Program-made: the position numbers and the translations under genes
Notes under the pieces: generated by a model
Told to the model about the DNA's origin: nothing
Seen by the model: only the letters and a program-made list of their open reading frames with translations
Database searches by the model: none
DNA from: Thermodesulfobacteriota bacterium
Lineage (GTDB): Bacteria > Desulfobacterota > Binatia > Bin18
Direction of reading: 5' to 3'
NCBI GenBank assembly: GCA_964291405.2
Contig: OZ219926.1
Coordinates: 1,408,001-1,472,000 of the forward strand
Length of the DNA: 64,000 nucleotides
Part shown: positions 1 to 64,000 of the stretch, one piece after another
How the letters are laid out: every line of letters starts with the position of its first letter
How positions within the stretch are numbered: the stretch's first letter is position 1

Positions 1-1200
1 TACCTCGACCAACTCTCCGCTGCTGAACAATTCGGTTTCGACGCGATTGCCGTCAACGAACATCACGCGAATTTCTACGGCACGATGCCGTCGCCAAATA
101 TTATCGCCGCGATGCTGGTGCAGCGGACGAAAGAAATCCCGATCGGCATTATCGGCAATGCCATCCCCCTGCATGGCAACCCCCTGCGGGTCGCCGAGGA
201 AATCGCCATGCTCGACGTTATTTCGGGCGGTCGCATTATTTCAGGCTTTGTGCGCGGCATCGGGTGTGAATATTTCAACAACGGGATCGCGCCGGCCGAT
301 TCGCTGGAACGCTTCAATGAAGCCCATGACCTGATCCTCAAGGCCTGGACTGATGACGGCCCGTTTACCTGGCAGGGCGAGCATTTCTACGTCCCGAATG
401 TCAATCCAATTCCGCGTCCGATTCAGCAACCCCATCCGCCGATCTGGATCCCAGGCCAAGGCTCGCTCGAAACGTTACAGTTCATTGCGGAACACAAATA
501 CACCTATATGATGGTGTTCTCTCCCTTGTGGTTCACCAAGATGGCGTTCGACGGCCTGCGGGAAGAGTGTCATCGGCTCGGTTACGACGCACCCAAGAGT
601 ATGTTCAACGCCTGCGTACCAACCTACGTGGCCGAGACCGACGAGCAAGCGCACCGCGAGGCGAAAGCCCACCTGTCGTGGGTCTTCAACACCGGGCTCA
701 AAATCCCTGACCAATTCTTTTTCCCGCCGGGCTATATGTCGACCAAGTCGTTTCGCAACTTCATCGGCTTGCTGCAAAAAGGGAAGGTCAAACCGCAAGT
801 CAACCTGACCTATGACGAGCTGATCGCCGATCGCTATATCATTGTCGGCTCTCCGGAGACGGTCAAGAACGAACTCGGCTACTACTGCGACGAAGTGGGC
901 GCGGGTGGTATGATCGGCCCGGGCTCGCCCTACGGACCGATGCCGAACTGGATGGTCATGAAGCACATGCAGATCGTTTCCGAGGAAGTCATGCCCGAAT
1001 TCCGCGAAGCCGACGGCTTGCCGGACTACCAGCGAGCCGAACCGAACTCACAACGCTCGCGTGCCGAACTCGCCGCAGTCAAAGGCAAACCGGAAGAAAC
1101 TGCCCGCTCTCGGGTGACGGGCGGCGGCGACAGACTGATCGAACACCGCCTGGCCCACGTTGCAGAGGTGATTGATCCGACAATGGAACACGCACAGTGA
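1..1200 (+). CDS. LLM-class flavin-dependent oxidoreductase (5'-truncated by window edge)
   Basis: Frame 1 is open from base 1 (YLDQLSAAEQFGFDAIAVNEHH...). Luciferase-like motifs NEHH, PLRVAEEIAMLDVISGGR and PIQQPHPPIWIPG. Confidence 0.9.
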   Translation, partial: YLDQLSAAEQFGFDAIAVNEHHANFYGTMPSPNIIAAMLVQRTKEIPIGIIGNAIPLHGNPLRVAEEIAMLDVISGGRIISGFVRGIGCEYFNNGIAPADSLERFNEAHDLILKAWTDDGPFTWQGEHFYVPNVNPIPRPIQQPHPPIWIPGQGSLETLQFIAEHKYTYMMVFSPLWFTKMAFDGLREECHRLGYDAPKSMFNACVPTYVAETDEQAHREAKAHLSWVFNTGLKIPDQFFFPPGYMSTKSFRNFIGLLQKGKVKPQVNLTYDELIADRYIIVGSPETVKNELGYYCDEVGAGGMIGPGSPYGPMPNWMVMKHMQIVSEEVMPEFREADGLPDYQRAEPNSQRSRAELAAVKGKPEETARSRVTGGGDRLIEHRLAHVAEVIDPTMEHAQ

Positions 1201-1387
1201 AGCGGACCCGACAATACCCACAACGGCCTTCCGGCGGGGCGACAGCGATGCTATGAGTCGAGAGCCTGCGCAGGAAGCGCCACGCGAAGGCCCGCGGGGC
1301 ATCATCCCCAGAGCAAGCGCGAGGAGAAGGTGTCGCGGGCCGAAAACGAAGGCTTGAGCTGACCACAATCCGTTGAGGGAACCCTAG

Positions 1388-2716
1388 ATGCAAATCGGAT
1401 ATTTCACCGAACGACCGTATCGCTGGCTGCCCGAAGAGCTCGTTTTGAAGAATCGGGCGTTTTTCGCCATATCGAACGAGCATTTCGACCGCGAAAAGGC
1501 GGCCGACGACTACAATTACTACCTCGACGAGTATTGCTACGCCGAGGACCTGGGCTTCGATGCCCTGGCCCTGAATGAGCATCATGGCAACCCGATCTGC
1601 ATGGGATCGGTCATGAATGTCGAAGCCTCTATCCTGGCTCGGATTACCAGCAAGGCCAAGATCGTCCTGGTCGGAAACCCGCTGCCGGTACTGAAGCATC
1701 CGCTGCGGATGGCCGAAGAGCTGGCCGAGATCGATCTCATCTCACGCGGCCGCCTGGTCACCGGCTGGGTGCGCGGCGCGGGCAGCGAGCAGTTCTTCAA
1801 TAACGCCAATCCGGCCTATAATCGCGAGCTGTTCAACGAGGCCCACGACTTTATTGTGCAGGCCTGGACCAAGCCGGGACCGTGGCGCTACGAGGGCAAA
1901 CATTTTCATTATCGCCACGTAAATCCGTGGGCGCTGCCCTACCAGAAACCCTATCCGCCGATGTGGATTCCCGGAACGCTGAGCCCCGAGACCGTCGAGT
2001 GGTCTGCCGCACATCGGTATCCGTATATCGGGCTTGGCACCCCGCTCCCGGCCACGTGCGAGCTGTGGGACTTCTACGCGGACGAAGCGGCCAAGCATGG
2101 TTATCAGGCCGGGCCGGAGAATTTCGGCTATATGGTCGCAACGGCCGTGGGAGAGACGGAGGAGAAAGCGCAGCAGGCCGCGGCGGGGTTCGTCTACGGG
2201 GGCGGGCAGAATGCCTTCTCGGGGGCGGAATTTATGATGCCGCCGGGCTACAACTCGAAAGCGGCCATTCGCAACTTGGCGAAGACCCAGACCAGCGCGT
2301 GGCTGGGGATCAGCGGCCAGAAGCTGAAGGAGCAGAAGCAGGATGTCGCGGGCGATATCGATTACGCTGCCATCCGGGGCAAGCTGCAGTCAGCGTTGGA
2401 GCGCGGGCAGCAGAATATGCAGGTGATTGTCGGCACGCCCACGACCGTGATCCCTAAAATCAAGGCGCTCATGAGCGTCCTGCGGGTCGGAATCTTCATC
2501 ATCCTGCACCTGCAGGGACCGCACGGTGATGACGAGCGGCGCACCAGCATGCGCTTATTCGCGGAAGAGGTGATACCGGCGCTCAAGGACCACGCGCGGG
2601 CGATCGATCTGACGGACCCGTTTGAGCGTTCGCCCGGCTCGGTGAGCTTGGGAGCCGGGACCAAGCGGGCGCCCGTCGCGGACCGCAGCCCACTATCCGG
2701 GTTGGGATTCCACTAG
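1388..2716 (+). CDS. LLM-class flavin-dependent oxidoreductase
   Basis: GFDALALNEHH, PLRMAEELAEIDLISRGRL, PYQKPYPPMWIPG; tandem paralogue of the preceding gene. Confidence 0.9.
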   Translation: MQIGYFTERPYRWLPEELVLKNRAFFAISNEHFDREKAADDYNYYLDEYCYAEDLGFDALALNEHHGNPICMGSVMNVEASILARITSKAKIVLVGNPLPVLKHPLRMAEELAEIDLISRGRLVTGWVRGAGSEQFFNNANPAYNRELFNEAHDFIVQAWTKPGPWRYEGKHFHYRHVNPWALPYQKPYPPMWIPGTLSPETVEWSAAHRYPYIGLGTPLPATCELWDFYADEAAKHGYQAGPENFGYMVATAVGETEEKAQQAAAGFVYGGGQNAFSGAEFMMPPGYNSKAAIRNLAKTQTSAWLGISGQKLKEQKQDVAGDIDYAAIRGKLQSALERGQQNMQVIVGTPTTVIPKIKALMSVLRVGIFIILHLQGPHGDDERRTSMRLFAEEVIPALKDHARAIDLTDPFERSPGSVSLGAGTKRAPVADRSPLSGLGFH

Positions 2717-2955
2717 CCCACCGGTGGTGTTCCCGGCCGAGACGGAGAGCATCAGCAGGTGCTGGCAAGTTATTAGAGCAGAATGTGGACTTCCGTCGTG
2801 TGAGCTCAGATGGGGCTTCTCCTTAGGCTGTGGACAGGCCTACCGTTGTCGCCAAGTCGTAAACGCTCGATCTCGATACCCCGACAACTTGAAAAGACCC
2901 TTGCCAAGACAAACCCGGTGTGACACGATCGGCTATCTTTAACTGGAGGGTATTT

Positions 2956-4230
2956 ATGGGGCTCAATAGCATCGAGAACAACACTGTGGGGGTTACGGAG
3001 AGCGTTTCATCGGCCTATGTGCCTCCTCTCCAACTCACCGTCGGGCAGCCGACACCCATCGCGGCGAACGGTGGTTTATCTTACATGTCGTTCGACCGGG
3101 ACGGGGACGCGGGAACCGCGGCGGCGATCGAAGCGGCGCTCCGCCAGATTAGGGAGGGGGAAGAGCAGGCGGTCATCGACATGATCGAGAGCGCTCCTCC
3201 TGGCCCGATCGAGACCAGGTGGGGTCTTGGGTTTCGGAGCTACGACGAGTGTCTGGACTATATTCGGGCGAACAACATCCAGGCTCCCGAAGGCGGCGTT
3301 GCACTGCCGCTGCCCTACACCATCCTCGAGCAGCCGTCCTACTCCATCGTCTCGTCCAACGCCATCTGGCGGGACCCGGCGCGTGCGGATGTGGCCAAAA
3401 TGTTTCGCAAGGAGGGGCAGAACATCAGTAGGGGATGTCTCTATTTTCCGCAAATCCTGCGCGATGCGCGCCGGATGGCAGAGTACTACCCCGGTCTCTC
3501 GCCCACGAGCCCCGAGTGTATGGACAAGCTCGGCGTCTCGCTCGCTCATATCGAATCGAAATGCCAGAATTTCTACGACGCCGCCGAGGTGGAGCGCGTC
3601 TTCTACCCGGAGATCGAGAAACTCCTGCTCGATTTCTTCCCCGGTGCGACCGACGCGTTCGTGTACAACCACGGCCTGTTTGACAAGGACTACACGGGCC
3701 CCGTCAAGGAAGATCAGGACAACAAGGACCCGGGGGTCAATACTTACTACGCCGATATCGTCCACAACGACCTGAACGACAACAGCGGCCGCGTGCGGTG
3801 CCGCGAACTGCTGACGAAGAACCTGCGCAACTTTGGGCGCCGGCAGCACTACACCGAGGCGGAGGCCGACGCAAAGATGTCGCGGCGGTTCATGTCGATC
3901 AACCTGGCCAAGCCGATGGAGACCGTGGGCCAGCACCCCTTTGTCCTGTGCGCCTGGCCGTCGTTTGCCGACCAGCCGTATATCACCAACTACCGGATCT
4001 ATGATGACCGCGTGGGCGAGACCACCCGCTTCACCTACCGTCCCAACCACGAGTGGTACTGGTTGCCGCAGCAGACATCGACCGAAGTGTCGATGCTCAA
4101 GTGTTACGACTCGGTCACCGACGGCTCGGTGTCGCGTTGGTCGTTCCACTCGGCCTGCATCGACCCGACTGCACCCAAGGACGCCCCGTGCCGCAAGAAC
4201 GTCGTCGTGCGCTCCTATATCTTCTTCTAG
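2956..4230 (+). CDS. CmcJ/NvfI-like (AsaB-type) oxidoreductase with long N-terminal extension
   Basis: RBS GGAGG before ATG 2956. HND motif, F.YRPNHEWYWLPQQ...EV.MLKCYDS and FHSA..DP.....R.NVVVR C-terminus typical of the family. Confidence 0.7.
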   Translation: MGLNSIENNTVGVTESVSSAYVPPLQLTVGQPTPIAANGGLSYMSFDRDGDAGTAAAIEAALRQIREGEEQAVIDMIESAPPGPIETRWGLGFRSYDECLDYIRANNIQAPEGGVALPLPYTILEQPSYSIVSSNAIWRDPARADVAKMFRKEGQNISRGCLYFPQILRDARRMAEYYPGLSPTSPECMDKLGVSLAHIESKCQNFYDAAEVERVFYPEIEKLLLDFFPGATDAFVYNHGLFDKDYTGPVKEDQDNKDPGVNTYYADIVHNDLNDNSGRVRCRELLTKNLRNFGRRQHYTEAEADAKMSRRFMSINLAKPMETVGQHPFVLCAWPSFADQPYITNYRIYDDRVGETTRFTYRPNHEWYWLPQQTSTEVSMLKCYDSVTDGSVSRWSFHSACIDPTAPKDAPCRKNVVVRSYIFF

Positions 4231-4242
4231 GGAGACCCGCAC

Positions 4243-5190
4243 ATGAAAATCGGTGCCCTGACCCCTACCTGGACCGGCTCACTTGCCGGGCAAACGCCGA
4301 CGATCCAACAGTCCTTGGCGTTTGCCCGACATGCGGAAGCCATCGGCCTCGACAGCATTTGGCTGACCGACCATCTGTATTGGGAAGCCTATGCCGACTT
4401 CCGCGCGGTGGGAATCGAGTTGCCGGCGGAATGGGAGGGAGTCAAAGGCGGGCAGTGGGAGTGCTGGACGTTTGCCGCGGCCCTCGCGACGCAAACGTCC
4501 ACGATTCAAATCGGGACCTTGGTCTCCAATACGACCTTCCGGAATCCGGCGTTACTCGCCCGGACGGCGGATAATGTGAGCGCCCTGAGTAACGGCCGTC
4601 TTATTCTCGGCTTGGGGGCCGGTGATTTCACGTCCGAGCATCGCGCGTATGGCTTTGATTTCGAGCGGAATGTCAGCCGCTTTGAGGAGGCGCTCCATAT
4701 CGTCCTGCCCCTGCTCAAAGGTGAGCGTTTCTCCTATACGGGGGAACTGCACCGGGTTGAGGATGCGGAACTGCTGCCGCGTTCCGAGGTCGGGATGCCG
4801 CCGATTTTGATCGGGACATTGAAGGGTAAGCCGCGCATGTCCCGCCTCACGGCGCAATATGCCGATATGTGGAACTGCATGATCGCGTTTAACGATTGCG
4901 CGATCGAGACGTTTCTCGGGGCCTGGGAACCGATCCGCGTGGCCTGCGAACGGCACGGGCGCGATCCCCGGACGCTTTCTCGGGGCGCGACGGTGGCGGT
5001 CAATTTCACTGATGGGCCGTACGAGATTATTCCCACCTCGGTGCCATTCTCCGGTTCGATCCAGCAAATCGCCGATCGTTTTGCCGAGTACGCGGCGCAC
5101 GAGGCAGAGCATGTGTCCGTGATTCCACACCCGTGGAACGAGGAGGGGCTCGATAAACTCGCCGAAGTCGTGGCCTATCTCCGCAAGTAG
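4243..5190 (+). CDS. LLM-class (possibly F420-dependent) oxidoreductase
   Basis: GLDSIWLTDH, RNPALLARTA, GRLILGLGAG motifs. Confidence 0.88.
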   Translation: MKIGALTPTWTGSLAGQTPTIQQSLAFARHAEAIGLDSIWLTDHLYWEAYADFRAVGIELPAEWEGVKGGQWECWTFAAALATQTSTIQIGTLVSNTTFRNPALLARTADNVSALSNGRLILGLGAGDFTSEHRAYGFDFERNVSRFEEALHIVLPLLKGERFSYTGELHRVEDAELLPRSEVGMPPILIGTLKGKPRMSRLTAQYADMWNCMIAFNDCAIETFLGAWEPIRVACERHGRDPRTLSRGATVAVNFTDGPYEIIPTSVPFSGSIQQIADRFAEYAAHEAEHVSVIPHPWNEEGLDKLAEVVAYLRK

Positions 5191-5202
5191 GGTGTGATAC
5201 AA

Positions 5203-5275
5203 AAAGGAACCCACCCTGGCCTTCGGCCACCCCTCCAAGGAGGGGAGCAGCACACATCCCCTCTTGGGAGGGGTG
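5203..5275. repeat. Truncated copy of palindromic REP/MITE-like element
   Basis: AAAGGAACCCACCC followed by hairpins TGGCC-TTC-GGCCA, CCCCTCC-AA-GGAGGGG and TCCCCTCTTGGGAGGGG; matches 7651-7752. Confidence 0.8.
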
Positions 5276-5345
5276 ATGCAAATTACATTACTCGGCGGCC
5301 CCTCGCTCCCCTGCGCAGTTCCTGTCTGTGACAGTGGGCCAGGAG

Positions 5346-5383
5346 TGCGGGCTTCCAGCCCGCAAGCGGCCAAGATGGCCGCT
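5346..5383. repeat. Tandem REP-like hairpin pair
   Basis: TGCGGGC-TTCCA-GCCCGCA and AGCGGCCA-AGA-TGGCCGCT perfect stems between convergent genes. Confidence 0.65.
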
Positions 5384-5480
5384 CTCCCAGGAAACGGGAG
5401 GCTCACGACACAATGTGCATCACCCGTCAAATAGGAAAGAGTCGTATTAACGAAGGCTTACCAGCTCCTCGTATCCGAAG

Positions 5481-6635
5481 TTAGTAGCTCCGCGGCAGGC
5501 CCATCCGTTCGCCCAGGAAATTCTTCACCATCTCGTTTGAGATGGGGCTGAAGGGACCGAGGCGGGCGTCGCGGAAGAGACGTTCCATGGGGGTTTCCTC
5601 GACGAGCCCGTGACCAGCGAGCACACGCATGCAGCGGTCGGTTGCCCGGATCGCCGCTTCGGTGGCGGCCAACTTCGCCATAGCGGCCTCGGAGGCACAC
5701 TCCCTGCCGTTGGATTGCAACCAGGCCGCTTTCTGGGTGAGCAGGCGTATTTGTTCGAGGTCAGTCGCGACGTCGGCCAGCGGATGTTGCAGCGCCTGAT
5801 AACTGCCGATAGGGCGGCCAAAGGCCGTACGCTCTTTGGCATACTCACGCGCCTGATCCAAAACCGCTGCCGTAATACCGACGTACATGGCTGCACACAG
5901 AATGCGCTCTTCGTCGAGAGATGACAGGAGGTGGTACCAGCCGCGGCCCCGCTGGCCGACCATGGCGTCCGCCGGAGCCCGCGCGTCGTCCAGGAAGACT
6001 TCGCAGGTGCAGGCCGCCCGCATTCCCATCAGTTCCAACCGGCGTACCTCGACGCCTGCCTGGTTGCGCGGCGTCAAGATGAGGGACAGCCCACGGGCTC
6101 GTTTGCCTTCGACGTCATCAGTCCGGCACAGCACCAGGATCGCGTCCGCATCGTCAGCGAAAGAGGTAAAGAGCTTTTGGCCGTGGACAACCCACCCGTC
6201 TCCGTCCCGCTCGGCCCGAGTCGTGAGGCCCAGAACGTCCGTGCCACCGCTTGGCTCCGTCATGCCGAATGCCATCAGGAAGTCGCCTGAAGCGAGCCTG
6301 GGAAGCAACTCGGCCTTTTGATCCTGCGACCCATATTCGCGCAGCGTCCGAGCGGTCATGGAGACCAGGAGCCAGTCGGTCGCGAGCGACGGGAAACGGT
6401 AGGCGAGTTCCTCGGTCAGGACGGCAGCCGTCATCACATTGGCGCCACTGCCTCCGAACTCTTCCGGTACGGAAAGGCCCATCCACCCCAGTTCGGCAAA
6501 GCGTTTCCAGAGTGCTCTGGGAATTTTTCGCGACCGGTCCAATTCTCGGATACGGGGTTCGGGCAGCTCCTCCTCAAAAAATCGTCGGACACTGTCGCGG
6601 AGAATGCCGTGCTCTGCAGGCGAATCAAAGTCCAT
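5481..6635 (-). CDS. Acyl-CoA dehydrogenase family protein
   Basis: FGMTEPSGGTD, RTAFGRPIGSYQALQH and GHGLVEETPMERLFRDAR motifs. Confidence 0.92.
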   Translation of the reverse strand: MDFDSPAEHGILRDSVRRFFEEELPEPRIRELDRSRKIPRALWKRFAELGWMGLSVPEEFGGSGANVMTAAVLTEELAYRFPSLATDWLLVSMTARTLREYGSQDQKAELLPRLASGDFLMAFGMTEPSGGTDVLGLTTRAERDGDGWVVHGQKLFTSFADDADAILVLCRTDDVEGKRARGLSLILTPRNQAGVEVRRLELMGMRAACTCEVFLDDARAPADAMVGQRGRGWYHLLSSLDEERILCAAMYVGITAAVLDQAREYAKERTAFGRPIGSYQALQHPLADVATDLEQIRLLTQKAAWLQSNGRECASEAAMAKLAATEAAIRATDRCMRVLAGHGLVEETPMERLFRDARLGPFSPISNEMVKNFLGERMGLPRSY

Positions 6636-6688
6636 TACCAAGCCCTTCGTTCAGTTGACAGTATCGTCGCCATCCCCCGCGACCGGTC

Positions 6689-7522
6689 TCAACGCAACTG
6701 CAAGAAATGCTCACCCCGGTACAAATCGCCGGCCTTCAGCGAGCCGACATCAAAGGCGCGCAGATCCATGAAGTAGTCGGGTTTGGCGTCCGGGAAGGGC
6801 CGATAGCGGAGATCGTCACCGAAGAAACGCAGCACGACGGTATGGCGGGTCGGGCAGGCGGCATCGACCGGCGCGCCGCCGTGCAACGCCCCGGAATGAA
6901 GCACCACGGCATCACCGGGTTTCAGATCCCAAGAGGCCACGTCCCACGAATTGGGGTCCTCGGCCCGCTCGGCTTCGATGTCCGGCAGGCGCGGAAAATG
7001 CTCGGCGCCCCACAGGGGCCGGGTCGGGTCCTTGGAGTCCATAAACGCCGCTCCATCGTACATGGGGCCGACATGAGAGCTCCTGACGACTTCCAGGGCG
7101 TTCCGAGCCGGCAAGGACTCGAAACTGATCCAGATATTCGCCAGATGAGACCCTTCGGCCGGGAAATAGGGCGTGTCTTGGTGCCACAGGGTCCGGCCCA
7201 CCTCCCCACCGTTTTTGATAAAAATCTCCTCGCCAAAATACCAGACATGCTCCGACCCCCAGAGGTCAGCCAGGAACTCCGCGAAGCCCAGTTTCTTCAG
7301 CACCGGCTCGTAGACTTCGAGTGATTTGGCGGTGCCGAGGTCGTTGTAGTGCGAATCGCTCGTACCTTTGTAGATCTCGAGAGCCGTCGGGCCTGGGTTG
7401 GCGAGGTTGAAGTCCAAACAACGCCGACACTCGGCGAGCTCGGCCGCGCTCAAAAGCCCCTCGGCTTTGATCACCCCATCGCTTGCAAAAGCTTGTCGCA
7501 TCGCTTCGGTTACACGGATCAT
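6689..7522 (-). CDS. Phytanoyl-CoA dioxygenase (PhyH) family Fe/2OG dioxygenase
   Basis: WHQD...GDAVVLHSGALHG...R facial-triad pattern. Confidence 0.88.
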   Translation of the reverse strand: MIRVTEAMRQAFASDGVIKAEGLLSAAELAECRRCLDFNLANPGPTALEIYKGTSDSHYNDLGTAKSLEVYEPVLKKLGFAEFLADLWGSEHVWYFGEEIFIKNGGEVGRTLWHQDTPYFPAEGSHLANIWISFESLPARNALEVVRSSHVGPMYDGAAFMDSKDPTRPLWGAEHFPRLPDIEAERAEDPNSWDVASWDLKPGDAVVLHSGALHGGAPVDAACPTRHTVVLRFFGDDLRYRPFPDAKPDYFMDLRAFDVGSLKAGDLYRGEHFLQLR

Positions 7523-7650
7523 TTTTCGCCTCCTTCGGTGGCGCTCCCATTCGGACCAGCTAGCAGGGCGGAGCGGGTTGTTTGTGTGTTGTTCCTAGCT
7601 CCAAATCCCCTTCCCTTCAAGGTTTCCGTATCTCCACCGCCCGTATTGAT

Positions 7651-7752
7651 AAAGGAACCCACCCCGGCCCTTCGAGCCACCCCTCCGAGGAGGGGAGCTT
7701 TTTTATCCCCTCTTGGGAGGGGTGCCGCGTGAGCGGCGGGGTGGGTTCCTTT
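7651..7752. repeat. 102-bp REP/MITE-like element with 15-bp terminal inverted repeats
   Basis: AAAGGAACCCACCCC ... GGGGTGGGTTCCTTT termini enclosing CCCCTCC/GGAGGGG hairpins. Confidence 0.85.
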
Positions 7753-7856
7753 CATTGGCCTGAACGGCGGGTATCGAAACTACGTTGAGTGGTCCATGGC
7801 ACATAGATATCAGGAGAGAAGGACTCTTACGCTGTTGACCTTCCCCCGGTAAACGC

Positions 7857-8513
7857 TCAATCTTTCGCTGGCGGTGAGTCCAGAGCGAAGGTCACCACAG
7901 GTAAAACGGCGATAATCAACAGCACAATAAACGAGGGGTTGGACCACTCCATACCCATGGGCCGATAGACCTGGCCGGTTATCGCCGTATTGCCAAAATA
8001 GAGCAACAGAATGAGCCAGCCGCAGCGGCTCCAGAGCCGCATGTTGACCACTGGGTGGGCGGGCGGCGGTGCCGGAGCTGTCATGCCCAATAGCGCCTTC
8101 CAGCGCTGAATATCCCAGAGGATTAACGCCAGCAGCCCCAAACTCATCATGGTGACGACGATAGCGGTGGGCACCACCCCTGTACTCCAGCAAAACACAA
8201 GAATTGCCACAAGAATAGGAGCGACAAGCGCCGCCCCCAAAGTCGCGTGGCGCTGCGTTATCAGCAACACGGCGGCCGTGAGCTGCAGTGCCCCTACAAA
8301 TTGATAGAACCGGCCGGTAGCATGAAAGGCATGCAGGAACTCGTGAAAAACCCCCGTGTTCGCCGGATCGGTAAACGGCTGTCCCAGCAGCTTCTTGAGC
8401 CCTGCGGGAATGAAGGCAAAACCGATCATCATGCGCAATACAATGGTACTGATGTAGATCCCCCGGCATTCATGCGCTCGAGCGATTCGCTCTTCAAGCC
8501 ATGTTAATGTCAT
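7857..8513 (-). CDS. DoxX-like membrane protein
   Basis: LRMMIGFAFIPAGLKK, YQFVGALQL, several hydrophobic helices. Confidence 0.75.
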   Translation of the reverse strand: MTLTWLEERIARAHECRGIYISTIVLRMMIGFAFIPAGLKKLLGQPFTDPANTGVFHEFLHAFHATGRFYQFVGALQLTAAVLLITQRHATLGAALVAPILVAILVFCWSTGVVPTAIVVTMMSLGLLALILWDIQRWKALLGMTAPAPPPAHPVVNMRLWSRCGWLILLLYFGNTAITGQVYRPMGMEWSNPSFIVLLIIAVLPVVTFALDSPPAKD

Positions 8514-8753
8514 GCTCCGGCCTCAACAATGATACAGTCTATGGCGATCTTCTAAACTGCTTGGGCGCGGGCGACCAGCCCCCCTGCCTCGCTGTGGAGT
8601 AGTGCTTCAACAGGTGCTTTCGATGCTTATACTGACTTGTGGTGCGAGAACTCATGCCTCCGTTATGACATGATGGAGTGACAGATTTGCCAGGATCACG
8701 ATAACTTGACAATACCTCAGTGACCCTTGAATCGTATTCTCTTGGGGAGTGCT

Positions 8754-9176
8754 ATGGGATCAGTAGAGAGTCCGCCCGCTCCGGGCAGAATTAATATGAT
8801 TACACTCCATACAGATCAGTATGCGGACATGCGCCGGTTTTATTCCAAACAATTAGGCATGACGGTCGTGTCTGAAATCGGAGAATTTGTAGAGTTTGCC
8901 TCAGAAGGTATTCGGCTCACGCTGACTAGTCGGGCCGGCCTCAATACCTCCGTTCCATCCGCGAGTCTTGTCAAGCCGCGCTCCGGGTCTGCTGTTGGTA
9001 TTGGGTTTTACTATCAAACAGCAGAAGAGGTAGACCAAGCGTACGAATGCTACATGTCTCAAGGTGTCTCTTTCGTTGCTGCACCAAAGCAGCAAGAGTG
9101 GGGCGAATATACCGCGTTCTTTACCGACCCCGATGGTAATGTCCACGAACTCGTCGCGGTCGTGCAAAGCGCATAG
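8754..9176 (+). CDS. VOC/glyoxalase family protein (start uncertain)
   Basis: RRFYSKQLG and PKQQEWGEYTAFFTDPDGNVHEL. Confidence 0.85.
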   Translation: MGSVESPPAPGRINMITLHTDQYADMRRFYSKQLGMTVVSEIGEFVEFASEGIRLTLTSRAGLNTSVPSASLVKPRSGSAVGIGFYYQTAEEVDQAYECYMSQGVSFVAAPKQQEWGEYTAFFTDPDGNVHELVAVVQSA

Positions 9177-9316
9177 TCGTTTCCCACTTCTGACCGTTCA
9201 GTCTCGTGACGCCCTAAACTTGACTTGCGAACACGGACAAATCGGTATCTACTATGGGCCGGAAGAGCGGAGCGCGCAAATCGTTCCATGTCAGAGAGCG
9301 TCAGGGAGGTACCGCC

Positions 9317-10573
9317 ATGAGCCTTTCACCTATGGGAAACTCTCACGTTGACTTCAACTGGCCGACAGCCGGTATGACCTCGGTCCCGTATCAAATCTTT
9401 TGTGACCCCGCGGTCTATCGCCTCGAACAGGAACGCATCTTCAGAGGTCCCACCTGGAGTTATGTCGGACTCGAAGCCGAGGTCGCCAGCCCTGGGGACT
9501 TCAAGTCCACGTTCGTTGGCGACACGCCGATTGTGGTATCGCGTGACAAAGAGGGCGCTCTGCACGCCTTTGTCAATCGCTGCGCGCATCGGGGAGCCAT
9601 GGTCTGCCGCGAGTCTCGTGGCAATAAGGCCAGCCATACCTGCATTTACCATCAGTGGAGTTATAACCAGAAAGGCGACCTGATTGGGGTGCCGTTCCGT
9701 AAGGGGATTAATCAACAGGGCGGCTACCCGGCCGACTTTGATCCGGCACAGCATTCACTCCAGAAACTCCAGGTCGATACCTACAAAGGTCTGGTCTTCG
9801 CGTCGTTCTCTGCTGAGGTCGAGCCTCTCTTCGACTATCTCGGTCCGGCCATGCGTCCGTGGCTCGACCGGGTTTTCAGTCGGCCCGTGCAAGTCCTGGG
9901 CTATACCCGGCAATTCACCCATGCCAACTGGAAACTCTATTCAGAGAATGTGAAAGATCCCTATCATGCCAGTCTGCTTCATCTCTTCCTGACCACTTTT
10001 GGCCTGTACCGTTCCTCCCAAGGCGGAGGCATCACCATGGATGAGACCGGCCGACACAGCATAGTGCGCGCCTACCGGAAGACAGAGCAAGAGGAGACCG
10101 CGGCGTATAAAGGCAAGAATATGCATAGCTATCAAAAAGACTATGCCCTGGCCGATTCTTCTCTGCTCGCCTCGCGTCAGGAATTTGATACCGACTTGAA
10201 TGTCCAAATCCAGACGATCTTCCCGAGCCTGGTTGTCCAGCAGATTCAAAACACCCTTGCCACCCGACAAATTTTGCCCAAGGGACCGGACCGGTTTGAG
10301 CTCGTGTTTACCTTCTTTGGTTTTAAGGATGATGACGAGGAGATGCAGCGCATCCGTATCAAACAGGCCAATTTAGCCGGACCGGCCGGCTATGTCTCAA
10401 TGGAAGACGGCTACGCCACGGAGTTGGTACAGCAGGCGATTGGAAGAGAACAGGGCGAATGCTCAATGATCGAATTGGGTGGTATCGGGACAGAGGACCA
10501 GGAAAACCTCATAACCGAGACGGCTCTGCGTGGCTATTGGAATTACTACCACGACGTGATGGGTTTTTCCTAA
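9317..10573 (+). CDS. Rieske aromatic ring-hydroxylating oxygenase alpha subunit (terephthalate/anthranilate/salicylate group)
   Basis: CAHRG...CIYHQW Rieske ligands, ENVKDPYHASLLH iron ligands, GPAGYVSMED; RBS GGAGG. Confidence 0.92.
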   Translation: MSLSPMGNSHVDFNWPTAGMTSVPYQIFCDPAVYRLEQERIFRGPTWSYVGLEAEVASPGDFKSTFVGDTPIVVSRDKEGALHAFVNRCAHRGAMVCRESRGNKASHTCIYHQWSYNQKGDLIGVPFRKGINQQGGYPADFDPAQHSLQKLQVDTYKGLVFASFSAEVEPLFDYLGPAMRPWLDRVFSRPVQVLGYTRQFTHANWKLYSENVKDPYHASLLHLFLTTFGLYRSSQGGGITMDETGRHSIVRAYRKTEQEETAAYKGKNMHSYQKDYALADSSLLASRQEFDTDLNVQIQTIFPSLVVQQIQNTLATRQILPKGPDRFELVFTFFGFKDDDEEMQRIRIKQANLAGPAGYVSMEDGYATELVQQAIGREQGECSMIELGGIGTEDQENLITETALRGYWNYYHDVMGFS

Positions 10574-10602
10574 AACGTCACCCACGTAAGACAGCCGCAC
10601 GG

Positions 10603-10686
10603 TTTATTCAGAATCATCCGTTTTGCTTGACACGCCTGTTTCAAAATGGCCGTTTTATATCCGATAACATCCTATCTGTTAAACTT
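10603..10686 (+). repeat. About 85-bp direct repeat, copy 1, ending in a dif-like site
   Basis: TTTATTCAGAATCATCCGTTTT..CACGCCTGTTTCAAAA.GGCCG...GATAA..TATCTGTTAAACTT recurs at 12618-12702. Confidence 0.85.
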
Positions 10687-10855
10687 CTGATAACGCCATT
10701 AAAAGCGCCTCATTACCGCTGCCTCTCGTTACACGCCTGGCGTTGCGTCCTGCGCTTTTGGAGTTCCGCTCTTGGTTCGCGCCTGATATCCTCAGCCGAG
10801 AACTTTTCCAAGCAGCTGCAGGTCGCCCGAGCGACCAACCGCGAAAGGAACGAGC

Positions 10856-11074
10856 ATGTCTGCGACCGAAATCATCTTTGAAATCACCGAAGACGAGTTG
10901 GACGGCGGATATTGTGCCAGCGCGCTGGGATATGGAATACACACCCAGGGCGACTCACTCGAAGAAATCCGCCGTAATGTCAAGGAAGCCGTTGACTGCT
11001 ATTTCGACGACACCATGCCACGGCCCAAGGTGATTCGCCTCCATTTCGTACGCGACGAGCTTCTGGTGGCATGA
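10856..11074 (+). CDS. hicB: Short HicB-like antitoxin
   Basis: GGYCASALGYGIHTQGDSLEEIRRNVKEAV; stop overlaps hicA start (ATGA). Confidence 0.8.
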   Translation: MSATEIIFEITEDELDGGYCASALGYGIHTQGDSLEEIRRNVKEAVDCYFDDTMPRPKVIRLHFVRDELLVA

Positions 11075-11313
11075 AGTTGCCCCGCAACGTCACCGGTGCG
11101 GCCCTGCAAAAGTCGCTTCGCCGTCTGGGCTACGAGGCCACACGGCAACGGGGTTCCCACGTGCGCATGACAACGCAGGTCAACGGTGAACACCATGAAG
11201 TGATTCCTCAGCACAATCCAATCAGGGTGAAGACCTTGTCGAGCCTCCTGAAAAACATCGCCCAGCACCACAAAATGAGTGTAGAAGAACTCCTGCGTGA
11301 ACTCGATCTGTGA
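11071..11313 (+). CDS. hicA: HicA family mRNA interferase toxin
   Basis: LGYEATRQRGSHVRM...VIPQH...TLSSLLK. Confidence 0.88.
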   Translation: MKLPRNVTGAALQKSLRRLGYEATRQRGSHVRMTTQVNGEHHEVIPQHNPIRVKTLSSLLKNIAQHHKMSVEELLRELDL

Positions 11314-11320
11314 AGCCACG

Positions 11321-11443
11321 ATACAGCCCCTGCCCGCGCTGGCGGAAATCCGGGCGGATATTTTGGCACTGGAGCAAGAGACCGAGAGGTTGTTGGGCGA
11401 GATCATTTTCGAGGTCACAGAGGCCGTGGGTGTTGCCCATTAG
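11321..11443 (+). pseudogene. Type I R-M HsdM C-terminal remnant fused to a HicB N-terminal remnant
   Basis: Translates QPLPALAEIRADILALEQETERLLGEII (HsdM-like tail), continuing FEVTEA (cf. HicB EIIFEITED); no start codon. Confidence 0.6.
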
Positions 11444-11491
11444 TCACCGAGACCCCATGCTGTGTTGCACAGAAATTGTGAGGCTGTGCCC

Positions 11492-11833
11492 ATGAAGAAC
11501 ATCACCGTGTCCGTTGACGAAGAAACCCATCGGCTCGCCCGTATCCGGGCGGCGGAGTTGGACACTTCGGTGTCGGCCCTGGTGCGGAACTACCTGAGAG
11601 GCCTGGTGAGCGGATCGAGAGGAGACCCCACGTCCACATTGCAAGGTGGGGAAACAGAGGTCGAACGCTGGCGGAGGAGGTTGCGCGAGGTCATTGCGGA
11701 CATTCGCGCCGCTTCGAGCGGATTCAGGGCCGCCGACAACCTGCCCCGCGAAGAACTGTACGACCGGGCCAGAGCCAGGGCGGAAGCGCAGGCAGCGGCC
11801 GCCGCCGAAGACGAGACCCGCAAACGTGGGTGA
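11492..11833 (+). CDS. Ribbon-helix-helix (CopG-like) antitoxin
   Basis: MKNITVSVDEETHRLARIRAAELDTSVSALVRNYL...LPREELYDR. Confidence 0.8.
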   Translation: MKNITVSVDEETHRLARIRAAELDTSVSALVRNYLRGLVSGSRGDPTSTLQGGETEVERWRRRLREVIADIRAASSGFRAADNLPREELYDRARARAEAQAAAAAEDETRKRG

Positions 11834-11889
11834 GCGCTGTGCGCCTTGTCGATACGAATTCGCGGCGGTATGGTGTACTGGTCCGGTAG
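11830..11889 (+). pseudogene. Truncated PIN-domain toxin
   Basis: GTGA overlap with antitoxin stop; MSAVRLVDTN (PIN N-terminal DTN motif), then stops after 19 codons. Confidence 0.6.
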
Positions 11890-11901
11890 GAGTATCCTGA
11901 G

Positions 11902-12459
11902 ATGACCCTTCTTGTCGTCGGCCTTGTTCTGTTTATCGGGGTCCACTTGATACCGAGCGTCGTGCCCCTGCGCGCCGCGCTGATCGCCCGCCTCGGCCTA
12001 AAACCCTACCGCGGCCTGTTTTCGCTCGTCGCGTTGGCAGGTCTGGTACTCGTGGTATATGGGTTCGCCTGTGCGCCCTTCGAACCGTTGTACGCGCCCC
12101 CAGCCTGGGGCCGCCAAGTGGCGATGGTCACGGTGCCCGTCGCGCTTGTGCTGTTCGTGGCGGCCAACATGCCAACTCATATACGCGCCGTGCTCAGGCA
12201 TCCGATGCTGCTCGGGGTACTGCTGTGGGCAACCGCCCACCTACTCTCCAACGGTGACCTCCGCTCGGTCATGCTGTTCGGCAGTTTCGCGGGCTTTGCG
12301 GTATTCGACCTCGTCAGCGTCGAGGTACGCGGCAAGCGACCATCGACCGACAAGGCGCCGCGCCTCGCGATGGACGGGGCAGCCATCGTCACGGGTCTCG
12401 TCGCCGCCGTCCTGCTCACGGTCTTCCATGCCACCCTCTTTGGCGTGCCGGCGATCTAG
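11902..12459 (+). CDS. NnrU family membrane protein
   Basis: GLVLFIGVHL, RHPMLLGVLLWATAHLLSNGDL. Confidence 0.88.
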   Translation: MTLLVVGLVLFIGVHLIPSVVPLRAALIARLGLKPYRGLFSLVALAGLVLVVYGFACAPFEPLYAPPAWGRQVAMVTVPVALVLFVAANMPTHIRAVLRHPMLLGVLLWATAHLLSNGDLRSVMLFGSFAGFAVFDLVSVEVRGKRPSTDKAPRLAMDGAAIVTGLVAAVLLTVFHATLFGVPAI

Positions 12460-12593
12460 AAAGTCGCCCCAAAAGCGGCGTAACGCTGCGCCCACCACAC
12501 CAAGTAAGATAAACTTTCCTCGGCTTAGGGCACCCGGCGCCGGATGAGGACAGGACAAGATTTTGAAGAGTAACAGCTCGTTGAGGATTGTTC

Positions 12594-12615
12594 GGCTACT
12601 CGGTCGAGTAGCCGC
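12594..12615. terminator. Hairpin, likely terminator
   Basis: CGGCTACTCG-GT-CGAGTAGCCG perfect inverted repeat. Confidence 0.5.
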
Positions 12616-12617
12616 GA

Positions 12618-12702
12618 TTTATTCAGAATCATCCGTTTTACTTTACACGCCTGTTTCAAAACGGCCGGAACTGCGTCAGATAAGGTGTTATCTGTTAAAC
12701 TT
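12618..12702 (+). repeat. About 85-bp direct repeat, copy 2, ending in a dif-like site
   Basis: Matches 10603-10686. Confidence 0.85.
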
Positions 12703-12724
12703 GCGCGGGCTGGCTCCTCCGCTC

Positions 12725-12919
12725 TTATGAAGAGTTCCTAGTGAATATCCACTTCAAGTTCAGCACACCAATCGCCCCGGCGACCGCCCACAGCAGCATG
12801 CCCAACAGCGGATTGAACGCCAGCCCCACCCCCAGCCCCAGGTAGAAGACCACCACCGCCAGCAGGAACACCCCCACGTGGCCCACTATCCGGAGGGCCG
12901 TGAGCATAGAAGTCATCAT
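12725..12919 (-). CDS. Small two-TM hypothetical membrane protein
   Basis: GGAGGA RBS before ATG 12919; two hydrophobic segments. Confidence 0.65.
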   Translation of the reverse strand: MMTSMLTALRIVGHVGVFLLAVVVFYLGLGVGLAFNPLLGMLLWAVAGAIGVLNLKWIFTRNSS

Positions 12920-13344
12920 GCCAGTATCCTCCTGCGCTGCACCGTTGTCACGAACCATGAACGTCCGCGCCGACTGATAGCGTCTTTTCTGTCAAACTTC
13001 AGCCCATTGTGTTGACGTGGACCGCTCCGGTCTTCTGCAGTACATGTAGGCCCCGTGAAGATTAACGAACAGCTTCTAATCCGTGTGATGCCAGTGATAC
13101 AAGCCGGACTAGTGGCATCGTTTTTACCCTTGTGATTCTGGTTGCTCTTACGTTCTCGGGACGCATTGACCCCATTGACCTTATTGCGGTCGTGGGGATA
13201 CCGATTGGTCTTTTCCTGCTCGTGTGGATCGTTCTGCTTGTCTGGAGAATTATACAATTCTTGTTTTATCTGGCCTTCGGGCCGTGGCTTGATCAGACTC
13301 CCCGTTCAGCAGACTGTGACTATGTCATTCGATCCGGAACTGCT

Positions 13345-15828
13345 CTAGCTCTTCACAACGACCTTTTCGCCGTACACAAATCGGGGTTGGAACCTGTTCA
13401 GGATTGCCGGCAGAACCGTCATTGAGACGAGCAAACACGCTCCCATATTGAGCGACAGCATGGCGCCGAGGTAGAAGTTGGGGCGGAAGCTCGAAGTCAG
13501 AAAGACCAGGAAGCCGCCGATGACGACCACGGCATTAAAAAAGATGGCTTTGCCCGAGGTGGCCATGGTTGCGGCCGTGATGTCTACCGGGTCGGTCAGA
13601 CCGTCCCGGACCTTGACCCGATACTTGTTGAGAAAGTGGATCGTATAATCAATGCCGATGCCAATGACCATGGACGCGGTCAGCGATTTGCCGACCTCCA
13701 GCGGGATGTTGAGCAGCCCCAGCAGACCAAAGCTGAACACCATGACCAGGCTGATCGGAATGACGTTGATCAGGCCCGCGACCCACGAGCGGAACATTAG
13801 GGCGGTCAGCACAAAGACCGCGCCCAGCGAGGTGACCAGACTCGACAGCTGGCCGGACACGACCAATTCGTTCATCCGGTTCAACAGGTAGCCGTTGCCG
13901 GCAATGCCGATCCGAAAACCGCTGTTGGTTTCCCAGCCAAGAACGGTGGGTTGAATACCGGCCAGCCAGCGACCAAAACGGACCATCGGCGCGTCGTGGG
14001 CTGCGGCGTCGGTGTCTCCATTATGGCCGAATTCCTGGATGGCAAAGTCTCGGATCGTCTCGACCACCCGTTCGACATCCCGGGTTCTATCCGACCGCAG
14101 ATACACCGTGACGTTGGCGTGCTGGTAGTCATAGTCGACGATTTCATCAAAGTCGTCGGGATCGCCGGAGAACGAATACAGCAGCAGATACTGGGCGACC
14201 AGGTCCCGCGAGCTGGGGACGACTTCCATCTCTGTGCGGTCCTCGTTCATGACCCGGTTCATGCGTTTGATGTATTCCGCCAGCGACAGCGAGCCGCCAA
14301 CCTGGGGGTCTTGCTCGACCGTGGCTTGGAGGCGGTCGAGCTGGGCCAGCAGCTGCGGGTCTTTGAGGCGGTCCGCCTGCTGGCCCTCGATGGCCACATA
14401 GATGGGCACGGTGCCCTGAAATTTTTCGCGCAAGATGGTGTCGCCGACGCGCAGTTCGTGGCGCGCGTCAAACATGCGAATGACCGACGCATCAACCATG
14501 ATGTGCTGGGCGCCGAACAGGCACAGCCCGACGACGAGTGCCGTCGGGACCCACACCGCCGCCGGACGCCGGGCCACGCCCCGCCCCAGGCGGGACAGCA
14601 GGCTGGCCGCCCAGCCGGTGGCGGCCAGGTCGCCGCTGCGGCTCATCTGCCTGCGCAGGCCACGGCTGACGGTCGGCGGCAGCAGACTCAGCAGGGCCGG
14701 CAGCAGGGTCAGCGAGAAGACCATGGCGGCCAGGATGCCGACCCCGGTAAAGACGCCAAAATAGCGGACCGGGACCATGGCCGAGGTAAGAAAAGATAAG
14801 AAGCCGGCGGCGGTGGTCAGGGAGGTCAAAACGACGGGTTGCCACATCTCGCGCATGGCGGCGAGCACGGCCGCGGACGAGGACGTGTCCGGGTGTTCCA
14901 ACAGTTCGTCGTAATAGCGGCTCAGAATATGAATGCCGTCGGCAACCCCGATCGCCATCAGCACGACCGGCATCATTGAGGTGACGAAGAACATCGGGAG
15001 GCCGGTGGCGGCCAGGATGCCCAGGGTCCAGATCACCGCGGCGACCACGACGGCCAGGGGCAGCAGGACGCCGCGCAGGCTGCGATAGGTACAGTACAGG
15101 GTGGTGACAATCACCACCAGGATCAGGGGCAGGAAGGTCTGCATGTCGCGCCGGCCCTCGCGTTCAAAGTTGACCTCAAGCGCACCGCGGCCGGCCACGT
15201 GGAAGGATTCAGGCACACCGGCCGCTTCTTTTTCCTGAACCATGTCGCGGATCGTGGTATACACCGCTATCCGTTGGGCCGAGCTTTCCTGCGTGCCCTC
15301 CCCCGGCTCCATCTTGGCCATAATCAGCAGCCCGGTGCCGTCCTGTGACACGACCCAATTGACGAACATGCTGTTGGCGAACAGGCTGCGTTTGAGGCTA
15401 GCCAGAGCGGATGGGGTGTGGGGCACGGTTTCCATGAACGGATCGACATTCATGCCGTCGGCCGTGCCGGTGATATTGTCCATGGTCGCGACACTGGCCA
15501 CATCTTCGTCGCGGACCGCCTTGATGCCCGGCAGCAGGGCGATTTTTTCCGAGAACTCTTTGACAATGCCCAGGGTGCGCGGGTTGAAGACGCCGTTTTC
15601 ACCGGGATTGTCGTTGAAGACACCGACCATGATGAGATCGCGTACGCCGAAGCGTTCCTCGACCATCTTGTTATAGTTGATGACCGGATCGTTGGCTGGG
15701 AAATTTGCCTCGACATCGCCCTCAAAGCGCAGGTTTTGCAGGGGGAGTGCGGCCAGAACCGTACTGGCGAGGGCCAGTATGATGACCAGCCATCGAAAAC
15801 GGATGATCAACCGAAAAAATGACTCCAT
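13345..15828 (-). CDS. MMPL/RND family transporter
   Basis: Two repeats with AIGVADGIHILSRY and GIGIDYTIHFLNKY; about 12 TM segments. Confidence 0.92.
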   Translation of the reverse strand: MESFFRLIIRFRWLVIILALASTVLAALPLQNLRFEGDVEANFPANDPVINYNKMVEERFGVRDLIMVGVFNDNPGENGVFNPRTLGIVKEFSEKIALLPGIKAVRDEDVASVATMDNITGTADGMNVDPFMETVPHTPSALASLKRSLFANSMFVNWVVSQDGTGLLIMAKMEPGEGTQESSAQRIAVYTTIRDMVQEKEAAGVPESFHVAGRGALEVNFEREGRRDMQTFLPLILVVIVTTLYCTYRSLRGVLLPLAVVVAAVIWTLGILAATGLPMFFVTSMMPVVLMAIGVADGIHILSRYYDELLEHPDTSSSAAVLAAMREMWQPVVLTSLTTAAGFLSFLTSAMVPVRYFGVFTGVGILAAMVFSLTLLPALLSLLPPTVSRGLRRQMSRSGDLAATGWAASLLSRLGRGVARRPAAVWVPTALVVGLCLFGAQHIMVDASVIRMFDARHELRVGDTILREKFQGTVPIYVAIEGQQADRLKDPQLLAQLDRLQATVEQDPQVGGSLSLAEYIKRMNRVMNEDRTEMEVVPSSRDLVAQYLLLYSFSGDPDDFDEIVDYDYQHANVTVYLRSDRTRDVERVVETIRDFAIQEFGHNGDTDAAAHDAPMVRFGRWLAGIQPTVLGWETNSGFRIGIAGNGYLLNRMNELVVSGQLSSLVTSLGAVFVLTALMFRSWVAGLINVIPISLVMVFSFGLLGLLNIPLEVGKSLTASMVIGIGIDYTIHFLNKYRVKVRDGLTDPVDITAATMATSGKAIFFNAVVVIGGFLVFLTSSFRPNFYLGAMLSLNMGACLLVSMTVLPAILNRFQPRFVYGEKVVVKS

Positions 15829-15917
15829 GTTTTTCTTCTTTGCAGGTCTGGCAGGCGGCCTGATTCGGAATCACACTAAGTGATACTCGTGTGACGGCGC
15901 AATAACCTGACAGAGTA

Positions 15918-16694
15918 TTAAAAGTCCATCGGCAGCCGTAAATGGTCGCGGTAAATCCGGTCGCGGTGCTCCAATAATTGGGGAGACAGCGCCTCGGCCA
16001 CCACGGGGTCGGCATTCACGAACGAGGCCCGGAAGGCCGCATCCATCGGACACAGATCGAGCGGCAGGGGCTCGACGAGTACGGCGAATGTGGACCAATA
16101 AATGTCCAACGCGGACAGTGTGTCCCCGATCAGATATTGACGACCTTGGGCCTGTTGTTCGGCTAAGCGGGCACTCAGGGTCCGCAGGATCTGGGCGACG
16201 TGCTGAGGAGCGGCTTCGGCGGTGGCCGGGCTATAGCCGTACTTGCCGCCCAGGTAGGACGCCGTCGCTTTGCCCTGCTCGCCCACTTCAGGGTTGGACA
16301 AGAGTCCATGGACGATCATGATACGGCGGGACCAGCCAAAACCGGTCTCCCCGCACAACTCGTTACACAGCCCGAACATGAGAATGCGATCGGTCTCATC
16401 GTCCGGCACGAGCGATGGCTGCGGGGCGAGCCGCTCGACCAGATAGAGTTGTTCATTCCAGGTGGTGCGCGGCCGTTCCTCATTCCAGACGGCGACGGGC
16501 GCGCTGCTCTGACGGGTCCAGTCCTGCAAGGCGGCATCGTGCCCGGCCGCTTTGCCGACCAGCGTAAACGGCAGGTTCTTAACGTGACACATGCCTTTGA
16601 GCCCCTCGGCCCACGGGTTGGGGCGGCCCGGAGGGGCAACAATTCGTAATCCGTCCAGGGTTTTGGCCTGCTCGATGTCGATATAGTCTGCCAT
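15918..16694 (-). CDS. Divergent glutathione S-transferase-like protein
   Basis: PNPWAE N-terminus, YLIGDTLSALDIYW C-terminal GST motif; RBS GAGGAGG. Confidence 0.7.
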   Translation of the reverse strand: MADYIDIEQAKTLDGLRIVAPPGRPNPWAEGLKGMCHVKNLPFTLVGKAAGHDAALQDWTRQSSAPVAVWNEERPRTTWNEQLYLVERLAPQPSLVPDDETDRILMFGLCNELCGETGFGWSRRIMIVHGLLSNPEVGEQGKATASYLGGKYGYSPATAEAAPQHVAQILRTLSARLAEQQAQGRQYLIGDTLSALDIYWSTFAVLVEPLPLDLCPMDAAFRASFVNADPVVAEALSPQLLEHRDRIYRDHLRLPMDF

Positions 16695-16893
16695 GCGGTC
16701 TTCCTCCTCGGTGTTCACACTGTCGAGCCTTTAGAGCAGGAAATGGACGAGAGGACAACTCACCTCTCGGTGTCGGATGACGTTCCACTAACCGACCTGC
16801 GGGATATCACTATCAGTATCACAGTATCATTTGACATCGGCTGCCGCTTCCGGTACGGGAGGTTGGCATCAACGCTGACACTGGAGATACGGA

Positions 16894-17340
16894 ATGAAGC
16901 TTTTTGACACGAACAGTCTCGACTGGATCCATTTCACAGGGGACAACAGGTTCGACTATCCCATCGACTACTGGGCCTCCGTCCTCACGGCGCGGCCGGA
17001 CGGTCACATCGACATCCTGTTTCGCTGGGAGCCCAATTCCTATTGCCACTTTCATCGGCATCTGGTCGACACAACGACGACCGTGCTGCAGGGGGAACAC
17101 CACGTCATCGAGATCGAGCAGGGCAAGGAGATCGAGCACAAGGTCCGTCTTGCCGGTGATTACGCACACAAACCGGCTGGGGACGTTCATATGGAGTATG
17201 CGGGCCCGGCGGGCTCGCTCCTGCTCTTCAATATGTACGCCCCCGATGGCCGGCTCTTCGACATCCTCGACGCGAACGGGAACGTGATCGCTCCCATTTC
17301 GACCGAGGACCTTATGCAACAACAGCGCCTCGCGAGCTAG
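16894..17340 (+). CDS. Cupin-fold protein
   Basis: CHFHRH...VLQGEH...GDVHME cupin motifs. Confidence 0.7.
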   Translation: MKLFDTNSLDWIHFTGDNRFDYPIDYWASVLTARPDGHIDILFRWEPNSYCHFHRHLVDTTTTVLQGEHHVIEIEQGKEIEHKVRLAGDYAHKPAGDVHMEYAGPAGSLLLFNMYAPDGRLFDILDANGNVIAPISTEDLMQQQRLAS

Positions 17341-17406
17341 CCATGCGCAGGCTCGCGGATGGAAGGCCACAGCATGTTCCATAACACTGGGCCTTCTACG
17401 CCAAAT

Positions 17407-18504
17407 CTACAGCGAATCTGCAAATCCTTTGATATCGCGGACGGTGGCCGCATATACGTCCGGGATCGCTTTGGGGAAAAGGACGTCGGCGGCGTGGCAG
17501 GTCCCGTTGACGGTCCGGCTGTATACCGGCACCCCCGCTGCCATGAGCCGCTGATAATGGACGAGCCCCTCATCCCGCAGGGGGTCTAATTCGTTGACCG
17601 AGATGACGTGCGGGGGTAACCCCTGGAGGTCTTCCCCGGTTGCCCAGTACGGCCAACACAGCGGATTTTTCGCGTTTTTGCCTTCAGGGTCGTAAACGCT
17701 TGCCAGCACCTCCATCTGGCGACAGTTGATCAGGTAGTTGTCGTTCTCGTACAGAGAGCGCAGTTCCGTGTTCGGCTGTGCCCACCCACCATAAATGTAC
17801 GGGCACAAGGCGTAGACGCCGGCAATTTGTTCAAGGCGTCCGTCCTGCTTGGCCTGCAAACACGTGGCCAGAGCGAGATTCCCTCCGCCAGACTCACCCG
17901 ACGCAATGATCTTCGAGACCCCCAGGCTGGCCTTGTTGTCAAACACCCATTGCAGCCCGCTCGTGCAGTCGTTGAGACCGGCCGGAAACGGATGGTTACC
18001 CAGCTTACCCGCGCCATTCCGGAATTCCACACCAACGGCGACCATACCTACGGCCGCAAGCTCATCACGCCAGCGTCGATACGATGGATCATCGGCTGTC
18101 AGGATAACCATGCCACCGCCGTGCATATGATATACACAGGGCAGCGGGCCGGACGCATTCTGGGGCGTATGAATGTACAGATTGATGTCGTTGCCATCCA
18201 CGCCCTTGATGACCTCGGTCCGCCGCTCAATATTCGGCATCGCCGGCAGGTCAGCGCACAGGGCGGCAAACACCGTTGCCATGCCAGCCTCACTTCCCGC
18301 ACAGAAGTCGAGCTTTTCCGGCAGGGGCGAGTCCGCGTTGACCGGTATGGGCGGCAGGGCCACATCGAGCTTAAAGGGCCCACAGGCGTCGACCAAGCGA
18401 GGATCCGTGCGCGGGTCGGTCTTCATGACCTGGTCCGGATTGCCAAGACGGCCCGGTAAGAGAGGTAGATCGTTCTGGTGTGATTGCGATATCGCTGTTG
18501 TCAT
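17407..18504 (-). CDS. HSL-family esterase/lipase
   Basis: HGGG oxyanion hole, GESGG nucleophile, ELDPLRDEG, TCH. Confidence 0.92.
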   Translation of the reverse strand: MTTAISQSHQNDLPLLPGRLGNPDQVMKTDPRTDPRLVDACGPFKLDVALPPIPVNADSPLPEKLDFCAGSEAGMATVFAALCADLPAMPNIERRTEVIKGVDGNDINLYIHTPQNASGPLPCVYHMHGGGMVILTADDPSYRRWRDELAAVGMVAVGVEFRNGAGKLGNHPFPAGLNDCTSGLQWVFDNKASLGVSKIIASGESGGGNLALATCLQAKQDGRLEQIAGVYALCPYIYGGWAQPNTELRSLYENDNYLINCRQMEVLASVYDPEGKNAKNPLCWPYWATGEDLQGLPPHVISVNELDPLRDEGLVHYQRLMAAGVPVYSRTVNGTCHAADVLFPKAIPDVYAATVRDIKGFADSL

Positions 18505-18780
18505 GGTGTGACTCCTTTCTGATTTCCCTGACTAAAGAATGGCATGACTACGTCATCATCGTCCCGTATGCGACGGGGGCCGTAGCGCGCCCTCCTTTCC
18601 TCACCCCCTGCATACCAGACCAGCACGGCAGGGAAAAGAAGTCGGGCGGAAACCTGGTGGCGGCAGACTCGTCGGCACTCACGGTCCGGGCTTGCGCGCG
18701 AAACCTTGGCTGTGAGAGACTCGCAGACGGCTGGCGCTCTCTGAGGAACCCAGCCCGTTAATTCAGAGGGAGGAGCAGGG

Positions 18781-19224
18781 ATGGAACGCATGACTCCTGA
18801 AGAATGCCGGAGTTTCTTACTCAGTCCGGTGCGGACCGGCAAGCTGGCTACCGTGCGGAAAGACGGCCGGCCCCTGGTCGTGCCGGTATGGTATGATCTT
18901 GAGGGAGAGACCCTGGTCTTTATGACCGGGCGTGACTCTATCAAGGCACGCAATATACGCCACGAGCCCAGGGTCAGCGTATGTGTCGATGATGAGGTGA
19001 CACCGTTCGCGTATGTCGAACTCTCAGGCACGGCCGTCATGTCCGATGATGCAGACCAGGTGCGCTATTGGGCGGCACGGATTGGCGGGCGCTATATGGG
19101 ACAGGCGTTAGCCGAGACCTATGGGCAAATCAACAGCGGGTCAGGAGAGTTGATCGTACACGTCACGCCAACGCACCTGTATGGGTATAAAGAGGTGACC
19201 GGCCGGTATCCACAGCCGACGTAG
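18781..19224 (+). CDS. PPOX-class (F420/FMN-binding split barrel) oxidoreductase
   Basis: LATVRKDGRPLVVPVWY, KARNIRHEPRVSVCV. Confidence 0.88.
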   Translation: MERMTPEECRSFLLSPVRTGKLATVRKDGRPLVVPVWYDLEGETLVFMTGRDSIKARNIRHEPRVSVCVDDEVTPFAYVELSGTAVMSDDADQVRYWAARIGGRYMGQALAETYGQINSGSGELIVHVTPTHLYGYKEVTGRYPQPT

Positions 19225-19293
19225 CCTCGGGGACCCGCGCGGTCGGCATGGCAGGTTCCGGTACAACAATTTTTTGAGGCTGCACACCCTGGC

Positions 19294-19992
19294 TCAGGCG
19301 TCGTACAGTTCGGCGTTACGTTGGGCCGCGGCTTTCAGTTCGTCGTCGCTGTAGTCGAAGCGTGGCTTGCCCGCAGGGACGCACAGGCCGCGCTGTACGG
19401 CCTCGCGGGCTTCGACGCGTGCGAGCCAGGCGGTCAGGTGGGTGAGGTCCGAGACATCGACGTTGGCCCACTGATACGCGCGCGCCCACGGGAAAGTGGC
19501 GATATCGACCATCGAATATTCGCCGCAGAGATACTCCTGGTCACGGAGCGCGTCATTCAAGACGCATAGCAGACGTTTCGATTCCGTGACGTAGCGCTCG
19601 ATCGCATATTCGTCGACAATGCCTTTGGGTGCCGCGATGCGCTGAAAAAACATGGCCTGCCCGAGCATCGGGCCGATCGCGCTCATCTGGAACATGAGCC
19701 ACTGCATGGCCTGGTGACGCAGCTGGGGATCGGTCGGCCAGAGCTTGCCGCTCCGCTCTGCAAGGTAGAGCAAGATCGCTCCCGATTCGGCCAGTACGAA
19801 GTCGTCATGGTCATGGTCAACGATGACGGGAATACGTCCATTCGGATTGAGTTTGAGAAACTCCGGGGTCTTCTGTTCATTTTTGTTGAAGTGGAGATAC
19901 TCCACGTCGTAATCGATGCCGAGTTCTTCAAGGGCAATAGAGGCTTTCCACCCGTTCGCGGTCGGGGCGGTATACAAGGTGATTTCGCTCAT
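19294..19992 (-). CDS. Glutathione S-transferase, YfcG/Ure2-like
   Basis: TAPTANGWK, LNPNGRIP, ESGAILLYLAE, QWLMFQM. Confidence 0.92.
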   Translation of the reverse strand: MSEITLYTAPTANGWKASIALEELGIDYDVEYLHFNKNEQKTPEFLKLNPNGRIPVIVDHDHDDFVLAESGAILLYLAERSGKLWPTDPQLRHQAMQWLMFQMSAIGPMLGQAMFFQRIAAPKGIVDEYAIERYVTESKRLLCVLNDALRDQEYLCGEYSMVDIATFPWARAYQWANVDVSDLTHLTAWLARVEAREAVQRGLCVPAGKPRFDYSDDELKAAAQRNAELYDA

Positions 19993-20198
19993 AGGTCTGG
20001 TCCTCAAGATGTATAGAGAGTCGCGGAGCAAGTGGATGTATTTGCTCCGGTGAGCATGGTTCCAAAAAATGCCGAGAGAAACAACCGGCTGAGCAGTCAC
20101 GGCAATTTCATGATTGCCATTCGTTCATGACGGCCCTACAGTTCGGATGAGCAGAATTTCAGCTTTGAACGGATACTATTGGCCGCAAAGGAGATGCT

Positions 20199-20606
20199 AT
20201 GCAGGCACGTACGCCCGAAGAAATCGATCATCTGTTTGTGAAGGCCATGAATGAGGGTGATGTTGAGGCCATGCTGACCCTCTACGAGCCGGACCAAGTC
20301 TTTGTCTCCCAGCCGGGACAACCCGTGGTGCGTGGAGTCGGGGAGTCTTTGCGTGAGAAGCTCCGCGATTTTACGAGTCTGAGGCCCCGACTCAAGATTG
20401 AGATGAAGCATGTGGTGGAAGCTGGCGACATCGCGTTGTACTGCTGCCAGTGGACCATGCAGGTCACAGGACCTGATGGTCAGGAGCAGACTCTGTCCGG
20501 CCGAGATGCGAATGTGGCCCGCCGTCAGCCCGATGGGACGTGGCGCATCCTCATCGATAATCCTTTTCACGAGGAGTATATGCTCAAGGAGAGCACTGCC
20601 TCATAA
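20199..20606 (+). CDS. NTF2/SnoaL-like (DUF4440/YybH) protein
   Basis: AMNEGDVEAMLTLYE...VARRQPDGTWRILIDNP. Confidence 0.85.
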   Translation: MQARTPEEIDHLFVKAMNEGDVEAMLTLYEPDQVFVSQPGQPVVRGVGESLREKLRDFTSLRPRLKIEMKHVVEAGDIALYCCQWTMQVTGPDGQEQTLSGRDANVARRQPDGTWRILIDNPFHEEYMLKESTAS

Positions 20607-20719
20607 GTATCAGAGAGCCGGCGGTCTCTCGTGACGTATGGTCAACTTATGACTCTCGCTTGACGTGCGGAAATTTCCGTGTTCGGGTAAGAAAATCATT
20701 TAATGTAGGAGGGCATGTA

Positions 20720-21055
20720 ATGGCAGATGTCGGGTCCGAAAAGGTCTTCGAGAACGACAAGGTGATCGTTTGGAACTTCGAGCTCGCTCCGGGCGAGGAA
20801 ACGCCCGTGCACACGCACGAGCACAGCTATATGTGGTACGCGATCTCGGGCGCGCCCCTACAGGTGACCGACGAGAACGAGGAGGACTTGGGCACAATGG
20901 AGGTGCCGACGGGCGCAATCTTTTCGCTGAAAGTGGAGGATGGCGAAATCGAGGTTGTATCCGGGCCGGGCAAGGGGATGCGCGTCCCGGCACGTCATAA
21001 GGCACGCAACGCCGGAACCACGCCGTATCGAGAAGTCCTGGTCGAGTTTAAATAA
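20720..21055 (+). CDS. Small cupin protein
   Basis: FENDKVIVW..ELAPGE...HTH...H.ARN.G...EVLVEFK; RBS GGAGG. Confidence 0.85.
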   Translation: MADVGSEKVFENDKVIVWNFELAPGEETPVHTHEHSYMWYAISGAPLQVTDENEEDLGTMEVPTGAIFSLKVEDGEIEVVSGPGKGMRVPARHKARNAGTTPYREVLVEFK

Positions 21056-21199
21056 ATCCCGGCGCTGCTCCGTCCGTTAAGATAGAGAAACTCCCGTCCC
21101 GATCGTCCTGCTTCGACCGGCCCGGTACGAACGGGTTTGGACTGTCCCGCCCTGACCTTCTTCGTTCGCCCCGAGCGCAGGGAAACCCCGTACAGAGCC

Positions 21200-22420
21200 C
21201 TACCGTTCTTGGGCCTGACGAGCCAGCCGCGCGTACCCGTCACGGGTCTGCGGCAAGCGGCGGTCTAAAATCCGCGATGCGATGACCGTGCGCAGGATCT
21301 GGGCCGTACCGCCCCCAATCGTGAACATGCGAGCGTCACGCACCATGCGTTCAGCCGGTGTATTGCGCGAATAGCCTTTGGCTCCAAACACCTGTAAGGC
21401 GTCATTTGTGACCTTAATGGCCATTTCCGAGGCAAACAACTTTGCTTGCGCGGCCGCATTCGGGTCCGGGAACGGGCTGTCGTGGGAGCCGCGCGAACGG
21501 GCCGCGCTGTGGATCATGAGCCGCGCCGCTTCGATCTGCGTCGACATATCGGCCAGCATCCACTGCAAGCCCTGAAACTCGGCAATCGGCCGACCAAACT
21601 GTTCCCGATCCAAAGCGTATTGTTTTGCTCCTTCATAGGCTCCGGTTGCCAGCCCCAAAGCAACCGTGCCCGCGCCAACCCGTTGGGTGTTGTAAGCGTT
21701 CATTAATTCGGCAAAGCCGCGCCTGAAGCCGCCCGGCGGTGTTAACACGCGGTCGGCGGGCAGTTCGAGATCTTCGAAATATACTTCGGCCTCAGGAATA
21801 CCCCGCAAGCCCATCGTGGGCTCCCGTTGACCGATGCGCAACCCACGATCCTGGTCGCGAACGGCAATAAATCCACCGATGCCCTGCTCTGTCCCCTGTC
21901 CGTCAAACACGCGGGCGAAGATCAGATGGAGTTGCGAAACACCGCCCCCGGTAATCCAGTGCTTCATGCCGTTCAGCACATACGTATCGCCGTGTTTATC
22001 GGCTCGCGTGGTCATCTCCGAGGCGGCGCTGCCGGCCTGAGGCTCGGTAATACAGATGGCGGGCTTATCCCCGGCCAGGACAAGAGCGGCGGCGAGATCT
22101 TTTTGTGCCGGCGTGCCGTAGTGCATGATGGCGGAAAGCGCCCCCATATTCGCTTCGACCGCAATGCGTCCGGTCACCCCGCACACTTTTGCCATCTCTT
22201 CGATGACGAGCACCACATCGAGATAGCTCAGTCCTGTCCCACCGAACTCCGGCGGGACGGTCATGCCAAAGAATCCAGCTTCATGCAACGCACGGACATT
22301 CTCCCAGGGGTATTGTTCGCTGCGATCGACCTCCGCAGCACGCGGTGCGATCACGTCCTGGGCCAATTCGCGCGCCCGTGCCCGTAACGCAAGCTGCGAC
22401 TCAGTCAGCGTGTAATGCAT
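21200..22420 (-). CDS. acdA: 3-sulfinopropanoyl-CoA desulfinase (acyl-CoA dehydrogenase fold)
   Basis: Strong match to recalled Advenella Acd: EQYPW, GRI, LVLAGDKPAICI.EP.AGSAASEMTTRADK, WITGGGVS.LHLIFARVFD, YN.QRVGAG, RDARMFTI..GTAQILRT, LPQTRDGY. Confidence 0.85.
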   Translation of the reverse strand: MHYTLTESQLALRARARELAQDVIAPRAAEVDRSEQYPWENVRALHEAGFFGMTVPPEFGGTGLSYLDVVLVIEEMAKVCGVTGRIAVEANMGALSAIMHYGTPAQKDLAAALVLAGDKPAICITEPQAGSAASEMTTRADKHGDTYVLNGMKHWITGGGVSQLHLIFARVFDGQGTEQGIGGFIAVRDQDRGLRIGQREPTMGLRGIPEAEVYFEDLELPADRVLTPPGGFRRGFAELMNAYNTQRVGAGTVALGLATGAYEGAKQYALDREQFGRPIAEFQGLQWMLADMSTQIEAARLMIHSAARSRGSHDSPFPDPNAAAQAKLFASEMAIKVTNDALQVFGAKGYSRNTPAERMVRDARMFTIGGGTAQILRTVIASRILDRRLPQTRDGYARLARQAQER

Positions 22421-22434
22421 TGCCGAAATCCTCC

Positions 22435-23814
22435 CTACAAGTGCAAGTGGGCAGCTCTTTGCCGCGCGTGTTCCGCACGCGAGTCGTCACCGCACGCCTG
22501 TAACACGGTTGCGTACTTTTGCCAGCTCCCAAGACTGCTCGGTCTCAACAACGCCCGCTGCGCCAGCAGCGCCCGTGCCTGCTCGTAGCGTTCGGCGCGG
22601 ATGGCGGCCTCGATGAGAATCTGTGTAAAAATATCGCGCTGCGCATGAGACCCTCCGATCCCAAACCAACGGTCGCGCAGCGGCCACAAGACATCGACCG
22701 CCCGCGCATACTCCCCGTTTTCAAACGCCAGTACTCCTTCACACATCGGCACCACCACATCCGCCATCAGCGAAGCAGCATAATTGTCTGGGGTAGGTGC
22801 AAACGATTCGAGTGCATTGATATACGTCCGCGCGGTCTCCTGGTCGTCCGCGGATGCCAGCGCCATCAAACTATGCAGATCGGTAAAAGCCAGCACATGA
22901 TCATCGACCCGCTTCCGCGCGTACTCCGCCAAGGGCTCCCAGCGATCACCCACATCAACCCCCAGCAATTCCAGGCGCTTGAGCAGCGAAGCGCCGTTTT
23001 GGACATCCAGGAAGAATTCCGTGTTCGCGGTCAGTATCCGATTGTCATAGACGTCCAGGGTAAAATCATAGTCCCCCCGCTCAAGCGCGAATAAGGCCAG
23101 GTGCCACCAATTATGGCCTTGAAACGGGTTTCGATCCGCCCATTGCTCGACCGGCCGATCGATCAGCGCAATCCCTTCGTCCAGACGGCCCTGCATCTCC
23201 ATTACGTGGGCGACCGAGTGGATCGCCCACAGGTCATCCGGGTTCAGGTCAATGGACCGGCGACCAAAGGTTTCGGCTTGCGCATAATCGCCGCATTCTT
23301 CAAGCGCGAAGGCCAACATGCCGAGGACGAAGCTGTAACCGGGGATCGACTCGTCCCACAGGTCGAACACGCCGGCGACGGTATTGCGAATGACATAACT
23401 CCGACCGGTCCAGAAAGTCGAATGGTGGTGCATTTTGAGCGCCAGCAGGTCGTGAGGATAGTCGGCCAATATGGCCTCCCAGGCCGCACAGGCCCGTTCG
23501 AGATTGCCGGTGGCCAACCCTTCCAGGGCGTCACAGTGCAGACGTTCGCGGCGGGCGTCGTCCGCAAGATGTTCGCGGGCGTGTGACGCGCTGGCCAGCA
23601 TTTTCGGGCGGACCGCGACCGTCTCAAGCATGGACATAATATAGCCCCGGACCACGTGGGCCATTGGAAAATCCGGGTCGAGTTCGAGGACGCGCTTCAG
23701 ATTTTTCGGCGCGACGAGACGATAATTCCAGAGGTCCGTGAGCACCTTGTCGTACTCGGTCAGAGCCTCGGCATTCGTCACCGTGATATCAAGACCGCGA
23801 ACGTCGGTTGGCAT
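22435..23814 (-). CDS. TPR protein, TTC38-like
   Basis: GMLAFALEECG, D.WAIHSVAHVMEMQG, HNWWHLALF, IGGSHAQRDIF. Confidence 0.85.
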   Translation of the reverse strand: MPTDVRGLDITVTNAEALTEYDKVLTDLWNYRLVAPKNLKRVLELDPDFPMAHVVRGYIMSMLETVAVRPKMLASASHAREHLADDARRERLHCDALEGLATGNLERACAAWEAILADYPHDLLALKMHHHSTFWTGRSYVIRNTVAGVFDLWDESIPGYSFVLGMLAFALEECGDYAQAETFGRRSIDLNPDDLWAIHSVAHVMEMQGRLDEGIALIDRPVEQWADRNPFQGHNWWHLALFALERGDYDFTLDVYDNRILTANTEFFLDVQNGASLLKRLELLGVDVGDRWEPLAEYARKRVDDHVLAFTDLHSLMALASADDQETARTYINALESFAPTPDNYAASLMADVVVPMCEGVLAFENGEYARAVDVLWPLRDRWFGIGGSHAQRDIFTQILIEAAIRAERYEQARALLAQRALLRPSSLGSWQKYATVLQACGDDSRAEHARQRAAHLHL

Positions 23815-24087
23815 GAGATTTCTCCTTTGTGTTACGACAGCCACATTGCTGGGTCCAATTCAAATAGACCGGGCAGCAAAAACGGGGAATGACCGGTATT
23901 CCCCCCGCCACATTACCCGTACTCTCAGTGGACAACAATCCGGCAGACACCGAATGGGTCTATTGATTTGATGAGGGTAAAGTCGGATGAACAAAGCTCA
24001 ACACCGCCAAGACTTCTTTGTCTCCAAAGGATATATCATCTGCTTAATGTGTGAACGAAGAGCCGAAGTGCATAAGGGAGGATCGGT

Positions 24088-24933
24088 ATGAGTGTCCTGG
24101 ATGGACCGCGGACAGAATGGCGTCGGATTTTGCACGAAGGCCAGCCCAAATGGGTCAAACCGGACGGCGACGGGCTGCTGCTGGGCGATGGCCGGGCGAT
24201 TCATGAGGCCGAGGCCGCCTATCTGCCGCCGTGCGAACCAAGCAAGATCCTGTGTATTCACCTGAATTATGAATCGCGCCGGGCCGAGTTCCGCGTCCCA
24301 CCGATTGAAACGCCCACGTATTTCCAGAAGCCGACAACGGCGCTGAACAGCCACCGGGGCTCCCTCGTGCGTCCGCACGACACGAAGTATCTCAACTACG
24401 AAGGGGAGGTGGCGGTGATTATTGGGAAACCGATGCGCAACGTGGGCCGCGCTGAGGTGTGGGAGTATATCGCGGGCTTTGCGCCCGGTAATGACGTGGG
24501 GAGCCAGGACTTTCGCGATACGGATGCGGGCTCGATGCTGCGCGTCAAAGGGATGGACGGCTTTTGCCCGATTGGCCCAGGCGTCGTGAGTGGGGTGGAC
24601 ATTCGCCAGGCCACGCTCCGGACCTACCTCAATGACACGGTCGTACAGGAAGGCGCTCTGAGTGAGATGATCTTTCCGATCGACTATATCCTGGCCGATC
24701 TGTGTCGCTATATCACGCTCCTGCCTGGAGATGTGATTATGTCGGGCACACCCAGAAACTCACGCCCAATGAATGTTGGGGATCTCGTCGAGGTTGAGGT
24801 TTCCGGTTTGGGGCGACTCTCGAATCGGGTCGTCGAAGCGCCAGCACCCCCATATCAGGTTGGGCATCAACCGACCGACACCGATGCCGTCCGCCGCGTC
24901 GCCTTAGGGTCGGATTGGCGGCGTGAGAAATGA
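24088..24933 (+). CDS. Fumarylacetoacetate hydrolase family protein
   Basis: PSKILC, YEGEVAVIIG, NDV, KGMDGFCPIGP, LLPGDVIMSGTP. Confidence 0.92.
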   Translation: MSVLDGPRTEWRRILHEGQPKWVKPDGDGLLLGDGRAIHEAEAAYLPPCEPSKILCIHLNYESRRAEFRVPPIETPTYFQKPTTALNSHRGSLVRPHDTKYLNYEGEVAVIIGKPMRNVGRAEVWEYIAGFAPGNDVGSQDFRDTDAGSMLRVKGMDGFCPIGPGVVSGVDIRQATLRTYLNDTVVQEGALSEMIFPIDYILADLCRYITLLPGDVIMSGTPRNSRPMNVGDLVEVEVSGLGRLSNRVVEAPAPPYQVGHQPTDTDAVRRVALGSDWRREK

Positions 24934-25051
24934 TGAAAGCGAGATCGGGCTGATGAAGCTCGACCCCATCAAGACTTCTTTGTTTCCAAAGGATATGTTA
25001 CCTCGTAGCGTTTGAATGAAGAGCTGAGATTGAAGAAGGAGGACTGCGAGA

Positions 25052-26881
<1,830 letters not shown>

Positions 26882-26893
26882 ACGAGGAATACG

Positions 26894-27646
26894 ATGCAAC
26901 CTATCCTCTTGTATGGCGTGCCGTTTTCGCAGCCGGTGCGCGCGGTCATGTGGCTGATGCTGTATAAGCGGACGCCGTTTGAAATGGTCCTGATCAACCC
27001 TGGCTCAAAAGGGGAAACCGGGAGCCGCAACCCGGCCTATCTGGCCAAAAATCCCGGCGGGACGATTCCCACGATCGAAGAGCCGGACACTGGCTTTGTG
27101 CTCAGCGAGGCGCACGCCATCATGTGTTATTTGAGCAATACGCACGGCTGGGAAGACGTGTATCCGACGGATTATCGGCTACGCGCCAAGGTAGACTGGT
27201 ATTTGCATTACCACCACCGCAATGTCCGCGACGCCTCCGTCGGACTGGTCGCACCGAAGATCCGCAAGGATCTGAATATCCCGGACGTCATTCAACAAGC
27301 CGCACACGCGACCCTGACGAAGGCACTCCACGCCTTGGAGTCGAGTTGGCTGGCGGAATCCCGCTATTTGATGGGCGAACAACTCACGCTGGCCGACTTT
27401 GCCGCATACGTGGAGATCGGACAGTTGCAGCCGGGTTTTACCAACGTCTACGATTTCGCGCCCTTCCCCAACGTGCGACGTTGGTTAGACGAGATGAAAC
27501 GCGTTGACGGGCACGACGACGTGCACGTCGTGCTGGCGGAACTCGGCGATATCAGTGGCGAGCCACCGACCATGGAGGCGATCAGGAACGCGAACAAAAA
27601 CGCGCTCAGGGTCTTGAAGGCAAAACTGAGAGAATTGACACCATGA
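26894..27646 (+). CDS. Glutathione S-transferase (theta-like)
   Basis: FSQPVRAV, NPGGTIP, SEAHAIMCYL, LTLADF. Confidence 0.88.
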   Translation: MQPILLYGVPFSQPVRAVMWLMLYKRTPFEMVLINPGSKGETGSRNPAYLAKNPGGTIPTIEEPDTGFVLSEAHAIMCYLSNTHGWEDVYPTDYRLRAKVDWYLHYHHRNVRDASVGLVAPKIRKDLNIPDVIQQAAHATLTKALHALESSWLAESRYLMGEQLTLADFAAYVEIGQLQPGFTNVYDFAPFPNVRRWLDEMKRVDGHDDVHVVLAELGDISGEPPTMEAIRNANKNALRVLKAKLRELTP

Positions 27647-28785
27647 TGGAACCCCAGGGATACTGTGCGGACGCGTTCGCAGCCGTTCACGAGGCATTTC
27701 AGGAGAACTTTGCGACGGGCGAGGAGCTGGGCGCCAGCGCGTGTGTCGTCCACGACGGAGAAGTGGTCGTTGATCTGTGGGGGGGCTCCTCAGGGCCGAG
27801 TGGCGAGTCCTGGCAGCAGGACACCATCGTCAACGTATACTCCACCACCAAAACCATGGCCGCGGTCTGCATGTTGATGCTCGCCGACCGCGGTCTGATC
27901 GATTTCGACGCTCCGGTTGCGCGCTACTGGCCGGAGTTCGCTCAGAACGGCAAGGAGAGTGTCCTGGTTCGCCATGTGATGAGCCACTCGGCAGGGTTAT
28001 CGGGTTTCGACTCACGCGTCGAGATCGAGGAACTCTACAACTGGGATGATATCTGCGGCAGGTTGGCCCGCCAGGCACCCTGGTGGGAGCCCGGGACTGC
28101 CTCGGGATACCACGCCATTACGCAAGGCTATCTGCAGGGAGAAATCCTGCGCCGGGTCGACGGCCGCAGTCTGGGCACGTTCTTTCGCGAGGAGGTCGCG
28201 ACCCCGCTTAACGTCGATTTTCACATTGGGCTGGACACCCAACACGATGGACGCGTGGGTGAGATGGTTCCTCCTTCGGCGACCATGGACCAGATGCCGG
28301 GCGATCCGGATTCGATTGCCACGCGGACCTTTCGGTCTGCCGCGTTGACGGGCCGCGAGCCACAGACGCGCGCGTGGCGTGCGGCGGAGATTCCGGCCGC
28401 AGGAGGGATTGGCAATGCACGGGCCGTCGCCCGCGTGCATGGGGCACTGGCTGCGGGCGGCGCGCTTGACGGCGTCCGGCTGATGGCCCCTGAAACGGTA
28501 GCAGTGGCACAACAACGGCAGACTAATGGTAAGGATCTCGTGCTCGACGTGTGGATGCTGTTCGGCATGGGCTTTGGCTTGATGAACCCGCGGATTCCGT
28601 TTACGCCGAGCCCCGGCGCCTTCTACTGGGGCGGCTGGGGCGGGTCCATTGCCGTGGTTGACCCCGATACCCGCACTTCGATCGCCTATGTGATGAACAA
28701 AATGGGCGAAAGCACGCTGGGAGATCAGCGCTCGGCGAGGATTATCGCGGCGACCTATGCCTCACTGAAACAGGAAGGCCGGTGA
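27643..28785 (+). CDS. Beta-lactamase-family serine hydrolase (family VIII esterase)
   Basis: STTK (SxxK), HSAGL, WEPGTASGYH, WGGWGGS. Confidence 0.92.
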   Translation: MMEPQGYCADAFAAVHEAFQENFATGEELGASACVVHDGEVVVDLWGGSSGPSGESWQQDTIVNVYSTTKTMAAVCMLMLADRGLIDFDAPVARYWPEFAQNGKESVLVRHVMSHSAGLSGFDSRVEIEELYNWDDICGRLARQAPWWEPGTASGYHAITQGYLQGEILRRVDGRSLGTFFREEVATPLNVDFHIGLDTQHDGRVGEMVPPSATMDQMPGDPDSIATRTFRSAALTGREPQTRAWRAAEIPAAGGIGNARAVARVHGALAAGGALDGVRLMAPETVAVAQQRQTNGKDLVLDVWMLFGMGFGLMNPRIPFTPSPGAFYWGGWGGSIAVVDPDTRTSIAYVMNKMGESTLGDQRSARIIAATYASLKQEGR

Positions 28786-29690
28786 TGACCCAAGCAGTAG
28801 GGCCTAATCCGAACTACCGCTACGAGCCCAAGCCCGTTGATGAAATCGTTGTCAGGGCGTTCAACTTCGACTTTCCCGACGATCTCGACCCCAAGTGGGC
28901 AAAGAACTCGGTGGTCAGATCGCATATGTTCAACGGCCTTTCGTTGACCATGCCGTATCTTGAACCCTATTTGATCAAGTCGATCCGGCAAGCGCTGCCG
29001 CTTATTCGGGAGGAACGTCTTCGAGAAGACATCAAAGGGTTCTGCGGCCAGGAGTCCCGCCACTACGCGTGTCACCGGCGGCTCAACGAACTCATCAAGA
29101 AAAACGGCTATCCCGAGCTGACCGAAATCGAGCAGCGTATGGAGCGGTCTTACGCCCGTCTGCAAACGCGCAGTCTGGAGACCCAGCTCGCCTACAACGC
29201 CGGGTTCGAGACAATGACGGCGGGCTTTACCCGCTGGATGACCACAAAACGCTGGGCGCTGTGGGGCGGCAATTGCCCGTGGGTTTCCTCGTTCTGGGTG
29301 ATGCATATGGTAGAGGAAACGGAGCACAAAACCGTTGCCTATGATACCTATATGGCCTGTTCGGGCCGCTCTCTGAAGCGGGCAATCGGCGTTCTGCACG
29401 GCAGTTTTCATGTGCTCGGCTACGGCCTCATCGCCATGCGGGAAGCGCTACGCAAGGACGGTCTGTGGGGCCAGCCCGGTACGATGCTCGAACTCGCGAG
29501 AGAGATGGGCACCCTCCTCTGGAACGTTGGTCCCTCTCTGTTACGCGCTATGCGCCCAGGGCACAACCCGCGTTACGACGAAGACCCGCAGTGGCAAAAG
29601 GACTGGGTCGCGGCACACAAACACTTAGCGCCTGACGCACCCATTCCCTTGCTTGATACCTCCGACCCGGACGTTCCGGTGCCGTTCTGA
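28782..29690 (+). CDS. Predicted metal-dependent hydrolase / ferritin-like EXXH protein
   Basis: MPYLE, GQESRH, AGFE, HMVEETEHKTVAYD motifs. Confidence 0.82.
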   Translation: MMTQAVGPNPNYRYEPKPVDEIVVRAFNFDFPDDLDPKWAKNSVVRSHMFNGLSLTMPYLEPYLIKSIRQALPLIREERLREDIKGFCGQESRHYACHRRLNELIKKNGYPELTEIEQRMERSYARLQTRSLETQLAYNAGFETMTAGFTRWMTTKRWALWGGNCPWVSSFWVMHMVEETEHKTVAYDTYMACSGRSLKRAIGVLHGSFHVLGYGLIAMREALRKDGLWGQPGTMLELAREMGTLLWNVGPSLLRAMRPGHNPRYDEDPQWQKDWVAAHKHLAPDAPIPLLDTSDPDVPVPF

Positions 29691-29796
29691 GCAGAACCAA
29701 TCAATAAAAGTCGGAACCGTCGAGTGACCGCCAGGGGCAAGCCGCCGCGCGCCAAGGTTCCCCGGAAGGAACGCCCGACGCGCGGCATATTCTTGT

Positions 29797-30786
29797 TTAA
29801 CCCAGATGGGGGAGGACGTCGGCGGCAAAGCGCTGCATAGACCCCCGCGACACAGCGCGATCCATGCCGGGGAAATGGAAGAACAGCACGAGTTCATCTA
29901 TGCCCGACTCAGCTTCAAACGCTTTGATCTCATCGAGCACCTTTTGTGGTGGGCCGGTGAAGAAATTACTCAGGTCACGGAATCCATCAGACGTATTCGT
30001 GCGGTCTTCTGGTTTGTCATTGGCTTCATGCATCCACTTGGCGTAATAATCGACCTGGTAGTTGACGTGCGGCCAGACTTTATCTAACTCGCTGTCGTCT
30101 TTTTCGGTCACATAGCACGAACGCAGGATGCGGACCTGGCCGGGCTCGCGGCCGAGGTCGGTACAGGCCGTCCGGTAAATATCAATGTCTTCGGTGTTGC
30201 CAATGGGCAGAAAATGACAGCCCATGCGTGCCACGCGCTGAATGCCTTTTTCGCTCCGCGCCCCAACCATCAGGGGTGGCCCTCCAGGCTGGGCTGGGGA
30301 TGGCGTGACCATAATGTCGGTGTAGTTCCAAAACTTCCCAACATGAGAAAATGTTTCCCCAGACCACGACTTGCGGAGGATGTCGACACCTTCGGTCAGC
30401 GCTGAGCCTCGTCGCTTGTGATCCTTTTCAAAGCCTGTAAACTCGCCTACGCGATAGCCCTGGCCCAGGCCAAGAATGAGCCGGCCTCGCGAAATGAGAT
30501 CGACGACCGCTGCGTCTTCGGCGACACGAACGGGGTCGTGCAGGGGGAGGAGTAAGACGAAGGTGCCGAGACCGATGCGCTGTGTTCTGGCAGCCACCGC
30601 TGAGAGGACGGCGAGCTGGGAGGGGAGATAGCCATCCTCAAGAAAATGGTGCTCCGTCGTCCACGCGGTATCAAAGCCGAGCTCTTCAACGGCAACCATA
30701 TCGTCGATGGTATCGTTATACAGGTCGGCGTAGGGTTGCGCCCATTGGGGCGGATTCCGAAAGTCAAATAAACAGCCTGTCTTCAT
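29797..30786 (-). CDS. LLM-class flavin-dependent oxidoreductase
   Basis: WTTEHH, PVRVAEDAAVVDLISRGRLILGLGQGYR. Confidence 0.9.
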   Translation of the reverse strand: MKTGCLFDFRNPPQWAQPYADLYNDTIDDMVAVEELGFDTAWTTEHHFLEDGYLPSQLAVLSAVAARTQRIGLGTFVLLLPLHDPVRVAEDAAVVDLISRGRLILGLGQGYRVGEFTGFEKDHKRRGSALTEGVDILRKSWSGETFSHVGKFWNYTDIMVTPSPAQPGGPPLMVGARSEKGIQRVARMGCHFLPIGNTEDIDIYRTACTDLGREPGQVRILRSCYVTEKDDSELDKVWPHVNYQVDYYAKWMHEANDKPEDRTNTSDGFRDLSNFFTGPPQKVLDEIKAFEAESGIDELVLFFHFPGMDRAVSRGSMQRFAADVLPHLG

Positions 30787-31002
30787 TACCTTGCTCCTTT
30801 CGTCAGGGCGAAAATGTTTGGTCTTGCTTGAATAGACGAGGTCTCGTGTCCACGACGGGCCGGTGGGCCTACATGTGAGCGGGAGTCGTCAGAATAAGAC
30901 GGGAATCCTCCAGCCCATCATTCCGATAATGGACAATGGCCCGATGGTCGGGGTTCTGCACCAGTTTCCCTTTCTTCCAGCGACCTCACACGATGCACGG
31001 CC

Positions 31003-32094
31003 TTATCCGAGTGTATTCACCGCAGATGGGAACGTGTTGATCCCCAGCGCTTCCCGAAAATCCGCGGTGGGTTGCACGACCATCGCATCGACGCTGATGC
31101 CAATCGCATTGGCGACGCGGTCCAGCATGCTGAAGTTGCCGCCGATGATCGACGCCGTCGTGACCGCCTCGGGACCTAATCGCTCGGCAATGGCATCCCG
31201 TGCGGCCGCCAGTTCTGCGGTATCGGGTTTCATCAAAGCACCGGCGAATCTCACGAGTTCGCACCCGTGTTCCACCCCGCTGTCAATACGTGCATCGATC
31301 GCGCCAGCTAACTCGTAGCTTCGATCGTGGGCTTTTCCGCTCTCCCGGAGCAGATGGGCATGCCACGTGGTTCAGTAGAAACACAGGTTCTGTTCCGAAA
31401 CCTTGGTTGCGACGAGTTCTATCTGTGCTCGCGAAAGTGCGTGGTCTGATGTGGCGTGAAAATTGAGCAAATGCTCAGCTCCGAAATACTGTTGACTGAC
31501 CAGGTTAATCACGCGGCGGGCTTCATCCGGGACGAGGCTCACGGCGCGAAAAATATTCCCCGCCGGACTTTCTCCATATAACGATTCGGCTAATGCGCCA
31601 CCTGCCGGAGCGCTGGGGACACTCGCGGTAAAGAATCCCTCATCGACGGCTTCGGCGGGGCGTTCGAAAGAGGGGAGCGTATCGTCGGCGAGCTCCGGTA
31701 ATTTTCGGGGTGGTATGCCAAGACCGCGGGCAAAGACGTCAAGATTGGAGAGTCGCGACACCAGCGAGACGATTTCAACATACGCGCCCTCGCTCACACC
31801 CTGGGCTTGGATGTTCTGGCAAAACTTGCGATCGATGTTTTGCGAATCAACCGCCACCGCCCGTGCCAATCGCACTGCCGCGTCAGGGAGTTTGGCCTGG
31901 GCGACCAGCTTCTCATCGTCGACCGATTCTTGTAAGCCCTGTTCGCATTGAGCGATACGCGCAGTGGCGGCAATGGCGGTTCTCTGTGCGGCGGTACCCC
32001 ACGTACCGCCGCGAGCATAGGACTGCATTTCGTCGACATGTAGGGTTTCAACCGTAGGAGAAACGGGGTAGCGCGAATCTGCGTAAAGCGGCAT
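31003..32094 (-). CDS. AhpD-related probable selenoprotein (363 aa; Sec at TGA 31372-31374; CFYU motif)
   Basis: 240-aa ORF ends LSRAQIELVATKVSEQNLCFY-TGA; the frame continues without stops (TTWHAHLLRESG...) into the 90-aa ORF to TAA at 31003; SECIS-like hairpin follows the TGA. Confidence 0.82.
31326..31371 (-). promoter_or_regulatory. Putative bacterial SECIS element
   Basis: mRNA after UGA: lower stem CGUGG/CCACG, upper stem UCUGCUC/GAGCGGA, loop CGGGA beginning 24 nt after the UGA. Confidence 0.65.
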
Positions 32095-32274
32095 TGGAAT
32101 GAACCCTCCTCTCTCGAAATTGTACTTCGCTTATCAGTCATTTCAATAAACGAGGAAATGCCGTCGTGCAAATGCGCTCGTGTTGGGTTTACCTCTTGAC
32201 AAGCCGCTCTACGGGTCGACAATGCCTCTCAAGAGGGCGAACCCCGACAACAACAGAGGACGGAGGAGCTTACC

Positions 32275-33072
32275 ATGAGCACAATCTTGCGTTACCTTCA
32301 CCACCCCGCATCACAGCCGTGCCGCGCAGCGCATCAGTTCATGCTGGAGAACGACATTCCCTTTGAACTCGAGTTGGTCGATATCACCACCGATATCAAC
32401 GAGCGGCCGGAGTTCCGGGACAAGTACAACCCGACGGGGCAGGTGCCGATTCTCGTGGATGGTGACTTTGTAATCTGGGAGAGTGCGGCCATTGCCTTCT
32501 ACTTGAACGAGAAGTTTGAATGTCCCGCCCACTGGTTCGGGCGCGACACCCGGCAAAGAGGGCTTATTCAGCAGTTTCTGCAATGGTACGCCTACACGCT
32601 CCGCCTCGGCGGAGGCGCGTTCCACTGGACGATCTTCGCCCCAATGATCTACGGCTATGATAAGGACTTTTCCGCGGAGATAAAGAAAGGGCGCTATATT
32701 CTGTATGAGTCCCTTGACCTCCTAGAGACCTATTGGCTCAAAGACCGTGCTTATGTGTGCGGCGACGAGATCAGCTATGCGGACCTAGCCGCCTACCAGG
32801 ACCTCGTTTCCCATGATGCCGGGAAGATCATTCCGGACGGGGTGTGGCAGGAGCACCCTAAGGTCAGGGCATGGTTCGAGACAGTGGCCGCACGTCCGCA
32901 CGCAAAGACGGTAAGTGCGTGGCAATATGAGAACGTTGGAAAAATACTGAACGACGGTGTGAAATTTGAGTTTAGGCGGAAAACCGCGGTCTTAAAGGGA
33001 ACAGAGGTCCACAGCGGCCACAACCACGGCATTCTTTACGCCGGCCAGGACGATAGCTACTTAAAGGAGTAG
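32275..33072 (+). CDS. dcmA: Dichloromethane (dihalomethane) dehalogenase, theta-class GST
   Basis: Near-continuous match to recalled DcmA, especially Methylophilus DM11 type: LRYLHHPASQPCRA, YNPTGQVPILVDG, WYAYTLRLGGGAFHWTIFAPMIYGYDKDF, HAKTVSAWQYENV, RKTAVLKGTEV.SGHN; catalytic Ser retained. Confidence 0.9.
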   Translation: MSTILRYLHHPASQPCRAAHQFMLENDIPFELELVDITTDINERPEFRDKYNPTGQVPILVDGDFVIWESAAIAFYLNEKFECPAHWFGRDTRQRGLIQQFLQWYAYTLRLGGGAFHWTIFAPMIYGYDKDFSAEIKKGRYILYESLDLLETYWLKDRAYVCGDEISYADLAAYQDLVSHDAGKIIPDGVWQEHPKVRAWFETVAARPHAKTVSAWQYENVGKILNDGVKFEFRRKTAVLKGTEVHSGHNHGILYAGQDDSYLKE

Positions 33073-33200
33073 GAGGCCACCGGAGGCACCACCTAGGAGT
33101 CCTGTGGTTGAGAGAGCGATAGAAAAATGTCTTGATGGTTATCGTAGCGACTTATGCCTCACTGAAACGGTGACATTGTTGCCATAACCCGGAGGATATA

Positions 33201-33866
33201 ATGGCGACAATCGATCTCTATGAAGCGATGCGGACCTTACGGGCCGTACGGCGGCTACGCCCGGACCCTATTCCAGAAGACGTGCTCTACCGGGTCCTAG
33301 AAGCCGCAACCTGGGCACCGACTGGCGGCAACCGCCAAGCTTGGCGGATCATTGTGGTCAAAGACCCTGCTCGCAAACAACGTCTCGGCGAATTATATAA
33401 GCAGGTCACACTTCCCTATCTCAAATCGTATATGGAGCGGTTGGACGGTGCCTCTGAGGAGGAACGGAGAAAAGCCGAGCGGACAATCCGCGCCAGTAAC
33501 TATCTGGTGGAACATTTTGGCGAGACGCCGGTGCTGCTGGTCGTGTGTTTTAACCCGGAAGGGCTTGCCGTCACCGATGCGAAGCTTGACAGACAGTCCG
33601 TTGTTGGCGGCGGCTCGATCTACCCGGCGGTAGAAAACCTCCTGCTTGCCTGCCGGGCCGAGGGTCTGGGGTGTGTGCTTACGACGCTGCTGTGTATGGA
33701 AGAACCGGCAGTTCGCGAACTCTTGGGGATTCCCGATCCCTGGGGAACGGCGGCTGTCGTGCCGATTGGCTATCCCGTCTTGCGAGGGCATGGGCCGATC
33801 TCGCGGCGGTCGGTAGAAGAATTGGCGTTTGCGGATGCCTGGGGAACCCCGTTTTTCCGGGAGTAG
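33201..33866 (+). CDS. Nitroreductase family protein
   Basis: RAVRR...APTGGNRQAW...AVENLLLACRAEGLG...VPIGYP. Confidence 0.92.
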   Translation: MATIDLYEAMRTLRAVRRLRPDPIPEDVLYRVLEAATWAPTGGNRQAWRIIVVKDPARKQRLGELYKQVTLPYLKSYMERLDGASEEERRKAERTIRASNYLVEHFGETPVLLVVCFNPEGLAVTDAKLDRQSVVGGGSIYPAVENLLLACRAEGLGCVLTTLLCMEEPAVRELLGIPDPWGTAAVVPIGYPVLRGHGPISRRSVEELAFADAWGTPFFRE

Positions 33867-33897
33867 CTCTCGCCCGCTCATGACTCAGGAATAGAAT

Positions 33898-34038
33898 GGC
33901 GTCTACGCGCTCAACGAGAGTGTGCCGCTCAATATGCTCTCAAAATGGATGGGACACTCTTCACGAGAAGTAACAGCGGTCTCTGCAAACGCATTGGGAG
34001 AAGAACGATGCTCTATTGCCGCCCTGATGTGGACGTAA
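33898..34038 (+). pseudogene. Tyrosine recombinase C-terminal remnant
   Basis: VPLNMLSKWMGHSSREVTAVSANALGEE..IAALMW* resembles box II (LGH..I.TT.IY); the catalytic Tyr position reads Ser (TCT); no N-terminus. Confidence 0.7.
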
Positions 34039-34045
34039 AGGCAAG

Positions 34046-34384
34046 TCACATGGATCTACCGAGTACGTCACGCTGCGGAGTGACCTGAAAGCGGACGCCC
34101 TCGTGTTTCTGTAATGCCGCTACAAGCTCAAAGAGGTTGCTGGCGGCTGGATTGCCCTTGGGGCCAAGCATACGCATTAAGCTCGTATCTTTCTTGCCCG
34201 TCACACGGGCGAGTTTCTGGAAGCCCATCGTCGCATTGATGTAGTCCCGCAGAAGAATCTTCCCCGTCGCAAGATCCCCCCTGAGAAAACACTCAATGGC
34301 TTCCGTCAACAATCCTTCGCGGAACTCCGGATCACGCTGCGCACGAGCCATGACCGTGTCTTTAAAATTACGAGTGAGTGCCAT
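34046..34384 (-). CDS. Addiction module antitoxin (HTH, HigA-like)
   Basis: MALTRNFK...LRDYINATMGF..LA..TG....SLMRMLGPKGNP; downstream of toxin. Confidence 0.85.
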   Translation of the reverse strand: MALTRNFKDTVMARAQRDPEFREGLLTEAIECFLRGDLATGKILLRDYINATMGFQKLARVTGKKDTSLMRMLGPKGNPAASNLFELVAALQKHEGVRFQVTPQRDVLGRSM

Positions 34385-34385
34385 C

Positions 34386-34715
34386 TTATAAACCCTTTCT
34401 CTGACTCGCTTTATAAGCAGCCCAGAGCTTCTGAGCCGCAGCAATGTCTTGTCGTTGTCGTTTCTTCGTCCCTCCCCCTAGCAGGAGGATTACCTGCGTC
34501 CCTACCCTGCCGAAATAGACTCGGTAGCCTGGCCCGAAATCAATCCGGCATTCCGAAATGCCTCTACCAATACTTTTAGTATTGGAGAGGTTCCCTGCTT
34601 CCATTCGGGCAATAGCGGTCCGCACTTTCAGAGCAGCAGGAGCATGCAAACGATCGAACCAGCGCGTAAAAGGACTGATGCCATCGTCGGTCTGGTATTC
34701 CTGAATCTCAATCAC
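34386..34715 (-). CDS. RelE/ParE-family (HigB-like) toxin
   Basis: SPFTRWF...ECRIDFGPGYRVYFG...LLLGGGTKKRQRQDI. Confidence 0.9.
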   Translation of the reverse strand: MIEIQEYQTDDGISPFTRWFDRLHAPAALKVRTAIARMEAGNLSNTKSIGRGISECRIDFGPGYRVYFGRVGTQVILLLGGGTKKRQRQDIAAAQKLWAAYKASQRKGL

Positions 34716-34719
34716 TTAA

Positions 34720-34750
34720 CTAACATAAATGTTAGCATTAGATCGGTCAA
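34720..34750 (-). promoter_or_regulatory. Sigma70 promoter with overlapping TA operator
   Basis: Minus strand TTGACC-17 nt-TATGTT-6 nt-GTG start; palindrome CTAACAT-AA-ATGTTAG at 34720-34735. Confidence 0.65.
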
Positions 34751-35148
34751 GAAAAATATCTATGCCGTGTCAACGCTTCCGGGACGAGATGACGATGTGA
34801 CAGACATGACCCCCTGCCCTTCAAGCTGCTTCATCCGAGTAATGGGGATGTGACTCAAACTGATTTTTTTGCACAGCCTCGGGTGATGGAGACTCCGTAG
34901 GAAGAGCCGTTTTGATGAAAACAGTACTCCACCTGACCAAAATCAGATACAGTGCCATATGCGTCGTGCTTGGGCCTTGGTGCATAGAAAGATGGCGAGC
35001 CGGACGAGCTTTGGCTGACGTGACGTGCTCCGTTCTCGACGATCTGGCAGCTCAATAGTTTTATCGGTATAAGCGAACACGAGTCGTCAGCCTCGAACCC
35101 GCATCAAGGCCGACAGTAACCGAATTGTTTATCCTTCGGGGAGGAGTG

Positions 35149-36423
35149 ATGCCGAACCAGACCAATTTAGACCCCTTCGTGCCTGAGGTGTTGGAAAATC
35201 CCTACGAGGTCTTCGCCGAACTGCGACGGCGGGGTGCCTATCAACTGCCCGACACCACTATGTTCATCATGACCCGCTTCCGCGATGTCGAGTATGTCCT
35301 GATGCATCCGGAGCTGTTCTCGGTTCACGGTCTCACGGAGGGGCTCACCCGCGATACCCCGGAGATTCGGGAGATCGAGGCCCAGGGCTGGCCGGACGTC
35401 AACGTCCTCAGCAAGGCCGACCCGCCCGAGCACACCGGCTATCGGAGTGTGGTCAACCGGCCCTTCTCGGCCCAGAGCGTGAAAACGCTTGAACCTCGCT
35501 TACAGGAGATCGCCAACCGCTTGATTGATGCCTGCCTGGAGAGCACCGAGATCGAGTTTGTCAGCCAGTTTGCCCAGCCCTTTCCGCTCTACGTTTTTGC
35601 CGAGTTGATGGGCTTGCCGGAGGAAGATATTCCCAGGGTGAAGCGGTGGTGTGACGCTCGGATCGAGCGCATGGGCGGGACCATGATCAGCCACGAGCGG
35701 GAGCTGGCCTGCGTACGTTTGGCGGTGGAGTTTCAGCACTATCTGTTTCATCAGATCGAAGCGCGCCGGGCAGCGCCCCGCGACGACCTGATCTCTCATA
35801 TGGTAACGGCCTCGGTGGAAAGATTCGGGGGTCGCTCGCTGACGACCGAAGAGTTGATCAGCATGATCGACATTATCCTGCTGGGGGGTAACGACACCAC
35901 GATCAATCTGCTGAGTAGCGGCCTGGCGCTGCTGCTCCAGCACCCGGAGCAACTGGCGCTGGTGACGGCAAACCCTTCCCTGATTCCCAACTTCGTTGAA
36001 GAAGCGATGCGGATTGAATCCCCGGTCCAGTGCCTGTTCCGGACGGTTAAAGAGGACACCCGAATGGACGGCGTCCGGCTGCCCAAAGGGTCCCGGGTGG
36101 CGGTCATGTATGGCGCGGCTAACCGGGACGCTGAGCAGTTCCCGGACCCGGACCGGTTTGACGTGCGGCGGCCGAACGCCAGAATGAGCGTGGCCTTTGG
36201 CGCGGGGGTGCATTTCTGTCTCGGCGCTTCGTTGGCGCGTCTGGAAGGGAAAGTCGCCTTTGAGGCTCTCCTGAACCGGCTGGGCACCCTACGTCTGGCC
36301 GAGGGCAAGAACGATTTCCGCTACGCCATTAACCCCGTGATCCGTGGTCTCAAAGAGCTGCATATCGAGTGCAACCCGCCTGCCGGTACGCTGGGCACTG
36401 AGCGGCCGAACCCTCGATTATGA
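35149..36423 (+). CDS. Cytochrome P450
   Basis: GGNDTT I-helix, EEAMR (ExxR), FGAGVHFCLG heme ligand. Confidence 0.95.
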   Translation: MPNQTNLDPFVPEVLENPYEVFAELRRRGAYQLPDTTMFIMTRFRDVEYVLMHPELFSVHGLTEGLTRDTPEIREIEAQGWPDVNVLSKADPPEHTGYRSVVNRPFSAQSVKTLEPRLQEIANRLIDACLESTEIEFVSQFAQPFPLYVFAELMGLPEEDIPRVKRWCDARIERMGGTMISHERELACVRLAVEFQHYLFHQIEARRAAPRDDLISHMVTASVERFGGRSLTTEELISMIDIILLGGNDTTINLLSSGLALLLQHPEQLALVTANPSLIPNFVEEAMRIESPVQCLFRTVKEDTRMDGVRLPKGSRVAVMYGAANRDAEQFPDPDRFDVRRPNARMSVAFGAGVHFCLGASLARLEGKVAFEALLNRLGTLRLAEGKNDFRYAINPVIRGLKELHIECNPPAGTLGTERPNPRL

Positions 36424-36512
36424 CAATCGAGTGAGAACAACTCCCGGAAGAGCTATCGAGGCCCCGTATTTCCGCTTGTTCTCTTGGCTGGAATGTGCCA
36501 AGAACGGGGCGT

Positions 36513-38003
36513 ATGGTCGAACATTTTCCAGAAGAGCCAACGCTTGGGCTTTTCTTGAATGCTCTTGATGTGGGGGTGCTCATCATTGACCAGACTGGGA
36601 CGGTGGTCTGGGCAAATGACAAGCTCTACCAGCTCGCAGACCTCACACCAGATCAGTTGGTCGGTCTCAAGACCAAAGAAATGGCAAAGCTGCCAGCCAT
36701 TCAAGCAAGTGTAAACCCGCAGTGGGTTCAGGACTCGTTCTGGGAGGCTGCCCGCGAGAGCGGATGCCTCGCAGATAGCACCCAACCACGCTATGGCTAC
36801 GCGCAGATGAAAAATGGAGTCCAACTCCTGTCCGCAGAGCACTATATCCGGAATGAAACGGAAGGGCTGCGCTACATCGTCCTTACCGTCCAGGCCTCAA
36901 CTGACCTGCTCACTGCCAGAGAAAAAATTGGTGAACTCGAACAGCGTACCGCTCTCTATCAAGAACAGCTGAGTGCCCTCCACACTCGCGTGTTAGGTCA
37001 GGATATTGTCTACCAGAGCGAGAGCCTGAGCCGGGTCTTTGAACGGGCGCTCCGACTGGCTCGTCTGGAGGGGAATATCTTCTTGACAGGCGAGACTGGT
37101 GTCGGCAAAAGCCTTTTAGCCCAGTACATCCATGCCATGAGCCCGCGCTCCAGCGCTCCCTTTATTCACGTCAATTGCGCCAGCCTGCCAGCCTCACTGA
37201 TTGAAGCCGAATTGTTTGGCTATACCGAAGGGGCCTTCACCGGGGCAAAACGAAAAGGCCGTCGTGGGGTCATTGAGATGGGTCAAGGCGGGACTGTTTT
37301 TTTGGATGAGATTGGCGACATGCCGGCCGAGATGCAGGCCAAGCTACTGACCGTTTTAGAGGACAAAGAGATACGTCGGCTTGGAGCAGAACAGACAGTA
37401 AAAATAGACGTTCGCTTCCTAGCCGCAACAAACAGACAGCCCGAGACATTGCTCCAAGAGCAGACCTTGCGCAACGACTTATATTACCGCTTAGCTATGA
37501 ACCGGATTGATTTGCCGCCACTACGTGAACACCCGGAGGATATTCCTGCCTTGATAAGCGCGACCATGGCCGAGTTCAACAAACAGAACACGACAGCCCT
37601 CACCCTGCATCCTGAGCTTGTAGAGCACGTCCAAACGCTCCCCTTCCCCGGCAACATCCGTGAACTCAAGAACGTCGTGTGGCAGATCGCATCAGAGAGC
37701 GGCCAGACCACTGGTGAGATCAGGCTCCAGATGCTTCCTCCAGAACTTATTCCAACCCTTCAAAATCCCCTGTCTGTCTCCTCGCAAGCAACGTCTCCCT
37801 TAGCTAGTACAGAGCCCGAGACTGAAGAGGCGCAATACTGGCGGAGATTTTGCGAGGAGCACCAAGGCGATGTGTATGCCATGGCAGATGCGCTCGGCGT
37901 TCACCGCACCACGATTATCCGCAAGTTAAAGAAATACGGTCTAACCTACGCTCGCAAGCCTCGGGCACAGCGTGTTATGCCGAAAGCGGCTGGTCCATCG
38001 TAA
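36513..38003 (+). CDS. Sigma54-dependent Fis-family activator with N-terminal PAS-like domain
   Basis: GETGVGKS, ELFG..EGAFTGA, FLDEIG, FPGNIRELKN, LGVHRTTIIRKLKKY. Confidence 0.93.
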   Translation: MVEHFPEEPTLGLFLNALDVGVLIIDQTGTVVWANDKLYQLADLTPDQLVGLKTKEMAKLPAIQASVNPQWVQDSFWEAARESGCLADSTQPRYGYAQMKNGVQLLSAEHYIRNETEGLRYIVLTVQASTDLLTAREKIGELEQRTALYQEQLSALHTRVLGQDIVYQSESLSRVFERALRLARLEGNIFLTGETGVGKSLLAQYIHAMSPRSSAPFIHVNCASLPASLIEAELFGYTEGAFTGAKRKGRRGVIEMGQGGTVFLDEIGDMPAEMQAKLLTVLEDKEIRRLGAEQTVKIDVRFLAATNRQPETLLQEQTLRNDLYYRLAMNRIDLPPLREHPEDIPALISATMAEFNKQNTTALTLHPELVEHVQTLPFPGNIRELKNVVWQIASESGQTTGEIRLQMLPPELIPTLQNPLSVSSQATSPLASTEPETEEAQYWRRFCEEHQGDVYAMADALGVHRTTIIRKLKKYGLTYARKPRAQRVMPKAAGPS

Positions 38004-38276
38004 GATCTACTCCATTGATTGTTGTATCTCTTTTTTCCTCGCCAAGATTACTGCGCTAATACACTCTCACGAACGTTCGCCTGAAATGAGTATTAACAAA
38101 GAGTGCTTGCAGGCCCGTATTTTCTGGGGTTTTTGGGGTGTTAAAAGTAGTGTTGAAAAAGTCTAATGATTCCAAAGCGCAGGTTTGACGAATAACGTCT
38201 TATCAGCCGTAAATTCCGCGCCTCTTAGCGTGTGTCAGAACAGTAATCTGCTTAGTACCCTTGGTAGCCTGACTCA

Positions 38277-38399
38277 CGCAGAGCACGAAGGGGTGCTAGC
38301 GCACGGTCTCCATCGGCTTGGCGAGGTGATCGACATGCACCGCCGCGACATCTTCGCGTCGGCCTGCTCCTCCGTGTAGTGCTGCGCGCGCTCGAAGTT
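38277..38399 (-). pseudogene. Degenerate internal fragment of a paralogue of the CmcJ/NvfI-like gene
   Basis: Reverse complement aligns to about 3830-3955 (QHYTE..ADAKMSRR.MSI..AKPMETV..HPFVLC) with a frameshift and a TAG. Confidence 0.8.
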
Positions 38400-38414
38400 C
38401 TGCGCATTCGAGGT

Positions 38415-39209
38415 TCAGCCCATAAGGGCTTCGACCGTATCGCCTACCCGGACAATGCCGGGTTCAATAACTTGGGCATACACTGCAAGACCGGGAGCGG
38501 CATAGCCTGGCAATAGGCCATCGGGATGGATTACTTTCTCCCGATACCGCGTCAGAGTCCGCAGGACATTGAGATCGCGTGCACCTTCCCCGGGATTAAA
38601 CCCCGGGATGACGCAGCGGGGGACGGGCGTACGCACTTTCAGGAGAGCCTTTCCGACACGAAGAGTCCGATCACGCCACCCGTCTTCTTCGTGCTCGACT
38701 TCATTATTTAATACGAAGCTGGCTCTAAATCGTCTCGGGTCAACCGTGCCGCCGATTTCACGTTCTAATCGCCGAATGGAAGCGGTGGTGACTAAGGTTA
38801 TGGGAAGAATGTCGATTCCGCTACCCGTCGCGACACAGCGCACCAGACGGATTGGCCTTGCAGCAAACGACGATAAAATATCTTCCCACGGACCGTCTAC
38901 CGGGGTCACGAGAATATTGCGCATACCATAATAGTCAAAGGCAAACGAGGTGCCATTGCCTGCGGCGGGGCCCTCAACTATCCGACCATCAGGAAGAGAG
39001 AGCTTGAGCGCGTCCGAGCCGAAATCATAATCGAACATGAGGGGGAAAAACGTACCGTGATTGTTTGACGATATCGGCGCGCCGCTGCTCTCCAGCAGAA
39101 AAAAGTCCCGGTCGCCGCGTATGCCCGAGGCAAGCACTTCCACCGTCTCCGGATTCGTAAACCGTGTGGCTTTGACAAAGGTTCGCCCAATTTGGTGCAC
39201 AGTAATCAT
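38415..39209 (-). CDS. MOSC-domain (mARC/YcbX-like) protein
   Basis: FVK, GIRGDR.F, DPRRFRA, EED.W, PVPRCVIP, GIVRVGD. Confidence 0.85.
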   Translation of the reverse strand: MITVHQIGRTFVKATRFTNPETVEVLASGIRGDRDFFLLESSGAPISSNNHGTFFPLMFDYDFGSDALKLSLPDGRIVEGPAAGNGTSFAFDYYGMRNILVTPVDGPWEDILSSFAARPIRLVRCVATGSGIDILPITLVTTASIRRLEREIGGTVDPRRFRASFVLNNEVEHEEDGWRDRTLRVGKALLKVRTPVPRCVIPGFNPGEGARDLNVLRTLTRYREKVIHPDGLLPGYAAPGLAVYAQVIEPGIVRVGDTVEALMG

Positions 39210-39729
39210 ACTTCCCTCCTAGACAAAGCAAAGCGAATCAACCCGCTCGGCAAATCCGCTTATCTCCATATTGCGTTTCTTCCCAGTCCCACGCTCCAGA
39301 CCTCCCAAATCTTCCTGGCCCCCTCCCCTTAATCCATGCTATCTGACAATGCAAGATAACGCCTTTTATCTTGACCGAAACCGTCCCTCCCTCTCCCTGC
39401 AAACATAGCCGGAATCTTTTCTCACTCTACTTGGGCAGCGGCAACGATAAGAGGGAAAGTGGGCCATTTCGCACTCCCGCCGCTCCAGCGTGTTTCCCGG
39501 TGCGTCAGGGGCAGGACCGGAACGCGAACGAAGTACGCAAGATCGCAGGAGTTTTGGCGTAGGGGCCGAGAGATGACGCGGGACGGGCGCCGGGGGAAGG
39601 CGTGCGTCAGAGGGTATTCACACTAAGTGATATTCAGTGAGGTAACGACAGAATTATCCTTGACTTTGTCCTCCCACTGGCCCAGTTTCTCCATAATAGT
39701 TGCCGAGGACCATGTACGACCGGACTTCC

Positions 39730-40014
39730 TTAAACCATCGGTTGTCCCTCTAACTCCTGTCCGAGAAGCGGCTTACCATACGTCTCCAGCTTACCGTCTA
39801 GGTCAAAGAGATAGTGACAGGAGAGAGTATCGACATCCCGTTTCGCCCGTTGCAGCGGATTCTCTTGAAAATGCGCATGCGCGCCGCTGGCTTCGACCAC
39901 ATCGTTAATCATCTTTTTGCAACGATGAACCGCCAAGGCCAGGTGCATCGCCCAGCGAGCACGATCTTCGAGCGTTGCACTATTGCGTTTTGTACCTGCG
40001 TCACCAACAACCAA
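39730..40014 (-). pseudogene. C-terminal remnant of HsaA-like flavin monooxygenase (acyl-CoA dehydrogenase fold)
   Basis: EASGAHAHFQENPLQRAKRDV....H..FDLD...ETYGK.LLG; the rest of the gene is absent. Confidence 0.7.
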
Positions 40015-40081
40015 TCTGAGACGCCGCTCTCCTGGTCAGCCAGACTGGCCAGAGCAGCCTACGGAACGACTCTGGCGGTCA

Positions 40082-40843
40082 TCACTGCGCGACCATTCCT
40101 CCGTCAACCGACATGGGGATGCCAGTCACAAACGACGCCGCATCGGAACACAGCCACGCGACGGCTTCCCCGATTTCCGACGACTGACCAAAACGGCCAA
40201 CAGGTTCCATGGCGACGGCGAGTTCATCAAAACCGGGGATGGCTTGCGCGCTGCGCGCGATCATGGGCGTGTCAATCGCACCGGGACACACGGCATTGAC
40301 CCGAATGCCGGCCTTGGCGTATTCCAGCGCAGCCGTTTTCGTCAGACCAACAACCGCGTGTTTGCTGGCCACATAATCAGGCGCCGAGGGGATGCCAATC
40401 AGGCCCGCCGCTGAGGCAGTATTGACGATCGAACCACCGCCGTGGCTGAGCATGTGTTGAATTTCATATTTCATGCACAGCCACACGCCGGTCACGTTCA
40501 CCGCGATCGTGCGATCAAATTCTTCCTCGGTGCAATCAGTGGTGAACTTTGCTGCGCCTTCGATGCCTGCGTTGTTAAACGCGCAGTCGAGCTGCCCATA
40601 CGTTTCGACCGTCTTATGGACGAGTGCTTCAACCTCGACAGCTTTTGAGACATCGGTTTTGACAAAGGTCGCCTCTCCGCCGCCGGCTTGAATTTGCCGA
40701 ACGGTCTCTTCACCGCCTTCGACAGTGATGTCCGCAACTACAACTTTAGCGCCTTCGCGAGCAAAAATGAGTGCCGTTGCCTGGCCAATACCTGAGCCGC
40801 CACCGGTCACCAGGGCCACTTTGCCGTCTAATCGTCCTGCCAT
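40082..40843 (-). CDS. Short-chain dehydrogenase/reductase
   Basis: TGGGSGIG, NNAG, YVASK, RVNAVCPG. Confidence 0.95.
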   Translation of the reverse strand: MAGRLDGKVALVTGGGSGIGQATALIFAREGAKVVVADITVEGGEETVRQIQAGGGEATFVKTDVSKAVEVEALVHKTVETYGQLDCAFNNAGIEGAAKFTTDCTEEEFDRTIAVNVTGVWLCMKYEIQHMLSHGGGSIVNTASAAGLIGIPSAPDYVASKHAVVGLTKTAALEYAKAGIRVNAVCPGAIDTPMIARSAQAIPGFDELAVAMEPVGRFGQSSEIGEAVAWLCSDAASFVTGIPMSVDGGMVAQ

Positions 40844-40979
40844 ACTGTCTTCCTTTCCTTTCCTTTCCGTAGACAAGTTCATACCAGGAATGAACCTGTT
40901 TCTACAGTATGTGCGAAAGCCAGGCAGGGAGAAGTATTGTAGAGGCAGGTAACACTATTGGTGATCCTGTTCCAATCCG

Positions 40980-41130
40980 TGCAACACTATCCGTAGAAGT
41001 GTTGCATGAAACCTGACGGCCACTCCTGAATTTTCAGCACTTTTCCGGGGAGTAAGCCCTTAATTCCGAAAATCTTTCTTTCCGACGTATTTTAGATAAT
41101 GGTACTGCACACCGTGCGCACAGTGTGCAG
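40980..41130. promoter_or_regulatory. Putative enhancer (UAS) palindromes
   Basis: TGCAACACT-N9-AGTGTTGCA (40980-41006) and CTGCACAC-CGTGCGCACA-GTGTGCAG (41105-41130). Confidence 0.55.
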
Positions 41131-41245
41131 CGTGCAGGTATTTGCCGTGCACACTTCTATAGTCTCGCTCCGCTCATTTCCTCCTCCCCCATCTAAACAC
41201 CTGATTCCCCTAGAATTATTTCCTCGCTAATGCTCGCCGGATCGT

Positions 41246-41261
41246 TGGCACCGACATTGCT
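41246..41261 (+). promoter_or_regulatory. Sigma54 -24/-12 promoter
   Basis: TGGCAC-CGACA-TTGCT, exact consensus spacing, 36 nt upstream of ATG 41298. Confidence 0.8.
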
Positions 41262-41297
41262 CTGTTCCATGAGTATCAACCGGATAGGAGAGGAGCG

Positions 41298-41513
41298 ATG
41301 GCGCCAAAAGCCAATCACACGGACACCGCACGTTTTCGTCCTCGTACCAAAGTGTCTCTACAGAAAACCCTGCGTGCGCTTGGCGGGCGTGAGATCGGCG
41401 AGGATGAGTCTTTGCGCGAGGGTGAACATTACGGACTCAGCATTGAGGGGCGGCGGTTTGTGTTTCGTGACCCTACTGCGTTCAACCGTTTTAAGGAGGA
41501 GTTACGCGTATGA
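41298..41513 (+). CDS. Small hypothetical protein, possible Cys-less YHS-like fold
   Basis: Strong RBS (GAGGAG); stop overlaps next ATG (ATGA). Confidence 0.7.
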   Translation: MAPKANHTDTARFRPRTKVSLQKTLRALGGREIGEDESLREGEHYGLSIEGRRFVFRDPTAFNRFKEELRV

Positions 41514-42388
41514 ACGATAAAAAAACGGACAAGGGGATTTTGGTGCGGAAGGTGCAATTCGAGTTTCCCGAGGACTTCAAACCTTACTGGAACTCCACCA
41601 AACCGGTATTCAGTCAGTTGGCCAATGCTGCCTCAATGTTCTTACCGTACATGGAACCGTTTATTATTGATTCTATTCGGAAAGCGCTCCCCCACATCAC
41701 CGACCCCGCCCTGCGCGAAGAAGCCAAAGCCTGGATGGGCCAGGAAGCCCAGCACTTTAAACAACACCGGCAGTTTAACGAGGCGTTGATTGCCGCCGGC
41801 TATCCGCAGCTCCGCGAGCGGGAAAAACAGATAGAGCAGGAGTATCAAACACGCGGCAAACGCTCCCTCAAATACCAAGTCGCCTACACCGCCGGCTTTG
41901 AAGTCATGGCTCTGTCGATCGCGCATACGCTGCTCGAACAGCGTGAATATTTCTTTGGCGAAGCCGACCGGCCTGTAGCTTCTATGTGGCTCTGGCATTT
42001 GATCGAGGAAATCGAGCACAAGAATCTCGCCTTTGATGTGTATCAACATGTATATGGCGGGCACTGGTACCGCGCCTACGGCATTGTGTGTGCCCTTATC
42101 CATCAAGTGGGCATGATGCGGGGCACGTATATCGAGTTACTTAAAGCCGATGGACTATGGGGGAAGTGGAAGACGCACTGGGAAATTAAAAAGATTGCCT
42201 TCCGCTTATTCGTCTCCTTCCTCCCACGGACAATCCGTTACGCCATGCCGGGCCATCATCCGTCTCGTGTCGCCAATCCGGAATGGATGAAGGAGTGGGT
42301 CGCGCTCTTCGACAAAGGGGAAGTTGGGCTGACTAAGCTCGATACTACCAAGATGGGCTTGTCGCCAAAGGATATGTTGCCTGCGTGA
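41510..42388 (+). CDS. Predicted metal-dependent hydrolase / ferritin-like EXXH protein
   Basis: LPYME, GQEAQH, AGFE, WHLIEEIEHKNLAFD; paralogue of 28782-29690. Confidence 0.85.
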   Translation: MNDKKTDKGILVRKVQFEFPEDFKPYWNSTKPVFSQLANAASMFLPYMEPFIIDSIRKALPHITDPALREEAKAWMGQEAQHFKQHRQFNEALIAAGYPQLREREKQIEQEYQTRGKRSLKYQVAYTAGFEVMALSIAHTLLEQREYFFGEADRPVASMWLWHLIEEIEHKNLAFDVYQHVYGGHWYRAYGIVCALIHQVGMMRGTYIELLKADGLWGKWKTHWEIKKIAFRLFVSFLPRTIRYAMPGHHPSRVANPEWMKEWVALFDKGEVGLTKLDTTKMGLSPKDMLPA

Positions 42389-42582
42389 TGGATGGTCTGG
42401 CAGAAATCATTACCGCCCGAGGCGAAGGCTTCGAGCAGACCATGCAGCATACGAGCGCCTGGTTTCAGGAACATCTGCCGGTACGCTAAGGCGAACCATA
42501 CAGCTACGAGGTATCACACGGTGGGTTGGACGATGTTTCGATACTCTACCCGGACATGAAGGAAGAGAAAGGAAGCTGAGCA

Positions 42583-44328
42583 ATGCACGATCTTATCATT
42601 CAAGGTGGAACGATTGTTGATGGAACCGGACAGCCGAGTTTCACCGGCGATGTTGCAGTGACGGATGGCAAGGTTAGCGGGGTCGGCTCGGATTTGGGCC
42701 GAGCGAAACGGACATTAAAGGCGGACGGACTGATAGTGGCCCCTGGCTGGGTGGATGTGCATACCCATTACGATGGTCAGGTATCGTGGGACCCGCTGCT
42801 GACTCCATCTTTATGGCATGGAGTGTCGACGATCGTGATGGGCAACTGCGGCGTGGGCTTTGCACCGGTTGTACCCGAGCGTCGCGAAGAACTGATTGGC
42901 ATGATGGAGAGCGTTGAGGATATTCCGCGCCAATCCTTGACCGCTGGCATCGATTGGCAGTGGGAAACCTTCCCGGAATATCTGGACGCGCTCGACGCTA
43001 TTCCCCGCACGATTGATGTTGGCACGCAGATACCGCATATCCCCTTGCGTCTGTACGTCATGGGCGAGCGGGGAGCTGGCAAAGAACCAGCCACACCAGA
43101 AGATATCGAACAAATGGCGACCATGACTCGGGCGGCTATCGAAGCCGGTGCGCTAGGCTTCTCCACTTCTCGGACTATGGTGCATGCTACGCCGGAAGGC
43201 GTGCCCGTCCCCGGTACCTTTGCCAGTCCGGACGAGTTGTTGGGTATTGGTCGCGGGATTACCCAAACCGGACGCGGCCTCATGGAAGTCGTCTCAGATG
43301 CCGTACTTGGACAGAACATTGATAGCGAACTGGGCTGGATGCAGGAGTTGGCGGCAACTGGCTGCCCGGTGACATTTCTACTCGCACAGACGAATCCACA
43401 GCCTCATGTCTGGCGGGATATTTTGCAGCGCTGTGAAGCGGCCACGAACAGCGGGGCGCGGATTATTCCGCAGGTCTTTGCCCGACCGGTTACCATTCTG
43501 TTCAGTTTTCAAGGGGAAAACCCATTCCAATATTTGCCGAGCTATGCACCGCTCAAGGACCTCCCGCATGAAGAAAAAATGCAGGCCCTCCGCAACCCTG
43601 ATGTGCGGAGGCGTTTACTAGCTGAGGAGGACCCAAACACGGCTGGTATGTCTATCTTGTATCAACAGGAATCCACGTGGCAGATGACCTACCCCATAGG
43701 CCAGCCGCTCAACTACTTCCCCGATGGAGACAATAACGTCGCTGCCATAGCCGCCCAGCGCGGCTGCAATCCGCGCGAGGTTGTGTACGACCTGTTGTTA
43801 GAGGACAACGGGCGGGCCTTCCTCATGTATGCCATTGCCGGCTATGCCGAGCAGAGTCGTGACCCGTTGTACGAAATGCTGACCCATCCCCTGACCGTCA
43901 TGGGTGGGAGTGACTCGGGTGCTCATATGCGCACGATCTGCGATGCCAGTGTCCAGACCTTTATGCTGATCGACTGGGTACGGGACCGCACCGAAGACGA
44001 TCCGTACCATCTGCCGATTGAACTTGTGGTCAAGAAGCAGAGCCGCGATACAGCCCGGCTGTTCGGCATGCACGATCGGGGCACGTTAGAGCTCGGCATG
44101 AAGGCTGATTTGAACCTCATAGACCTGGGCGCGCTCCGCATTGAGAAGCCGGAAATGGTGCACGACCTGCCCGCCGATATGCCCCGCCTGATGCAGACGG
44201 CCCACGGTTACGTGGCCTCGTTGGTCAGTGGAGAGATTGTACAAGAAAACGGCAAAGCAGCCGGAGCCCGTCCGGGGAAAGTCGTCAGAAGCGGCACGTG
44301 TGCACAACAGCAGCGGGTGGCTGCTTGA
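42583..44328 (+). CDS. N-acyl-D-amino-acid deacylase family amidohydrolase
   Basis: PGWVDVHTHYD, GNCG, SDSGAH, DRG...G.KADLN. Confidence 0.92.
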   Translation: MHDLIIQGGTIVDGTGQPSFTGDVAVTDGKVSGVGSDLGRAKRTLKADGLIVAPGWVDVHTHYDGQVSWDPLLTPSLWHGVSTIVMGNCGVGFAPVVPERREELIGMMESVEDIPRQSLTAGIDWQWETFPEYLDALDAIPRTIDVGTQIPHIPLRLYVMGERGAGKEPATPEDIEQMATMTRAAIEAGALGFSTSRTMVHATPEGVPVPGTFASPDELLGIGRGITQTGRGLMEVVSDAVLGQNIDSELGWMQELAATGCPVTFLLAQTNPQPHVWRDILQRCEAATNSGARIIPQVFARPVTILFSFQGENPFQYLPSYAPLKDLPHEEKMQALRNPDVRRRLLAEEDPNTAGMSILYQQESTWQMTYPIGQPLNYFPDGDNNVAAIAAQRGCNPREVVYDLLLEDNGRAFLMYAIAGYAEQSRDPLYEMLTHPLTVMGGSDSGAHMRTICDASVQTFMLIDWVRDRTEDDPYHLPIELVVKKQSRDTARLFGMHDRGTLELGMKADLNLIDLGALRIEKPEMVHDLPADMPRLMQTAHGYVASLVSGEIVQENGKAAGARPGKVVRSGTCAQQQRVAA

Positions 44329-44387
44329 TGACGAGACTCAAAATAATCAATACGCACCAAAACAACAGGGAGAAAAAGGAGGACCCT

Positions 44388-45527
44388 ATGCAGTTCGGTA
44401 TGTTGTATGAGATGGAAACGCCTCGCCCGTGGAATAAACGGAGTAGCTATAACGTCTACCACGAAGCCTTGGCCCAGATTGAGCTGGCCGATAAACTTGG
44501 CTTCGACTATGTGTGGGAAGTTGAACACCACTTTCTGGAGGAATATTCACATAGTCCAGCTCCCGAAGTGTTCTATGGTGCGGTATCTCAGCGAACCAAA
44601 AATATCCGCATTGCCCACGGGGTACGTCTCCTGCCGCATCGCTTTAACCACCCCATTAAAATTGCTGAACAGGCTGCTGTGCTCGATATTCTGAGCAACG
44701 GCCGTATGGACCTGGGCACGGGCCGCTCAACCACGGCGCAGGAGCTTGACGGCTTTGGTGTGGATTATGATCGGACGCGACTGGAAGTCCGTGAGGCGTT
44801 GGATGTGATTGTCAAAGCCTGGACTGACGAGATTCTGGAATATAAAGGCGAGACTATTACTGTACCGCCACGCATGGTGGTGCCCAAACCCATTCAGGAG
44901 CCGCATCCACCGATGTGGATGGCCTGTGTAGCGCCGGACAGCTACGAGATGGCAGCCGACCGTGGACTCGGCGTCCTGAGCTTTAGTTTCAATTGGGACG
45001 GTGTGCAAGCCTCAATTGACGCCTATCGTCAAGCGTGTCCGAAGCGTTCGGATCAAGTTGTCAAAGTCGTGAATGAACGGTTCGCCGGTTTGGTTATTTG
45101 TCATGTGTCAGGAACCAAAGACGAAGAGACGACAGGTATCGAGGGCGCCCGCTGGTTTCTGCACAATATCGCGAAACTGTTTGAGCCGCTGATGGTAAAA
45201 AACCAGTTGTACTCCTACGAATACCTGCGCGCCCTGTTCGACCTAGGGGCGGACGCCAATGATCTCAGCGATGCTGAGATCAAGGCACATCCCATGGTCA
45301 TCGTAGGCAACCCTGATGAAGTCAATCGCAAGCTGGAAAAGTTTCATGCGTCGGGTCTCGACCAGATTATCTTCTTCAAGCAGGCGGGTCGTATTCCGCA
45401 CCAGAACATCATGCGCTCGATTCGCCGGATTGGAGAGTCTGTCATTCCATATTTCAATCCCAGCAAGGCGGTTGTGACTGAGGTTGACCCGCAGTGGGCC
45501 GAAGAAAAGGTCGCAGTCGGACAATAG
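44388..45527 (+). CDS. LLM-class flavin-dependent oxidoreductase
   Basis: WEVEHHFLEEYSHSPAPE, LDILSNGRMDLGTGRS, PKPIQEPHPPMW. Confidence 0.92.
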   Translation: MQFGMLYEMETPRPWNKRSSYNVYHEALAQIELADKLGFDYVWEVEHHFLEEYSHSPAPEVFYGAVSQRTKNIRIAHGVRLLPHRFNHPIKIAEQAAVLDILSNGRMDLGTGRSTTAQELDGFGVDYDRTRLEVREALDVIVKAWTDEILEYKGETITVPPRMVVPKPIQEPHPPMWMACVAPDSYEMAADRGLGVLSFSFNWDGVQASIDAYRQACPKRSDQVVKVVNERFAGLVICHVSGTKDEETTGIEGARWFLHNIAKLFEPLMVKNQLYSYEYLRALFDLGADANDLSDAEIKAHPMVIVGNPDEVNRKLEKFHASGLDQIIFFKQAGRIPHQNIMRSIRRIGESVIPYFNPSKAVVTEVDPQWAEEKVAVGQ

Positions 45528-45640
45528 CAGCGCGCCAAGCGACCGGTCGGTTGGACGCCACACGGCCATCACACAGGTCTCCGCGTATTCTCTTTTGGAG
45601 CCGGTGTGGCCGTACTTGAGGTGACATACAGGAGAGAGAT

Positions 45641-46792
45641 ATGGCAAAGGCACAAAGCGGGCTGATTGTCGATGCAGACGGGCATGTCTTAGAGCCCTTG
45701 GATACATGGCAGAAGTATATTGACCCTCAATACCGAGACCGGGCCGTGCGTATGGAGCACGATGAGAACGGCTGGGAAGTATTGCTGTTCGATAACAAGC
45801 CGTGTGAAGTCGCCCGTGGCACGCTCGGCGCGATTGGCGGTGTGGGCTCAGATGCCGAAGAACTCGAAGCCTTTTTCACCCCAGGCAAGCGCACGTATGC
45901 GGATGGCGCGCCGCTGGGCAGTTACGACCCGAAGGCGCGTATCAAAGTCATGGATGAAGAGCAGATTGATGTTGCTCTACTGTATCCGACTATTGGGATC
46001 TTCTGGGAAGGCTGGATCACGGAAGCCAAGCTGGCCGCAGCGTATACGCGGGCGTATAACCGTTGGATTATAGACTTCTGCAGCGACCATCCCAAACGGC
46101 TCTTTCCGATCGCCCATATCTCTTTGCTCGATCCGGAAGGTGCGGCAGATGAAGTAAAGTGGGCCAAGGAGCAGGGCTGTGTCGGCGTGTACCTGTCCCC
46201 GGATATGCCTGCCCGAGGTGGAAAACATTTTGATGATTCGGCCTTTGTCCGTTTTTGGGAGACCGTGCAGGATTTAGACATGCCGGTCGGGTTTCATGTG
46301 ATAGTGCGCGATCAACCGTCATTTCAAGAATGGCTCAAGCCGGATGCGTCAGCCGGGTTGTTTACCTTTGCCTTCCTGGCCATTGATGTCATGGCCGCCT
46401 TCACCCAGATGATGTCGCTCGGCATGTTTGAGAAGTACCCACGTCTGAAATGTACTGTCCTCGAATCCGGTGCGAACTGGATCTCGGCCTGGCTTGACCG
46501 ACTCGACCATAAGTATCGCCCCATGGCCAGCCGGACCAATCTCAAAATGCCACCGAGTGAGTACTTCTATCGTCAATGCCTGGTGTCGGCAGATCCTGAT
46601 GAGACGCTGACCGCCAAGGTCATCGAACATATTGGTTCGGACTATTTTCTGTGGGCGTCAGACTATCCGCATATTGATGCCGACTTCGGTGTAGTCAAAG
46701 AACTCAAGGAGCGCATTGCGCCGTTGCCCGTGACAGATCAGCGCAAGGTGCTGGGCGAAAATGCAATCCGTTTCTATGGATTGAACGTGTGA
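45641..46792 (+). CDS. Amidohydrolase_2 family protein
   Basis: DADGH, LYPT, AYNRW, GFH, WASDYPH.D. Confidence 0.92.
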   Translation: MAKAQSGLIVDADGHVLEPLDTWQKYIDPQYRDRAVRMEHDENGWEVLLFDNKPCEVARGTLGAIGGVGSDAEELEAFFTPGKRTYADGAPLGSYDPKARIKVMDEEQIDVALLYPTIGIFWEGWITEAKLAAAYTRAYNRWIIDFCSDHPKRLFPIAHISLLDPEGAADEVKWAKEQGCVGVYLSPDMPARGGKHFDDSAFVRFWETVQDLDMPVGFHVIVRDQPSFQEWLKPDASAGLFTFAFLAIDVMAAFTQMMSLGMFEKYPRLKCTVLESGANWISAWLDRLDHKYRPMASRTNLKMPPSEYFYRQCLVSADPDETLTAKVIEHIGSDYFLWASDYPHIDADFGVVKELKERIAPLPVTDQRKVLGENAIRFYGLNV

Positions 46793-46839
46793 GATAGGGA
46801 CATCCGGTTCGAATTCCTGACTGGCGAAGGAGGAGCAGC

Positions 46840-47262
46840 ATGGCTGGCCGATTAGCCGGAAAAGTAGCAGTGGTGACTGGCGGCAGTTCAGGTATAGGCC
46901 GGGCTACCGCGCAGATTTTTGCCCGTGAAGGGGCCAAGGTTGTTGTGGCCGATGTCGGAGTTGAGGGCGGCGCAGAAACCGTGCGCCTGATTACCGGCTC
47001 GGGTGGAGAAGCAACATTTGTCCAAACCGATGTCGGGCAAATGGAAATCCCGGTGCCGATGACTCAGGCATTAGCCACAGACGGCAAGCTGTATCGGGTC
47101 ACAGCAGACGGCCAACCCCATCTCGTGGCCGCAGGCTTTATCAATCCAACCGGCGTCCTGGTTGTTGATGACGCCGTGTGGGTCTCGGATATCAATGGGG
47201 ACTTTATTGCGGGTAAGCGTGAGCTGCCGGAAGGCTTTGTGGTGAAAGTGCAGGCGCAATAA
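46840..47262 (+). pseudogene. In-frame chimera: SDR N-terminus joined to an unrelated beta-propeller-like C-terminus
   Basis: First about 65 aa match the SDRs at 40843 and 52546 up to QTDV; the remainder (GKLYRVTADG...AAGFINPTGV....VWVSD) is not SDR-like; no YxxxK. Confidence 0.7.
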
Positions 47263-47324
47263 CACGACGAAACAGGGGGTTGAAAGGGTAAGGATGAGCG
47301 CCTTGTGAAAAGGAGGGCTTAGGT

Positions 47325-47657
47325 ATGTCAACGCGCGAAAAGGTGTATGCGGTTCTGGTTATCGTGGGAGTTCTCCTCCCCATGTACTACAACGTCCAGT
47401 ACATGGGCGCAGGTGGGAATCTTCTGGTTGATTTTTTCACCGTGCCGATGGAAAGCGCGGTGACAGCCTCGCTCCTGTTCGACCTGTTAGTCGCGTTTAT
47501 CGCGTATAACGTTTGGTTATTCTCCGAGGGACGAACGCTGGGGACGCGTAATTTTGTTATCTGCCTCGCGGTCTCATGGCTGGTGGCATTTTCCGCCGGT
47601 CTACCGTTATTCCTGTTGCTCCGTGAGCGGCAGAGACGGTTTGCTGAGAGCGCTTAG
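47325..47657 (+). CDS. DUF2834-like membrane protein
   Basis: SLLFDL...EGR.LG...VAFSAGLPLFLLLRER. Confidence 0.75.
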   Translation: MSTREKVYAVLVIVGVLLPMYYNVQYMGAGGNLLVDFFTVPMESAVTASLLFDLLVAFIAYNVWLFSEGRTLGTRNFVICLAVSWLVAFSAGLPLFLLLRERQRRFAESA

Positions 47658-47680
47658 ACTCGTTAAGGAGGGGTTTCCGT

Positions 47681-48868
47681 ATGGACTTTAATCCACTCTC
47701 CCCGGAGGTAACTGCCAACCCGTATCCGTACTACACCGAGCTGAGGAACAAAGCCCCGGTCATTTGGCTTGAGACTTTTCAGTGCTGGGCGCTGAGTCGG
47801 TATGCTGATGTGGACTTTGCCCTGCGGAACCCGCAAATTTTCTCATCTTCGGTATTTACGGCTGAAGCCATGGGCGATCTGAATCCCGTCCCAGAGGTAC
47901 CGTGGATTCTCGATATGAATCCTCCCGACCATACCCGGCTGCGGAAGCTGGCGAATAAGGGCTTCGCACCGCGCCTGATCCGGGCACTGGAGCCGCGTGT
48001 GCGGGCGACTACCCAAGAACTGATCGGAGCCCTGCGCAGTCAGCCGGAGGGTGATCTCGTTGCAACCCTCTCCGGACCGCTCCCAACGACCGTGATCGCG
48101 GAAATGCTCGGTGTCGAGCCTGAACGGCGCGATGACTTTAAGGTCTGGTCGGATGACGTGGTCAGAGCAACAAGTCGTCCGACTGACGAGACCGAGCGGG
48201 CTCAGATTCGCAAGAGCGAAGCTGAACTCCGGGCCTATTTTGAGCAGATGATAGAGCGCCGACGAACGGAGCCTGGAGAGGACGTGATTACTGCTCTGGT
48301 GCAAGCCGAAGAGGAGCACGATATGCTGTCTTCAAAAGAGATTCTCGCTTTGGCCGTCTTACTGCTGTTAGCCGGGAATGAGACCACGACCAACTTAATT
48401 GGAAATGCAGTTCTTACCTTACTCGACCACCCTGATGAATTGGCAAAAGTTCGTGCGGATCGTTCGCTCGTGCCGGCGCTAGTCGAGGAAGTCCTGCGTT
48501 ATAATTCGCCCGTTCAGGTCATTTTTCGTCGGACGGCCCAGGATGTGGAGATGGAAGGCAGTAAGATTCCAGCCGGACAGAACGTCTTTTTACTATTGGG
48601 ATCGGCAAACCGCGATGAGCGTCAATTCCCCGAGCCAGATCGTTTTGACATCGCCCGCAATCCGCAGGATCACGTCGCCTTTGGCTATGGCATCCATTAT
48701 TGCTTGGGCGCACCGTTGGCTCGGCTGGAAGGCCGGAATGCGTTAGAAGCGCTGCTGTTTGACTGTCCCCCTTTTCGTCTTGCAGTTGAACGGGTCGATC
48801 CGATTGCGTCGCTCATTGTCCGGGGCCCACAGACTTTACCGCTCCGGTTTGATACAGCAGGAGCGTAG
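47681..48868 (+). CDS. Cytochrome P450
   Basis: AGNETT, EEVLR, FGYGIHYCLG. Confidence 0.95.
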   Translation: MDFNPLSPEVTANPYPYYTELRNKAPVIWLETFQCWALSRYADVDFALRNPQIFSSSVFTAEAMGDLNPVPEVPWILDMNPPDHTRLRKLANKGFAPRLIRALEPRVRATTQELIGALRSQPEGDLVATLSGPLPTTVIAEMLGVEPERRDDFKVWSDDVVRATSRPTDETERAQIRKSEAELRAYFEQMIERRRTEPGEDVITALVQAEEEHDMLSSKEILALAVLLLLAGNETTTNLIGNAVLTLLDHPDELAKVRADRSLVPALVEEVLRYNSPVQVIFRRTAQDVEMEGSKIPAGQNVFLLLGSANRDERQFPEPDRFDIARNPQDHVAFGYGIHYCLGAPLARLEGRNALEALLFDCPPFRLAVERVDPIASLIVRGPQTLPLRFDTAGA

Positions 48869-48895
48869 AGTCTGAGCAAAAAAAGGAGGAATACC

Positions 48896-50104
48896 ATGGC
48901 AGTGCAGGGAACGTGCGATCAAAAGTTTCAGGAAGTACGGCAGGAGTTCGAGCGCAATTTTGCAGAGCGTGGTGAAGTTGGCGCCTCGGTGTGTGTGACC
49001 GTCGGCGGGCAAACCGTAGTTGACCTGTGGGGCGGGACGGCCAATACCGAGACCAATACGCCGTGGACGGATGAGACGGTCAGCATCGTCTTTTCCTCAA
49101 CAAAGGGGGCGACGGCTATCTGCGCTCACGTGCTGGCCTCGCGCGGCCAACTCGACCTCGACGCGCCGGTCGCCAGCTACTGGCCCGAGTTTGCCCAGGC
49201 CGGCAAAGAACATATCCAGGTAAAGATGCTGCTCAATCATCAGGCCGGCCTACCAGCCGTGCGCAAGGATCTGCCGCAAGGGGCCTATGCGGATTGGGAT
49301 TTGATGGTCGATGCTCTGGCCAAAGAAGAACCGTTTTGGGAGCCCGGCACCCGGAACGGCTACCATGCCCTCACCTATGGCTGGCTGATCGGCGAGGTGG
49401 TCCGACGCGTCTCCGGCAAGTCACTCGGCACCTTCTTTCGGGACGAGATCGCCCAGCCCCTGGGTCTGGACTTCTGGATCGGTTTACCCGAAGACAAAGA
49501 ATCCAGGGTCGCCCCCATGATTGCCGCCGAGCCCGACCTGAACAGCGCACTCTTTCAGGAAATGGCCATACCGGGCACGCTGGCGGCCTTGGCTATACTC
49601 AACGTCGGAGGTTATATGGGCGCCGTTCCCGAGTATGACACCCGGGCCGCGCACGCCGCGGAAATCGGCGGGGCGGGCGGGATCACCAATGCCCGTGGGC
49701 TAGCGGGCATGTATGAGCCACTCGCCCTGGGCGGCAAAAAAGGCGGCGTCGAACTGGTCAACTCCGAGACCCTGGCTCGGATGGGCCGCGTGTCGTCTTC
49801 AACCGGCAGAGACGCCGTGCTGGTCATGCCGACCCGGTTTGCCCTGGGCTTTATGAAAACCATGGACAACCGCCAGGAGCCGGCTGGCGTGCAGGATAGT
49901 GTCCTGTTCTCGGAGGAGGCGTTCGGGCATGTTGGCGCGGGCGGCTCGTTCGGTTTTGCCGACCCGAAAGCCGGCATGTCGTTTGGCTATACCATGAACC
50001 GGATGGGCTCAGGCGCATCCCTTAACGAGCGGGGACAGAGCTTGGTCGATGCCGTCTATCGCGCGCTCGGTTATCAGTCCAGTGAATCGGGTGCCTGGAG
50101 GTAA
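48896..50104 (+). CDS. Beta-lactamase-family serine hydrolase (family VIII esterase)
   Basis: SSTK, HQAGL, WEPGTRNGYH, FGHVGAGGS. Confidence 0.92.
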   Translation: MAVQGTCDQKFQEVRQEFERNFAERGEVGASVCVTVGGQTVVDLWGGTANTETNTPWTDETVSIVFSSTKGATAICAHVLASRGQLDLDAPVASYWPEFAQAGKEHIQVKMLLNHQAGLPAVRKDLPQGAYADWDLMVDALAKEEPFWEPGTRNGYHALTYGWLIGEVVRRVSGKSLGTFFRDEIAQPLGLDFWIGLPEDKESRVAPMIAAEPDLNSALFQEMAIPGTLAALAILNVGGYMGAVPEYDTRAAHAAEIGGAGGITNARGLAGMYEPLALGGKKGGVELVNSETLARMGRVSSSTGRDAVLVMPTRFALGFMKTMDNRQEPAGVQDSVLFSEEAFGHVGAGGSFGFADPKAGMSFGYTMNRMGSGASLNERGQSLVDAVYRALGYQSSESGAWR

Positions 50105-50127
50105 GCGCAGCGTTACAGGAGGGTTGA

Positions 50128-51309
50128 ATGCCACGCATCATCGAAGAACAGATTGATACACTCAACTTCCGGGGAGCGGTAGACGCAGACGGCCATATCC
50201 TTGAAGCCGCAGACCTGTGGGAAACGTATTGTGACCCCAAATATCGCTCAACGGCGATACGCTTAAAGGTTGACGATCAGGACATGGATTACTTGGAAAT
50301 CTGTGGGAAGCCTTCACGGGTCAACCGCGGCGGAGCATTCTCGAGTGTTGGGTCGATGGGCCAAGTGACGCGAGAAAAAGGTGAGGTTAATCTGCACCAA
50401 CATTATGGTGATGAGTTTTTACTCGGAGCAATGGATGCCAAGCAACGGATGCAACGCCTCGATTTAGAGGGACTCGATGCCGCGATTATTTACCCAAGCC
50501 TCGATCTGGTGTGGGAAACTGAATGTGAAGATGCCGACTATGCCCAGGCTATGTGCCGGGCGTATAACCGCTGGATCGTGGATTGGTGTTCTGACAGTGG
50601 CGGCCGCTTGATTCCAGTTGCCCATCTTTCGCTGGGCGACCCACACGCCGCGGCAGAAGAGTTGGAACGGGCCGTCAAAGCCGGCTGTAAAGGCGGGTGG
50701 GTCGTCCAGTTTGTCATGACCCGAAAACCGCATGCCCATCCAGACCATGATGTCTTGTTCGCCAAAGCCCAGGAGCTTGACGTCCCATTAGGGGTACATC
50801 CATCCCTCGAACCCCAGTGGGCACTGCCGGGCCGCTACGATCTGGAGTATGTCCGTAAGCAGAGCTTCTTTCTGAATGTCACAGCCTCGGACGCTGCCCG
50901 GCACGCGCTCGCGAGTTTTATGCAGTACGGTACGTTTGAGAAATTTCCAAAACTCAAACTCGTCATTCTCGAAGTTGGCGCAGGTTGGGCCAGTTATTGG
51001 CTCGACCGCATGGACGCCGTGTATGACAGCATCATTGGTCGTTCGTTACCGATCAAAGAGCGCCCCAGTGAATATTTCAAACGTAACGTGTGGATCTCCG
51101 CCGATCCGGACGAAAAAGCGCTCCCTGCTATGGTTGACCTGCTCGGAGCGGATCGTTTCTTCTGGGCATCCGACTTTCCTCATCCCGACCATACGGGAGA
51201 CTATATTAAAGAGTTGGAGAACCTCACGACAAAGATGCCGGAACAATCCCGGCTCCAGGTCTTAGGGGAAAACGTCCGGCGCGTCTACAATTGTCCAGTC
51301 GGGAGTTAG
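50128..51309 (+). CDS. Amidohydrolase_2 family protein
   Basis: DADGH, AYNRW, WASDFPHPD; paralogue of 45641-46792. Confidence 0.92.
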   Translation: MPRIIEEQIDTLNFRGAVDADGHILEAADLWETYCDPKYRSTAIRLKVDDQDMDYLEICGKPSRVNRGGAFSSVGSMGQVTREKGEVNLHQHYGDEFLLGAMDAKQRMQRLDLEGLDAAIIYPSLDLVWETECEDADYAQAMCRAYNRWIVDWCSDSGGRLIPVAHLSLGDPHAAAEELERAVKAGCKGGWVVQFVMTRKPHAHPDHDVLFAKAQELDVPLGVHPSLEPQWALPGRYDLEYVRKQSFFLNVTASDAARHALASFMQYGTFEKFPKLKLVILEVGAGWASYWLDRMDAVYDSIIGRSLPIKERPSEYFKRNVWISADPDEKALPAMVDLLGADRFFWASDFPHPDHTGDYIKELENLTTKMPEQSRLQVLGENVRRVYNCPVGS

Positions 51310-51327
51310 CGGAGAAAGGCAGAGGTC

Positions 51328-52506
51328 ATGCCCACAAAAGAGCCGTTTACCATTCAGATCGCGGACGCCGTCTTAACCGACCTCCGCGATCGTTTGATCC
51401 GAACCCGTTGGGCTCATGATTTTGCCAACGATGAGTGGGCGTATGGCACGAATGACGCGTATCTCAAGGAATTAGTCACGTACTGGATTGAGCAGTACGA
51501 CTGGCGCACACACGAAGCCGAGATGAATGCCTTCTCCCATTACAAGACCACGATTGAAGACATTCCCATCCACTTCATTCACGAGCCCGGCAAAGGCCCA
51601 AACCCGATGCCGCTCGTTTTGAACCACGGCTGGCCGTGGACGTTTTGGGATCTCAACAAAGTTATCCGGCCGTTGACCGATCCAGCCGCGTATGGCGGCG
51701 ATGCCGCTGATTCGTTTGATATTGTTGTTCCGTCTTTGCCCGGCTACGGCTTCTCGTCGCCAATCAACGTGCCTGGTATCAATTATTGGCGAACGGCTGA
51801 TTTGTGGGTGACCCTGATGCAGGACGTGTTGGGCTACGACAGGTTCGCCACGCAGGGCGGTGACTGGGGTGCCGCTATAGCCGCCCAACTCGGCCATAAG
51901 TATGCTGATCGCGTCATTGGGGTCCATACTCACCTCATGTTGCCGCTCAACGCCTTTGCCGGTCCGCTGACGAGCATGGTCAATCGCTCAATGTACGGGC
52001 CTGGCGAAGAAGGCTGGTTTGACCGCAGCATGCATTTTCTGACAGCGGAAACCGGCTATGTGGCCCTCCAGACAACCAAGCCACAAACCCTGGCCTATGG
52101 TCTGAATGATTCACCTGCCGGGCTGTGTGCCTGGATATTGGAGAAACGGCGGACCTGGAGCGACTGTAACGGCGACGTAGAAACACGCTTCACCAAAGAT
52201 GAACTGTTGACCACCATGACCTTATACTGGGTCACCCAGAGTTTTGGAGCGTCCGCCCGGTATTATTATGAGGCCGCGCACAATCTGTGGCAGGCGTCAC
52301 ATGACAAGAGCCCAGTGGTCACGGCACCGACGGGCATCGCGGTATTCCCCAAGGATGTGGTCCTCCTGCCTCGCAAGTGGGCAGAGACGTATTACAACCT
52401 TCAGCGCTGGACCGTTATGCCGTCAGGCGGACATTTTGCCTCAATGGAAGAGCCGGAACAATTAGTCGAAGAAATCCGGGCATTCTTTCGTCCGCTACGG
52501 AGTTAA
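51328..52506 (+). CDS. Epoxide hydrolase (EHN-type)
   Basis: HGWP, SLPGYGFS, GGDWG nucleophile, GGHFA..E.P. Confidence 0.93.
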   Translation: MPTKEPFTIQIADAVLTDLRDRLIRTRWAHDFANDEWAYGTNDAYLKELVTYWIEQYDWRTHEAEMNAFSHYKTTIEDIPIHFIHEPGKGPNPMPLVLNHGWPWTFWDLNKVIRPLTDPAAYGGDAADSFDIVVPSLPGYGFSSPINVPGINYWRTADLWVTLMQDVLGYDRFATQGGDWGAAIAAQLGHKYADRVIGVHTHLMLPLNAFAGPLTSMVNRSMYGPGEEGWFDRSMHFLTAETGYVALQTTKPQTLAYGLNDSPAGLCAWILEKRRTWSDCNGDVETRFTKDELLTTMTLYWVTQSFGASARYYYEAAHNLWQASHDKSPVVTAPTGIAVFPKDVVLLPRKWAETYYNLQRWTVMPSGGHFASMEEPEQLVEEIRAFFRPLRS

Positions 52507-52545
52507 TCGAGTACACGTATTGCTGACAGAACAAGGAGGTCATAT

Positions 52546-53307
52546 ATGGCAGGACTCTTAGACGGAAAGGTCGCTTTAATCACGGGCGCGAGCACCGGCA
52601 TTGGCCGGGCGACTGCTCAGGTTTTTGCTCGCGAAGGCGCAAAAGTTGCGGTGGCTGATGTCAATGTCGAAGGCGCCGAAGAAACCGTGCGTTTGATCAA
52701 AGACGCTGGGGGCGAAGCGATCTTTATCCAGACTGATGTATCAAAAACGGCTGATACCGAGGCCATGGTCAAGCAAGTAGTTGAGACCTATGGCCGGCTG
52801 GACTGCGCCTTTAATAATGCCGGAATCGAAGGAGACTTCGTACCAACCCCGGACTATCCTGAGGCAACCTGGGATCGGGTGATCGGTATTAATCTCAAAG
52901 GTGTATGGTTGAGTATGAAGGCGGAAATCCAGCAGATGCTCAGCCAAGGTGGCGGCGCGATTGTGAATACGGCCTCTGTGGCAGGTTTACAAGGCATACC
53001 AGCTGGGTCTGCCTATGTCGCGGCCAAACACGGCGTGGTCGGACTCACTAAAACCGCAGCGCTTGAGTACGCCAAGGCCGGTATTCGGGTGAATGCGGTC
53101 TGTCCAGGCGCCGTGGAGACGCCAATGCTCAAACGCGCCTTTGAAAAGGTGCCCGAAATGGCAGAAGGGATTAACGCCGCAGAACCCGTTGGTCGTATGG
53201 CGCAACCGAGTGAGATCGGCGAAGCCGTCGCCTGGCTGTGTTCCGAAGCAGCCTCGTTTGTGACCGGCCATCCCATGGCGGTCGATGGCGGCTATGTAGC
53301 GCAGTAA
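52546..53307 (+). CDS. Short-chain dehydrogenase/reductase
   Basis: TGASTGIG, NNAG, YVAAK; paralogue of 40082-40843. Confidence 0.95.
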   Translation: MAGLLDGKVALITGASTGIGRATAQVFAREGAKVAVADVNVEGAEETVRLIKDAGGEAIFIQTDVSKTADTEAMVKQVVETYGRLDCAFNNAGIEGDFVPTPDYPEATWDRVIGINLKGVWLSMKAEIQQMLSQGGGAIVNTASVAGLQGIPAGSAYVAAKHGVVGLTKTAALEYAKAGIRVNAVCPGAVETPMLKRAFEKVPEMAEGINAAEPVGRMAQPSEIGEAVAWLCSEAASFVTGHPMAVDGGYVAQ

Positions 53308-53436
53308 ATAAGGCAGCAAGGGACGTGCAAGCCGGTTGTCGTTCACGATCTGGCTCACCGTTTGACTCTGGTCGGCAATGGCCCTACGCTCTGCGTGACA
53401 TTCCCAACCCAGACTCAAGAACAAGGAGGGTAAGAT

Positions 53437-54855
53437 ATGAGTCAGCAGCAGGCCTACGCACAGCCGCCCGCTCCGCGTCCCTTTGAGCTGGACGTTGAGA
53501 AGTTACGAGACCTGGAACGCCAGAATAAGCTGCCGGTCTTTACGACCTTTCAGGATCATGCCGATGGAGATTTCACCGTTATTGTCGCGGGGAAAGGGGT
53601 CTATCTCTGGGATGCCGAGGGCAATCAGTATCTCGACGGCTGCTCCGGCATTGGCAATGTGGGCTTGGGCTACGACCAGACCGAGATTGCCGACGCGGTC
53701 CACGCGCAAATGAAGACTCTCCCGTTTCATTTAAGCGGCTGGAATTTCTCCACCCCACCCTCCATTGAACTGGCGACAAAGTTGACCCAGCATGCCCCGG
53801 ACGGGCTGAACCGGGTGATTTTTGTCTCGGGTGGTTCAGAAGCTAATGAGACGGTCATCAAGGTCAGTCGGCTCTATTTTCGGCTGCGGGGCTTTGAGAA
53901 GAAAACCACGGCGATTGCGCTGGACCGCAGCTATCATGGGGCGACGTATGGAGCCGCCAGCCTGACGGGCCTTCCGCATATGCACGAACACTTTGAGCCC
54001 ATGCTCTCAAAGGTTCGGCATATCCCTACTCCGTACCGCTATCGCTGTGAGCAGTGCGGGACGCAGCCGGCCTGCACATTGGCGTGTGCGGATATGCTGG
54101 AAAAAGTCATTCTCGAAGAAGGGCCGGAGACCGTAGCCTTCTTTATTGCCGAACCCGTCCTGGGAGGCGGGGGCGGTATTCCTCTTCCCCCGGAATATTT
54201 TCAACGTATCCGGGCGATCTGCGACAAATATGATGTGCTCATGGTGTCGGATGAGGTCATTACCGGGTTTGGACGGACGGGCAAGATGTTTGCCATCGAG
54301 CACGGGGGCGTCATCCCGGATATGATCAGCACGGCCAAGGGCATCAATAGCGGTTATCTGCCGCTCGGTGCGGTGCTTTTGCACGAGAAGATTTACGACA
54401 CCTTTCTGCAGGCTCCCGAAGGTGCCGGTTTCTCCCACGGCTATACCAACTCCGGTCATCCGGTGTGCTGCGCGGCCGGGCTGAAGACGCTTGAAATTAT
54501 GGAACGAGATCAGCTCGTCGACCATGCAGCCCAGATGGGGGCGCTTTTTCACGAGGGACTGGCCGAATTGCGCGCCTCGCCCATCGTCGGTGACGTGCGG
54601 GGTTTGGGCTTAATCGCGGCTCTGGAGTTTGTCTGCAATAAAGACACGCGCGAGCCTTTTCCGCCCGAGTACAATGTCGCGGACTACGTCCGTCGGGCGG
54701 CCCTGAAGCGCGGGCTCCTCGTACGGGAAATAGGACCTGATGTGATTTTTATGGCACCACCGCTGATCATTACCCAGCAGGAGGTCGGCCTGCTCCTCCA
54801 GCGTCTGAAAGACACACTGGCCGAAACCGAAGCCTGGCTCGCCGCCAAGGCGTAA
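53437..54855 (+). CDS. Class III PLP-dependent (omega) aminotransferase
   Basis: SGGSEANE, SYHG, DEVITGFGRTG, TAKGINSGY, HGYTNSGHP. Confidence 0.95.
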   Translation: MSQQQAYAQPPAPRPFELDVEKLRDLERQNKLPVFTTFQDHADGDFTVIVAGKGVYLWDAEGNQYLDGCSGIGNVGLGYDQTEIADAVHAQMKTLPFHLSGWNFSTPPSIELATKLTQHAPDGLNRVIFVSGGSEANETVIKVSRLYFRLRGFEKKTTAIALDRSYHGATYGAASLTGLPHMHEHFEPMLSKVRHIPTPYRYRCEQCGTQPACTLACADMLEKVILEEGPETVAFFIAEPVLGGGGGIPLPPEYFQRIRAICDKYDVLMVSDEVITGFGRTGKMFAIEHGGVIPDMISTAKGINSGYLPLGAVLLHEKIYDTFLQAPEGAGFSHGYTNSGHPVCCAAGLKTLEIMERDQLVDHAAQMGALFHEGLAELRASPIVGDVRGLGLIAALEFVCNKDTREPFPPEYNVADYVRRAALKRGLLVREIGPDVIFMAPPLIITQQEVGLLLQRLKDTLAETEAWLAAKA

Positions 54856-54865
54856 GATTATTCAG

Positions 54866-55660
54866 ATGATCAAGAAAGCCTACGCCGACACTCCGAGTGG
54901 CCAGATGCACTACTACTACGGCGGACCGCAGAAAAAGCCGCCGATCATTTTTCTGCACCAGAACGTTAGCAGCGCAAAGGCCTTCGAACCCACCCTCCGA
55001 TTGCTGATTGACCAGTTTCACTGTATCGCCGTGGACCTGCCCGGCTTCGGAGGCTCCTTTGACCCGCCCGAATTCGATTCGATCAGTACGCTCACTGGCT
55101 ACACCATGGAGTTCCTCGACACGCTCGGTTTCGAGAAATTTCACCTCTGCGGCAGCCACACCGGAGCCGGGATGTCCGCGGAAATATCGTCGCTCTATCC
55201 CGACCGGGCGCTGTCCTGCATGATGATCGGTGCGTTGTTGTTTACCGAGGAACAATCCGCGCGGTTCCGGAAGGAGTTCAGCGGCTCCGCCGCCCCGGGC
55301 TTCGACACCGCCTACCTGAAAGAGACCTGGGACTACGTCTACGACATCGGCGGCAAGCTTGATCTAGACAATATGCACGACGAGTTCACCGGGGCGTTAC
55401 GCAACTGGAGGGTTCGCGACATGATCTTCCGCTGCGTTTGGGATTACCCCTTTGGCCAGTTCATCCCGAAGATCCAATGCCCAACTCTCTTGATTTGCGC
55501 CCCGGACGATGTTCTCTATCCGGGTCACCAGAACACTGCGGCGACGATGCCGCAGGCGAAGGCCATCGATGTCAAAGGTATGGACATGGAACCGAACCTC
55601 GATCCGGAAGGGGTGAGCCGGGGCATCATCGATTTTCTGACCGAGAACAACCTGAGCTGA
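54866..55660 (+). CDS. Alpha/beta hydrolase fold protein (GSHTG elbow)
   Basis: FLHQ, AVDLPGFGGS, CPTLLI; tandem paralogue of the next gene. Confidence 0.85.
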   Translation: MIKKAYADTPSGQMHYYYGGPQKKPPIIFLHQNVSSAKAFEPTLRLLIDQFHCIAVDLPGFGGSFDPPEFDSISTLTGYTMEFLDTLGFEKFHLCGSHTGAGMSAEISSLYPDRALSCMMIGALLFTEEQSARFRKEFSGSAAPGFDTAYLKETWDYVYDIGGKLDLDNMHDEFTGALRNWRVRDMIFRCVWDYPFGQFIPKIQCPTLLICAPDDVLYPGHQNTAATMPQAKAIDVKGMDMEPNLDPEGVSRGIIDFLTENNLS

Positions 55661-55710
55661 GCGCCGGCGGCGACCGGTCGGTACGCTCGGCCGTAGGGAG
55701 ACACGAATTG

Positions 55711-56505
55711 ATGATCAAGAAAGCCTACGCAGATACGCCTAGTGGTCAAATGCACTATTACCATGGTGGCCCGCAGGAAAAGCCGCCGATTGTGTTTCTG
55801 CACCAGAACGTCAGTGGCGCGAAGGGGTATGAACGCACGCTCGAGAAGTTGATCGACCGCTGTCATTGCATTGCGGTCGACCTGCCCGGCTTCGGTGGCT
55901 CCTTTGACCCGCCGGAGTTCCATTCGATCAGCACGCTCACCCAATACACGATGGACTTTCTCGATACGCTCGGTATCGAGAAGTTCCATGCCTTCGGCAA
56001 TCACACGGGTGCCGGCATGGCCGCCGAAATGGCGTCGCTCTATCCCGAGCGCGTGCTGTCTTGCATGATGGTCGGTGCACTGTTGCTGACCGAGGAACAG
56101 GCCGCGCCCTACCGCGACGAGTTCAGCGGCTCCGTCGGGCCGAGCCACGAAGCCGAATACCTCAAAATCACCTGGGACTACATCTACAACCTGGGCGGTA
56201 ATCGCGATCTAGACAACATGAACGACGAGTTCTCAGGAGCACTGCGGGCCTGGAAGGTTCGCGGCATGATCTATCGATGCGTGTGGGATTACCGCTTCGA
56301 CCTGTTCATTCAGGACATCAAGTGCCCGACCTTGTTGATGTGCGCTCCAGACGATGTGCTCTACCTCGGCCACCAAAACACCGCCGCCGCCATGCCAAAG
56401 GCGAAGGCCATCGATGTCAAAGGCACAAATTTCGAGCCATTCCTTGATCCGGAAGGAGTGAGCCAAGGCGTCATCGATTTCCTGACCGAGAACAACCTGA
56501 GCTAA
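55711..56505 (+). CDS. Alpha/beta hydrolase fold protein (GNHTG elbow)
   Basis: Start at ATG 55711 after GGGAG RBS; 264 aa, collinear with the upstream paralogue. Confidence 0.85.
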   Translation: MIKKAYADTPSGQMHYYHGGPQEKPPIVFLHQNVSGAKGYERTLEKLIDRCHCIAVDLPGFGGSFDPPEFHSISTLTQYTMDFLDTLGIEKFHAFGNHTGAGMAAEMASLYPERVLSCMMVGALLLTEEQAAPYRDEFSGSVGPSHEAEYLKITWDYIYNLGGNRDLDNMNDEFSGALRAWKVRGMIYRCVWDYRFDLFIQDIKCPTLLMCAPDDVLYLGHQNTAAAMPKAKAIDVKGTNFEPFLDPEGVSQGVIDFLTENNLS

Positions 56506-56660
56506 GGGTGCCCGGCCGCCTGGACGATTTCTCCTGTTCGGAATCTAGGCTGCCCAGCACTAGACAGGTTTGAGTTGATACCGAATCGGCAAGCTCTTCA
56601 GTCCCCCTACGAAGGGTGTCTTCAAGGCGAGTGCAGGGCCGGTGACTTCTAGCGACGCGC

Positions 56661-56867
56661 GCCTTTTCCGCCCGAGTACAATGTCGCGGACTACGTCCGT
56701 CGGGCGGTCCTGAAGCGCGAGCTCCTCGTGCGGGAAATAGGGCCTGATGTGATTTTTATGGCACCACCACTGATCATTACCCAGCAGGAGGTCGGCCTGC
56801 TCCTCCAGCGTCTGAAAGACACGCTAGCTGAAACCGAAGCCTGGCTCGCTGCCAAGGCGTAAGATTA
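56661..56867 (+). pseudogene. Displaced duplicate of aminotransferase 3' end
   Basis: 207-bp direct repeat of 54654-54860, 9 mismatches by manual count. Confidence 0.92.
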
Positions 56868-56874
56868 TAACGGG

Positions 56875-56896
56875 CCGGGTGCTGCGAGGCACCCGG
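56875..56896. terminator. Hairpin between the two displaced gene ends
   Basis: CCGGGTGC-TGCGAG-GCACCCGG. Confidence 0.5.
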
Positions 56897-56900
56897 TGAC

Positions 56901-57031
56901 CTAACGAACGATCAGCCCCTCGAAATCACCCTGCGCACGCCAGGCGACGAGCATATCGTAAAAGGGCACTGCACCGTCGGGATATTGGGTCTCGATAAAG
57001 CCCTGCCCTCGTTTTTTCCCCCGCCGTTGTA
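56901..57031 (-). pseudogene. Displaced duplicate of BVMO 3' end
   Basis: Direct repeat of 60170-60302 ([31 protein letters not shown]) with small deletions. Confidence 0.9.
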
Positions 57032-57062
57032 CACGGGCCTCTGTCAGGACGGAGAGTCCCTG

Positions 57063-58046
57063 CTATTGTCCGTTCTCTTCTTTCGGCGAGATAGATGTTT
57101 CCCCCTCATCCAAGCCAAAGGCGTATTTGAAGGGGATCGGGTTAAAATACTCGCGGAAGAGCGTAATTTTTCCCTTTTTCACAAGGAACAGCCCACCATA
57201 CCTCTGATGATACATACGGCCCGTCGGGACGATCTCTACTTGGCCCTTGAACTCAGCAAAAATCCATTCTGGGTCCTGCAACGGGTGGAAGACCAAGTCT
57301 GAGGTAAAATCAGCTTTTCCACTATTCTCCGGCCAAGCAGCGTAATGCTGAATCAGGGCTGCTCTGCCGCTCACGCGTTCCGGGAAGCCTTTTGGCGCAT
57401 AGGGCATCTCCTGCACGGCATCCTCAGCCCATACGCCGGCAAACTTCTCCATGTCCTTCTGCTCTAAGGCCGTGAGGAAATCCCGCACCGCTTTTTTCGT
57501 CTGCTGCCGTTTGATGTACGACGCCGGGTTAGCGGCGGCACTCTTGCTGGCTGGGCCGAATACATCACGGGTCCCGCTTTCTTCACGCAGGTTAAAGGTA
57601 TGGCTGGTAACGTGCCATATCCCGTCGGTTTTTTGGAATTCATAGCGGTAATCACCCTGGACTTGCCAAAACAGGTCCCCCACATAATGGTCGGCGATAA
57701 CATTGGCCGTCGCTTCGGCCCCTGTCCCATCAAGTGTGACGGCAATATCTGAGATGGCATGTCGAGTCCGGTCGAAACCCGGTAAGACAGACGCCCACTG
57801 GGTCATCAGCGCTTGCGGGCTTATGCGTTCGACCTCACCACCCGTGAGAGAGGTATAATCCAGCTCGACTTCATCGGCATACAGCTTTTCGATTTCTTCA
57901 AAGTTGCCCTGGTCCGCTAAGATTCCAATACTTTCAATAGTCGTTTTAATAGCCGCCTCGTCTTGCGGATCACTCGCCGCGGGTACCGCGGGACTCGCCA
58001 CGGTCAGTACACTTATGAGCAATACTCCGGTGAGTATGTGATTCAT
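57063..58046 (-). CDS. Secreted tandem SnoaL/NTF2-domain protein
   Basis: Signal-like N-terminus; two NTF2-like domains (LPGFDRTRH; WAEDAVQEMPY...LFREYFNP). Confidence 0.82.
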   Translation of the reverse strand: MNHILTGVLLISVLTVASPAVPAASDPQDEAAIKTTIESIGILADQGNFEEIEKLYADEVELDYTSLTGGEVERISPQALMTQWASVLPGFDRTRHAISDIAVTLDGTGAEATANVIADHYVGDLFWQVQGDYRYEFQKTDGIWHVTSHTFNLREESGTRDVFGPASKSAAANPASYIKRQQTKKAVRDFLTALEQKDMEKFAGVWAEDAVQEMPYAPKGFPERVSGRAALIQHYAAWPENSGKADFTSDLVFHPLQDPEWIFAEFKGQVEIVPTGRMYHQRYGGLFLVKKGKITLFREYFNPIPFKYAFGLDEGETSISPKEENGQ

Positions 58047-58059
58047 GCCTGCTCCCTCT

Positions 58060-59004
58060 CTATTTCAGGGTTGCGTTGAAATGCTCAGCTACCGCATCGC
58101 TTGCTGCTGTAATCGGACTCGGAGCGTCATAGAAGTCAAACTGGCTCACACCGTCCAGCCACAGTTCTGTGACGTTGGAGCCCATACGGCGGGCATATTC
58201 GTGCGCTCCTTGAGGAATGGCGGCCGCTTCGGAATGGACGAGCAAGGTTGGTTTTTTCAGTTGCTCTGCGGTCTGGAGCGCATCGTAGGTGAGCCAGCCT
58301 TCCCACGAGGCCGCGTTAAACTTGTTATCGTATGCTGAGATCAGGCCTCGGTCCGTTTCCGTGTAATACGGCGCTTGATACATCACGGCCTTGTCATTCG
58401 TCAGGCTGGCCGCTTCCAGGATAATCGGTTCAGGCGATTGTTCCGCCTCCCGGCTCATTTGGATAAGACTTTTGACCCCTTCTTCACCGCCGTAGACGAC
58501 TTTGACGATGTCCGCATTATGTAACCAGGGCGCTACGAGCGCCAGGGCTTTGATATGGCTATTGGCCAGCGTCGCATCGCTCATATAGCCGGACGAGGCG
58601 CAAATCCCCAAGCCGCCGATCCGGCTTGCCTCCACTTCGGGCCGCGTGGCCAAGTAATGCACAGCGGCATGGATGTCCTCGGTTTTCCGCTTCGGATTTT
58701 CCAAATACTGAATCGCGTCGAGCGATTGACCCCAGCCGCGAAAGTCGAAAGCCAAGGCGACATACCCCCGGTCGGCCATTTCGGCGGCATAGGTACCGGC
58801 CATTTGTTCTTTCACGGTCGTCCAGGCTCCGGTGACAACCACACCCGGGAGCTTCTGGTTGTCCGTATATCCCTCGGGTAAATACAAATTTCCAGCGAGG
58901 GTCTGCCCTTGGCTTTCAAACGTAACGGGCTTCAGCGTCGCAGCCGGTCCGTTTGTGGCAAGAAGGGTGAGGAGCAATGGAATGGTGAAGAGGAGTCTTT
59001 TCAT
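58060..59004 (-). CDS. Secreted alpha/beta hydrolase (YcjY/DLH-like, GICAS elbow)
   Basis: Signal peptide, VKEQMAG.YA, FDFRGWGQS, GICASSGY. Confidence 0.85.
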   Translation of the reverse strand: MKRLLFTIPLLLTLLATNGPAATLKPVTFESQGQTLAGNLYLPEGYTDNQKLPGVVVTGAWTTVKEQMAGTYAAEMADRGYVALAFDFRGWGQSLDAIQYLENPKRKTEDIHAAVHYLATRPEVEASRIGGLGICASSGYMSDATLANSHIKALALVAPWLHNADIVKVVYGGEEGVKSLIQMSREAEQSPEPIILEAASLTNDKAVMYQAPYYTETDRGLISAYDNKFNAASWEGWLTYDALQTAEQLKKPTLLVHSEAAAIPQGAHEYARRMGSNVTELWLDGVSQFDFYDAPSPITAASDAVAEHFNATLK

Positions 59005-59122
59005 CGTGTGCCATCCTTTCCTGTTGGCGTTTATCTCTGTGCTCTGAGCAGCATCATAAAGGCGCTTGAGAAATACCACAAATACTTTATATCTATTTTA
59101 TTGATACCTTTACAGCATACCT

Positions 59123-60025
59123 ATGGAACTCCGTCATCTTCGCTACTTTGTGGCTGTCGCTGAGGCCGAAAATATCCGGCGCGCGGCAGAACACTTACAT
59201 ATTGTCCAGCCCGCGCTGAGCCGGCAGATGCAGCAACTGGAAGAAGAGCTGGAATGTGTCCTGTTCGATCGCCTGCCGCGCGGTATCCGCCTGAATGCCG
59301 CCGGCAAAGCGTTCCTTGAGTCCGCGCGTGATATCCTCAGTCGTACCGATGAAGCAATGGCGCACGCACGTCGGGTGGCCCAGGGGGAAGCCGGTCATCT
59401 CCACATTGGATTCATAGAAAACGCTGCCTGGTTCGGGGCCTTTCCCAAGTCAATCCAGCAATACCGCGCGCGGTATCCGAATGTGGGTCTGGGTCTCCAT
59501 CCGATGTTCTCGACCGAGCAGTTTGCGGCTATCGTCGCCGGCCAGCTCGACGCTGGTTTTTGCTATACCTTCGAAGCCCTTCCCACAGGCTGCCAGGCCC
59601 TGCTGCTCCGAATGGACACGGTCGTGCTCGCAGTACCGAGACGCTATGGCTGGAAAAAGCGGGGCGAGGTGCGCCTGAAAGATCTGAAGACTGAGGCATT
59701 TGTGGGGCTCTCACGGTCCAGCGCCCCGGCCTATGTCGATCGCATCGTGTCAACGACCTATGCCGGCGGGTTGTCACCCAATATCGTGCAGGAAGCTATC
59801 GACGAAAAGACGCTGCTCAGTTTGGTTTCCGCCGGGATTGGTATCGGCTTTTGCAACTCAGCCAATGCAGGCCGCAAGCCGCCGCTTGTAGAGCTCGTGC
59901 CTGTGGTCGATTTCGACCTCAAGCTCCCGCTCTGCTTCGTATGGAACCAGTCGAACTCATCCGCAGCACTGAGCGCGTTCCGCTCGGTGGTGTCGCACCA
60001 TCAGGACAGGGGACGGCACACCTGA
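59123..60025 (+). CDS. LysR family transcriptional regulator
   Basis: MELRHLRYFVAVAE...QPALSRQMQQLEEEL; divergent from the hydrolase, with ATC-N9-GAT box in the gap. Confidence 0.95.
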   Translation: MELRHLRYFVAVAEAENIRRAAEHLHIVQPALSRQMQQLEEELECVLFDRLPRGIRLNAAGKAFLESARDILSRTDEAMAHARRVAQGEAGHLHIGFIENAAWFGAFPKSIQQYRARYPNVGLGLHPMFSTEQFAAIVAGQLDAGFCYTFEALPTGCQALLLRMDTVVLAVPRRYGWKKRGEVRLKDLKTEAFVGLSRSSAPAYVDRIVSTTYAGGLSPNIVQEAIDEKTLLSLVSAGIGIGFCNSANAGRKPPLVELVPVVDFDLKLPLCFVWNQSNSSAALSAFRSVVSHHQDRGRHT

Positions 60026-60039
60026 GGAGGCTGAGAGGG

Positions 60040-60090
60040 CGGTATGGAGCTAACCCTCGGAGCGACCGCTCCAGGACCGGCTCCATACCG
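60040..60090. terminator. Long hairpin between convergent genes
   Basis: CGGTATGGAGC...GCTCCATACCG outer stem, GGAGCG/CGCTCC inner stem. Confidence 0.55.
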
Positions 60091-60169
60091 GTAAGCGAGG
60101 CCTGTTTTGCTATTCTCCCACTCTGCCCTTTATTGCAAACGGGCTGGGTTCGGAGCTACTCGCTCAGAT

Positions 60170-61999
60170 CTACTTCACGATCAGCCCCTCGAAATCGCCC
60201 TGCGCGCGCCAGGCGGCGAGCATATCGTAAAAGGGCACTGCGCCGTCGGGATACTGGGTCTCGATGAAGCCATGCCCTTCGTTCTTCCCCTCGCCGTTGT
60301 AATAGCCCGGCGTACAGGTGTTCTGGTACTCGGTCATAAAGGTCGGGCCGGTCACCAGCTTCACCCACTCGTCCTCGTCCTCAAGGGTAGGCTCAATGGA
60401 CTTTGCGTCACGGGCTTCCACTTGACTAATGAGGTGGGCGATGTGCACGGCCTGCCCATTCAGCATATAGGTGAAGTTGGGCGCGAGGCCGGTCTGGGTG
60501 AGCCCCATGTGGAAGCAGTTCGGAAAGCCGTTGCTCAGAAAGCCGTGATAGGTCTTCATGCCGTCCGCCCAGTAATCGCTCAGCGACAGCCCATCGCGGC
60601 CGTACACCTCGAACTCGGCGCGCCGCGTGTACGCCGTCCCGACCTCGAAGCCGGTCGCGTAGATCAGGCAGTCTATTTCGTACTCGACGCCGTCCACGAC
60701 TACCGCGGTCTCGGTGACGCGCTCGACGCCCTTGCCTTTGGTGTCCACCAGCTTCACGTTGGGGCGGTTGAAGGTCGGCAGGTATTCGTCGTTAAAGGTC
60801 GGGCGCTTGCACCACTGGCCGTACCAGGGTTTGAGTGCCTCCGCGGTCTCAGGGTCGGTGACGGTCGAGGACACGCGCGCCCGAATCTCGTTCATCTTCT
60901 GGTAGTCGGCGATCTCCGACATGATCGCCATGCCTTCGTCGGAAAGATTAGAATCTTCCTTACCCGTGAGCAGTTCGGAAAGTTTCTTGAACAGGCTGGT
61001 CCACTTGTCGCCGACGAGGTCTTCCTCAACCGGAATCCCGGCCAGAATAGAGCAGAAGTTGGTGTTGCGGTAGTCCTGCCAGCCGGGCTTCAGCGTCCGT
61101 ACCCATTCCGGGTCGGTCGGCTTGTTGCCGCGTTCGTCCACCGAGGAGGGCGTGCGCTGGAACACGTAGAGCTGCTTGGCATGCTCGCCCAGGTGGGGTA
61201 CGGACTGGATCGCGGTGGCTCCGGTGCCGATGATACCCACACGCTTGTCTTTGAGTTTGTGCATGCCGCCGGTCGTATCTCCACCGGTGTAGTCGTAGTC
61301 CCAGCGGCTGGTGTGGAAGGTATGCCCTTTGAACTTTTCGATACCTGGAATCGCCGGTAGCTTGGGCCGGTTCAGGGGCCCGCTCGACATGATCACAAAG
61401 CGCGCCCGGAAGACATCGTCGCGGTCGGTGGTAATCGTCCAGTGCCCGTCCTCGTCGCTCCAGCGCGCCTCCCTGACCTGGGTCTGGAAGCAGGCCCGCT
61501 CGTAAAGGTTGAAGTGCTTGCCGATCCGCTGGGCGTGCTCAAAGATCTCCGGCGCAAAGGAGTATTTTTCCTTGGGCATATAGCCGGTCTCTTCGAGCAG
61601 GGGCAGATAGACATAGGATTCGATGTCACACTGCGCCCCAGGGTAGCGGTTCCAATACCAGGTCCCGCCGAAGTCTCCGGCCTTCTCGATGATGCGGATA
61701 TTGGTGACCCCTTCCTTCTGCAGTCGCGCTGCCGCAAGCAGGCCACCAAAGCCGCCGCCAATAATCACCGCGTCGAGTTCTTCTTGCAGCGCGGGGCGGG
61801 TGAAGCCCGGCTCCACATAGGGGTCGGTGTTATAGTGTTCGTGCTGGCCGGTGATTTCCTGATACTGATTGTTGCCGTCCGTGCGCAAACGCTTGGTCCG
61901 CTCCTCGGCGTACTTCTGACGCAGGTCAGCCGGGTCAAAGCCCAGTTCTTCGGGAGTTGGAATGCCGGTCGGTTGGGATGTCTCTACCGCCTCATTCAT
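60170..61999 (-). CDS. Type I Baeyer-Villiger monooxygenase
   Basis: Same motifs and same 609-aa length as 25052-26881. Confidence 0.95.
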
Positions 62000-62191
62000 C
62001 TGTCAGCCCTCCTTATTGTCTCCTCGTTGGAGCGTTTCAATTTCTTCGTTAGCGCGGAGTTTGGCATATTGATAAAATTTTGACAATACAAACCCCACAA
62101 GCTGTGTTGATTCCCCCTCGCAACTTCGCTACTGGAGTCCTACTCGATAGCGAAGCTTACGAGAATTTTCGCTGAGTAAAGGAGCAACGCT

Positions 62192-62773
62192 ATGTGTGCA
62201 ATGAAACGCCTCACCCGTGAGGAACTCCCGCCCGACTTGACCGCGCTGTACGACGAGTGTATGCGCGAGGCCGGGGACGCGCGGTTTGTCGCGGCTGGCG
62301 CCAACGCACCCGAACTGCTCGATTGGTACTTCAACAGCTTCTACAAGCGGGTGTTCTACGAGGGCCGCGTCGATGTGCGCACCAAGGAGCTGCTCCGCCT
62401 CAAACTCTCCAAGACCCACGGCTGCTTTTTATGAAACAGGGTCAACACCGTCTCGGCGAGACGGGCCGGCCTGACCACGGAACAGATTGATGCGCTTCCG
62501 GACGATATCGACAACGAGGTGTTTTCGCCACGCGACCGGGCGGTACTCAAGCTGTGCGAGCAGATGGTGCTCACCAACCTCCACGGGTATATGACCGAGG
62601 AGCTGCATCACGAACTGGCCGCGCATTTCAGCGATGGAGAGATCTTCGAGCTCGGGGTGACGATGGCCGTGCTGTGCGGGTTTGCGAAGTTCCTCTTTTG
62701 CTTTGATTTGGCGGACCGCGAAACCACATGTCCGATCCACCGCCCCGCCGAAGAAATGCGGAGCAGTCTGTGA
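62192..62773 (+). CDS. CMD/AhpD-family probable selenoprotein (193 aa; Sec at TGA 62432-62434; CFLU motif)
   Basis: AAGGAG RBS; ...RVDVRTKELLRLKLSKTHGCFL-TGA-NRVNTVSARRAGLTTEQIDAL...FSPRDRAVLKLCEQM...LAAHFSDGEIFELG in one frame; SECIS-like hairpin after the TGA. Confidence 0.85.
62435..62476 (+). promoter_or_regulatory. Putative bacterial SECIS element
   Basis: Upper stem CCGTCTC/GAGACGG with loop GGC beginning 20 nt after the TGA; lower stem GGTCA/TGACC. Confidence 0.7.
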
Positions 62774-62835
62774 TCGATAGGGAAGGAGAGTTGTGACAGC
62801 CTCCCATTAGAAGCCCACACGAGCGAGGAGAGGAT

Positions 62836-63246
62836 ATGACAAAACAAGAGGCGATCGACACGGTGAACAAGTTTATGGGCCTCCTCCTGACGGACTTCCC
62901 CGAGTGCACCAAGCTGCTGGCCGACGATTTCGCATGGGAGAACTTTCTGCCGTCCCATATCCCTTTTGGCGGCCGCTACGAGGGTACGGCGGGGTTGCAA
63001 AAATATCTGGCGCAACTGGCAGAGACCTGGGTGATCGGCGAAGTCGTCTTCCACGATTTTATTTTCGACCCGGAGACGCGCAGGATGGCGGCGCCCGGCG
63101 TAGAAAAAAACGGCCAATCGGTCGTAACGGGGCGCGCCTGCGATATGGCGTTCGTTTGGGAATTCCGATTCGCGGAGGATGGCAAGCTCTCCTATCTGCG
63201 AGAATACAACGACACGGCTGCGATTGGTGGAACGTTCGATAGCTAG
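62836..63246 (+). CDS. NTF2/SnoaL-like protein
   Basis: LLADDFAW...IPFGGRYEG...DGKLSYLREYNDTAA; RBS GAGGA. Confidence 0.85.
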   Translation: MTKQEAIDTVNKFMGLLLTDFPECTKLLADDFAWENFLPSHIPFGGRYEGTAGLQKYLAQLAETWVIGEVVFHDFIFDPETRRMAAPGVEKNGQSVVTGRACDMAFVWEFRFAEDGKLSYLREYNDTAAIGGTFDS

Positions 63247-63302
63247 CCGGACGCTTGCATGCGTGCTGGTTACTCAGAGCATTTGTAGCGGGGAATCCCA
63301 GC

Positions 63303-63953
63303 GTGAAATCAGACAGTGGACAATTGCAGACCGAATTGGCCACCCGAGGGCTTGAGCCGGGCGAGGCGGTCGGGGTCCGGCACCTGATTGAGGCCGCTGC
63401 GGATCGCGTCTGGCAGGTGATCTCTCAACCCGGTCAACTTCCCCGCTATCATCCCTTCTGTCAGGCAACCACGGTGCTCAAATGGCCCGGGGTTGGGGCA
63501 AAGGACACGGTCTCGTACTACAGTGGCGTGCATTACGAGCGCGATTTTGTGAGGTGGATCGAGGGGGTGGGATTTGACATTGAAGTCGGACCGCCCTCAC
63601 GCAAGACGGCCCGTGTGGAGTGGCGCATCACGGCGCAGGGTGAGCGGCAGAGCGAGTTGGCCATTACCGTGATTCCCTACCTGAAAGCGGACTTGTCCGC
63701 CCCTCGGAAGCGGGCCTATCAGCAACGGTTGTTTGGCGACACCATCGCCCAGTACCTCGACAGCGTCGTGCGCGGGGTCGGGTATGTGGCCGCCACGGGG
63801 CAGGCCGTGCAAAAAAATCAGTTCGGTTCGCATCCCCTGTACTCGGATAAGCAGCGCCCCCCAGGCGCCGCTTCCCCGCTGCGCTACGGCTCTGTTATAC
63901 TCGGCCAGTCTCAAGAACGACCAGTGTTGATGTACGGAGGACTATATATATGA
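63303..63953 (+). CDS. SRPBCC/polyketide cyclase-like protein (start uncertain)
   Basis: IEAAADRVWQVIS.PG.L...HPFC...GVGAKD START-like N-terminus. Confidence 0.65.
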   Translation: MKSDSGQLQTELATRGLEPGEAVGVRHLIEAAADRVWQVISQPGQLPRYHPFCQATTVLKWPGVGAKDTVSYYSGVHYERDFVRWIEGVGFDIEVGPPSRKTARVEWRITAQGERQSELAITVIPYLKADLSAPRKRAYQQRLFGDTIAQYLDSVVRGVGYVAATGQAVQKNQFGSHPLYSDKQRPPGAASPLRYGSVILGQSQERPVLMYGGLYI

Positions 63954-64000
63954 GTGAGACGCAGGAGAAGCCCCTGATTGGCAGCATGAATGGTCTCTCG
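63950..64000 (+). CDS. Start of a further gene, 3'-truncated by window edge
   Basis: GGAGGA RBS and ATG overlapping the previous stop; MSETQEKPLIGSMNGLS... Confidence 0.5.
   Translation, partial: MSETQEKPLIGSMNGLS

Follow-up and report, generated by a model that had tools for sequence, protein, structure and literature searches.

The minus strand of the window (the whole 64,000-nt stretch of Binatia DNA analysed here) carries a gene that is in all likelihood intact and encodes a thiol/selenol oxidoreductase with selenocysteine, a member of the AhpD-related CFYUT family NF041238. Three results place it beyond chance: the match of the family model, which extends across an in-frame TGA, the presence of this TGA in 79/79 related loci, and the freezing of synonymous codons in a hairpin located downstream of it. 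The initial annotation had proposed a hidden AhpD-like selenoprotein, a proposal supported by the family model, the invariant TGA and the Cys-containing homologues described below.

A reading frame with a single interruption

The gene, its TGA, the open frame and the hairpin were confirmed at the positions listed in Table 1. The ORF starts with an ATG (32094..32092, minus strand) and its sole interruption is TGA-241, in the context NLCFY-U-TTWH. As noticed at the outset, the TGA occupies the second position of a CxxC-type motif (C238-F-Y-U241), a His is found at the usual spacing (His245, four residues past U241) and the frame stays open for 122 sense codons before the TAA; the span then given, 31003-32094, equals the CDS plus its stop exactly. 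The expectation that standard annotation would produce two broken genes was also borne out, since the table-11 ORF list splits the gene into 31372..32094 (240 aa) and 31003..31275 (90 aa, starting with GTG).

Table 1. Features of the gene and its immediate surroundings (positions in the window)
Feature	Position	Strand	Basis
CDS of the predicted AhpD-related selenoprotein (NF041238 family), 363 residues, TGA-241 read as Sec	31006..32094	-	translation
Stop codon TAA, true end of the selenoprotein ORF	31003..31005	-	sequence
In-frame TGA, predicted selenocysteine codon 241	31372..31374	-	sequence and homologous loci
Catalytic helix-hairpin motif E226-x11-C238-F-Y240-U241-x3-H245 (AhpD proton-relay positions)	31360..31419	-	alignment
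N-terminal domain, residues 1-160, putative second, non-catalytic AhpD-like helical fold	31615..32094	-	domain model
SECIS-like hairpin, 7-bp stem UCUGCUC/GAGCGGA, apical loop CGGGA	31336..31354	-	fold
Extended lower helix CGUGG/CCACG around the hairpin, minimum-energy fold	31326..31367	-	closest relatives only
Shine-Dalgarno-like AGGAGG, 10 nt 5' of the ATG	32105..32110	-	read from sequence
Sigma-70-like promoter match TTGAAA-16-TACAAT, 10/12	32119..32146	-	consensus match only

An open frame around a TGA is not beyond chance on its own, since the window contains 70 in-frame TGAs flanked on both sides by 40 or more open codons. Among these mechanical candidates, a coding look was observed only for the CFYUT gene and a gene at 62432. 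For the sigma-70-like consensus, two sites were found compared with 0.8 expected. The intergenic stretch 30826..30999 is absent from the closest relatives, but being partly present in other relatives and unrepeated in the window it is just a variable spacer.

Membership of the NF041238 family

The read-through protein matched NCBIfam NF041238 (AhpD_rel_CFYUT, 'alkylhydroperoxidase-related (seleno)protein') with 301.5 bits for a curated cut-off of 175 (E = 9e-90). The match spans residues 13-356 of the protein on profile positions 3-356 of 357, across the TGA, and as judged by this profile the gene belongs to the family. The CFYUT-type model mentioned in the initial annotation exists. The C-F-Y-U/C-T pattern itself was found in 76 of 79 related loci (CFYUT in 74, CLYUT in L053 and CFYUV in L069), and the nearest relatives are loci from Binatia MAGs with 92-96% nucleotide identity.

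More general models stayed below their cut-offs on the read-through protein: Pfam PF02627 (CMD, 19 vs 23), TIGR00778 (ahpD_dom, 26.4 vs 27.8 bits) and TIGR01926 (38.5 vs 81.8 bits). The protein is a distant relative that has a model of its own. The last of these models concerns the single-domain 'AhpD-like 1' proteins of marine metagenomes (COG2128/TIGR01926), for which the GOS paper gives 299 Sec sequences with the motif CxxU (PMC2398784). Their domain is homologous to the C-terminal domain described here and carries CxxU in the same helix-hairpin; in contrast, our protein is twice as long, with a further, putatively AhpD-like domain at the N-terminus.

The family itself is not new to the literature. 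In the table of a 2026 review, NF041238 is the same as hypothetical protein 1, with the motif CxxU (PMC13188914), a name taken from the Sargasso Sea selenoproteome of Zhang, Fomenko and Gladyshev (2005), where it stands for four Sec sequences with a CXXU motif and Cys homologues (PMC1088965). In our literature search the string 'CFYUT' was not found, and NF041238 was mentioned in one paper. The gene described here shares with this family its length, both domains, the CFY-U-T motif and a single Sec; a hairpin past the TGA and homologues with Cys are likewise common to both. No difference of substance separates it from NF041238; more distant members carry an extra CxxC in the N-domain (consensus) that this copy does not have. 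It is a new member of a family printed in 2005 and provided with a curated model, and an ordinary selenoprotein gene.

Fold and catalytic centre

The full-length selenoprotein was modelled by AlphaFold with a mean pLDDT of 96.2 and a pTM of 0.95, with helices 222-235 and 239-255 forming the two-helix hairpin. At the profile level, the AhpD of PDB 6k40 aligned through its CxxC and across the TGA (E = 3.7e-15), and the match to 1gu9 was marginal (E = 0.036). Foldseek searches with the full-length model returned AhpD-like matches, none of them at E <= 0.001 (0.017-1.3, N-domain model included).

No substitution occurs at E226, C238, Y240, U241 or H245 in the 67 Sec forms that were aligned. Proton relays have been described for AhpD of Mycobacterium tuberculosis (Glu118/Cys130/His132/Cys133/His137) and for PA0269 of Pseudomonas aeruginosa (Glu36/Cys48/Tyr50/Cys51/His55) (PMC3141380), and the pattern Glu-x11-Cys-x-(His/Tyr)-Cys-x3-His is present in the selenoprotein with Sec as the second Cys. 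The all-helical fold is shared with the M. tuberculosis enzyme (1knc, 1gu9), PA0269 (2o4d) and the Deinococcus radiodurans protein 6k40, the spacing of the five relay residues is identical, and the third position is Tyr as in PA0269. Unlike these AhpDs, the protein has Sec in place of the second Cys, two domains per chain and no adjacent ahpC. M. tuberculosis AhpD, for its part, is functionally paired with the product of an adjacent ahpC, a peroxiredoxin.

The N-terminal domain was modelled separately (residues 1-160, pLDDT 90.3). Its best Foldseek matches were 2prr, 6k40 and 3c1l (probability 0.99-1.00, TMq 0.49-0.54, E 0.017-0.11), and no PDB match was obtained at the sequence level. When the two halves of the protein were compared by hhalign for an internal duplication, the probability was 14% (E = 0.0019). 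With E values of 0.017 or more, the fold search weakly suggests an AhpD-like domain, which carries no redox motif in the clade of this gene. The sole full-length structural match was Sestrin2 (5t0n, 5dj4, 9lvj; 364-390 columns, TMq 0.43-0.47, probability 0.82-0.90), which likewise comprises two AhpD-like helical halves in one chain. Sestrin2 is, however, eukaryotic and only 11-12% identical (rmsd 11-16 A, E 0.22-0.33), and the likeness is one of architecture only.

From these features we infer a plausible chemistry. A single chain would contain two all-helical domains of AhpD type, the C-terminal one bearing the helix-hairpin relay, and U241 would sit where the second Cys of the AhpD CxxC is expected. 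The U241 selenolate would attack an oxidised partner, which could be a peroxiredoxin-type disulfide or sulfenate, an organic hydroperoxide or another electrophile; C238 would then resolve the adduct to give an intramolecular selenenylsulfide, to be re-reduced by a thiol donor.

Neighbouring genes and the possibility of another chemistry

No AhpC/TSA-type (peroxiredoxin) domain was detected among the 52 window ORFs scanned, and no peroxiredoxin cluster appeared among the conserved neighbours of 80 related loci (the best 80 of 199). In these loci a GST adjoins the gene in 19 cases, including five co-directional ones in distant members, and a luciferase-like monooxygenase is a neighbour in 12. 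No neighbour is conserved family-wide among the 80 loci, so that no partner can be deduced from gene order. The window itself is rich in oxygenases and hydrolases.

It is unlikely, in our estimation, that this selenoprotein performs something other than peroxide or peroxiredoxin reduction, such as a Bmp8-like reductive dehalogenation or a GST-coupled, glutathione-linked reduction. The lack of an AhpC-type gene in the window, the GST neighbours and the dense surrounding of oxygenases and hydrolases would fit such activities, as would the presence among the top Foldseek matches of Bmp8 (6ohi, 6ohj; TMt 0.64-0.67), a CMD-fold debrominase catalysing reductive dehalogenation; our literature search returned no paper on Bmp8 debromination. 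Identity to Bmp8 is nevertheless 17-18% vs 27% to the 6k40 AhpD, all five AhpD proton-relay positions are kept, and the GST neighbour is missing from 61 of the 80 loci.

A specific form of this alternative, to which we attach a similarly low probability, is that the CFYUT protein acts with the divergently transcribed GST at 32275..33072 as a glutathione-linked selenol reductase for catabolism and not as a housekeeping antioxidant. The N-domain would then bind the partner or substrate, holding the catalytic C-terminal AhpD domain, and the targets would be organic hydroperoxides, organohalide intermediates or glutathione adducts arising from the surrounding oxygenases. By analogy with the deiodinases and the debrominase Bmp8, Sec would be near-universal in the family because this chemistry needs a selenolate.

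Conservation of the TGA and of the frame beyond it

Related loci were collected from genome contigs as confirmed relatives, starting from a seed pattern in the N-terminus, far from the TGA; among the best 80 of 199, 79 were used for TGA counts. Within the matched stretch, each of the 79 loci contains exactly one in-frame stop, always a TGA, at the CxxU position, and in each the downstream frame is open. Their identity to the query ranges from 95% down to about 30%, and the record titles include Binatia, Gammaproteobacteria, Myxococcota, Acidobacteria, Chloroflexota, Acidimicrobiia and others. In eight close pairs, dN/dS was 0.14-0.44 after the TGA compared with 0.12-0.23 before it, showing that the downstream frame is under purifying selection.

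An exhaustive profile search gave 3416 matches at E <= 0.001, of which the best 150 were listed and 148 new representatives examined. Full-length sequences with Cys at position 241 number 28 under the strict pattern and 32 under the looser one, and one representative has Gly there (P0120); no Trp was found there among the 148, and 111 end right after C-x-[Y/F]. The homologous position holds TGA in the genomic loci and mostly Cys in the full-length homologues without TGA. Two outcomes that the initial annotation had named as contrary to a selenoprotein were not observed: the homologues examined do not have Trp at this codon, nor do they stop there, as the frame continues and is conserved in 79/79 loci.

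Were the TGA a real stop, the product would be a 240-residue protein without the second redox residue, and the 122 codons beyond it an untranslated remnant or a separate small gene (pseudogene or split gene). The gene callers agree with this, as do 88 of the 90 matches in a word search of protein databases, which end in ...CFY; a GTG-started 90-aa ORF is available downstream, and TGA does serve as a stop codon in this genome. Moreover, selA, selB and selD were not found within the 64-kb window, and ARAGORN detected no tRNA whatever in it, hence no tRNA-Sec. Against it, the same break recurs at the same codon in each of the 79 loci, in different phyla, and the frame beyond it is open throughout and under purifying selection, the NF041238 and PDB AhpD alignments run across the TGA, His245 and the remaining AhpD fold lie beyond it, and full-length Cys forms exist. 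We therefore hold termination at this codon to be highly improbable.

A candidate SECIS hairpin downstream of the TGA

A stem-loop 24 nt downstream of the TGA with a G near the start of its loop had been noted initially, and this description is accurate: the arms occupy 31354..31348 and 31342..31336, and the loop CGGGA (31347..31343) begins 24 nt past the A of UGA, with G at loop position 2. The bSECISearch model places the loop 16-37 nt after the UGA, a range that includes the distance seen here. Like the fdhF-type SECIS of Escherichia coli, the hairpin is situated directly downstream of the UGA, inside the coding sequence, and has a small G-containing loop; its sequence differs, and no Rfam family reached its gathering threshold anywhere in the window. 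A small apical loop containing G is a named feature of bacterial SECIS elements (PMC1088965).

Compared with shuffled sequences the hairpin is not stable beyond chance by itself (z = -0.57; 50 of 200 shuffles fold as well). The hairpin occurs at a constant distance from the TGA. Across 75 sequences, the 5-bp core is paired in 66-75 and the two outermost pairs fail to form in 31-34; the 7-bp structure is paired in 85.3% of cells vs 31-57% when it is slid. Conservation of the extended lower helix was not found across the family. In some relatives, such as L025, the fold includes a bulged U. No compensatory covariation above shuffles was detected in the 75 sequences (score 0.132 vs a shuffled mean of 0.140, reached by 378 of 500 shuffles), and RNAalifold on the 75 downstream sequences retained just 3 pairs, all of them invariant, its covariation term being -0.04. 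The case for a SECIS consequently rests on position, pairing and frozen codons.

L249 is encoded by CTC in 76 of 77 sequences; R250 by CGT (50) or CGG (24) and never by CGC, which makes up 44% of Arg codons in these genes; and S252 by AGC (61) or AGT (14), never by TCN. By comparison, 17 other conserved Leu/Ser/Arg columns use 4-6 codons each. The residues themselves are associated with Sec, R250 being kept in 64/67 Sec forms vs 10/32 Cys forms and S252 in 65/67 vs 13/32. Such synonymous freezing 24-36 nt past the TGA, and only where TGA is present, is what a SECIS predicts. We infer that the UGA at codon 241 would be decoded as Sec, the hairpin (17-38 nt past the UGA, loop CGGGA) acting as a SECIS through which SelB would bring Sec-tRNA(Sec) to the ribosome, by analogy with the E. 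coli fdhF paradigm.

Were the TGA translated as another residue (Trp, Cys or Gly), through near-cognate decoding, a suppressor tRNA or an altered genetic code, the downstream frame would likewise stay under selection, and one full-length homologue does have Gly here. This reading is extremely improbable given that TGA is not reassigned (it ends 19 of 50 window genes, with 20 TAG and 11 TAA), that non-TGA homologues have Cys and never Trp, that the hairpin codons are frozen only with TGA, and that CxxU is a published Sec motif of AhpD-like proteins (PMC1088965, PMC2398784).

Probable selenocysteine use and significance for the family

A second CxxU AhpD/CMD gene interrupted by TGA is present in the same window (62192..62770), and 80 of 89 homologues have Cys at its TGA, which supports the use of Sec. 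With two such genes in the window, the source organism very probably uses selenocysteine, as judged from sequence. Our literature search found nothing on selenoproteins or selenocysteine in Binatota, the word selenocysteine occurring only in the reference list of one paper.

Knowledge of selenoproteins in general is unchanged by this gene. At the level of annotation, the locus should be described as one 363-residue selenoprotein instead of a 240-aa hypothetical protein and a fragment. Gene callers routinely cut members of the family in two, and the public protein collections searched contain almost solely the truncated form, so that the catalytic His and half of the fold are hidden from analyses. 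The family also offers a clean example of a coding-region SECIS, as the candidate hairpin appears to be, that freezes synonymous codons in Sec forms alone, and with them even two amino acids, R250 and S252.

The CFYUT reading frame and its family

The interval proposed in the initial annotation, 31003..32094, corresponds exactly to the CFYUT coding sequence plus its stop codon. Translated with TGA as U, it gives 363 residues, the TGA at codon 241 being the sole interruption. This TGA lies in the CFY-U motif (NLCFY-U-TTWH) as had been claimed, and the open frame noticed beyond it amounts to 122 sense codons before the TAA. The expectation that standard annotation would yield two broken genes was borne out, since the table-11 ORF list carries a 240-aa piece (31372..32094) and a GTG-started 90-aa piece (31003..31275).

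Coordinates of features read in the window
Feature	Position	Strand	Basis
CFYUT start codon, ATG	32094..32092	-	direct reading
CFYUT TGA, codon 241, NLCFY-U-TTWH	31374..31372	-	translation
CFYUT true stop, TAA	31005..31003	-	translation
AGGAGG, 10 nt 5' of the CFYUT ATG	32110..32105	-	read from sequence
Sigma-70-like match upstream of the CFYUT gene	32146..32119	-	consensus match only
Hairpin, 7-bp stem, loop CGGGA	31354..31348 with 31342..31336	-	minimum-energy fold
GST, divergent neighbour of the CFYUT gene	32275..33072
Second AhpD/CMD-type CxxU gene, 193 aa, TGA 62432..62434	62192..62770	+	translation, homologues

The read-through protein scored 301.5 bits (cut-off 175) against the equivalog model NF041238 (AhpD_rel_CFYUT, alkylhydroperoxidase-related (seleno)protein), the CFYUT-type family model named in the initial annotation. 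The match spans residues 13-356 (profile positions 3-356 of 357), and the alignment therefore crosses the TGA uninterrupted. Three broader models stayed under their cut-offs on this protein: TIGR01926 (38.5 bits, cut-off 81.8), TIGR00778 (26.4, cut-off 27.8) and Pfam CMD (19, cut-off 23). CxxU AhpD-like selenoproteins were already described in 2005 and 2008 (PMC1088965, PMC2398784). In the 2005 paper, hypothetical protein 1 comprises four Sec sequences that share a conserved CXXU motif, along with Cys homologues and a SECIS prediction. An AhpD-like family is also catalogued in BSepDB (PMC13326102). No report on selenoproteins of Binatota was found in the literature.

Conservation of the TGA codon among relatives

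A TGA-split frame followed by a hairpin is not, by itself, beyond chance. In the window (59% G+C), 70 in-frame TGAs have at least 40 open codons on either side, and the stability of the hairpin region was equalled by 50 of 200 dinucleotide shuffles (z = -0.57). The selenoprotein case stands on the comparison with relatives.

A word-indexed protein search with the CFYUT protein returned 90 homologues, nearly all of ~240 aa and covering 66% of the query. Their C-termini read ...CFY in 88 cases and ...CMY in one, the last (from an 855-nt contig) being different; the ~240-aa homologues ending in ...CFY are gene-caller truncations. Genome contigs were scanned with an N-terminal peptide pattern distant from the TGA as seed, giving 199 confirmed relatives, of which the best 80 were retained (79 loci). 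TGA-bearing homologues, envisaged in the initial annotation, were found throughout: exactly one in-frame stop was present per matched stretch in 79/79 loci (best 80 of 199), always a TGA at CxxU. The motif pattern matched 76 of the 79; in L011 the contig end falls just past the TGA, and loci L071 and L072 lay outside the position filter, yet carry the TGA and a downstream sequence that fits the family alignment. Identity to the query ranges from 95% down to ~30%, and the related loci are labelled as Candidatus Binatia, Gammaproteobacteria, Pseudomonadales, Myxococcota, Acidobacteria, Chloroflexota, Acidimicrobiia and others. In comparisons with eight close relatives, dN/dS was 0.12-0.23 ahead of the TGA and 0.14-0.44 past it; protein-level selection therefore acts on the downstream part.

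An exhaustive profile search yielded 3416 representatives at E <= 0.001, the best 150 of which were listed (148 new). Among these best 150 of 3416, 111 of the 148 end right after C-x-[Y/F], 28 are full-length with C-x-Y-C-x3-H, one (P0120) has Gly at position 241 and eight had other endings at first pass. Under a looser pattern, C-x-x-C-x3-H, the Cys forms number 32 of 148, P0140, P0165 and P0211 included; P0097 has the CxxC and lacks the His, and P0098, P0183, P0189 and P0220 fell in no class even by this pattern. Cys homologues, also anticipated, thus make up 28 (strict) to 32 (looser) of the 148, and Trp, raised as the contrary possibility at the TGA position, occurs in none of the 148 (best 150 of 3416). 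Stops of 50 window genes are TGA (19), TAG (20) and TAA (11); since TGA ends 19 of the 50, it is not reassigned.

The downstream hairpin as a candidate SECIS

The stem-loop reported 24 nt downstream was recovered in the minimum-energy fold (7-bp stem, CGGGA loop), the first loop base lying 24 nt past the UGA. Its small apical loop with a G resembles published bacterial SECIS elements, for which a small G-containing apical loop is named in PMC1088965.

The hairpin was compared across 75 non-identical downstream sequences in a gap-free alignment. The five inner pairs form in 66-75 of the 75, and 31-34 sequences leave the two outer pairs open; the 7-bp structure is paired in 85.3% of cells, against 31-57% for slid registers. 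The covariation score was 0.132 versus a shuffle mean of 0.140 (378/500 shuffles reach 0.132), and RNAalifold kept no more than three pairs of the downstream alignment, all of them invariant.

Codon usage is a stronger signal than pairing or covariation. Synonymous sites of the conserved hairpin residues L249, R250 and S252 are frozen: L249 is CTC in 76/77 sequences, R250 is CGT (50) or CGG (24) and in no case CGC, the codon that makes up 44% of Arg codons in the same genes, and S252 is AGC (61) or AGT (14) and never TCN. Seventeen other conserved Leu/Ser/Arg columns use 4-6 codons apiece. R250 is present in 64/67 Sec forms (TGA at codon 241) versus 10/32 Cys forms, and S252 in 65/67 versus 13/32, as expected of a constraint on the RNA that is linked to the TGA, a contrast weakened because the Cys forms are more divergent. 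The hairpin is likely, but not proven, to be a SECIS.

A second CxxU gene

The protein encoded at 62192..62770 carries the motif HGCFL-U-N and its ORF closes with a second TGA; the table-11 ORF list has no gene there. TIGR01926 aligned across the internal TGA with 35.7 bits, under its cut-off. Cys occupies the TGA position in 80 of 89 full-length homologues, the best of them 57% identical. The UGA is followed by a 7-bp hairpin whose loop, GGC, begins 20 nt past it, with a z of only -0.69. This gene is likely a second selenoprotein gene in the window.

Genomic context and paralogues

The region is syntenic with Candidatus Binatia MAG loci (92-96% DNA identity). Oxygenases and hydrolases predominate among the 52 window ORFs scanned, with five luciferase-like monooxygenases, two P450s, two FMO/BVMO-like flavoproteins, three GSTs, three amidohydrolases, a Rieske oxygenase and SDRs. 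Two beta-lactamase-family proteins, two PF10118 hydrolases, an epoxide hydrolase and a sigma-54 activator were also seen, making the window a densely packed island of genes for oxidative and hydrolytic catabolism. Neither a peroxiredoxin nor a sel gene was found among the 52 ORFs scanned in the 64-kb window, nor a tRNA within it.

A GST adjoins the CFYUT-family gene in 19/80 loci and a luciferase-like gene in 12/80, and no family-wide partner gene was found among the neighbours of the 80 loci. The database homologue P0078 (226 aa, precomputed GST_N Pfam domains) ends in ...CFY and matches the last third of the 240-aa truncated CFYUT part at 86% identity; this ORF may represent a fusion or chimera of a GST with this family. 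Downstream of the CFYUT gene, intergenic 30826..30999 is missing in the closest relatives (L001, L004), occurs in part in L007, L026 and L032, and has no repeat copy in the window.

Several Binatia genomes carry two TGA-bearing CFYUT-family paralogues, namely L006/L035 (OX638322.1), L008/L036 (OY763426.1) and L012/L021 (CBDEVZ010000008.1). The two diverged copies per genome show ~37-58% identity to the query, with the TGA in both, and a further copy may lie elsewhere in the source genome, beyond the window. These paralogues, like the second CxxU gene of the window, lend indirect support to Sec machinery in the source genome.

Elsewhere, most SDR models listed for the 140-aa ORF 46840..47262 (+) cover its first ~65-80 residues only, and this short-chain dehydrogenase fragment probably reflects truncation or a frameshift of the gene. 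The alpha/beta-hydrolase ORFs 54866..55660 (+) and 55438..56505 (+) overlap by ~220 nt in different frames; a mis-called start of the second ORF or a frameshift may account for this.

Fold and putative catalytic residues

The AlphaFold model of the CFYUT protein is all helical (pLDDT 96.2, pTM 0.95), helices 222-235 and 239-255 forming the catalytic hairpin. Solved structures matched the family profile in its C-terminal half only (6k40, E = 3.7e-15, then 2oyo, 3c1l and 2pfx), their CxxC aligning to CFYU; M. tuberculosis AhpD (1gu9) was a marginal match (E = 0.036). Foldseek aligned ~180 residues to the AhpD-like/CMD structures 6k40, Bmp8 debrominase (6ohi, 6ohj), 2pfx and 3c1l (TMt 0.60-0.70, probability ~1.0, E only 0.06-0.4), and the full length to Sestrin2 (TMq 0.43-0.47). 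Modelled alone, the N-terminal 160 residues (pLDDT 90.3) best matched AhpD-like 2prr, 6k40 and 3c1l (probability 0.99-1.00, TMq 0.49-0.54, E 0.017-0.11); hhalign of the N against the C half gave a probability of 14%. We read the model as a tandem of two AhpD-like folds, the second alone catalytic in the window's clade. Distant members have an extra N-domain CxxC (consensus C-x-x-C-x-x-R-x-x-A-L-S-P) near residues 49-56 of the window protein, whose clade has C50 only; this CxxC may give the distant members an additional redox or metal site.

No variation occurs at E226, C238, Y240, U241 and H245 among the 67 aligned Sec forms, and these residues are spaced as in the AhpD proton relay, given in PMC3141380 for M. 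tuberculosis AhpD (Glu118, Cys130, His132, Cys133, His137) and PA0269 (Glu36, Cys48, Tyr50, Cys51, His55). In the inferred mechanism, C238 would resolve the reaction intermediate to a selenenylsulfide, which a thiol system would re-reduce. The attacking residue would be the U241 selenolate, in place of Cys133 of M. tuberculosis AhpD, the nucleophile of that enzyme.

The selenoprotein interpretation of the initial annotation is supported by the family match, the TGA conservation and the Sec/Cys pair. As judged by sequence comparison, the CFYUT gene is a genuine selenoprotein gene, prone to mis-annotation, and a new member of the already known, curated family NF041238.

Follow-up and report, generated by a model that had tools for sequence, protein, structure and literature searches.

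The dichloromethane dehalogenase DcmA is a textbook pollutant-degrading enzyme that has been dispersed by horizontal transfer. In the portions of the literature that were accessible, it is described as conserved and tied to the dcmRABC cluster, and earlier reports place it in only one Binatota genome. In the dcmRABC clusters of Methylorubrum DM4 and Hyphomicrobium, dcmA is divergent from the gene for the MEDS-type regulator DcmR. A second family relevant here, the AhpD-related selenoproteins, appeared as “hypothetical protein 1” in the Sargasso Sea selenoproteome (Zhang, Fomenko and Gladyshev 2005); the accessible parts of the sources list it since 2005 as a family of unknown function, and it is now represented by the NCBIfam model NF041238. 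Proteins with the AhpD fold include AhpD of the AhpC/AhpD systems (Mycobacterium tuberculosis type; Deinococcus radiodurans, PDB entry 6k40) and Bmp8, a thiol-dependent tetrabromopyrrole debrominase of about 187 aa that uses Cys and belongs to a natural-product cluster. Finally, the Rv2159c-Rv2160c-Rv2161c operon of M. tuberculosis combines an AhpD/CMD-family CxxC peroxidase-type protein with a luciferase-like (LLM) oxidoreductase.

The locus described here lies in a 64-kb stretch of DNA from an uncultured Binatia bacterium (the window, meaning the whole stretch that was analyzed). It consists of a dcmA-like glutathione S-transferase (GST) gene that, unlike those of the dcmRABC clusters, has as its divergent neighbor not dcmR but a gene for an AhpD-related selenoprotein (Table 1). 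It further differs from dcmRABC in having no DcmR box in the intergenic gap and no flanking transposases, but resembles dcmA in its divergent orientation and in a TTGACA -35 box of the kind given for dcmA promoters in the available part of the published descriptions. The selenoprotein shares its CxxU motif, similar length, and SECIS-like hairpin with “hypothetical protein 1,” and shows no structural difference from it; what extends beyond that description is the conserved DcmA-like partner in one clade. Like the Rv2159c-Rv2160c-Rv2161c operon, the window has an LLM gene beside an AhpD-type gene, and the nearest NCBIfam family of this LLM is TIGR03619 (F420_Rv2161c), of which Rv2161c is the type member; however, its score of 155 bits is below the cutoff of 166.9, and the mycobacterial operon has neither a GST nor Sec.

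Both protein families are already known. The linkage between a DcmA-like GST and an NF041238 selenoprotein is new to the literature as far as it was searched: no paper was found that connects dcmA or dichloromethane dehalogenase with the AhpD-type selenoprotein family, and the string “dehalogen” does not occur in a 2026 review. A conserved partner that defines one clade provides the first testable context for this orphan selenoprotein family.

Table 1. Coordinates of genes, recoding signals, and intergenic elements at the GST-selenoprotein locus (positions in the window)
Feature	Position	Strand	Details
Direct repeat, copy 1 (35 nt)	28737..28771	+	Within 3' end of beta-lactamase-family gene
LLM oxidoreductase gene	29797..30786	-	Pfam Bac_luciferase, 7e-50
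AhpD-related selenoprotein gene	31003..32094	-	363 codons plus stop; translated with TGA=U
SECIS-like hairpin	31337..31353	-	6-bp stem, loop CGGGA; begins 18 nt 3' of the UGA
Sec241 codon (in-frame TGA)	31372..31374	-	Read as selenocysteine
Divergent intergenic region (180 bp)	32095..32274		Between the two start codons
Candidate selenoprotein promoter	-35 TTGAAA 32146-32141; TACAAT 32124-32119	-	16-nt spacer; sigma70-like scan
Conserved block, candidate operator	32167-32193		Between both -35 boxes
Candidate GST promoter	-35 TTGACA 32196-32201; GACAAT 32218-32223	+	16-nt spacer; sigma70-like scan
DcmA-type theta-class GST gene (265 aa)	32275..33072	+	Pfam GST_N and GST_C
Direct repeat, copy 2 (35 nt)	33134..33168	+	Spacer after GST gene
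Nitroreductase-family gene	33201..33866	+	Pfam Nitroreductase, 3e-27; downstream of GST

The selenoprotein, the GST, and the gap between their genes

The selenoprotein encoded in the window is a full member of NF041238 (AhpD_rel_CFYUT, alkylhydroperoxidase-related (seleno)protein), an orphan selenoprotein family that was already known: it scores 301.5 bits against a cutoff of 175, with residues 13 to 356 aligned to model positions 3 to 356 of 357, across the TGA. That TGA, codon 241, is the only one in frame and is embedded in the motif NLCFY-U-TTWH (C238-F-Y-U241-T...H245). The initial call of a Sec-containing AhpD-type protein is thus borne out by the 363-codon frame, the in-frame TGA, and the NF041238 match. 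Among database homologs, none of 90 extends beyond the TGA (coverage of at most 66%), and 103 of the best 150 cluster representatives stop exactly at C-x-Y. A plus-strand open reading frame (ORF; 30863-31318) that overlaps the C-terminal part of the selenoprotein gene was rejected as spurious.

If the TGA were a genuine stop codon, the product would be a 240-aa protein without Sec, followed by a dead remainder of the gene. In line with this, the fold of the window's own sequence after the UGA is no better than that of shuffled sequences (z -1.43), and no genes for Sec decoding (selA, selB, selD) were found within the 64 kb, where ARAGORN also detected no tRNA, including tRNA-Sec. However, the 122 codons 3' of the TGA are open at all 80 family loci and conserved down to 30% identity, the NF041238 model runs straight across the TGA, at least 7 of the best 150 cluster representatives are Cys forms with C-x-Y-C-T at the Sec position, and a conserved hairpin follows at a constant distance. 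A genuine stop is already disfavored and appears extremely improbable. All 80 loci have a TGA at the codon equivalent to that of Sec241. With respect to the hairpin, no Rfam family matched the window at gathering thresholds, and the 6-bp stem was evaluated from a structure string that we specified, by counting pairs: in an ungapped alignment of 80 sequences the loop G is invariant and 91% of the cells pair, versus 29 to 61% in controls in which the partner column was slid. At pair 36-42, C-G is replaced by U-A once, and at pair 31-47, C-G gives way to A-U on four occasions and to G-C on one; this covariation is sparse, with RNAalifold alone giving 3 pairs from the 80 sequences.

The N-terminal part of the selenoprotein forms a helical domain, and its C-terminal part is an AhpD/peroxidase-related domain. 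In a profile search of PDB, residues from about 159 to 337 match D. radiodurans AhpD (6k40, E 5e-16), the AhpD structures matched also including 2oyo, 3c1l, and 1gu9, whereas the Pfam CMD model reaches 19 bits, under its cutoff of 23. The AF2 model (pLDDT 96) has the all-helical fold of AhpD/CMD proteins; in a Foldseek search with it, 6k40 was retrieved with a TM score of 0.73, and Bmp8 (6ohi, 6ohj) took third and fourth place among the PDB matches with 0.67. Six residues (E226, C238, Y240, U241, T242, and H245) show no variation among 57 sequences. Four of these (E226, C238, U241, and H245) align with the E...C..C...H of 6k40 at the same spacing, with Sec in place of the second Cys; profile positions 229, 241, 244, and 248 correspond to residues 118, 130, 133, and 137 of 1gu9, provided that this stretch is ungapped, and we take those residues to be the catalytic ones of AhpD. 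As the selenoprotein carries the AhpD catalytic set (Glu226, Cys238-x-x-Sec241, His245), it is predicted to be a selenol/thiol oxidoreductase; it is not a regulator acting in DcmR's stead. It differs from AhpD in being twice as long, with the extra N-terminal domain and the Sec residue. The locus also differs from AhpC/AhpD systems, with the GST occupying the partner position: no Prx-like gene was found in the window, and no AhpC-TSA Pfam match among its scanned ORFs.

The GST is 72% identical over its full length (100% coverage) to the dichloromethane dehalogenase of Methylophilus leisingeri DM11 (UniRef, P0014), and both proteins fall into one clade with 98% support in a 136-row tree; together with the GST_N and GST_C domains, this upholds its initial designation as DcmA-like. 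The segments P-A-S-Q-P-C and W-Y-A-Y-T-L-R-L-G-G-G-A-F-H-W-T-I-F-A-P-M-I-Y-G are identical in the two enzymes. The nearest solved structures are human GSTT1 (the best, E 3e-28) and GSTT2. Ser13 of the first segment, a catalytic-type residue invariant in 61 sequences, presumably corresponds to the catalytic serine of the DM11 enzyme. By sequence, the protein is a theta-class GST with an N-terminal serine and a close DcmA ortholog; its similarity to the DM11 enzyme leads us to expect dehalogenation of dihalomethanes, with formaldehyde as the product. Neither it nor the selenoprotein had a match in a plasmid collection.

As first noted from the letters alone, the two genes are on opposite strands, and their start codons bracket a 180-bp gap. 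The sigma70-like scan yielded 2 matches, versus 1.8 expected in shuffles, so that their count is not enriched; the TTGACA and GACAATGCCTC blocks are invariant across 14 aligned intergenic regions of Binatia. Such conserved predicted promoters would be compatible with the suggested co-regulation of both genes. The reported absence of dcmR also stands: no MEDS/dcmR-type domain was detected among the scanned ORFs of the window, and the DM4 DcmR box, taken as GATC(C/G)ATAGCCT from the available part of the literature, matched 7 times when up to 2 mismatches were allowed, versus 8.7 expected, and never in the gap.

Distribution of the GST-selenoprotein pair

The conservation of the pair was surveyed from the selenoprotein side only, by running tblastn with the window proteins on 80 loci that encode members of the selenoprotein family. 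The pairing is not confined to this genome: 20 paired loci fall inside a single 22-member clade of the selenoprotein tree (100% support) that comprises Binatota and Gammaproteobacteria. A DcmA-like GST with 91 to 97% identity is present at all 15 Binatia loci of the at-least-81% clade; in 13 of them it is divergent from the selenoprotein gene across a gap of 153 to 218 bp, and in the other two (L004 and L007) it lies 2.5 to 2.7 kb away. These are 15 species-level genomes with close relatives of DcmA, each paired with the selenoprotein instead of dcmR. At the 5 gammaproteobacterial loci, the GST gene is directly upstream on the same strand, in tandem; its product is 52 to 56% identical in L014, L019, and L035, only its C terminus is visible at a contig edge in L016, and a decayed remnant is left in L017. 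Hence, a two-gene module is conserved in uncultured Binatia and has a counterpart in some Gammaproteobacteria. A 244-aa ORF upstream of the L014 GST is spurious, as it overlies a minus-strand nitrile hydratase operon. In a midpoint-rooted tree of DcmA-like proteins, selenoprotein-linked GSTs are found on both sides of the root, and the pairing may predate the classical dcm cluster, a view that depends on the midpoint root, itself not established.

The pair could still be a piece of inherited synteny without functional coupling, a chance product of a region rich in catabolic genes. The window is indeed dense in paralogous GSTs, LLMs, P450s, BVMOs, and hydrolases, and most of the paired loci come from closely related Binatia. 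However, the pair is retained while its flanks vary (the wider synteny of the window is common only to L001-L003 and L005), it spans two phyla and two arrangements of the genes, and the promoter matches in the common gap are conserved. It is also found on independent small metagenome contigs: by eye, 15 of the 120 listed GST homologs have a longest contig equal in size to that of one of the 90 selenoprotein homologs, some of these size-matched contigs being only 3 to 8 kb long, and the same contig was confirmed for L014, whose GST is identical to P0064. Inherited synteny alone is already disfavored and, in our estimate, very unlikely. The recurrence of the pair at 15 of 15 Binatia loci and 5 gammaproteobacterial loci means that the adjacency is not coincidental, contrary to the caveat attached to the sequence-only reading.

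The association is not obligatory, though. Three of the 20 paired loci no longer have an intact GST gene: it is interrupted by a premature TAG in L019 and by a premature TAA, along with changes at invariant sites, in L035, and has decayed to a remnant in L017. In each case the selenoprotein gene is intact; two further members of the 22-locus clade, L015 and L020, have no GST. Therefore, the selenoprotein can manage without the GST. Outside this clade, the neighbors of the family are many unrelated enzymes, including oxygenases, as well as transporters. A Prx-like selenoprotein with the motif W-U-P-P-C is encoded directly upstream in L052, L053, L054, and L071, an arrangement reminiscent of AhpC/AhpD, and in L035 the genes for the Prx-like Sec protein, the GST, and the AhpD-related Sec protein follow each other in this order on one strand. 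In all, 5 of the 80 loci, none of which is the window, have the Prx-like gene either next door or at a distance of 0.9 kb.

Candidate functions of the pair

Most likely, the selenoprotein is a selenol/thiol redox enzyme that is linked to glutathione via the GST. What is demonstrated above (the identity of both genes, the recoding to Sec, the catalytic residues, the fold, and the conserved pairing) would suit a glutathione-linked Sec redox module in which the GST re-reduces the AhpD-fold selenoprotein via GSH, a mechanism that we propose tentatively but regard as quite possible. In Binatia, the back-to-back promoters would drive both genes, and the N-terminal serine of the GST would activate glutathione. 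The selenolate would attack an oxidizing or electrophilic atom, e.g., the oxygen of a hydroperoxide, to give Se-OH; Cys238 would resolve this to a selenenylsulfide, and GSH supplied by the neighboring GST would re-reduce it, so that the pair would form a selenium-based defense or turnover unit beside the GST's own chemistry. We infer a common pathway for the two proteins, the direction of electron flow between them, and the kind of substrate. A precedent for a GST handing GSH to a peroxidase is pi-GST with 1-Cys peroxiredoxin, and the Prx-like selenoprotein neighbors elsewhere in the family represent a redox context. If the selenoprotein is indeed a peroxidase partner, the pair would amount to a new selenium redox relay linked to glutathione. 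Several observations do not sit well with this proposal: the window has no Prx gene, the selenoprotein is retained at loci with a broken or missing GST, unrelated enzymes flank family members outside the clade, and the promoter count is at shuffle level. Besides, a serine-type GST needs no redox partner itself, and 72% identity to a narrow-specificity dichloromethane dehalogenase would be odd for a protein that delivers GSH.

An alternative assignment would cast the selenoprotein as a reductive dehalogenase comparable to Bmp8 or the deiodinases. The sequence-only reading had offered direct action of the selenoprotein on organohalides as its second option, and the AhpD-fold debrominase Bmp8 provides a structural precedent for it. 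Its selenolate would take a halogen from a tri- or tetrahalomethane such as CHBr3, leaving a dihalomethane and Se-X; Cys238 would convert Se-X to Se-S and halide, GSH would re-reduce the enzyme, and the DcmA-type GST would turn the dihalomethane into formaldehyde. Deiodinases likewise use Sec to abstract halogen, Sec is retained in 80 of 80 loci, the partner GST is the closest known relative of dihalomethane dehalogenase, and the pairing spans two phyla. Bmp8 itself, a homolog of carboxymuconolactone decarboxylase, is described in the accessible part of the literature as debrominating its substrate reductively while its redox-active cysteines form a disulfide, and its TM score is close to that of true AhpD. 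However, the structural match is to the general AhpD fold and not specific to Bmp8, which has no detectable sequence similarity to the selenoprotein and is absent from the 13 PDB sequences matched by the family profile at E<=1. The other contexts of the family (the Prx-like selenoprotein, oxygenases, transporters) are unrelated to halogens, some lineages keep the selenoprotein with a decayed GST, and neither halogenase nor halocarbon genes were seen in the vicinity among the scanned ORFs. On balance, a dehalogenase role seems unlikely. It is rather improbable, too, that a Se-dependent dehalogenase with deiodinase chemistry on a Bmp8 fold forms with the GST a natural haloform-to-C1 pathway of uncultured Binatia and marine Gammaproteobacteria that was also the ancestral setting for the dcmA of industrial dichloromethane degraders, the selenoprotein having since been lost. 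If the selenoprotein does act on halocarbons, the pair would bear on the microbial turnover of natural bromo- and iodomethanes.

The sequence-only reading had favored a unit for halomethane detoxification, in which the selenol would protect the cell by scavenging or repairing the damage from DcmA turnover (S-halomethylglutathione, alkylated or oxidized thiols). DcmA turnover does yield reactive S-chloromethylglutathione, a selenolate is a strong nucleophile, and the selenoprotein has a DcmA-type GST as its neighbor in a conserved adjacency. Yet we know of no catalytic route for the release of a Se-alkyl group from an AhpD-type CxxU site, and no such activity was found in any solved relative. 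Moreover, the selenoprotein outlives a broken GST, and classical dichloromethane degraders, for which the accessible literature describes dcmRABC clusters, do without it. A unit dedicated to halomethanes is also at odds with the selenoprotein family having been known since 2005, with the partnership of the family elsewhere with the Prx-like selenoprotein, oxygenases, and other enzymes, and with the three gammaproteobacterial loci at which the GST, but not the selenoprotein, has deteriorated. We consider such a repair function quite doubtful.

Flanking genes and the direct repeat

The LLM gene does lie downstream of the selenoprotein gene, as initially stated, at a distance of 216 bp, but it is an accessory and not a constant part of the locus: in L002, L003, L009, L012, L013, and L034, an ortholog (96 to 99% identity) follows the selenoprotein gene at a distance of no more than 163 bp, whereas in L004 and L007 it is upstream, and L001 and L005 lack it. 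The nitroreductase-family gene (96 to 98% identity) was detected only in the closest relatives, L001, L002, L003, and L005.

Both genes had been placed within a repeat-bounded block. The pair of 35-nt repeats exists, with copies that are 86% identical, but it is weak evidence for a mobile block, and its interpretation as the boundary of a mobile element was rejected because the repeat is short, has no similarity extending outside it in a pairwise alignment, and has an exact 16-mer core that recurs in only 1 of the 80 loci (L002). No transposases were found among the scanned ORFs of the window, and the repeat resembles a leftover from the beta-lactamase-family gene's 3' end. As mentioned above, the surroundings are crowded with paralogous enzyme genes. 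In L004 and L007, an extra GST-like ORF (cluster c12) with weak Pfam matches is located between the LLM and selenoprotein genes.

The divergent gene pair and its distribution

The window carries two intact, divergently transcribed genes with complete catalytic motifs, which encode a DcmA-type GST and an AhpD-related protein with Sec recoding and an AhpD fold, and their adjacency defines a clade of the selenoprotein family. Both protein families are already known; the new element is the linkage between them. The selenoprotein is listed as function-unknown in a 2026 review and in the 2005 Sargasso paper; DcmA is on record in one Bin18 Binatota genome, and dcmRABC is reported to be carried by all studied DcmA strains. 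A literature search, supplements excluded, returned no paper connecting DcmA with an AhpD-type selenoprotein.

Features of the gene pair and its immediate neighbors (window coordinates)
Feature	Position	Strand	Details
LLM oxidoreductase gene	29797-30786	-	Downstream of selenoprotein gene
Selenoprotein gene	32094-31003	-	One 363-codon frame; sole interruption, TGA at 31372-31374
Selenoprotein promoter match, sigma70-like	In 180-bp gap	-	TTGAAA, 16-nt spacer, TACAAT
GST promoter match, sigma70-like	In 180-bp gap	+	TTGACA, 16-nt spacer, GACAAT
DcmA-type GST gene	32275-33072	+	265 aa; 180 bp from selenoprotein gene
Nitroreductase-family gene	33201-33866	+	Downstream of GST

These data bear out the sequence-only reading in its description of a DcmA-type gene placed head-to-head with a Sec-AhpD gene and of a luciferase-like monooxygenase (LLM) gene downstream of the latter. 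Its further claim, that dcmR is missing beside the GST gene, also stands: no MEDS-type regulator was seen among the window open reading frames (ORFs) scanned. In DM4, dcmA is divergent from dcmR and shares with it the common motif GATC(C/G)ATAGCCT, whereas the divergent partner of the window GST is the selenoprotein gene and that motif was not found in the 180-bp gap. The number of sigma70-like matches in the gap is not above that in shuffles. Across 14 Binatia intergenic regions, neither the TTGACA block nor the GACAATGCCTC block varies, and there is a conserved block between both -35 boxes.

Along its whole length, the GST shares 72% identity with the database entry named dichloromethane dehalogenase from Methylophilus leisingeri DM11 (P0014), and its closest solved structures are human GSTT1 and GSTT2. 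Ser13 and the flanking P-A-S-Q-P-C motif are invariant in 61 GST sequences. The segment WYAYTLRLGGGAFHWTIFAPMIYG is common to the window GST and DM11 DcmA and differs in a clade of 248- to 256-aa proteins. In a 136-row FastTree, the window GST, the Binatia GSTs, and DM11 DcmA fall into one clade of 29 (98% support), the sisters of which are a 285- to 289-aa clade and a 268-aa clade.

A single scan of species-representative genomes with the selenoprotein family alignment yielded 99 relatives, of which the best 80 were retained as loci. By tblastn of the window proteins against these, each of the 15 Binatia loci in the close clade (L001 to L013, L026, and L034) has a DcmA-like GST (91 to 97% identity); it is divergent from the selenoprotein gene, with a gap of 153 to 218 bp, in 13 of them and lies 2.5 to 2.7 kb away in L004 and L007, with an LLM and another GST-like ORF in between. 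The wider synteny of the window extends to L001 to L003 and L005 only, and the flanks vary across the remaining Binatia loci. In the gammaproteobacterial metagenome-assembled genomes (MAGs) of L014, L019, and L035, the GST (52 to 56% identity) is immediately upstream on the same strand; in gammaproteobacterial L016, its C-terminus is seen as far as the contig edge. A FastTree of the 80 selenoproteins unites the 20 GST-paired loci with L015 and L020, which have no GST, in one clade with 100% local support. The pairing is thus not unique to one genome, and coincidence, the caveat of the sequence-only reading, is now a very improbable explanation. No DcmA-like GST adjoins the selenoprotein gene in any of the 58 loci outside the 22-member clade (L050 and L064 have distant GSTs only, 28 to 32% identical and 2.7 to 9 kb away). 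Against a module, the GST next to an intact selenoprotein gene is a frame-shifted remnant in gammaproteobacterial L017 (900-1764), is interrupted by a premature TAG in place of an invariant Tyr in L019 (1041-1829), and has a premature TAA and substitutions at invariant sites in L035 (7100-7960). These broken GSTs could reflect gene decay or MAG assembly error.

Independent support for the pairing comes from the database homologs: among the 120 GST homologs listed, 15 have a longest contig equal in size, as matched by eye, to that of one of 90 selenoprotein homologs. Several of these putative shared contigs are only 3 to 8 kb, and one is verified by the identity of the L014 GST with database protein P0064. 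The 248- to 256-aa clade, which holds the L014 GST and 14 of the 15 putative shared-contig GSTs, lies across the midpoint root from the 29-member clade, so that selenoprotein-linked GSTs are found on both sides; this suggests that the pairing may be older than the classical dcm cluster, the midpoint root being arbitrary.

Database match P0199 is a 226-aa predicted protein that joins the GST N-terminal domain of another GST type to selenoprotein residues ~118 to 240 (86% identity) and stops with the C-F-Y that precedes Sec; gene rearrangement or mis-assembly would account for it. L025 (~8747-11089) has two tandem AhpD-related selenoprotein genes, both of which contain a TGA within C-F-Y-U-T, and the same Binatia genome also carries a GST-paired copy elsewhere on the same contig (L010).

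Reading of the in-frame TGA

The Sec reading of the TGA is secure when all lines are taken together. It gives SEQNLCFY-U-TTWHAHLLRESG, and the read-through protein scores 301.5 bits (cut-off, 175) against NCBIfam NF041238 (AhpD_rel_CFYUT, alkylhydroperoxidase-related [seleno]protein) over residues 13 to 356, a match that spans the TGA; in Pfam, only a below-threshold CMD match was obtained. TGA occupies the homologous codon in all 80 loci (the best 80 of 99), within C-[FVYT]-Y-U-T-x-x-H, and the ~120 codons past it form an uninterrupted, conserved frame down to 30% identity. None of 90 database homologs reaches past the codon (coverage, ≤66%). Among the 150 best cluster representatives matched by the full-length profile, 103 stop exactly at C-x-Y and at least 7 are full-length Cys forms with C-x-Y-C-T. 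That the TGA is a true stop is very improbable.

In an ungapped alignment of 75 nt around the TGA, a 6-bp stem begins 18 nt after the codon and closes on a C-G-K-G-N loop with an invariant G. Standard pairs fill 91% of the stem cells, versus 29 to 61% with the 3' partner slid. Compensatory changes are few (the closing pair C-G becomes U-A once; the outermost pair C-G becomes A-U or G-C five times), RNAalifold alone gives three pairs only, and the fold of the window's own post-TGA sequence is not significant. The support for a putative SECIS element thus comes mainly from conservation in register.

Fold, partners, and possible role of the selenoprotein

E226, C238, Y240, U241, T242, and H245 are invariant in a 57-sequence full-length alignment. 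The family profile matches the structure of Deinococcus radiodurans AhpD (6k40; 5e-16 over residues ~159 to 337), followed by 2oyo, 3c1l, and 2pfx, and weakly matches M. tuberculosis AhpD (1gu9). The residues are spaced as in AhpD (Glu-12-Cys-x-x-Cys-4-His), and in the mycobacterial enzyme these positions form the catalytic set. A confident AlphaFold model built on the family alignment (pLDDT, 96; pTM, 0.94) is all-helical, with an additional N-terminal domain. In alignment A3, the full-length family alignment, distant members have a second C-x-x-C in that domain (window residues ~47 to 56; e.g., A-R-x-C-x-L-C), of which no more than the first Cys (C50 of the window protein) is left in the GST-linked clade and its gammaproteobacterial relatives.

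The genes immediately upstream in other family loci are of many kinds, among them PhyH dioxygenases, a Rieske oxygenase, an LLM, a CoA-transferase, esterases, and transporters. In L052 (8902-9963, + strand), L053, L054, and L071, a Prx-like selenoprotein gene (TGA read as U in W-U-P-P-C; AhpC/TSA and DsbD_N domains) is directly upstream, and in L035 a Prx-like Sec protein (6002-7096, + strand), the GST, and the AhpD-related Sec protein follow one another on one strand. These arrangements agree with the Prx-like/AhpD-like neighbor pairs recorded from marine metagenomes. More distant Prx-like U-P-Y-C matches lie 2.7 to 7 kb away in L022, L025, and L029.

We infer that the Sec residue alternates between a free selenolate and a selenenylsulfide bond to Cys238, and that the selenoprotein takes part in the glutathione chemistry of the neighboring GST. 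The most likely reading of the pair, tentative as it is, would be a glutathione-linked redox relay, in which peroxide or another oxidant would oxidize the selenolate, Cys238 would resolve the oxidized selenium, and GSH presented by the GST would re-reduce the selenoprotein. It is favored because of the AhpD-like site, the pairing with Prx-like selenoproteins within the family, and the linkage of all three genes in L035. The main rival is a reductive dehalogenase, similar to Bmp8 or a deiodinase, that would supply dihalomethanes to the DcmA-type GST. In a Foldseek search of the PDB with the model, 6k40 is on top (TM-score on target, 0.73), followed by the debrominase Bmp8 (6ohi and 6ohj; 0.67), and a Sestrin-2 match covers both domains; Bmp8, according to published reviews, is a carboxymuconolactone decarboxylase homolog that removes bromine reductively, its cysteines forming a disulfide. 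We consider such a dehalogenase unlikely. Less probable still is the scavenger or repair enzyme proposed in the sequence-only reading, which does not account for how a Se-alkyl adduct would be turned over.

Genomic surroundings

The window is abundant in LLMs, P450s, Baeyer-Villiger-type monooxygenases, and hydrolases; no transposase, Sec-machinery gene, tRNA, or Rfam match was found within its 64 kb. The family nearest to the LLM next to the selenoprotein gene is Rv2161c, with a score below the cut-off; in M. tuberculosis, Rv2161c belongs to the same operon as the CMD-type peroxidase gene Rv2159c, and a recurring association of AhpD-like proteins with LLMs is possible.

There are three GST genes in the window (19297-20100, 26894-27646, and 32275-33072). 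Paralogous enzyme sets link the region 25052-29690 with 41510-50101 and 60173-61999, the recurring types being a PF10118 metal hydrolase, a beta-lactamase-family esterase, a P450, and a Baeyer-Villiger-type monooxygenase. A 35-nt repeat (28737-28771 and 33134-33168), which seems to be left over from the 3' end of the beta-lactamase-family gene, flanks the block of metal hydrolase, LLM, selenoprotein, and GST genes; this block is variable, since the LLM is missing from it in L001 and L005. A small two-gene pair (34046-34715, - strand) is flanked by the nitroreductase gene and a P450 gene; it consists of a RelE/ParE-family toxin gene (TIGR02683; 99 bits) and, overlapping it, a 132-aa ORF that has no family matches and is likely the antitoxin.

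Follow-up and report, generated by a model that had tools for sequence, protein, structure and literature searches.

A DM11-type dichloromethane dehalogenase gene beside an AhpD-like selenoprotein gene in a Binatia bacterium

The window, a stretch of 64,000 nucleotides of DNA from a Binatia bacterium, includes a gene for a dichloromethane (dihalomethane) dehalogenase of the DM11 type (dcmA, 32275..33072, + strand), a theta-like GST recognised by its ORF, its sequence identity, its clade and its conserved residues. The product is probably a functional DM11-type DcmA, with biogenic dihalomethanes as the likely natural substrates and with detoxification and/or a minor supply of C1 units as its role. 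That dcmA occurs in a Binatota host is already known, as is the idea of natural substrates, and the locus adds a member to a known family. The novelty lies in the lack of an adjoining dcmR, dcmB, or dcmC and in the arrangement of dcmA divergent from the gene of an AhpD-like CxxU selenoprotein paralogue, the two being found together in 17 of the 20 carriers. Also new are the 4.4-kb indel block, bounded by a 35-nt direct repeat, in which both genes lie, and the breadth of the DcmA family, which includes an uncharacterised subclade with the gene order dcmR-dcmA-dcmB. DcmA (dichloromethane dehalogenase, EC 4.5.1.3) has been studied almost solely in a few solvent-degrading isolates with near-identical dcmRABC islets.

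Sequence and conserved residues of DcmA

The dcmA ORF is intact, starts with ATG, and encodes a product of 265 aa. Pfam domains found in this protein are GST_N (thioredoxin-like) and GST_C, and human theta-class GSTs are its top PDB matches (GSTT1, 2c3n, E 3.3e-28; and GSTT2). Judged by its domains and closest structures, window DcmA is a predicted cytosolic GST of theta-class-like type. No NCBIfam equivalog matches the protein above cutoff, and NCBIfam has no DcmA model.

A homologue search of about 5.8 billion clustered proteins gave 226 hits among 723 candidates. DcmA from Methylophilus leisingeri DM11 (P0014, P43387) is 72% identical to the window protein at 100% query coverage (E 1.6e-134), and DcmA from Methylorubrum DM4 (P0126, P21161), which shares cluster P0039 with the Hyphomicrobium and Ancylobacter enzymes, is 67% identical to it globally. 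The DM11 and DM4 enzymes are only 58% identical, each being nearer to the window protein than to the other. An earlier note on this DNA had named DM11 DcmA as a full-length match with long identical blocks, and these identities show this to be correct. The blocks are seen again in an alignment of 14 sequences from across the DcmA clade, in which 89 columns are invariant.

DM11 DcmA (a 'group B' dehalogenase of 267 aa) and window DcmA have the same N-terminal Ser motif and the same conserved C-terminal block. They differ in 28% of their residues, and their hosts differ as well: DM11 is a betaproteobacterial methylotroph isolated on DCM, whereas the window comes from a Binatia bacterium. The DM4-type enzyme (288 aa) has an N-terminal extension and a 3-residue insert, both of which are absent from window DcmA. 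Human GSTT1 is the best relative of solved structure and has an aligned active-site motif, SQPCRA, yet it is distant. It has neither the clade-specific residues of DcmA nor the conserved C-terminal RKTAVLKGxE...GHN block. Human GSTT1 also conjugates dichloromethane.

The N-terminal Ser to which the earlier note pointed as catalytic is present as S13 (initiator Met counted). It is invariant in all 14 sequences of the clade alignment, near-invariant in an alignment of 58 rows, and aligned to the SQPCRA motif of GSTT1. Its counterpart in the mature DM11 enzyme is Ser12, which we take to be the catalytic N-terminal Ser; no papers on Ser12 mutagenesis were found in the openly accessible literature. 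Since S13 is also present in the outgroup, this Ser is necessary for DcmA and not diagnostic of it. Clade-specific residues are found at 19 other positions, which are near-invariant in 49 clade rows and absent from nine outgroup rows. Window DcmA has all 19 of them: T38, T39, Y105, Y107, L111, G113, H117, W118, I120, Y126, F132, Y168, W216, Q217, Y218, F233, A238, V239, and L240.

Phylogeny and breadth of the DcmA family

The quick tree comprises 68 rows (the window protein, P0002-P0052, DM4 DcmA, and 15 rows of a group of 54-57% identity). The careful tree comprises 58 rows (49 from the clade and nine from the outgroup) and includes copies translated from named genomes. A long stem parts the DcmA clade from the nearest GST group, with a length of 0.53 in the quick tree (SH-aLRT 100) and 0.57 in the careful tree (support 100/100). 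On the outgroup-rooted tree the window protein lies inside this clade. Comparison with DM4 and DM11 DcmA by identity and by phylogeny had been proposed in the earlier note, and both support the assignment.

Three subclades can be distinguished. These are a DM11-type subclade (100/91), to which the window protein belongs, a DM4-type subclade of proteins of 287-289 aa, and a large uncharacterised subclade of proteins of about 268 aa. In the careful tree, DM11 DcmA falls within a gammaproteobacterial group that adjoins the Binatia sequences. Its nearest relatives are a copy from a Piscirickettsiaceae MAG (L030) and P0009, not the Binatia copies. The locus had been expected to be informative about the origin of dcmA, and it is so weakly: DM11 DcmA does stand in a group beside the Binatia, but the direction of transfer is unreadable from the tree.

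When one genome per prokaryote species was scanned, 68 dcmA loci were found, with full-length copies in 62 species genomes. Neighbouring genes were clustered for 62 of these loci, a second copy and five partial matches being left out. In 25 of the 62 loci dcmA is directly followed by a DcmB-like gene, and in 21 a DcmR-like gene is divergent from it on the upstream side; nearly all of these loci are outside the Binatia. The order dcmR-dcmA-dcmB is common in uncultured Alphaproteobacteria, Gammaproteobacteria, and Myxococcota, and it is conserved in the large uncharacterised subclade. This gene order is not specific to solvent degraders. The locus and its relatives show that the DcmA family is widespread among uncultured bacteria, with 49 cluster representatives within the clade and full-length copies in 62 species genomes, and that close natural relatives of the DM11-type enzyme occur in marine-type Gammaproteobacteria and in Binatia.

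Distribution of dcmA in the Binatia

All genomic copies with 89-97% identity to the window gene product are in records that bear Candidatus Binatia or Binatota in their title. Loci L026 and L027 have the title 'uncultured Enterobacteriaceae' and are those of genomes G506 and G265, which are placed in the window's genus. At E<=1e-60, dcmA is found in one of the 201 genomes of a phylum-wide sample, namely the window's own genome. In the class, 20 of 401 genomes have the gene, all of them within the window's family, and none of the 346 genomes from the 19 other families of the class has it. The carriers include 19 of the 54 other genomes of the family and 16 of the 27 other genomes of the genus. 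With no dcmA match in the remaining 11 genomes of the genus, the gene is dispensable.

An rpoB tree was made for 20 of the 28 genomes of the genus; eight were left out (six with no rpoB match, one with a split match, and one with a partial match). In a crown clade (support 100/99), 12 of 14 species have dcmA, and the two non-carriers, G297 and G412, are nested among carriers. Outside the crown clade, five deeper species have no dcmA, and the deepest species, G265, has a divergent copy. Parsimony favours a single gain of dcmA at the base of the 14-species crown clade followed by two losses.

The earlier note had placed this gene outside the known methylotroph context, which is not supported. 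The closest copies are in Binatia and Binatota, and in the portion of PMC8262859 available to us the Binatota are predicted methylotrophs, dcmA is stated for one genome of the Bin18 order, and this order is associated with sponges. The window's genome also has genes for S-(hydroxymethyl)glutathione dehydrogenase, formate-tetrahydrofolate ligase, and glutathione synthetase. The dcmA of the published Bin18 MAG shares with window dcmA the phylum-level host and the functional call, and it most likely belongs to the same orthologue group. In that portion of PMC8262859 it takes up a single, annotation-based sentence, and nothing is said there on phylogeny, gene context, distribution, or a selenoprotein partner. 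A paper on sponge Binatota and the cycling of methane is silent on both dichloromethane and dehalogenases. Two further literature matches for 'dcmA' were false, one being 'DC_MAG' labels and the other 'DCM^a^', which denotes the deep chlorophyll maximum.

Neighbourhood of dcmA

All DcmA-based DCM degraders known by 2020 had dcmR, dcmB, and dcmC, usually with flanking transposases, as stated in the part of PMC7760279 at hand. The dcmRABC islet of Methylorubrum extorquens DM4 and Hyphomicrobium GJ21 resembles the window's genome in two ways. Its DcmA is homologous (67%, P21161) and belongs to the same clade, and a DcmB-like gene of the CmcJ/NvfI family is also present in the window's genome. Otherwise the two differ. 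The DcmR (HTH+MEDS), DcmB (CmcJ/NvfI family), and DcmC (no family) proteins from the Hyphomicrobium GJ21 locus L069 were used as tblastn queries, and no homologue of dcmR or dcmC was found in the whole genome at E<=0.01. The dcmB-like gene, 55% identical to GJ21 DcmB, lies 1.67 Mb from dcmA (G000:C3:3111661-3112740) among monooxygenase, GST, MFS, and Rieske genes, and weaker DcmB paralogues are present as well. The earlier note's statement that dcmR, dcmB, and dcmC are missing is therefore right for the surroundings of dcmA, where none adjoins the gene, and for dcmR and dcmC in the genome as a whole, but not for the distant dcmB-like gene. The idea that this gene travels with dcmA was rejected: it is found in 19 of 20 dcmA-positive genomes of the family, and it is considered unlinked to dcmA because 19 of the 35 dcmA-negative ones also have one.

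Directly downstream of dcmA is a nitroreductase gene, not dcmB, and the gene divergent from dcmA encodes the AhpD-like selenoprotein, not DcmR. The GJ21 dcm locus is flanked by a DDE_5 transposase, whereas window dcmA has no flanking transposases. In agreement with the earlier note, which saw no flanking IS, no transposase or integrase Pfam domain was found among the window's non-overlapping ORFs of 130 aa or more, 56 in all. The window is an array of genes for luciferase-like and Baeyer-Villiger-type monooxygenases, P450s, GSTs, hydrolases, and dehydrogenases. Rather than belonging to a dcmRABC/IS islet, dcmA is an accessory gene of the chromosome and has a conserved sigma-70-like promoter candidate to itself. 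The locus and its relatives show that dcmA can be retained for long under purifying selection, at dS up to about 0.5, where DcmR, DcmC, and IS elements are lacking.

In G297, a dcmA-less genome of the same genus, the nitroreductase gene is found 147 bp after a beta-lactamase-like gene, and everything between the two in the window is cleanly absent. Because G297 joins these two genes, positions 28772..33178 are regarded as one presence/absence block of 4.4 kb. The block contains a gene for a Metal_hydrol (PF10118) protein (28782-29690, +) and a luciferase-like monooxygenase gene (29797-30786, -), both assigned by Pfam, followed by the AhpD-like selenoprotein gene and dcmA. A 35-nt direct repeat (repeat family D1, junction compared with G297) bounds the block, in two copies that lie 4397 bp apart and are 86% identical. 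The left copy (28737..28771, +) is formed by the 3' end of the beta-lactamase-like gene, and the right copy (33134..33168, +) lies between dcmA and the nitroreductase gene. The luciferase-like monooxygenase and the PF10118 protein of the block could point to a different pathway.

The spacer between the two divergent genes is 180 bp long and contains two sigma-70-like promoter candidates back to back. The candidate for dcmA (TTGACA, 16 nt, GACAAT; 32196..32223, +) matches the consensus at 10 of 12 positions, and in an intergenic alignment of 14 Binatia sequences its TTGACA is invariant and GACAATGC is nearly invariant. The candidate for the AhpD-like gene (TTGAAA, 16 nt, TACAAT; 32119..32146, -), also with 10/12 consensus positions, lies within a conserved block of the same alignment. 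Predicted transcription starts are near 32230 (+) for dcmA and near 32112 (-) for the AhpD-like gene. A ribosome-binding site, GGAGGAG (32262..32268, +), is located 6 nt before the dcmA ATG, and most rows of the alignment keep it.

The AhpD-like selenoprotein gene

The gene divergent from dcmA (31003..32094, -) encodes an AhpD-related CxxU selenoprotein paralogue of 363 aa when the in-frame TGA is translated as U. The protein matches the NCBIfam family NF041238 (AhpD_rel_CFYUT, 'alkylhydroperoxidase-related (seleno)protein') with 301.5 bits, well above the cutoff of 175. The TGA (31372..31374, -) corresponds to selenocysteine U241 in the motif C-F-Y-U-T-T-W-H, so that Sec is at the CxxU position as in other members of the family. 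In the table-11 ORF list, the gene appears as a 240-aa ORF (31372-32094) together with a spurious antisense ORF (30863-31318). The latter is the opposite-strand shadow of the extension of the gene past the TGA. The genome has a tRNA-SeC (G000:C3:2984151-2984245) and SelB (393 bits, cutoff 242). A hairpin 5 nt past the UGA is a SECIS candidate, although at -21.7 kcal/mol and z -1.4 it is not significantly stable and is weak on its own. AhpD-like CxxU selenoproteins ('AhpD-like 1/2') are well known from marine selenoproteome surveys, according to the text of PMC2398784 available to us. No link between AhpD-like selenoproteins and DcmA was found in the literature searched.

NF041238 has 40 hits in the window's family. 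Exactly one in-frame stop, a TGA, is found in 36 of them; two others have a TGA and another stop, and two are fragmentary and stop short of the Sec position. A higher score class consists of 16 hits above 310 bits, none of which is near dcmA. In a lower class of 17 hits with 288-308 bits, 16 are found at 186-2730 bp from dcmA. The neighbour of window dcmA belongs to this lower-scoring class and is thus a paralogue distinct from the main NF041238 copies. Full-length members of the lower class occur only in dcmA-carrying genomes, and none occurs in dcmA-less genomes of the family. Among Binatia-titled loci, the divergent 240-aa ORF stands beside dcmA in 16 of 17, with a varying outer context.

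Co-variation of dcmA and the AhpD-like gene on the rpoB tree can be read from four independent pairs, three of which go the same way, none the opposite way, and one of which shows no difference (p 0.25). With so few pairs and this p value, the test is underpowered. Adjacent genes are expected to be lost jointly whatever their function, and such joint loss is not counted as evidence for a functional link.

Tentatively, DcmA and a dedicated AhpD-like selenoprotein could constitute a two-gene module that replaces DcmR/B/C and handles the hazard of the reaction, allowing safe use of biogenic dihalomethanes (e.g., CH2Br2) in sponge and marine Binatia; we hold this to be possible and well short of probable. 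The CxxU protein may then trap or resolve the reactive S-halomethylglutathione, or it may repair thiol adducts. If such a module exists, the ancestral setting of DcmA would be natural halomethane turnover, and the enzyme would have at least two alternative sets of accessory partners, namely dcmR-dcmB in the large, uncharacterised subclade of proteobacteria and the selenoprotein in the Binatia. The pairing of dcmA with the selenoprotein gene is a lead on how cells cope with a genotoxic reaction intermediate.

Proposed reaction, C1 metabolism, and natural substrates

Window DcmA is known by its sequence, clade membership, conserved residues, purifying selection, and setting, and the chemistry proposed for it is that of the DM11 and DM4 enzymes. 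By this analogy, DcmA would bind glutathione, with Ser13 stabilising the thiolate, and the thiolate would oust one halide from a dihalomethane (CH2Cl2, CH2Br2, or mixed forms). The S-halomethylglutathione formed would hydrolyse to S-hydroxymethylglutathione, which would be in equilibrium with formaldehyde and GSH. In the Binatia host, S-hydroxymethylglutathione may be oxidised by a class III alcohol dehydrogenase, and formate could enter C1 metabolism via formate-tetrahydrofolate ligase.

The host is predicted to make glutathione, as the genome encodes GshB (399.9 bits, cutoff 299) and two candidate GCS2-type ligases (214 and 183 bits); no E. coli-type GshA was found in the window's genome. 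Genes for S-(hydroxymethyl)glutathione dehydrogenase (AdhIII, 688 bits, cutoff 544) and formate-tetrahydrofolate ligase (FTHFS, 817 bits) are present. S-formylglutathione hydrolase (FghA, TIGR02821) has no match in this 97.5% complete genome, and no fdhA-type formaldehyde dehydrogenase reaches the cutoff. Since these two enzymes are not found, the GSH-linked oxidation route looks incomplete. The earlier note suggested a check of the genome for formaldehyde oxidation routes; AdhIII and FTHFS are there, and no match to the hydrolase and no fdhA-type match above cutoff were found.

According to the part of PMC8913905 at hand, DcmA is widespread and diverged in sequence, and natural dibromomethane may have been the substrate on which it evolved; for dibromomethane the DM11-type enzyme has a higher kcat and a lower KM. 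A second paper, again as far as its text is available to us, found the DcmA gene only in samples from natural environments (PMC10385969). A near-identical sequence in marine- and sponge-labelled libraries, together with the published preference for dibromomethane, makes biogenic dihalomethanes the likely natural substrates of window DcmA. With 28% of residues differing from DM11, specificity could have shifted. The observation made in the earlier note is confirmed. Its interpretation is partly supported: the gene product is a close, full-length DcmA homologue from within the clade, and the idea of a natural reservoir enzyme for biogenic dihalomethanes is plausible and already in print. The locus and its relatives support the published view that DcmA is older than industrial dichloromethane, and they are concrete candidates for work on natural substrates.

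Alternative explanations

An unlikely alternative is that a GST of the DcmA clade has been recruited to another task, to work with the AhpD-like selenoprotein and perhaps with the monooxygenase and the PF10118 protein on some other electrophile, e.g., a halogenated metabolite derived from the host or its community. Dihalomethane turnover would then be a side activity. Several features of the locus are consistent with this, such as the absence of the canonical dcm partners, the presence of another conserved partner (the AhpD-like paralogue adjacent to dcmA in most carriers), and a window dense in oxygenases and hydrolases with three further GSTs. The second AhpD_rel_CFYUT copy of the genome is also clustered with a GST gene, in the order BVMO, BVMO, GST, SDR, and AhpD-like gene, and the missing FghA would fit as well. 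However, window DcmA keeps all 19 clade-specific residues common to the two characterised dehalogenases and is nearer to each of them than they are to each other. Furthermore, conservation around dcmA in other Binatia contexts does not extend to the outer genes of the block.

It is very improbable that dcmA is left over from an old transfer, decaying or silent and with no present function. Such a relic could be patchily distributed within the genus, as dcmA is, and a relative (G498/L070) does have a second copy that is truncated and contains an internal TGA. The window's own ORF is intact, however, and dcmA is under purifying selection, with dN/dS of 0.055-0.104 at dS 0.23-0.53 in all eight computable comparisons with Binatia orthologues (three more were not computable, two for saturated dS and one for an indel that misaligns codons). 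The conservation of the promoter and the ribosome-binding site also speaks against decay. So do RNA data: in four RNA libraries from three studies, with sponge or marine metagenome labels, contigs span portions of both dcmA and the AhpD-like gene. For two of these libraries the match is at 99-100% identity, e.g., with no differences over 228 nt, although these are assembled contigs of low depth in which DNA carry-over is possible. The contigs do not extend over 31354-31680, 32117-32225, or beyond 33534, and contigs cannot show absence.

The preferred reading, a functional DcmA resident in the Binatia, also leaves hardly any room for a binning or assembly artefact or for a very recent transfer from a pollutant-degrading proteobacterium, which is largely refuted: the contamination estimate of 4.62% and a dcmA GC of 0.553, slightly below the 0.578 of the genome, could be taken to favour it, but the window lies within a 4.9-Mb contig of a 4.95-Mb genome, orthologues with conserved flanks are found in 19 other genomes of the family, the GC3 of dcmA (0.711) is inside the range of its neighbours (0.596-0.764), the search of the 64 kb yielded no mobile-element genes, and the nearest enzyme from an isolate is only 72% identical.

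DcmA in other lineages

A large and uncharacterised DcmA subclade, with proteins of about 268 aa, shares 61-71% identity with the DcmA of the window (loci L032-L067 and L071). Its hosts are MAGs titled Alphaproteobacteria, Rhodospirillales, Kiloniellales, Hyphomicrobiales, Gammaproteobacteria, Myxococcota, and Burkholderiaceae. In many of these loci the gene order dcmR-dcmA-dcmB is conserved without the IS context of the isolates. The nearest relatives of DM11 DcmA (P0014) are the copy of a Piscirickettsiaceae MAG (L030) and the metagenomic protein P0009 (support 99/96), and the 90% cluster of P0014 includes P0122, a protein of 245 aa from a Tara source. Therefore, close DM11-type relatives exist in environmental data. 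DM11-type dcmA is also found in L026, L027, and L075, which are TPA MAG records titled 'uncultured Enterobacteriaceae bacterium'. L026 matches the genome G506, and L027 matches G265. As both genomes are assigned to the window's Binatia genus in the genome collection, these two titles look mislabelled.

Genes and sites beside dcmA

The neighbouring gene, within 30863-32094 of the window, encodes an AhpD-related selenoprotein of 363 aa, with TGA read-through at 31372-31374 (CxxU motif) and a TAA stop at 31003-31005. In the table-11 ORF list for 30863-32094 it appears as a 240-aa ORF and an antisense 151-aa ORF, the latter being spurious. Directly downstream of the predicted -10 element of dcmA is a short inverted repeat (32225-32250). 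Both of its arms differ from genome to genome, CCTCT..AGAGG in the window versus CTCGC..GCGAG in most relatives. This repeat may serve as an operator or form a hairpin in the 5'-UTR.

One related genome, G498, has a truncated extra copy of the dcmA/AhpD-like module (L070, OX638322.1 605445-625954; G498:C1:612881-615960). The extra dcmA covers residues 1-172 only and has an internal TGA, and a partial AhpD-like gene exists alongside. The L070 copy is apparently a decaying duplicate.

The window's own genome (G000) has another, higher-scoring AhpD_rel_CFYUT selenoprotein gene, in the cluster L089 4424-7010 (G000:C3:1340423-1343009). This cluster consists of two BVMO genes, a GST gene, an SDR gene, and the AhpD-like gene, all on one strand. 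Since the higher-scoring gene also clusters with a GST, both copies in G000 have a GST gene no more than about 1 kb away.

Metabolic gene content

S-(hydroxymethyl)glutathione dehydrogenase is found above cutoff in G000 (C3:288218-289321), adjoined by LytB and acyl-CoA dehydrogenase genes. The esterase-D-type S-formylglutathione hydrolase was not found in the whole genome, which is without the usual frmA/frmB pairing.

Genes for oxidoreductases and hydrolases are packed unusually densely across all 64 kb of the window. The oxygenases include at least six luciferase-like monooxygenases, two BVMO/FMO-like genes, two P450s, and a Rieske oxygenase. The array also encodes three GSTs besides DcmA, an epoxide hydrolase, two beta-lactamase-like proteins, two PF10118 proteins, and several amidohydrolases. 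No mobile-element genes were found in the 64-kb window.

A 436-aa ORF without a Pfam match (2920-4227) is flanked by luciferase-like monooxygenases. Its C-terminal part (3571-4227) has 25% identity to DcmB of Hyphomicrobium GJ21, which makes the ORF a distant CmcJ/NvfI-like paralogue. Two further CmcJ/NvfI-like paralogues exist a short way upstream of the window (C3:1364524-1368242).

Follow-up and report, generated by a model that had tools for sequence, protein, structure and literature searches.

A probable selenocysteine-encoding UGA in an AhpD/CMD-fold gene of an oxygenase-rich cluster in Binatia

Near the end of the window (the whole 64,000-nucleotide stretch of DNA analysed here) two short open reading frames lie on the plus strand in the same frame, and the question raised by this locus is whether they are two genes, the remains of one gene, or a single gene whose internal TGA is read as selenocysteine (Sec). 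The first ORF, of 80 aa (62192..62434), ends in HGCFL followed by TGA at 62432-62434; the second, of 84 aa with a GTG start, covers 62519..62773. When the TGA is read through, a single 193-aa protein (62192..62773) is obtained, which contains GCFLU and NRVN and in which the bridging stretch ARRAGLTTEQIDAL corresponds to residues 89-102. This translation confirmed the original prediction that both ORFs share one frame and are parted by a TGA after GCFL. TGA is otherwise an ordinary stop in the window, where it terminates 16 of the 47 Pfam-supported ORFs. The gene has the following features.

62178..62184, plus strand: Shine-Dalgarno-like AAAGGAG, 7 nt upstream of the ATG, by direct sequence reading.
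62192..62773, plus strand: AhpD/CMD-fold coding sequence, 193 codons plus stop, with C78-F-L-U81, from the read-through translation, Pfam CMD, AlphaFold and Foldseek.
62432..62434, plus strand: in-frame TGA, the proposed Sec codon U81, aligned with Cys in homologues and kept as TGA in related loci.
62771-62773, plus strand: true stop TGA of the coding sequence, from the read-through translation.

The Pfam CMD domain (PF02627) matches residues 43-121 with 45.5 bits (gathering threshold 23) and spans the TGA, in agreement with the earlier reading of the bridging codons as normal CMD sequence. In the AlphaFold model the whole 193-aa chain forms one all-helical domain (mean pLDDT 93.4, pTM 0.88), in which helices 62-76 and 79-91 flank G77-C78 and the CxxU motif lies at the N-terminus of helix 79-91, the second helix of the hairpin. 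Foldseek matched this model with probability 1.00 to AhpD-like structures, including Bmp8 (6ohi/6ohj), a Deinococcus radiodurans protein (D. radiodurans 6k40) and PA0269 (2ijc/7xw1), at TM 0.6-0.7, query-normalised. The Pfam score and the predicted fold both place the 193-aa protein in the CMD/AhpD-like superfamily. Five curated NCBIfam AhpD-type models were also compared (NF053654, TIGR01926, TIGR04169, NF041047 and NF041238), a whole-protein score no lower than the curated cutoff being required for membership, and all fell short: the best gave 40.9 bits where 310 are needed, TIGR01926 35.7 (cutoff 81.8) and another 18.4 (cutoff 110). The shared frame, the Pfam match and the predicted fold support the view that both short ORFs belong to a single gene, which encodes a small redox protein of the AhpD/CMD type.

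The original prediction had made its case dependent on orthologues showing either Cys or a conserved TGA at this site, and both were found. In 89 full-length homologues, all with at most 57% identity to the 193-aa protein, the TGA column was the second Cys of C-x-x-C in 81 cases; of the others, seven formed a V..P subgroup and one was a chimera. Closer relatives occurred in the protein database only as split pieces. Forty-nine of 89 short database matches (59-91% identity) ended in G-C-x-x, and most of the remaining short matches were C-terminal pieces; the names on the few pieces displayed were "hypothetical protein" and "alkylhydroperoxidase family enzyme". At the DNA level, 19 of 20 related loci had TGA as this codon; the remaining one, an Ectothiorhodospiraceae locus (L019), had TGC and was also without the hairpin described below. 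The 19 TGA loci came from Binatia/Binatota (13), Actinomycetota (4) and Myxococcota (2), with 70-94% protein identity. In a phylogeny of 108 rows, obtained by a quick search without bootstraps and with P0090 and P0091 left out, the 20 Sec rows formed one clade (SH-aLRT 97) nested in the Cys family.

These observations bear directly on the possibility that the locus is a pseudogene, in which a CxxC AhpD-like gene was broken by chance through a nonsense mutation, or only seems broken through an error of sequencing. Gene callers indeed split the gene into pieces of 80 aa and at least 84 aa, and a single base change is enough to turn TGC or TGT into TGA at a site occupied by Cys in most homologues. 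However, the same TGA was kept in all 19 Sec-clade loci from three phyla, with both halves intact and conserved, and the 49 pieces that stop at exactly the Sec codon were independent cluster representatives. Besides, the true terminators of the related genes varied among TGA, TAA and TAG, whereas the in-frame stop was always TGA in the Sec clade, and the downstream half showed neither frameshifts nor relaxed constraint. The pseudogene explanation is effectively refuted, and we assign it a negligible likelihood. The UGA is thus conserved among orthologues and both its flanks are under coding constraint, the pattern expected of a selenoprotein gene.

A truly split gene, whose residues 1-80 and C-terminal piece would be made as two polypeptides that assemble non-covalently, was also considered, as the in-frame GTG at 62519 could begin the 84-aa product. 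Such an arrangement would leave residues 82-109, between the TGA and this GTG, outside both products, yet they are conserved protein sequence within the CMD domain, and according to the AlphaFold model the active-site helix 79-91 would be severed after its first residues. The predicted C-terminal pieces also begin at different residues in different genomes (84, 94, 99, 102, 106, 110, 118, 125 and 134), and therefore no conserved second start exists. We regard a split gene as very improbable, and the internal TGA as most likely encoding selenocysteine, as judged from the sequence comparisons.

A bacterial selenoprotein gene should carry a SECIS element (bSECIS) within the coding sequence, and a candidate is present downstream of the TGA.

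62448..62464, plus strand: upper stem-loop of the proposed bacterial SECIS, CCGTCTC-GGC-GAGACGG, from geometry and cross-species pairing.
62439..62476, plus strand: possible lower stem in one of two registers, 62439-62443/62468-62472 or 62440-62444/62472-62476, from pairing counts.

The perfect 7-bp stem with a G-initiated loop that had been predicted 13 nt after the TGA was found as described (62448-62454 paired with 62458-62464, GGC loop at 62455-62457), and it proved to be conserved with compensatory changes. According to the available text of PMC13188914, the bSECIS model has a loop of 3-9 nt, an upper stem of 4-16 bp, G within the first two positions of the loop, 16-37 nt between UGA and loop and a minimum free energy of -7.5 kcal/mol or lower. 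The hairpin agrees with all of these constraints, having a 3-nt GGC loop, a 7-bp stem, a spacing of 20 nt and -9.4 kcal/mol for the hairpin alone. Across 16 distinct sequences, 98.2% of the upper-stem cells were paired and three of the seven pairs showed compensatory changes: pair 18-32 swapped C-G for U-A (7 vs 7, plus 2 mismatched intermediates), pair 20-30 changed to C-G in L016 and pair 22-28 to G-C in L015. The covariation score was reached by none of 500 shuffles, a control rather than a probability, and slid registers were only 27-51% paired. Each lower-stem register was 91.3% paired with one compensatory pair, and the extended fold had -17.3 kcal/mol. As a chance control, the TGA triplets on both window strands were screened for a comparable hairpin (a perfect Watson-Crick stem of at least 7 bp, a loop of 3-9 nt with G in its first two positions, and a spacing of 16-37 nt), and only 10 of 1951 were followed by one. 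The 81-nt fold around the site was not more stable than shuffles (z = 0.15); it is therefore geometry and conservation across species, rather than energy, that speak for the hairpin. Synonymous-site conservation over codons 82-92 was only modestly low (31st from the bottom among 152 sliding windows, which is not significant at window level), and codons V87, S88 and A89 were invariant. Some of the conservation of the hairpin is due to protein constraint, as it sits within a conserved coding stretch and the sequences compared are relatives. A search of the whole window against Rfam at gathering scores gave no matches.

The last alternative accepts that the UGA is recoded and ascribes this to something other than Sec, either leakage of a near-cognate tRNA (Trp or Cys) or hairpin-stimulated read-through. 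Plain read-through can also be stimulated by a downstream hairpin. Moreover, no Sec machinery genes were seen in the window or the 20 loci: ARAGORN found no tRNA of any kind there, tRNA-Sec included, and the SelA, SelB and SelD Pfam families had no match among the 59 window ORFs scanned. Against these points, the site is the redox-active Cys position of CxxC, where Sec is typically found, the hairpin agrees with the published bSECIS constraints including the G-G that opens its loop, CxxU AhpD/CMD selenoproteins are an already established family, and a member of a curated selenoprotein family is encoded in the same window.

31005..32094, minus strand: second predicted selenoprotein gene, outside the locus treated here, 363 codons, with C238-F-Y-U241, from NCBIfam NF041238.

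This gene, found by a motif scan for CxxU, reads CFY and then TGA at 31374..31372, and scored 301.5 bits against NF041238 (AhpD_rel_CFYUT, a curated (seleno)protein family with a cutoff of 175). Among its database relatives, 89 of 90 stop after C-F-Y, and its TGA is followed, 24 nt on, by a hairpin with a 7-bp stem and a CGGGA loop. The earlier count of two CxxU cases in 64 kb is upheld, the second being a real, above-cutoff family member, and this gene gives indirect support, as an independent sign, for Sec use in this genome; paralogues of the 193-aa protein itself were sought in the window by tblastn, which returned weak chance matches only. On balance, non-Sec recoding appears improbable, though less so than a split gene. 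We consider it highly probable that a single gene at 62192-62773, with its UGA decoded as Sec, encodes a 193-residue AhpD/CMD-fold thiol-selenol oxidoreductase.

If this reading is right, the UGA at 62432-62434 would be decoded as Sec with the help of the stem-loop 20 nt further on in the coding sequence, by which SelB and its Sec-tRNA(Sec) would be brought to the ribosome, and the product would carry the active-site motif C78-x-x-U81. The second Cys is the nucleophile in Mycobacterium tuberculosis AhpD. If the 193-aa protein works as AhpD and PA0269 do, U81 would make the nucleophilic attack and C78 would act as the resolving residue, and the pair would cycle between a selenol/thiol and a selenenylsulfide state. 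The proton relay of AhpD and PA0269 comprises five residues, Glu, Cys, His/Tyr, Cys and His at +4 (available text of PMC3141380). In the 193-aa protein E66, C78 and U81 are present, whereas the +4 position is Asn85 rather than His and the x2 position is Leu80, so that the full five-residue relay is not found; x2 is F or Y in most relatives. The original prediction had pointed to Asn in place of the usual His as a hint at non-peroxidase chemistry in this protein. The replacement itself is there, and it is no peculiarity of the Sec form but a trait of the whole family, since the family alignment, Cys forms included, shows Asn at this position in 76 of 90 rows and Asp in 12. Because the proton-relay His is Asn here, AhpD-type chemistry is not simply transferable.

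The surroundings of the gene were then considered for what they may say about its role.

60170..61999, minus strand: divergent flavin monooxygenase, 609 aa, FMO-like/Pyr_redox_3, from Pfam.
62836..63246, plus strand: downstream gene 2, SnoaL/NTF2-like, 136 aa, Pfam SnoaL_2 at E = 1.4e-5, just below the gathering score.
63255..63953, plus strand: downstream gene 3, SRPBCC/polyketide-cyclase-like, Pfam Polyketide_cyc and Polyketide_cyc2; its true start may lie later than 63255.
63950..64000, plus strand: start of downstream gene 4, truncated by the window end, its ATG overlapping the preceding TGA (ATGA).

It had been proposed that the AhpD gene heads an apparent operon with the NTF2 and SRPBCC genes, and this arrangement is kept in 11 of 13 Binatia loci. 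The SnoaL/NTF2-like gene adjoins the AhpD gene in L001-L011 and L013 and lies upstream of it in L016, and the SRPBCC gene is kept in L001-L011, where the gene after it shares about 47% identity with the upstream monooxygenase. The gene-4 position in related loci is taken by this second, Baeyer-Villiger-type flavin monooxygenase; in L002 it has a Pyr_redox_3 domain, and genes for an enoyl-CoA hydratase and a Rieske oxygenase come next. Some 190 nt separate the divergent monooxygenase from the AhpD gene in the window and also in L002, L003, L004, L007 and L009, but in L001, L006, L008, L010 and L011 the distance is 2-10 kb. Neither an adjoining ahpC nor halogenase or bmp-type neighbours were seen among the window ORFs and the related loci, and a promoter/terminator scan of 61900-64000 gave nothing informative. 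In Binatia the AhpD gene stands first in a cluster whose other genes are of the SnoaL-like, SRPBCC, flavin monooxygenase, enoyl-CoA hydratase and Rieske oxygenase kinds, and this oxygenase-rich context fits a helper role in redox or peroxide handling within a catabolic pathway. We further offer, as a speculation that we consider unlikely, that the HGC-x-x-U-N-x-x-N clade is a distinct family of AhpD-fold selenoenzymes that has lost the peroxidase relay His and acts on a small-molecule intermediate, either reductively, in the manner of Bmp8, or by processing a peroxide, epoxide or lactone, in oxygenase/hydrolase catabolic clusters of Binatia, Actinomycetota and Myxococcota, and not as a general peroxide-defence adaptor.

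The finding leaves knowledge of how selenoproteins are made unchanged. In an aerobic uncultured lineage, an oxygenase-rich catabolic cluster is headed by the gene for a probable Sec redox protein, and the locus is a concrete candidate for asking why Sec is used over Cys in such a setting. It also suggests that a real recoding event can be recovered from raw sequence reading. Since gene calls split the genes of this clade and no curated NCBIfam model names it, selenoproteome counts for Binatia, for Gaiellaceae/Thermoleophilia-type Actinomycetota and for some Myxococcota are probably too low.

Among known systems, the top Foldseek match was Bmp8 (E = 1.8e-5, TM 0.69-0.70, only 16-18% identity; profile match E = 2.9e-7). 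Bmp8, the debrominase of structures 6ohi and 6ohj, is a CMD-fold thiol-dependent reductive dehalogenase and so an example of substrate chemistry besides peroxide reduction on this fold. A PcaC-type gamma-carboxymuconolactone decarboxylase was tried as an identity and ruled out by the C-x-x-C/U in the protein and in 81 of 89 homologues, as PcaC-type decarboxylases are without C-x-x-C and have a distinct three-helix motif (available text of PMC3141380); a decarboxylase was also disfavoured by Foldseek, whose best matches were AhpD-like and not 2q0t-type decarboxylases. The best solved-structure relative by profile against PDB sequences was PA0269 of Pseudomonas aeruginosa (2ijc, 2o4d, 7xw1; E = 1.5e-17; Foldseek TM 0.78-0.86, target-normalised), an AhpD-like protein with weak H2O2-reducing activity (PMC3141380, available text). 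Its Glu36, Cys48 and Cys51 align with E66, C78 and U81, and the Glu...C-x-x-C helix-hairpin described in that text is common to both proteins. PA0269 differs in having Cys instead of Sec, His55 where Asn85 stands here and Tyr50 where Leu80 stands, and with about 145 aa it is without the N-terminal ~60 residues of the 193-aa protein. M. tuberculosis AhpD, an AhpC-reducing adaptor with its CxxC on a two-helix hairpin and a Glu-Cys-x-x-Cys-x-x-x-His relay (available text of PMC3141380), serves as the mechanistic template, although its relay His is Asn85 here and its chain topology differs. The NCBIfam families NF053654 (YciW-related), TIGR01926 (peroxidase-related), NF041047 (GSU3128) and NF041238 share a distant AhpD core and CxxC/U with the 193-aa protein, which is a member of none of them, whereas the second CxxU gene (32094..31005) does belong to NF041238.

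The closest comparison is with the CxxU AhpD-like/CMD selenoproteins described from the Sargasso Sea metagenome in 2005 (PMC1088965) and the GOS metagenome in 2008 (PMC2398784), and included in the family table of PMC13188914, as far as the available portions of these papers go. Like the 193-aa protein, the "AhpD-like 2"/CMD selenoproteins in these portions belong to PF02627, have CxxU with Sec as the second redox residue, have Cys homologues and carry a SECIS just past the UGA. The present clade, with HGCxxUNxxN, a length of ~190 aa and an occurrence in Binatia, Actinomycetota and Myxococcota, is likened to them by motif and domain. The string "Binat" is absent from the text of PMC13188914 and PMC13326102, and our literature search found nothing relevant on Binatia selenoproteins, Binatota and selenocysteine being paired only in a reference list. 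The earlier suggestion of an expanded, under-annotated family of Sec-AhpD enzymes does not stand as a new family; it stands in the narrow sense that the clade is below the cutoff of every curated NCBIfam model and that the gene appears in pieces in public gene calls. Because CxxU AhpD-like/CMD selenoproteins have been known since 2005, the gene is best seen as a probable addition to a known kind of selenoprotein.

Several lines of evidence suggested that window 62192..62773 (+), which encodes an AhpD/CMD-type protein, is very probably a real selenoprotein gene, as had been proposed in the original prediction. The elements on which that proposal was built (two ORFs, the TGA between them, a bridging stretch and a hairpin) were all found in the DNA:

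62192..62434 (+): first ORF, 80 residues, C-terminal end ...SKTHGCFL, followed by TGA at 62432-62434
62519..62773 (+): second ORF, sharing the frame of the first, 84 residues, GTG start
7 nt 5' of the ATG of the AhpD-like gene (+): sequence AAAGGAG
62448-62464 (+): hairpin CCGTCTC-GGC-GAGACGG, stem from 13 nt and loop from 20 nt 3' of the TGA

Read-through of the TGA extends the product to 193 residues, with the motif C78-F-L-U81-N-R-V-N85, and the stretch ARRAGLTTEQIDAL falls between the TGA and the GTG of the second ORF. The Pfam CMD domain (PF02627) spans residues 43-121 across the TGA (45.5 bits; gathering score 23). An AlphaFold2 model built with 90 aligned sequences was a single all-helical domain (mean pLDDT 93.4, pTM 0.88). 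In this model G77-C78 lies between helices 62-76 and 79-91, which would place C78 and U81 at the N-terminal end of a helix, the arrangement seen in CxxC redox proteins. Foldseek against the PDB matched AhpD-like structures with probability 1.00 and query-normalised TM-scores of 0.6-0.7, including Bmp8 debrominase (6ohj, 6ohi), D. radiodurans alkyl hydroperoxide reductase (6k40), 2prr, 3c1l and PA0269 (7xw1, 2ijc); in a profile search of PDB sequences PA0269 was the first match (E = 1.5e-17), and Bmp8 had E = 2.9e-7.

Relatives of this protein either encode Cys at the U81 position or are interrupted there. Searching for proteins of comparable length yielded 89 full-length homologues, all at ≤57% identity, whose alignment had the family consensus HGCAFCN. 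Cys occupied both columns 78 and 81 in 81 of them; the remaining eight were a divergent V..P subgroup (7) and one chimera, P0090, a 128-aa database protein produced either by a natural deletion that fused two genes or by chimeric assembly. A search limited to shorter proteins gave 89 pieces with identities up to 96%. More than half of these (49) had G-C-x-x as their C-terminal end, exactly one codon 5' of the TGA position, and most of the others were C-terminal pieces starting at residues 84, 94, 99, 102, 106, 110, 118, 125 or 134, as expected of gene callers where no real second start exists. Thus, all relatives above 57% identity are broken at the same codon. One scan of species-representative genomes then provided the DNA of 20 loci. 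TGA was present at the codon in 19, comprising 13 Candidatus Binatia/Binatota MAGs (protein identity to the window 90-94%), four Actinomycetota (Actinomycetes, Gaiellaceae and Thermoleophilia; 70-74%) and two Myxococcota (72%), and TGC in one, from Ectothiorhodospiraceae (L019; 57%), so that orthologues carry either Cys or a conserved TGA at the site. With identities of 90-94%, the window itself very likely belongs to the Binatia/Binatota lineage. True terminators across the 20 loci varied (TGA, TAA or TAG). A reassigned genetic code was ruled out as an explanation, because TGA is the normal stop of 16 of 47 Pfam-supported window ORFs. A maximum-likelihood tree was computed by a quick search with SH-aLRT support only; its 108 rows comprised the window, all 20 loci and P0003-P0089 (P0090 and P0091 excluded), and the Sec column counted as a gap. 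The 20 Sec forms made up one clade (support 97) inside the Cys family, a topology consistent with a single Cys/Sec switch.

According to the bacterial SECIS consensus given in PMC13188914, an apical loop of 3-9 nt is carried on a 4-16 bp stem, with G at loop position 1 or 2, usually followed by G or U, a UGA-to-loop distance of 16-37 nt and a minimum free energy of ≤ -7.5 kcal/mol. The window element has a GGC loop, a 7-bp stem, a spacing of 20 nt and -9.4 kcal/mol (-17.3 with the lower stem, which is likely present around the hairpin in an ambiguous register), and perfect stems of this kind followed only 10 of the 1951 TGA triplets in the whole window. Among 16 distinct sequences, drawn from the window and the 19 TGA loci, stem pairing was 98.2%, falling to only 27-51% when the registers were slid by 1-3 columns, and three of seven stem pairs showed changes on both sides: C-G to U-A (seven versus seven sequences, plus two C·A intermediates), U-A to C-G in the myxococcal L016 and U-A to G-C in the actinomycetotal L015. 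One compensatory change came at the cost of an Arg-to-Gln replacement, and the covariation score was reached by none of 500 shuffles. No equivalent hairpin was found in the Cys-encoding L019. The 81-nt region had no unusual stability (z = 0.15), an Rfam search of the window at gathering scores gave no match, and synonymous variation in codons 82-92 dropped only modestly (31st lowest of 152 windows); V87, S88 and A89 each use one codon in all sequences. The hairpin is a coding element and the sequences compared share ancestry, so its conservation counts as supportive, not as conclusive.

No tRNA was detected in the window or in the 20 loci, and no SelA, SelB or SelD family member among the 59 window ORFs scanned. 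Good indirect evidence that the organism uses Sec came from a second CxxU gene, which the original prediction had counted in its favor:

32094..31005 (-): 363 codons, C-F-Y-U241-T-T-W-H, TGA at 31374..31372

This gene matched NCBIfam NF041238, 'alkylhydroperoxidase-related (seleno)protein', at 301.5 bits (cutoff 175), with no Pfam match at E ≤ 1e-5. Its relatives end after C-F-Y in 89 of 90 cases, and 24 nt 3' of the TGA there is a bSECIS-type hairpin with a 7-bp stem and a CGGGA loop. The second case was thus borne out.

The AhpD-like gene had also been placed at the head of an operon with NTF2 and SRPBCC genes:

62836..63246 (+): SnoaL/NTF2-like gene, 3' of the AhpD-like gene
ends 63953 (+): SRPBCC gene, after the SnoaL/NTF2-like gene
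from 63950 (+): fourth gene, ATG overlapping the stop of the SRPBCC gene

This order was shared by 11 of the 13 Binatia loci, but partners differ outside Binatia. In these 11, the fourth gene encodes a flavin monooxygenase that shares 47% identity with the divergent upstream one, and L002 has enoyl-CoA hydratase and Rieske oxygenase genes after it; of the other two, the L012 contig measures 2.1 kb and L013 retains only the SnoaL gene. The upstream flavin monooxygenase is adjacent (~190 nt) in the window and five loci; in L001, L006, L008, L010 and L011, 2-10 kb is inserted between it and the AhpD-like gene (window 61999-62192). Overlapping tblastn pieces, two each in L005 (714-1120, SnoaL-like gene) and L010 (5055-5946, LysR gene), suggest frameshifts or sequencing errors in these MAGs. 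In Actinomycetota, a 588-aa double alpha/beta-hydrolase and an amidase lie beside the gene (L014, L015), and xanthine-dehydrogenase-type molybdoenzyme genes are near (L015, L018 and L020, the last also with the double hydrolase). Myxococcota have SnoaL genes, an alpha/beta-hydrolase and a GST (L016) or an epoxide hydrolase (L017). What these neighborhoods share is oxygenase and hydrolase catabolism, not a fixed operon. The rest of the window abounds in luciferase-like monooxygenases, P450s, GSTs and hydrolases. The window as a whole is an unusually dense oxygenase island and includes two 609-aa flavin (Baeyer-Villiger-type) monooxygenase genes (25052-26881 (+) and 60170-61999 (-)), six luciferase-like monooxygenases, two P450s, one Rieske oxygenase and three GSTs. 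Two ORFs are apparent gene remnants: 39733-40014 (-), 94 aa, matches an acyl-CoA dehydrogenase domain only at the domain's C-terminal end, and 46840-47262 (+), 140 aa, matches a short-chain dehydrogenase only over its first ~62 positions.

CxxU selenoproteins of the AhpD/CMD superfamily have long been known. A 2005 Sargasso Sea study named an 'AhpD-like protein' (COG2128), a 'CMD domain-containing protein' (Pfam02627) and 'hypothetical protein 1' (PMC1088965), Table 2 of a 2008 GOS study lists 'AhpD-like 1' (299 sequences) and 'AhpD-like 2' (pfam02627; 70 sequences) (PMC2398784), and all of these families appear in a 2026 review (PMC13188914) and BSepDB (PMC13326102). The window protein's clade is not covered by NCBIfam models, none of which matched the protein at cutoff, and public gene calls split the gene, under names such as 'hypothetical protein' and 'alkylhydroperoxidase family enzyme'. 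It may already be in the supplementary sequence lists of these papers. No paper that we found connects Binatia or Binatota with selenoproteins, and 'Binat' is absent from the available text of PMC13188914 and PMC13326102.

The AhpD-fold protein carries Glu66...Cys78-x-x-Sec81, with Sec as proposed. Insertion would be SelB-dependent and steered by the coding-region hairpin; Sec81 could then act as nucleophile and Cys78 as resolving residue, forming a selenenylsulfide that would be re-reduced. In M. tuberculosis AhpD, the second Cys is the nucleophile. We infer a function in thiol-selenol redox chemistry, at that level only. The relay of AhpD and PA0269 consists of Glu, Cys, His/Tyr, Cys and His (PMC3141380), and is kept only in part in the window protein, where the +4 His is Asn85 and the x2 aromatic residue is Leu. 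Asn in place of His had been correctly noticed and taken as a hint of non-peroxidase chemistry, but it is typical of the family at large and does not set the Sec form apart: of 90 aligned rows, 76 have N and 12 have D at the +4 position, so that Asn is the rule in Cys forms too. Bmp8 shows that the fold can do other thiol chemistry; its identity to the window protein is only 16-18%.
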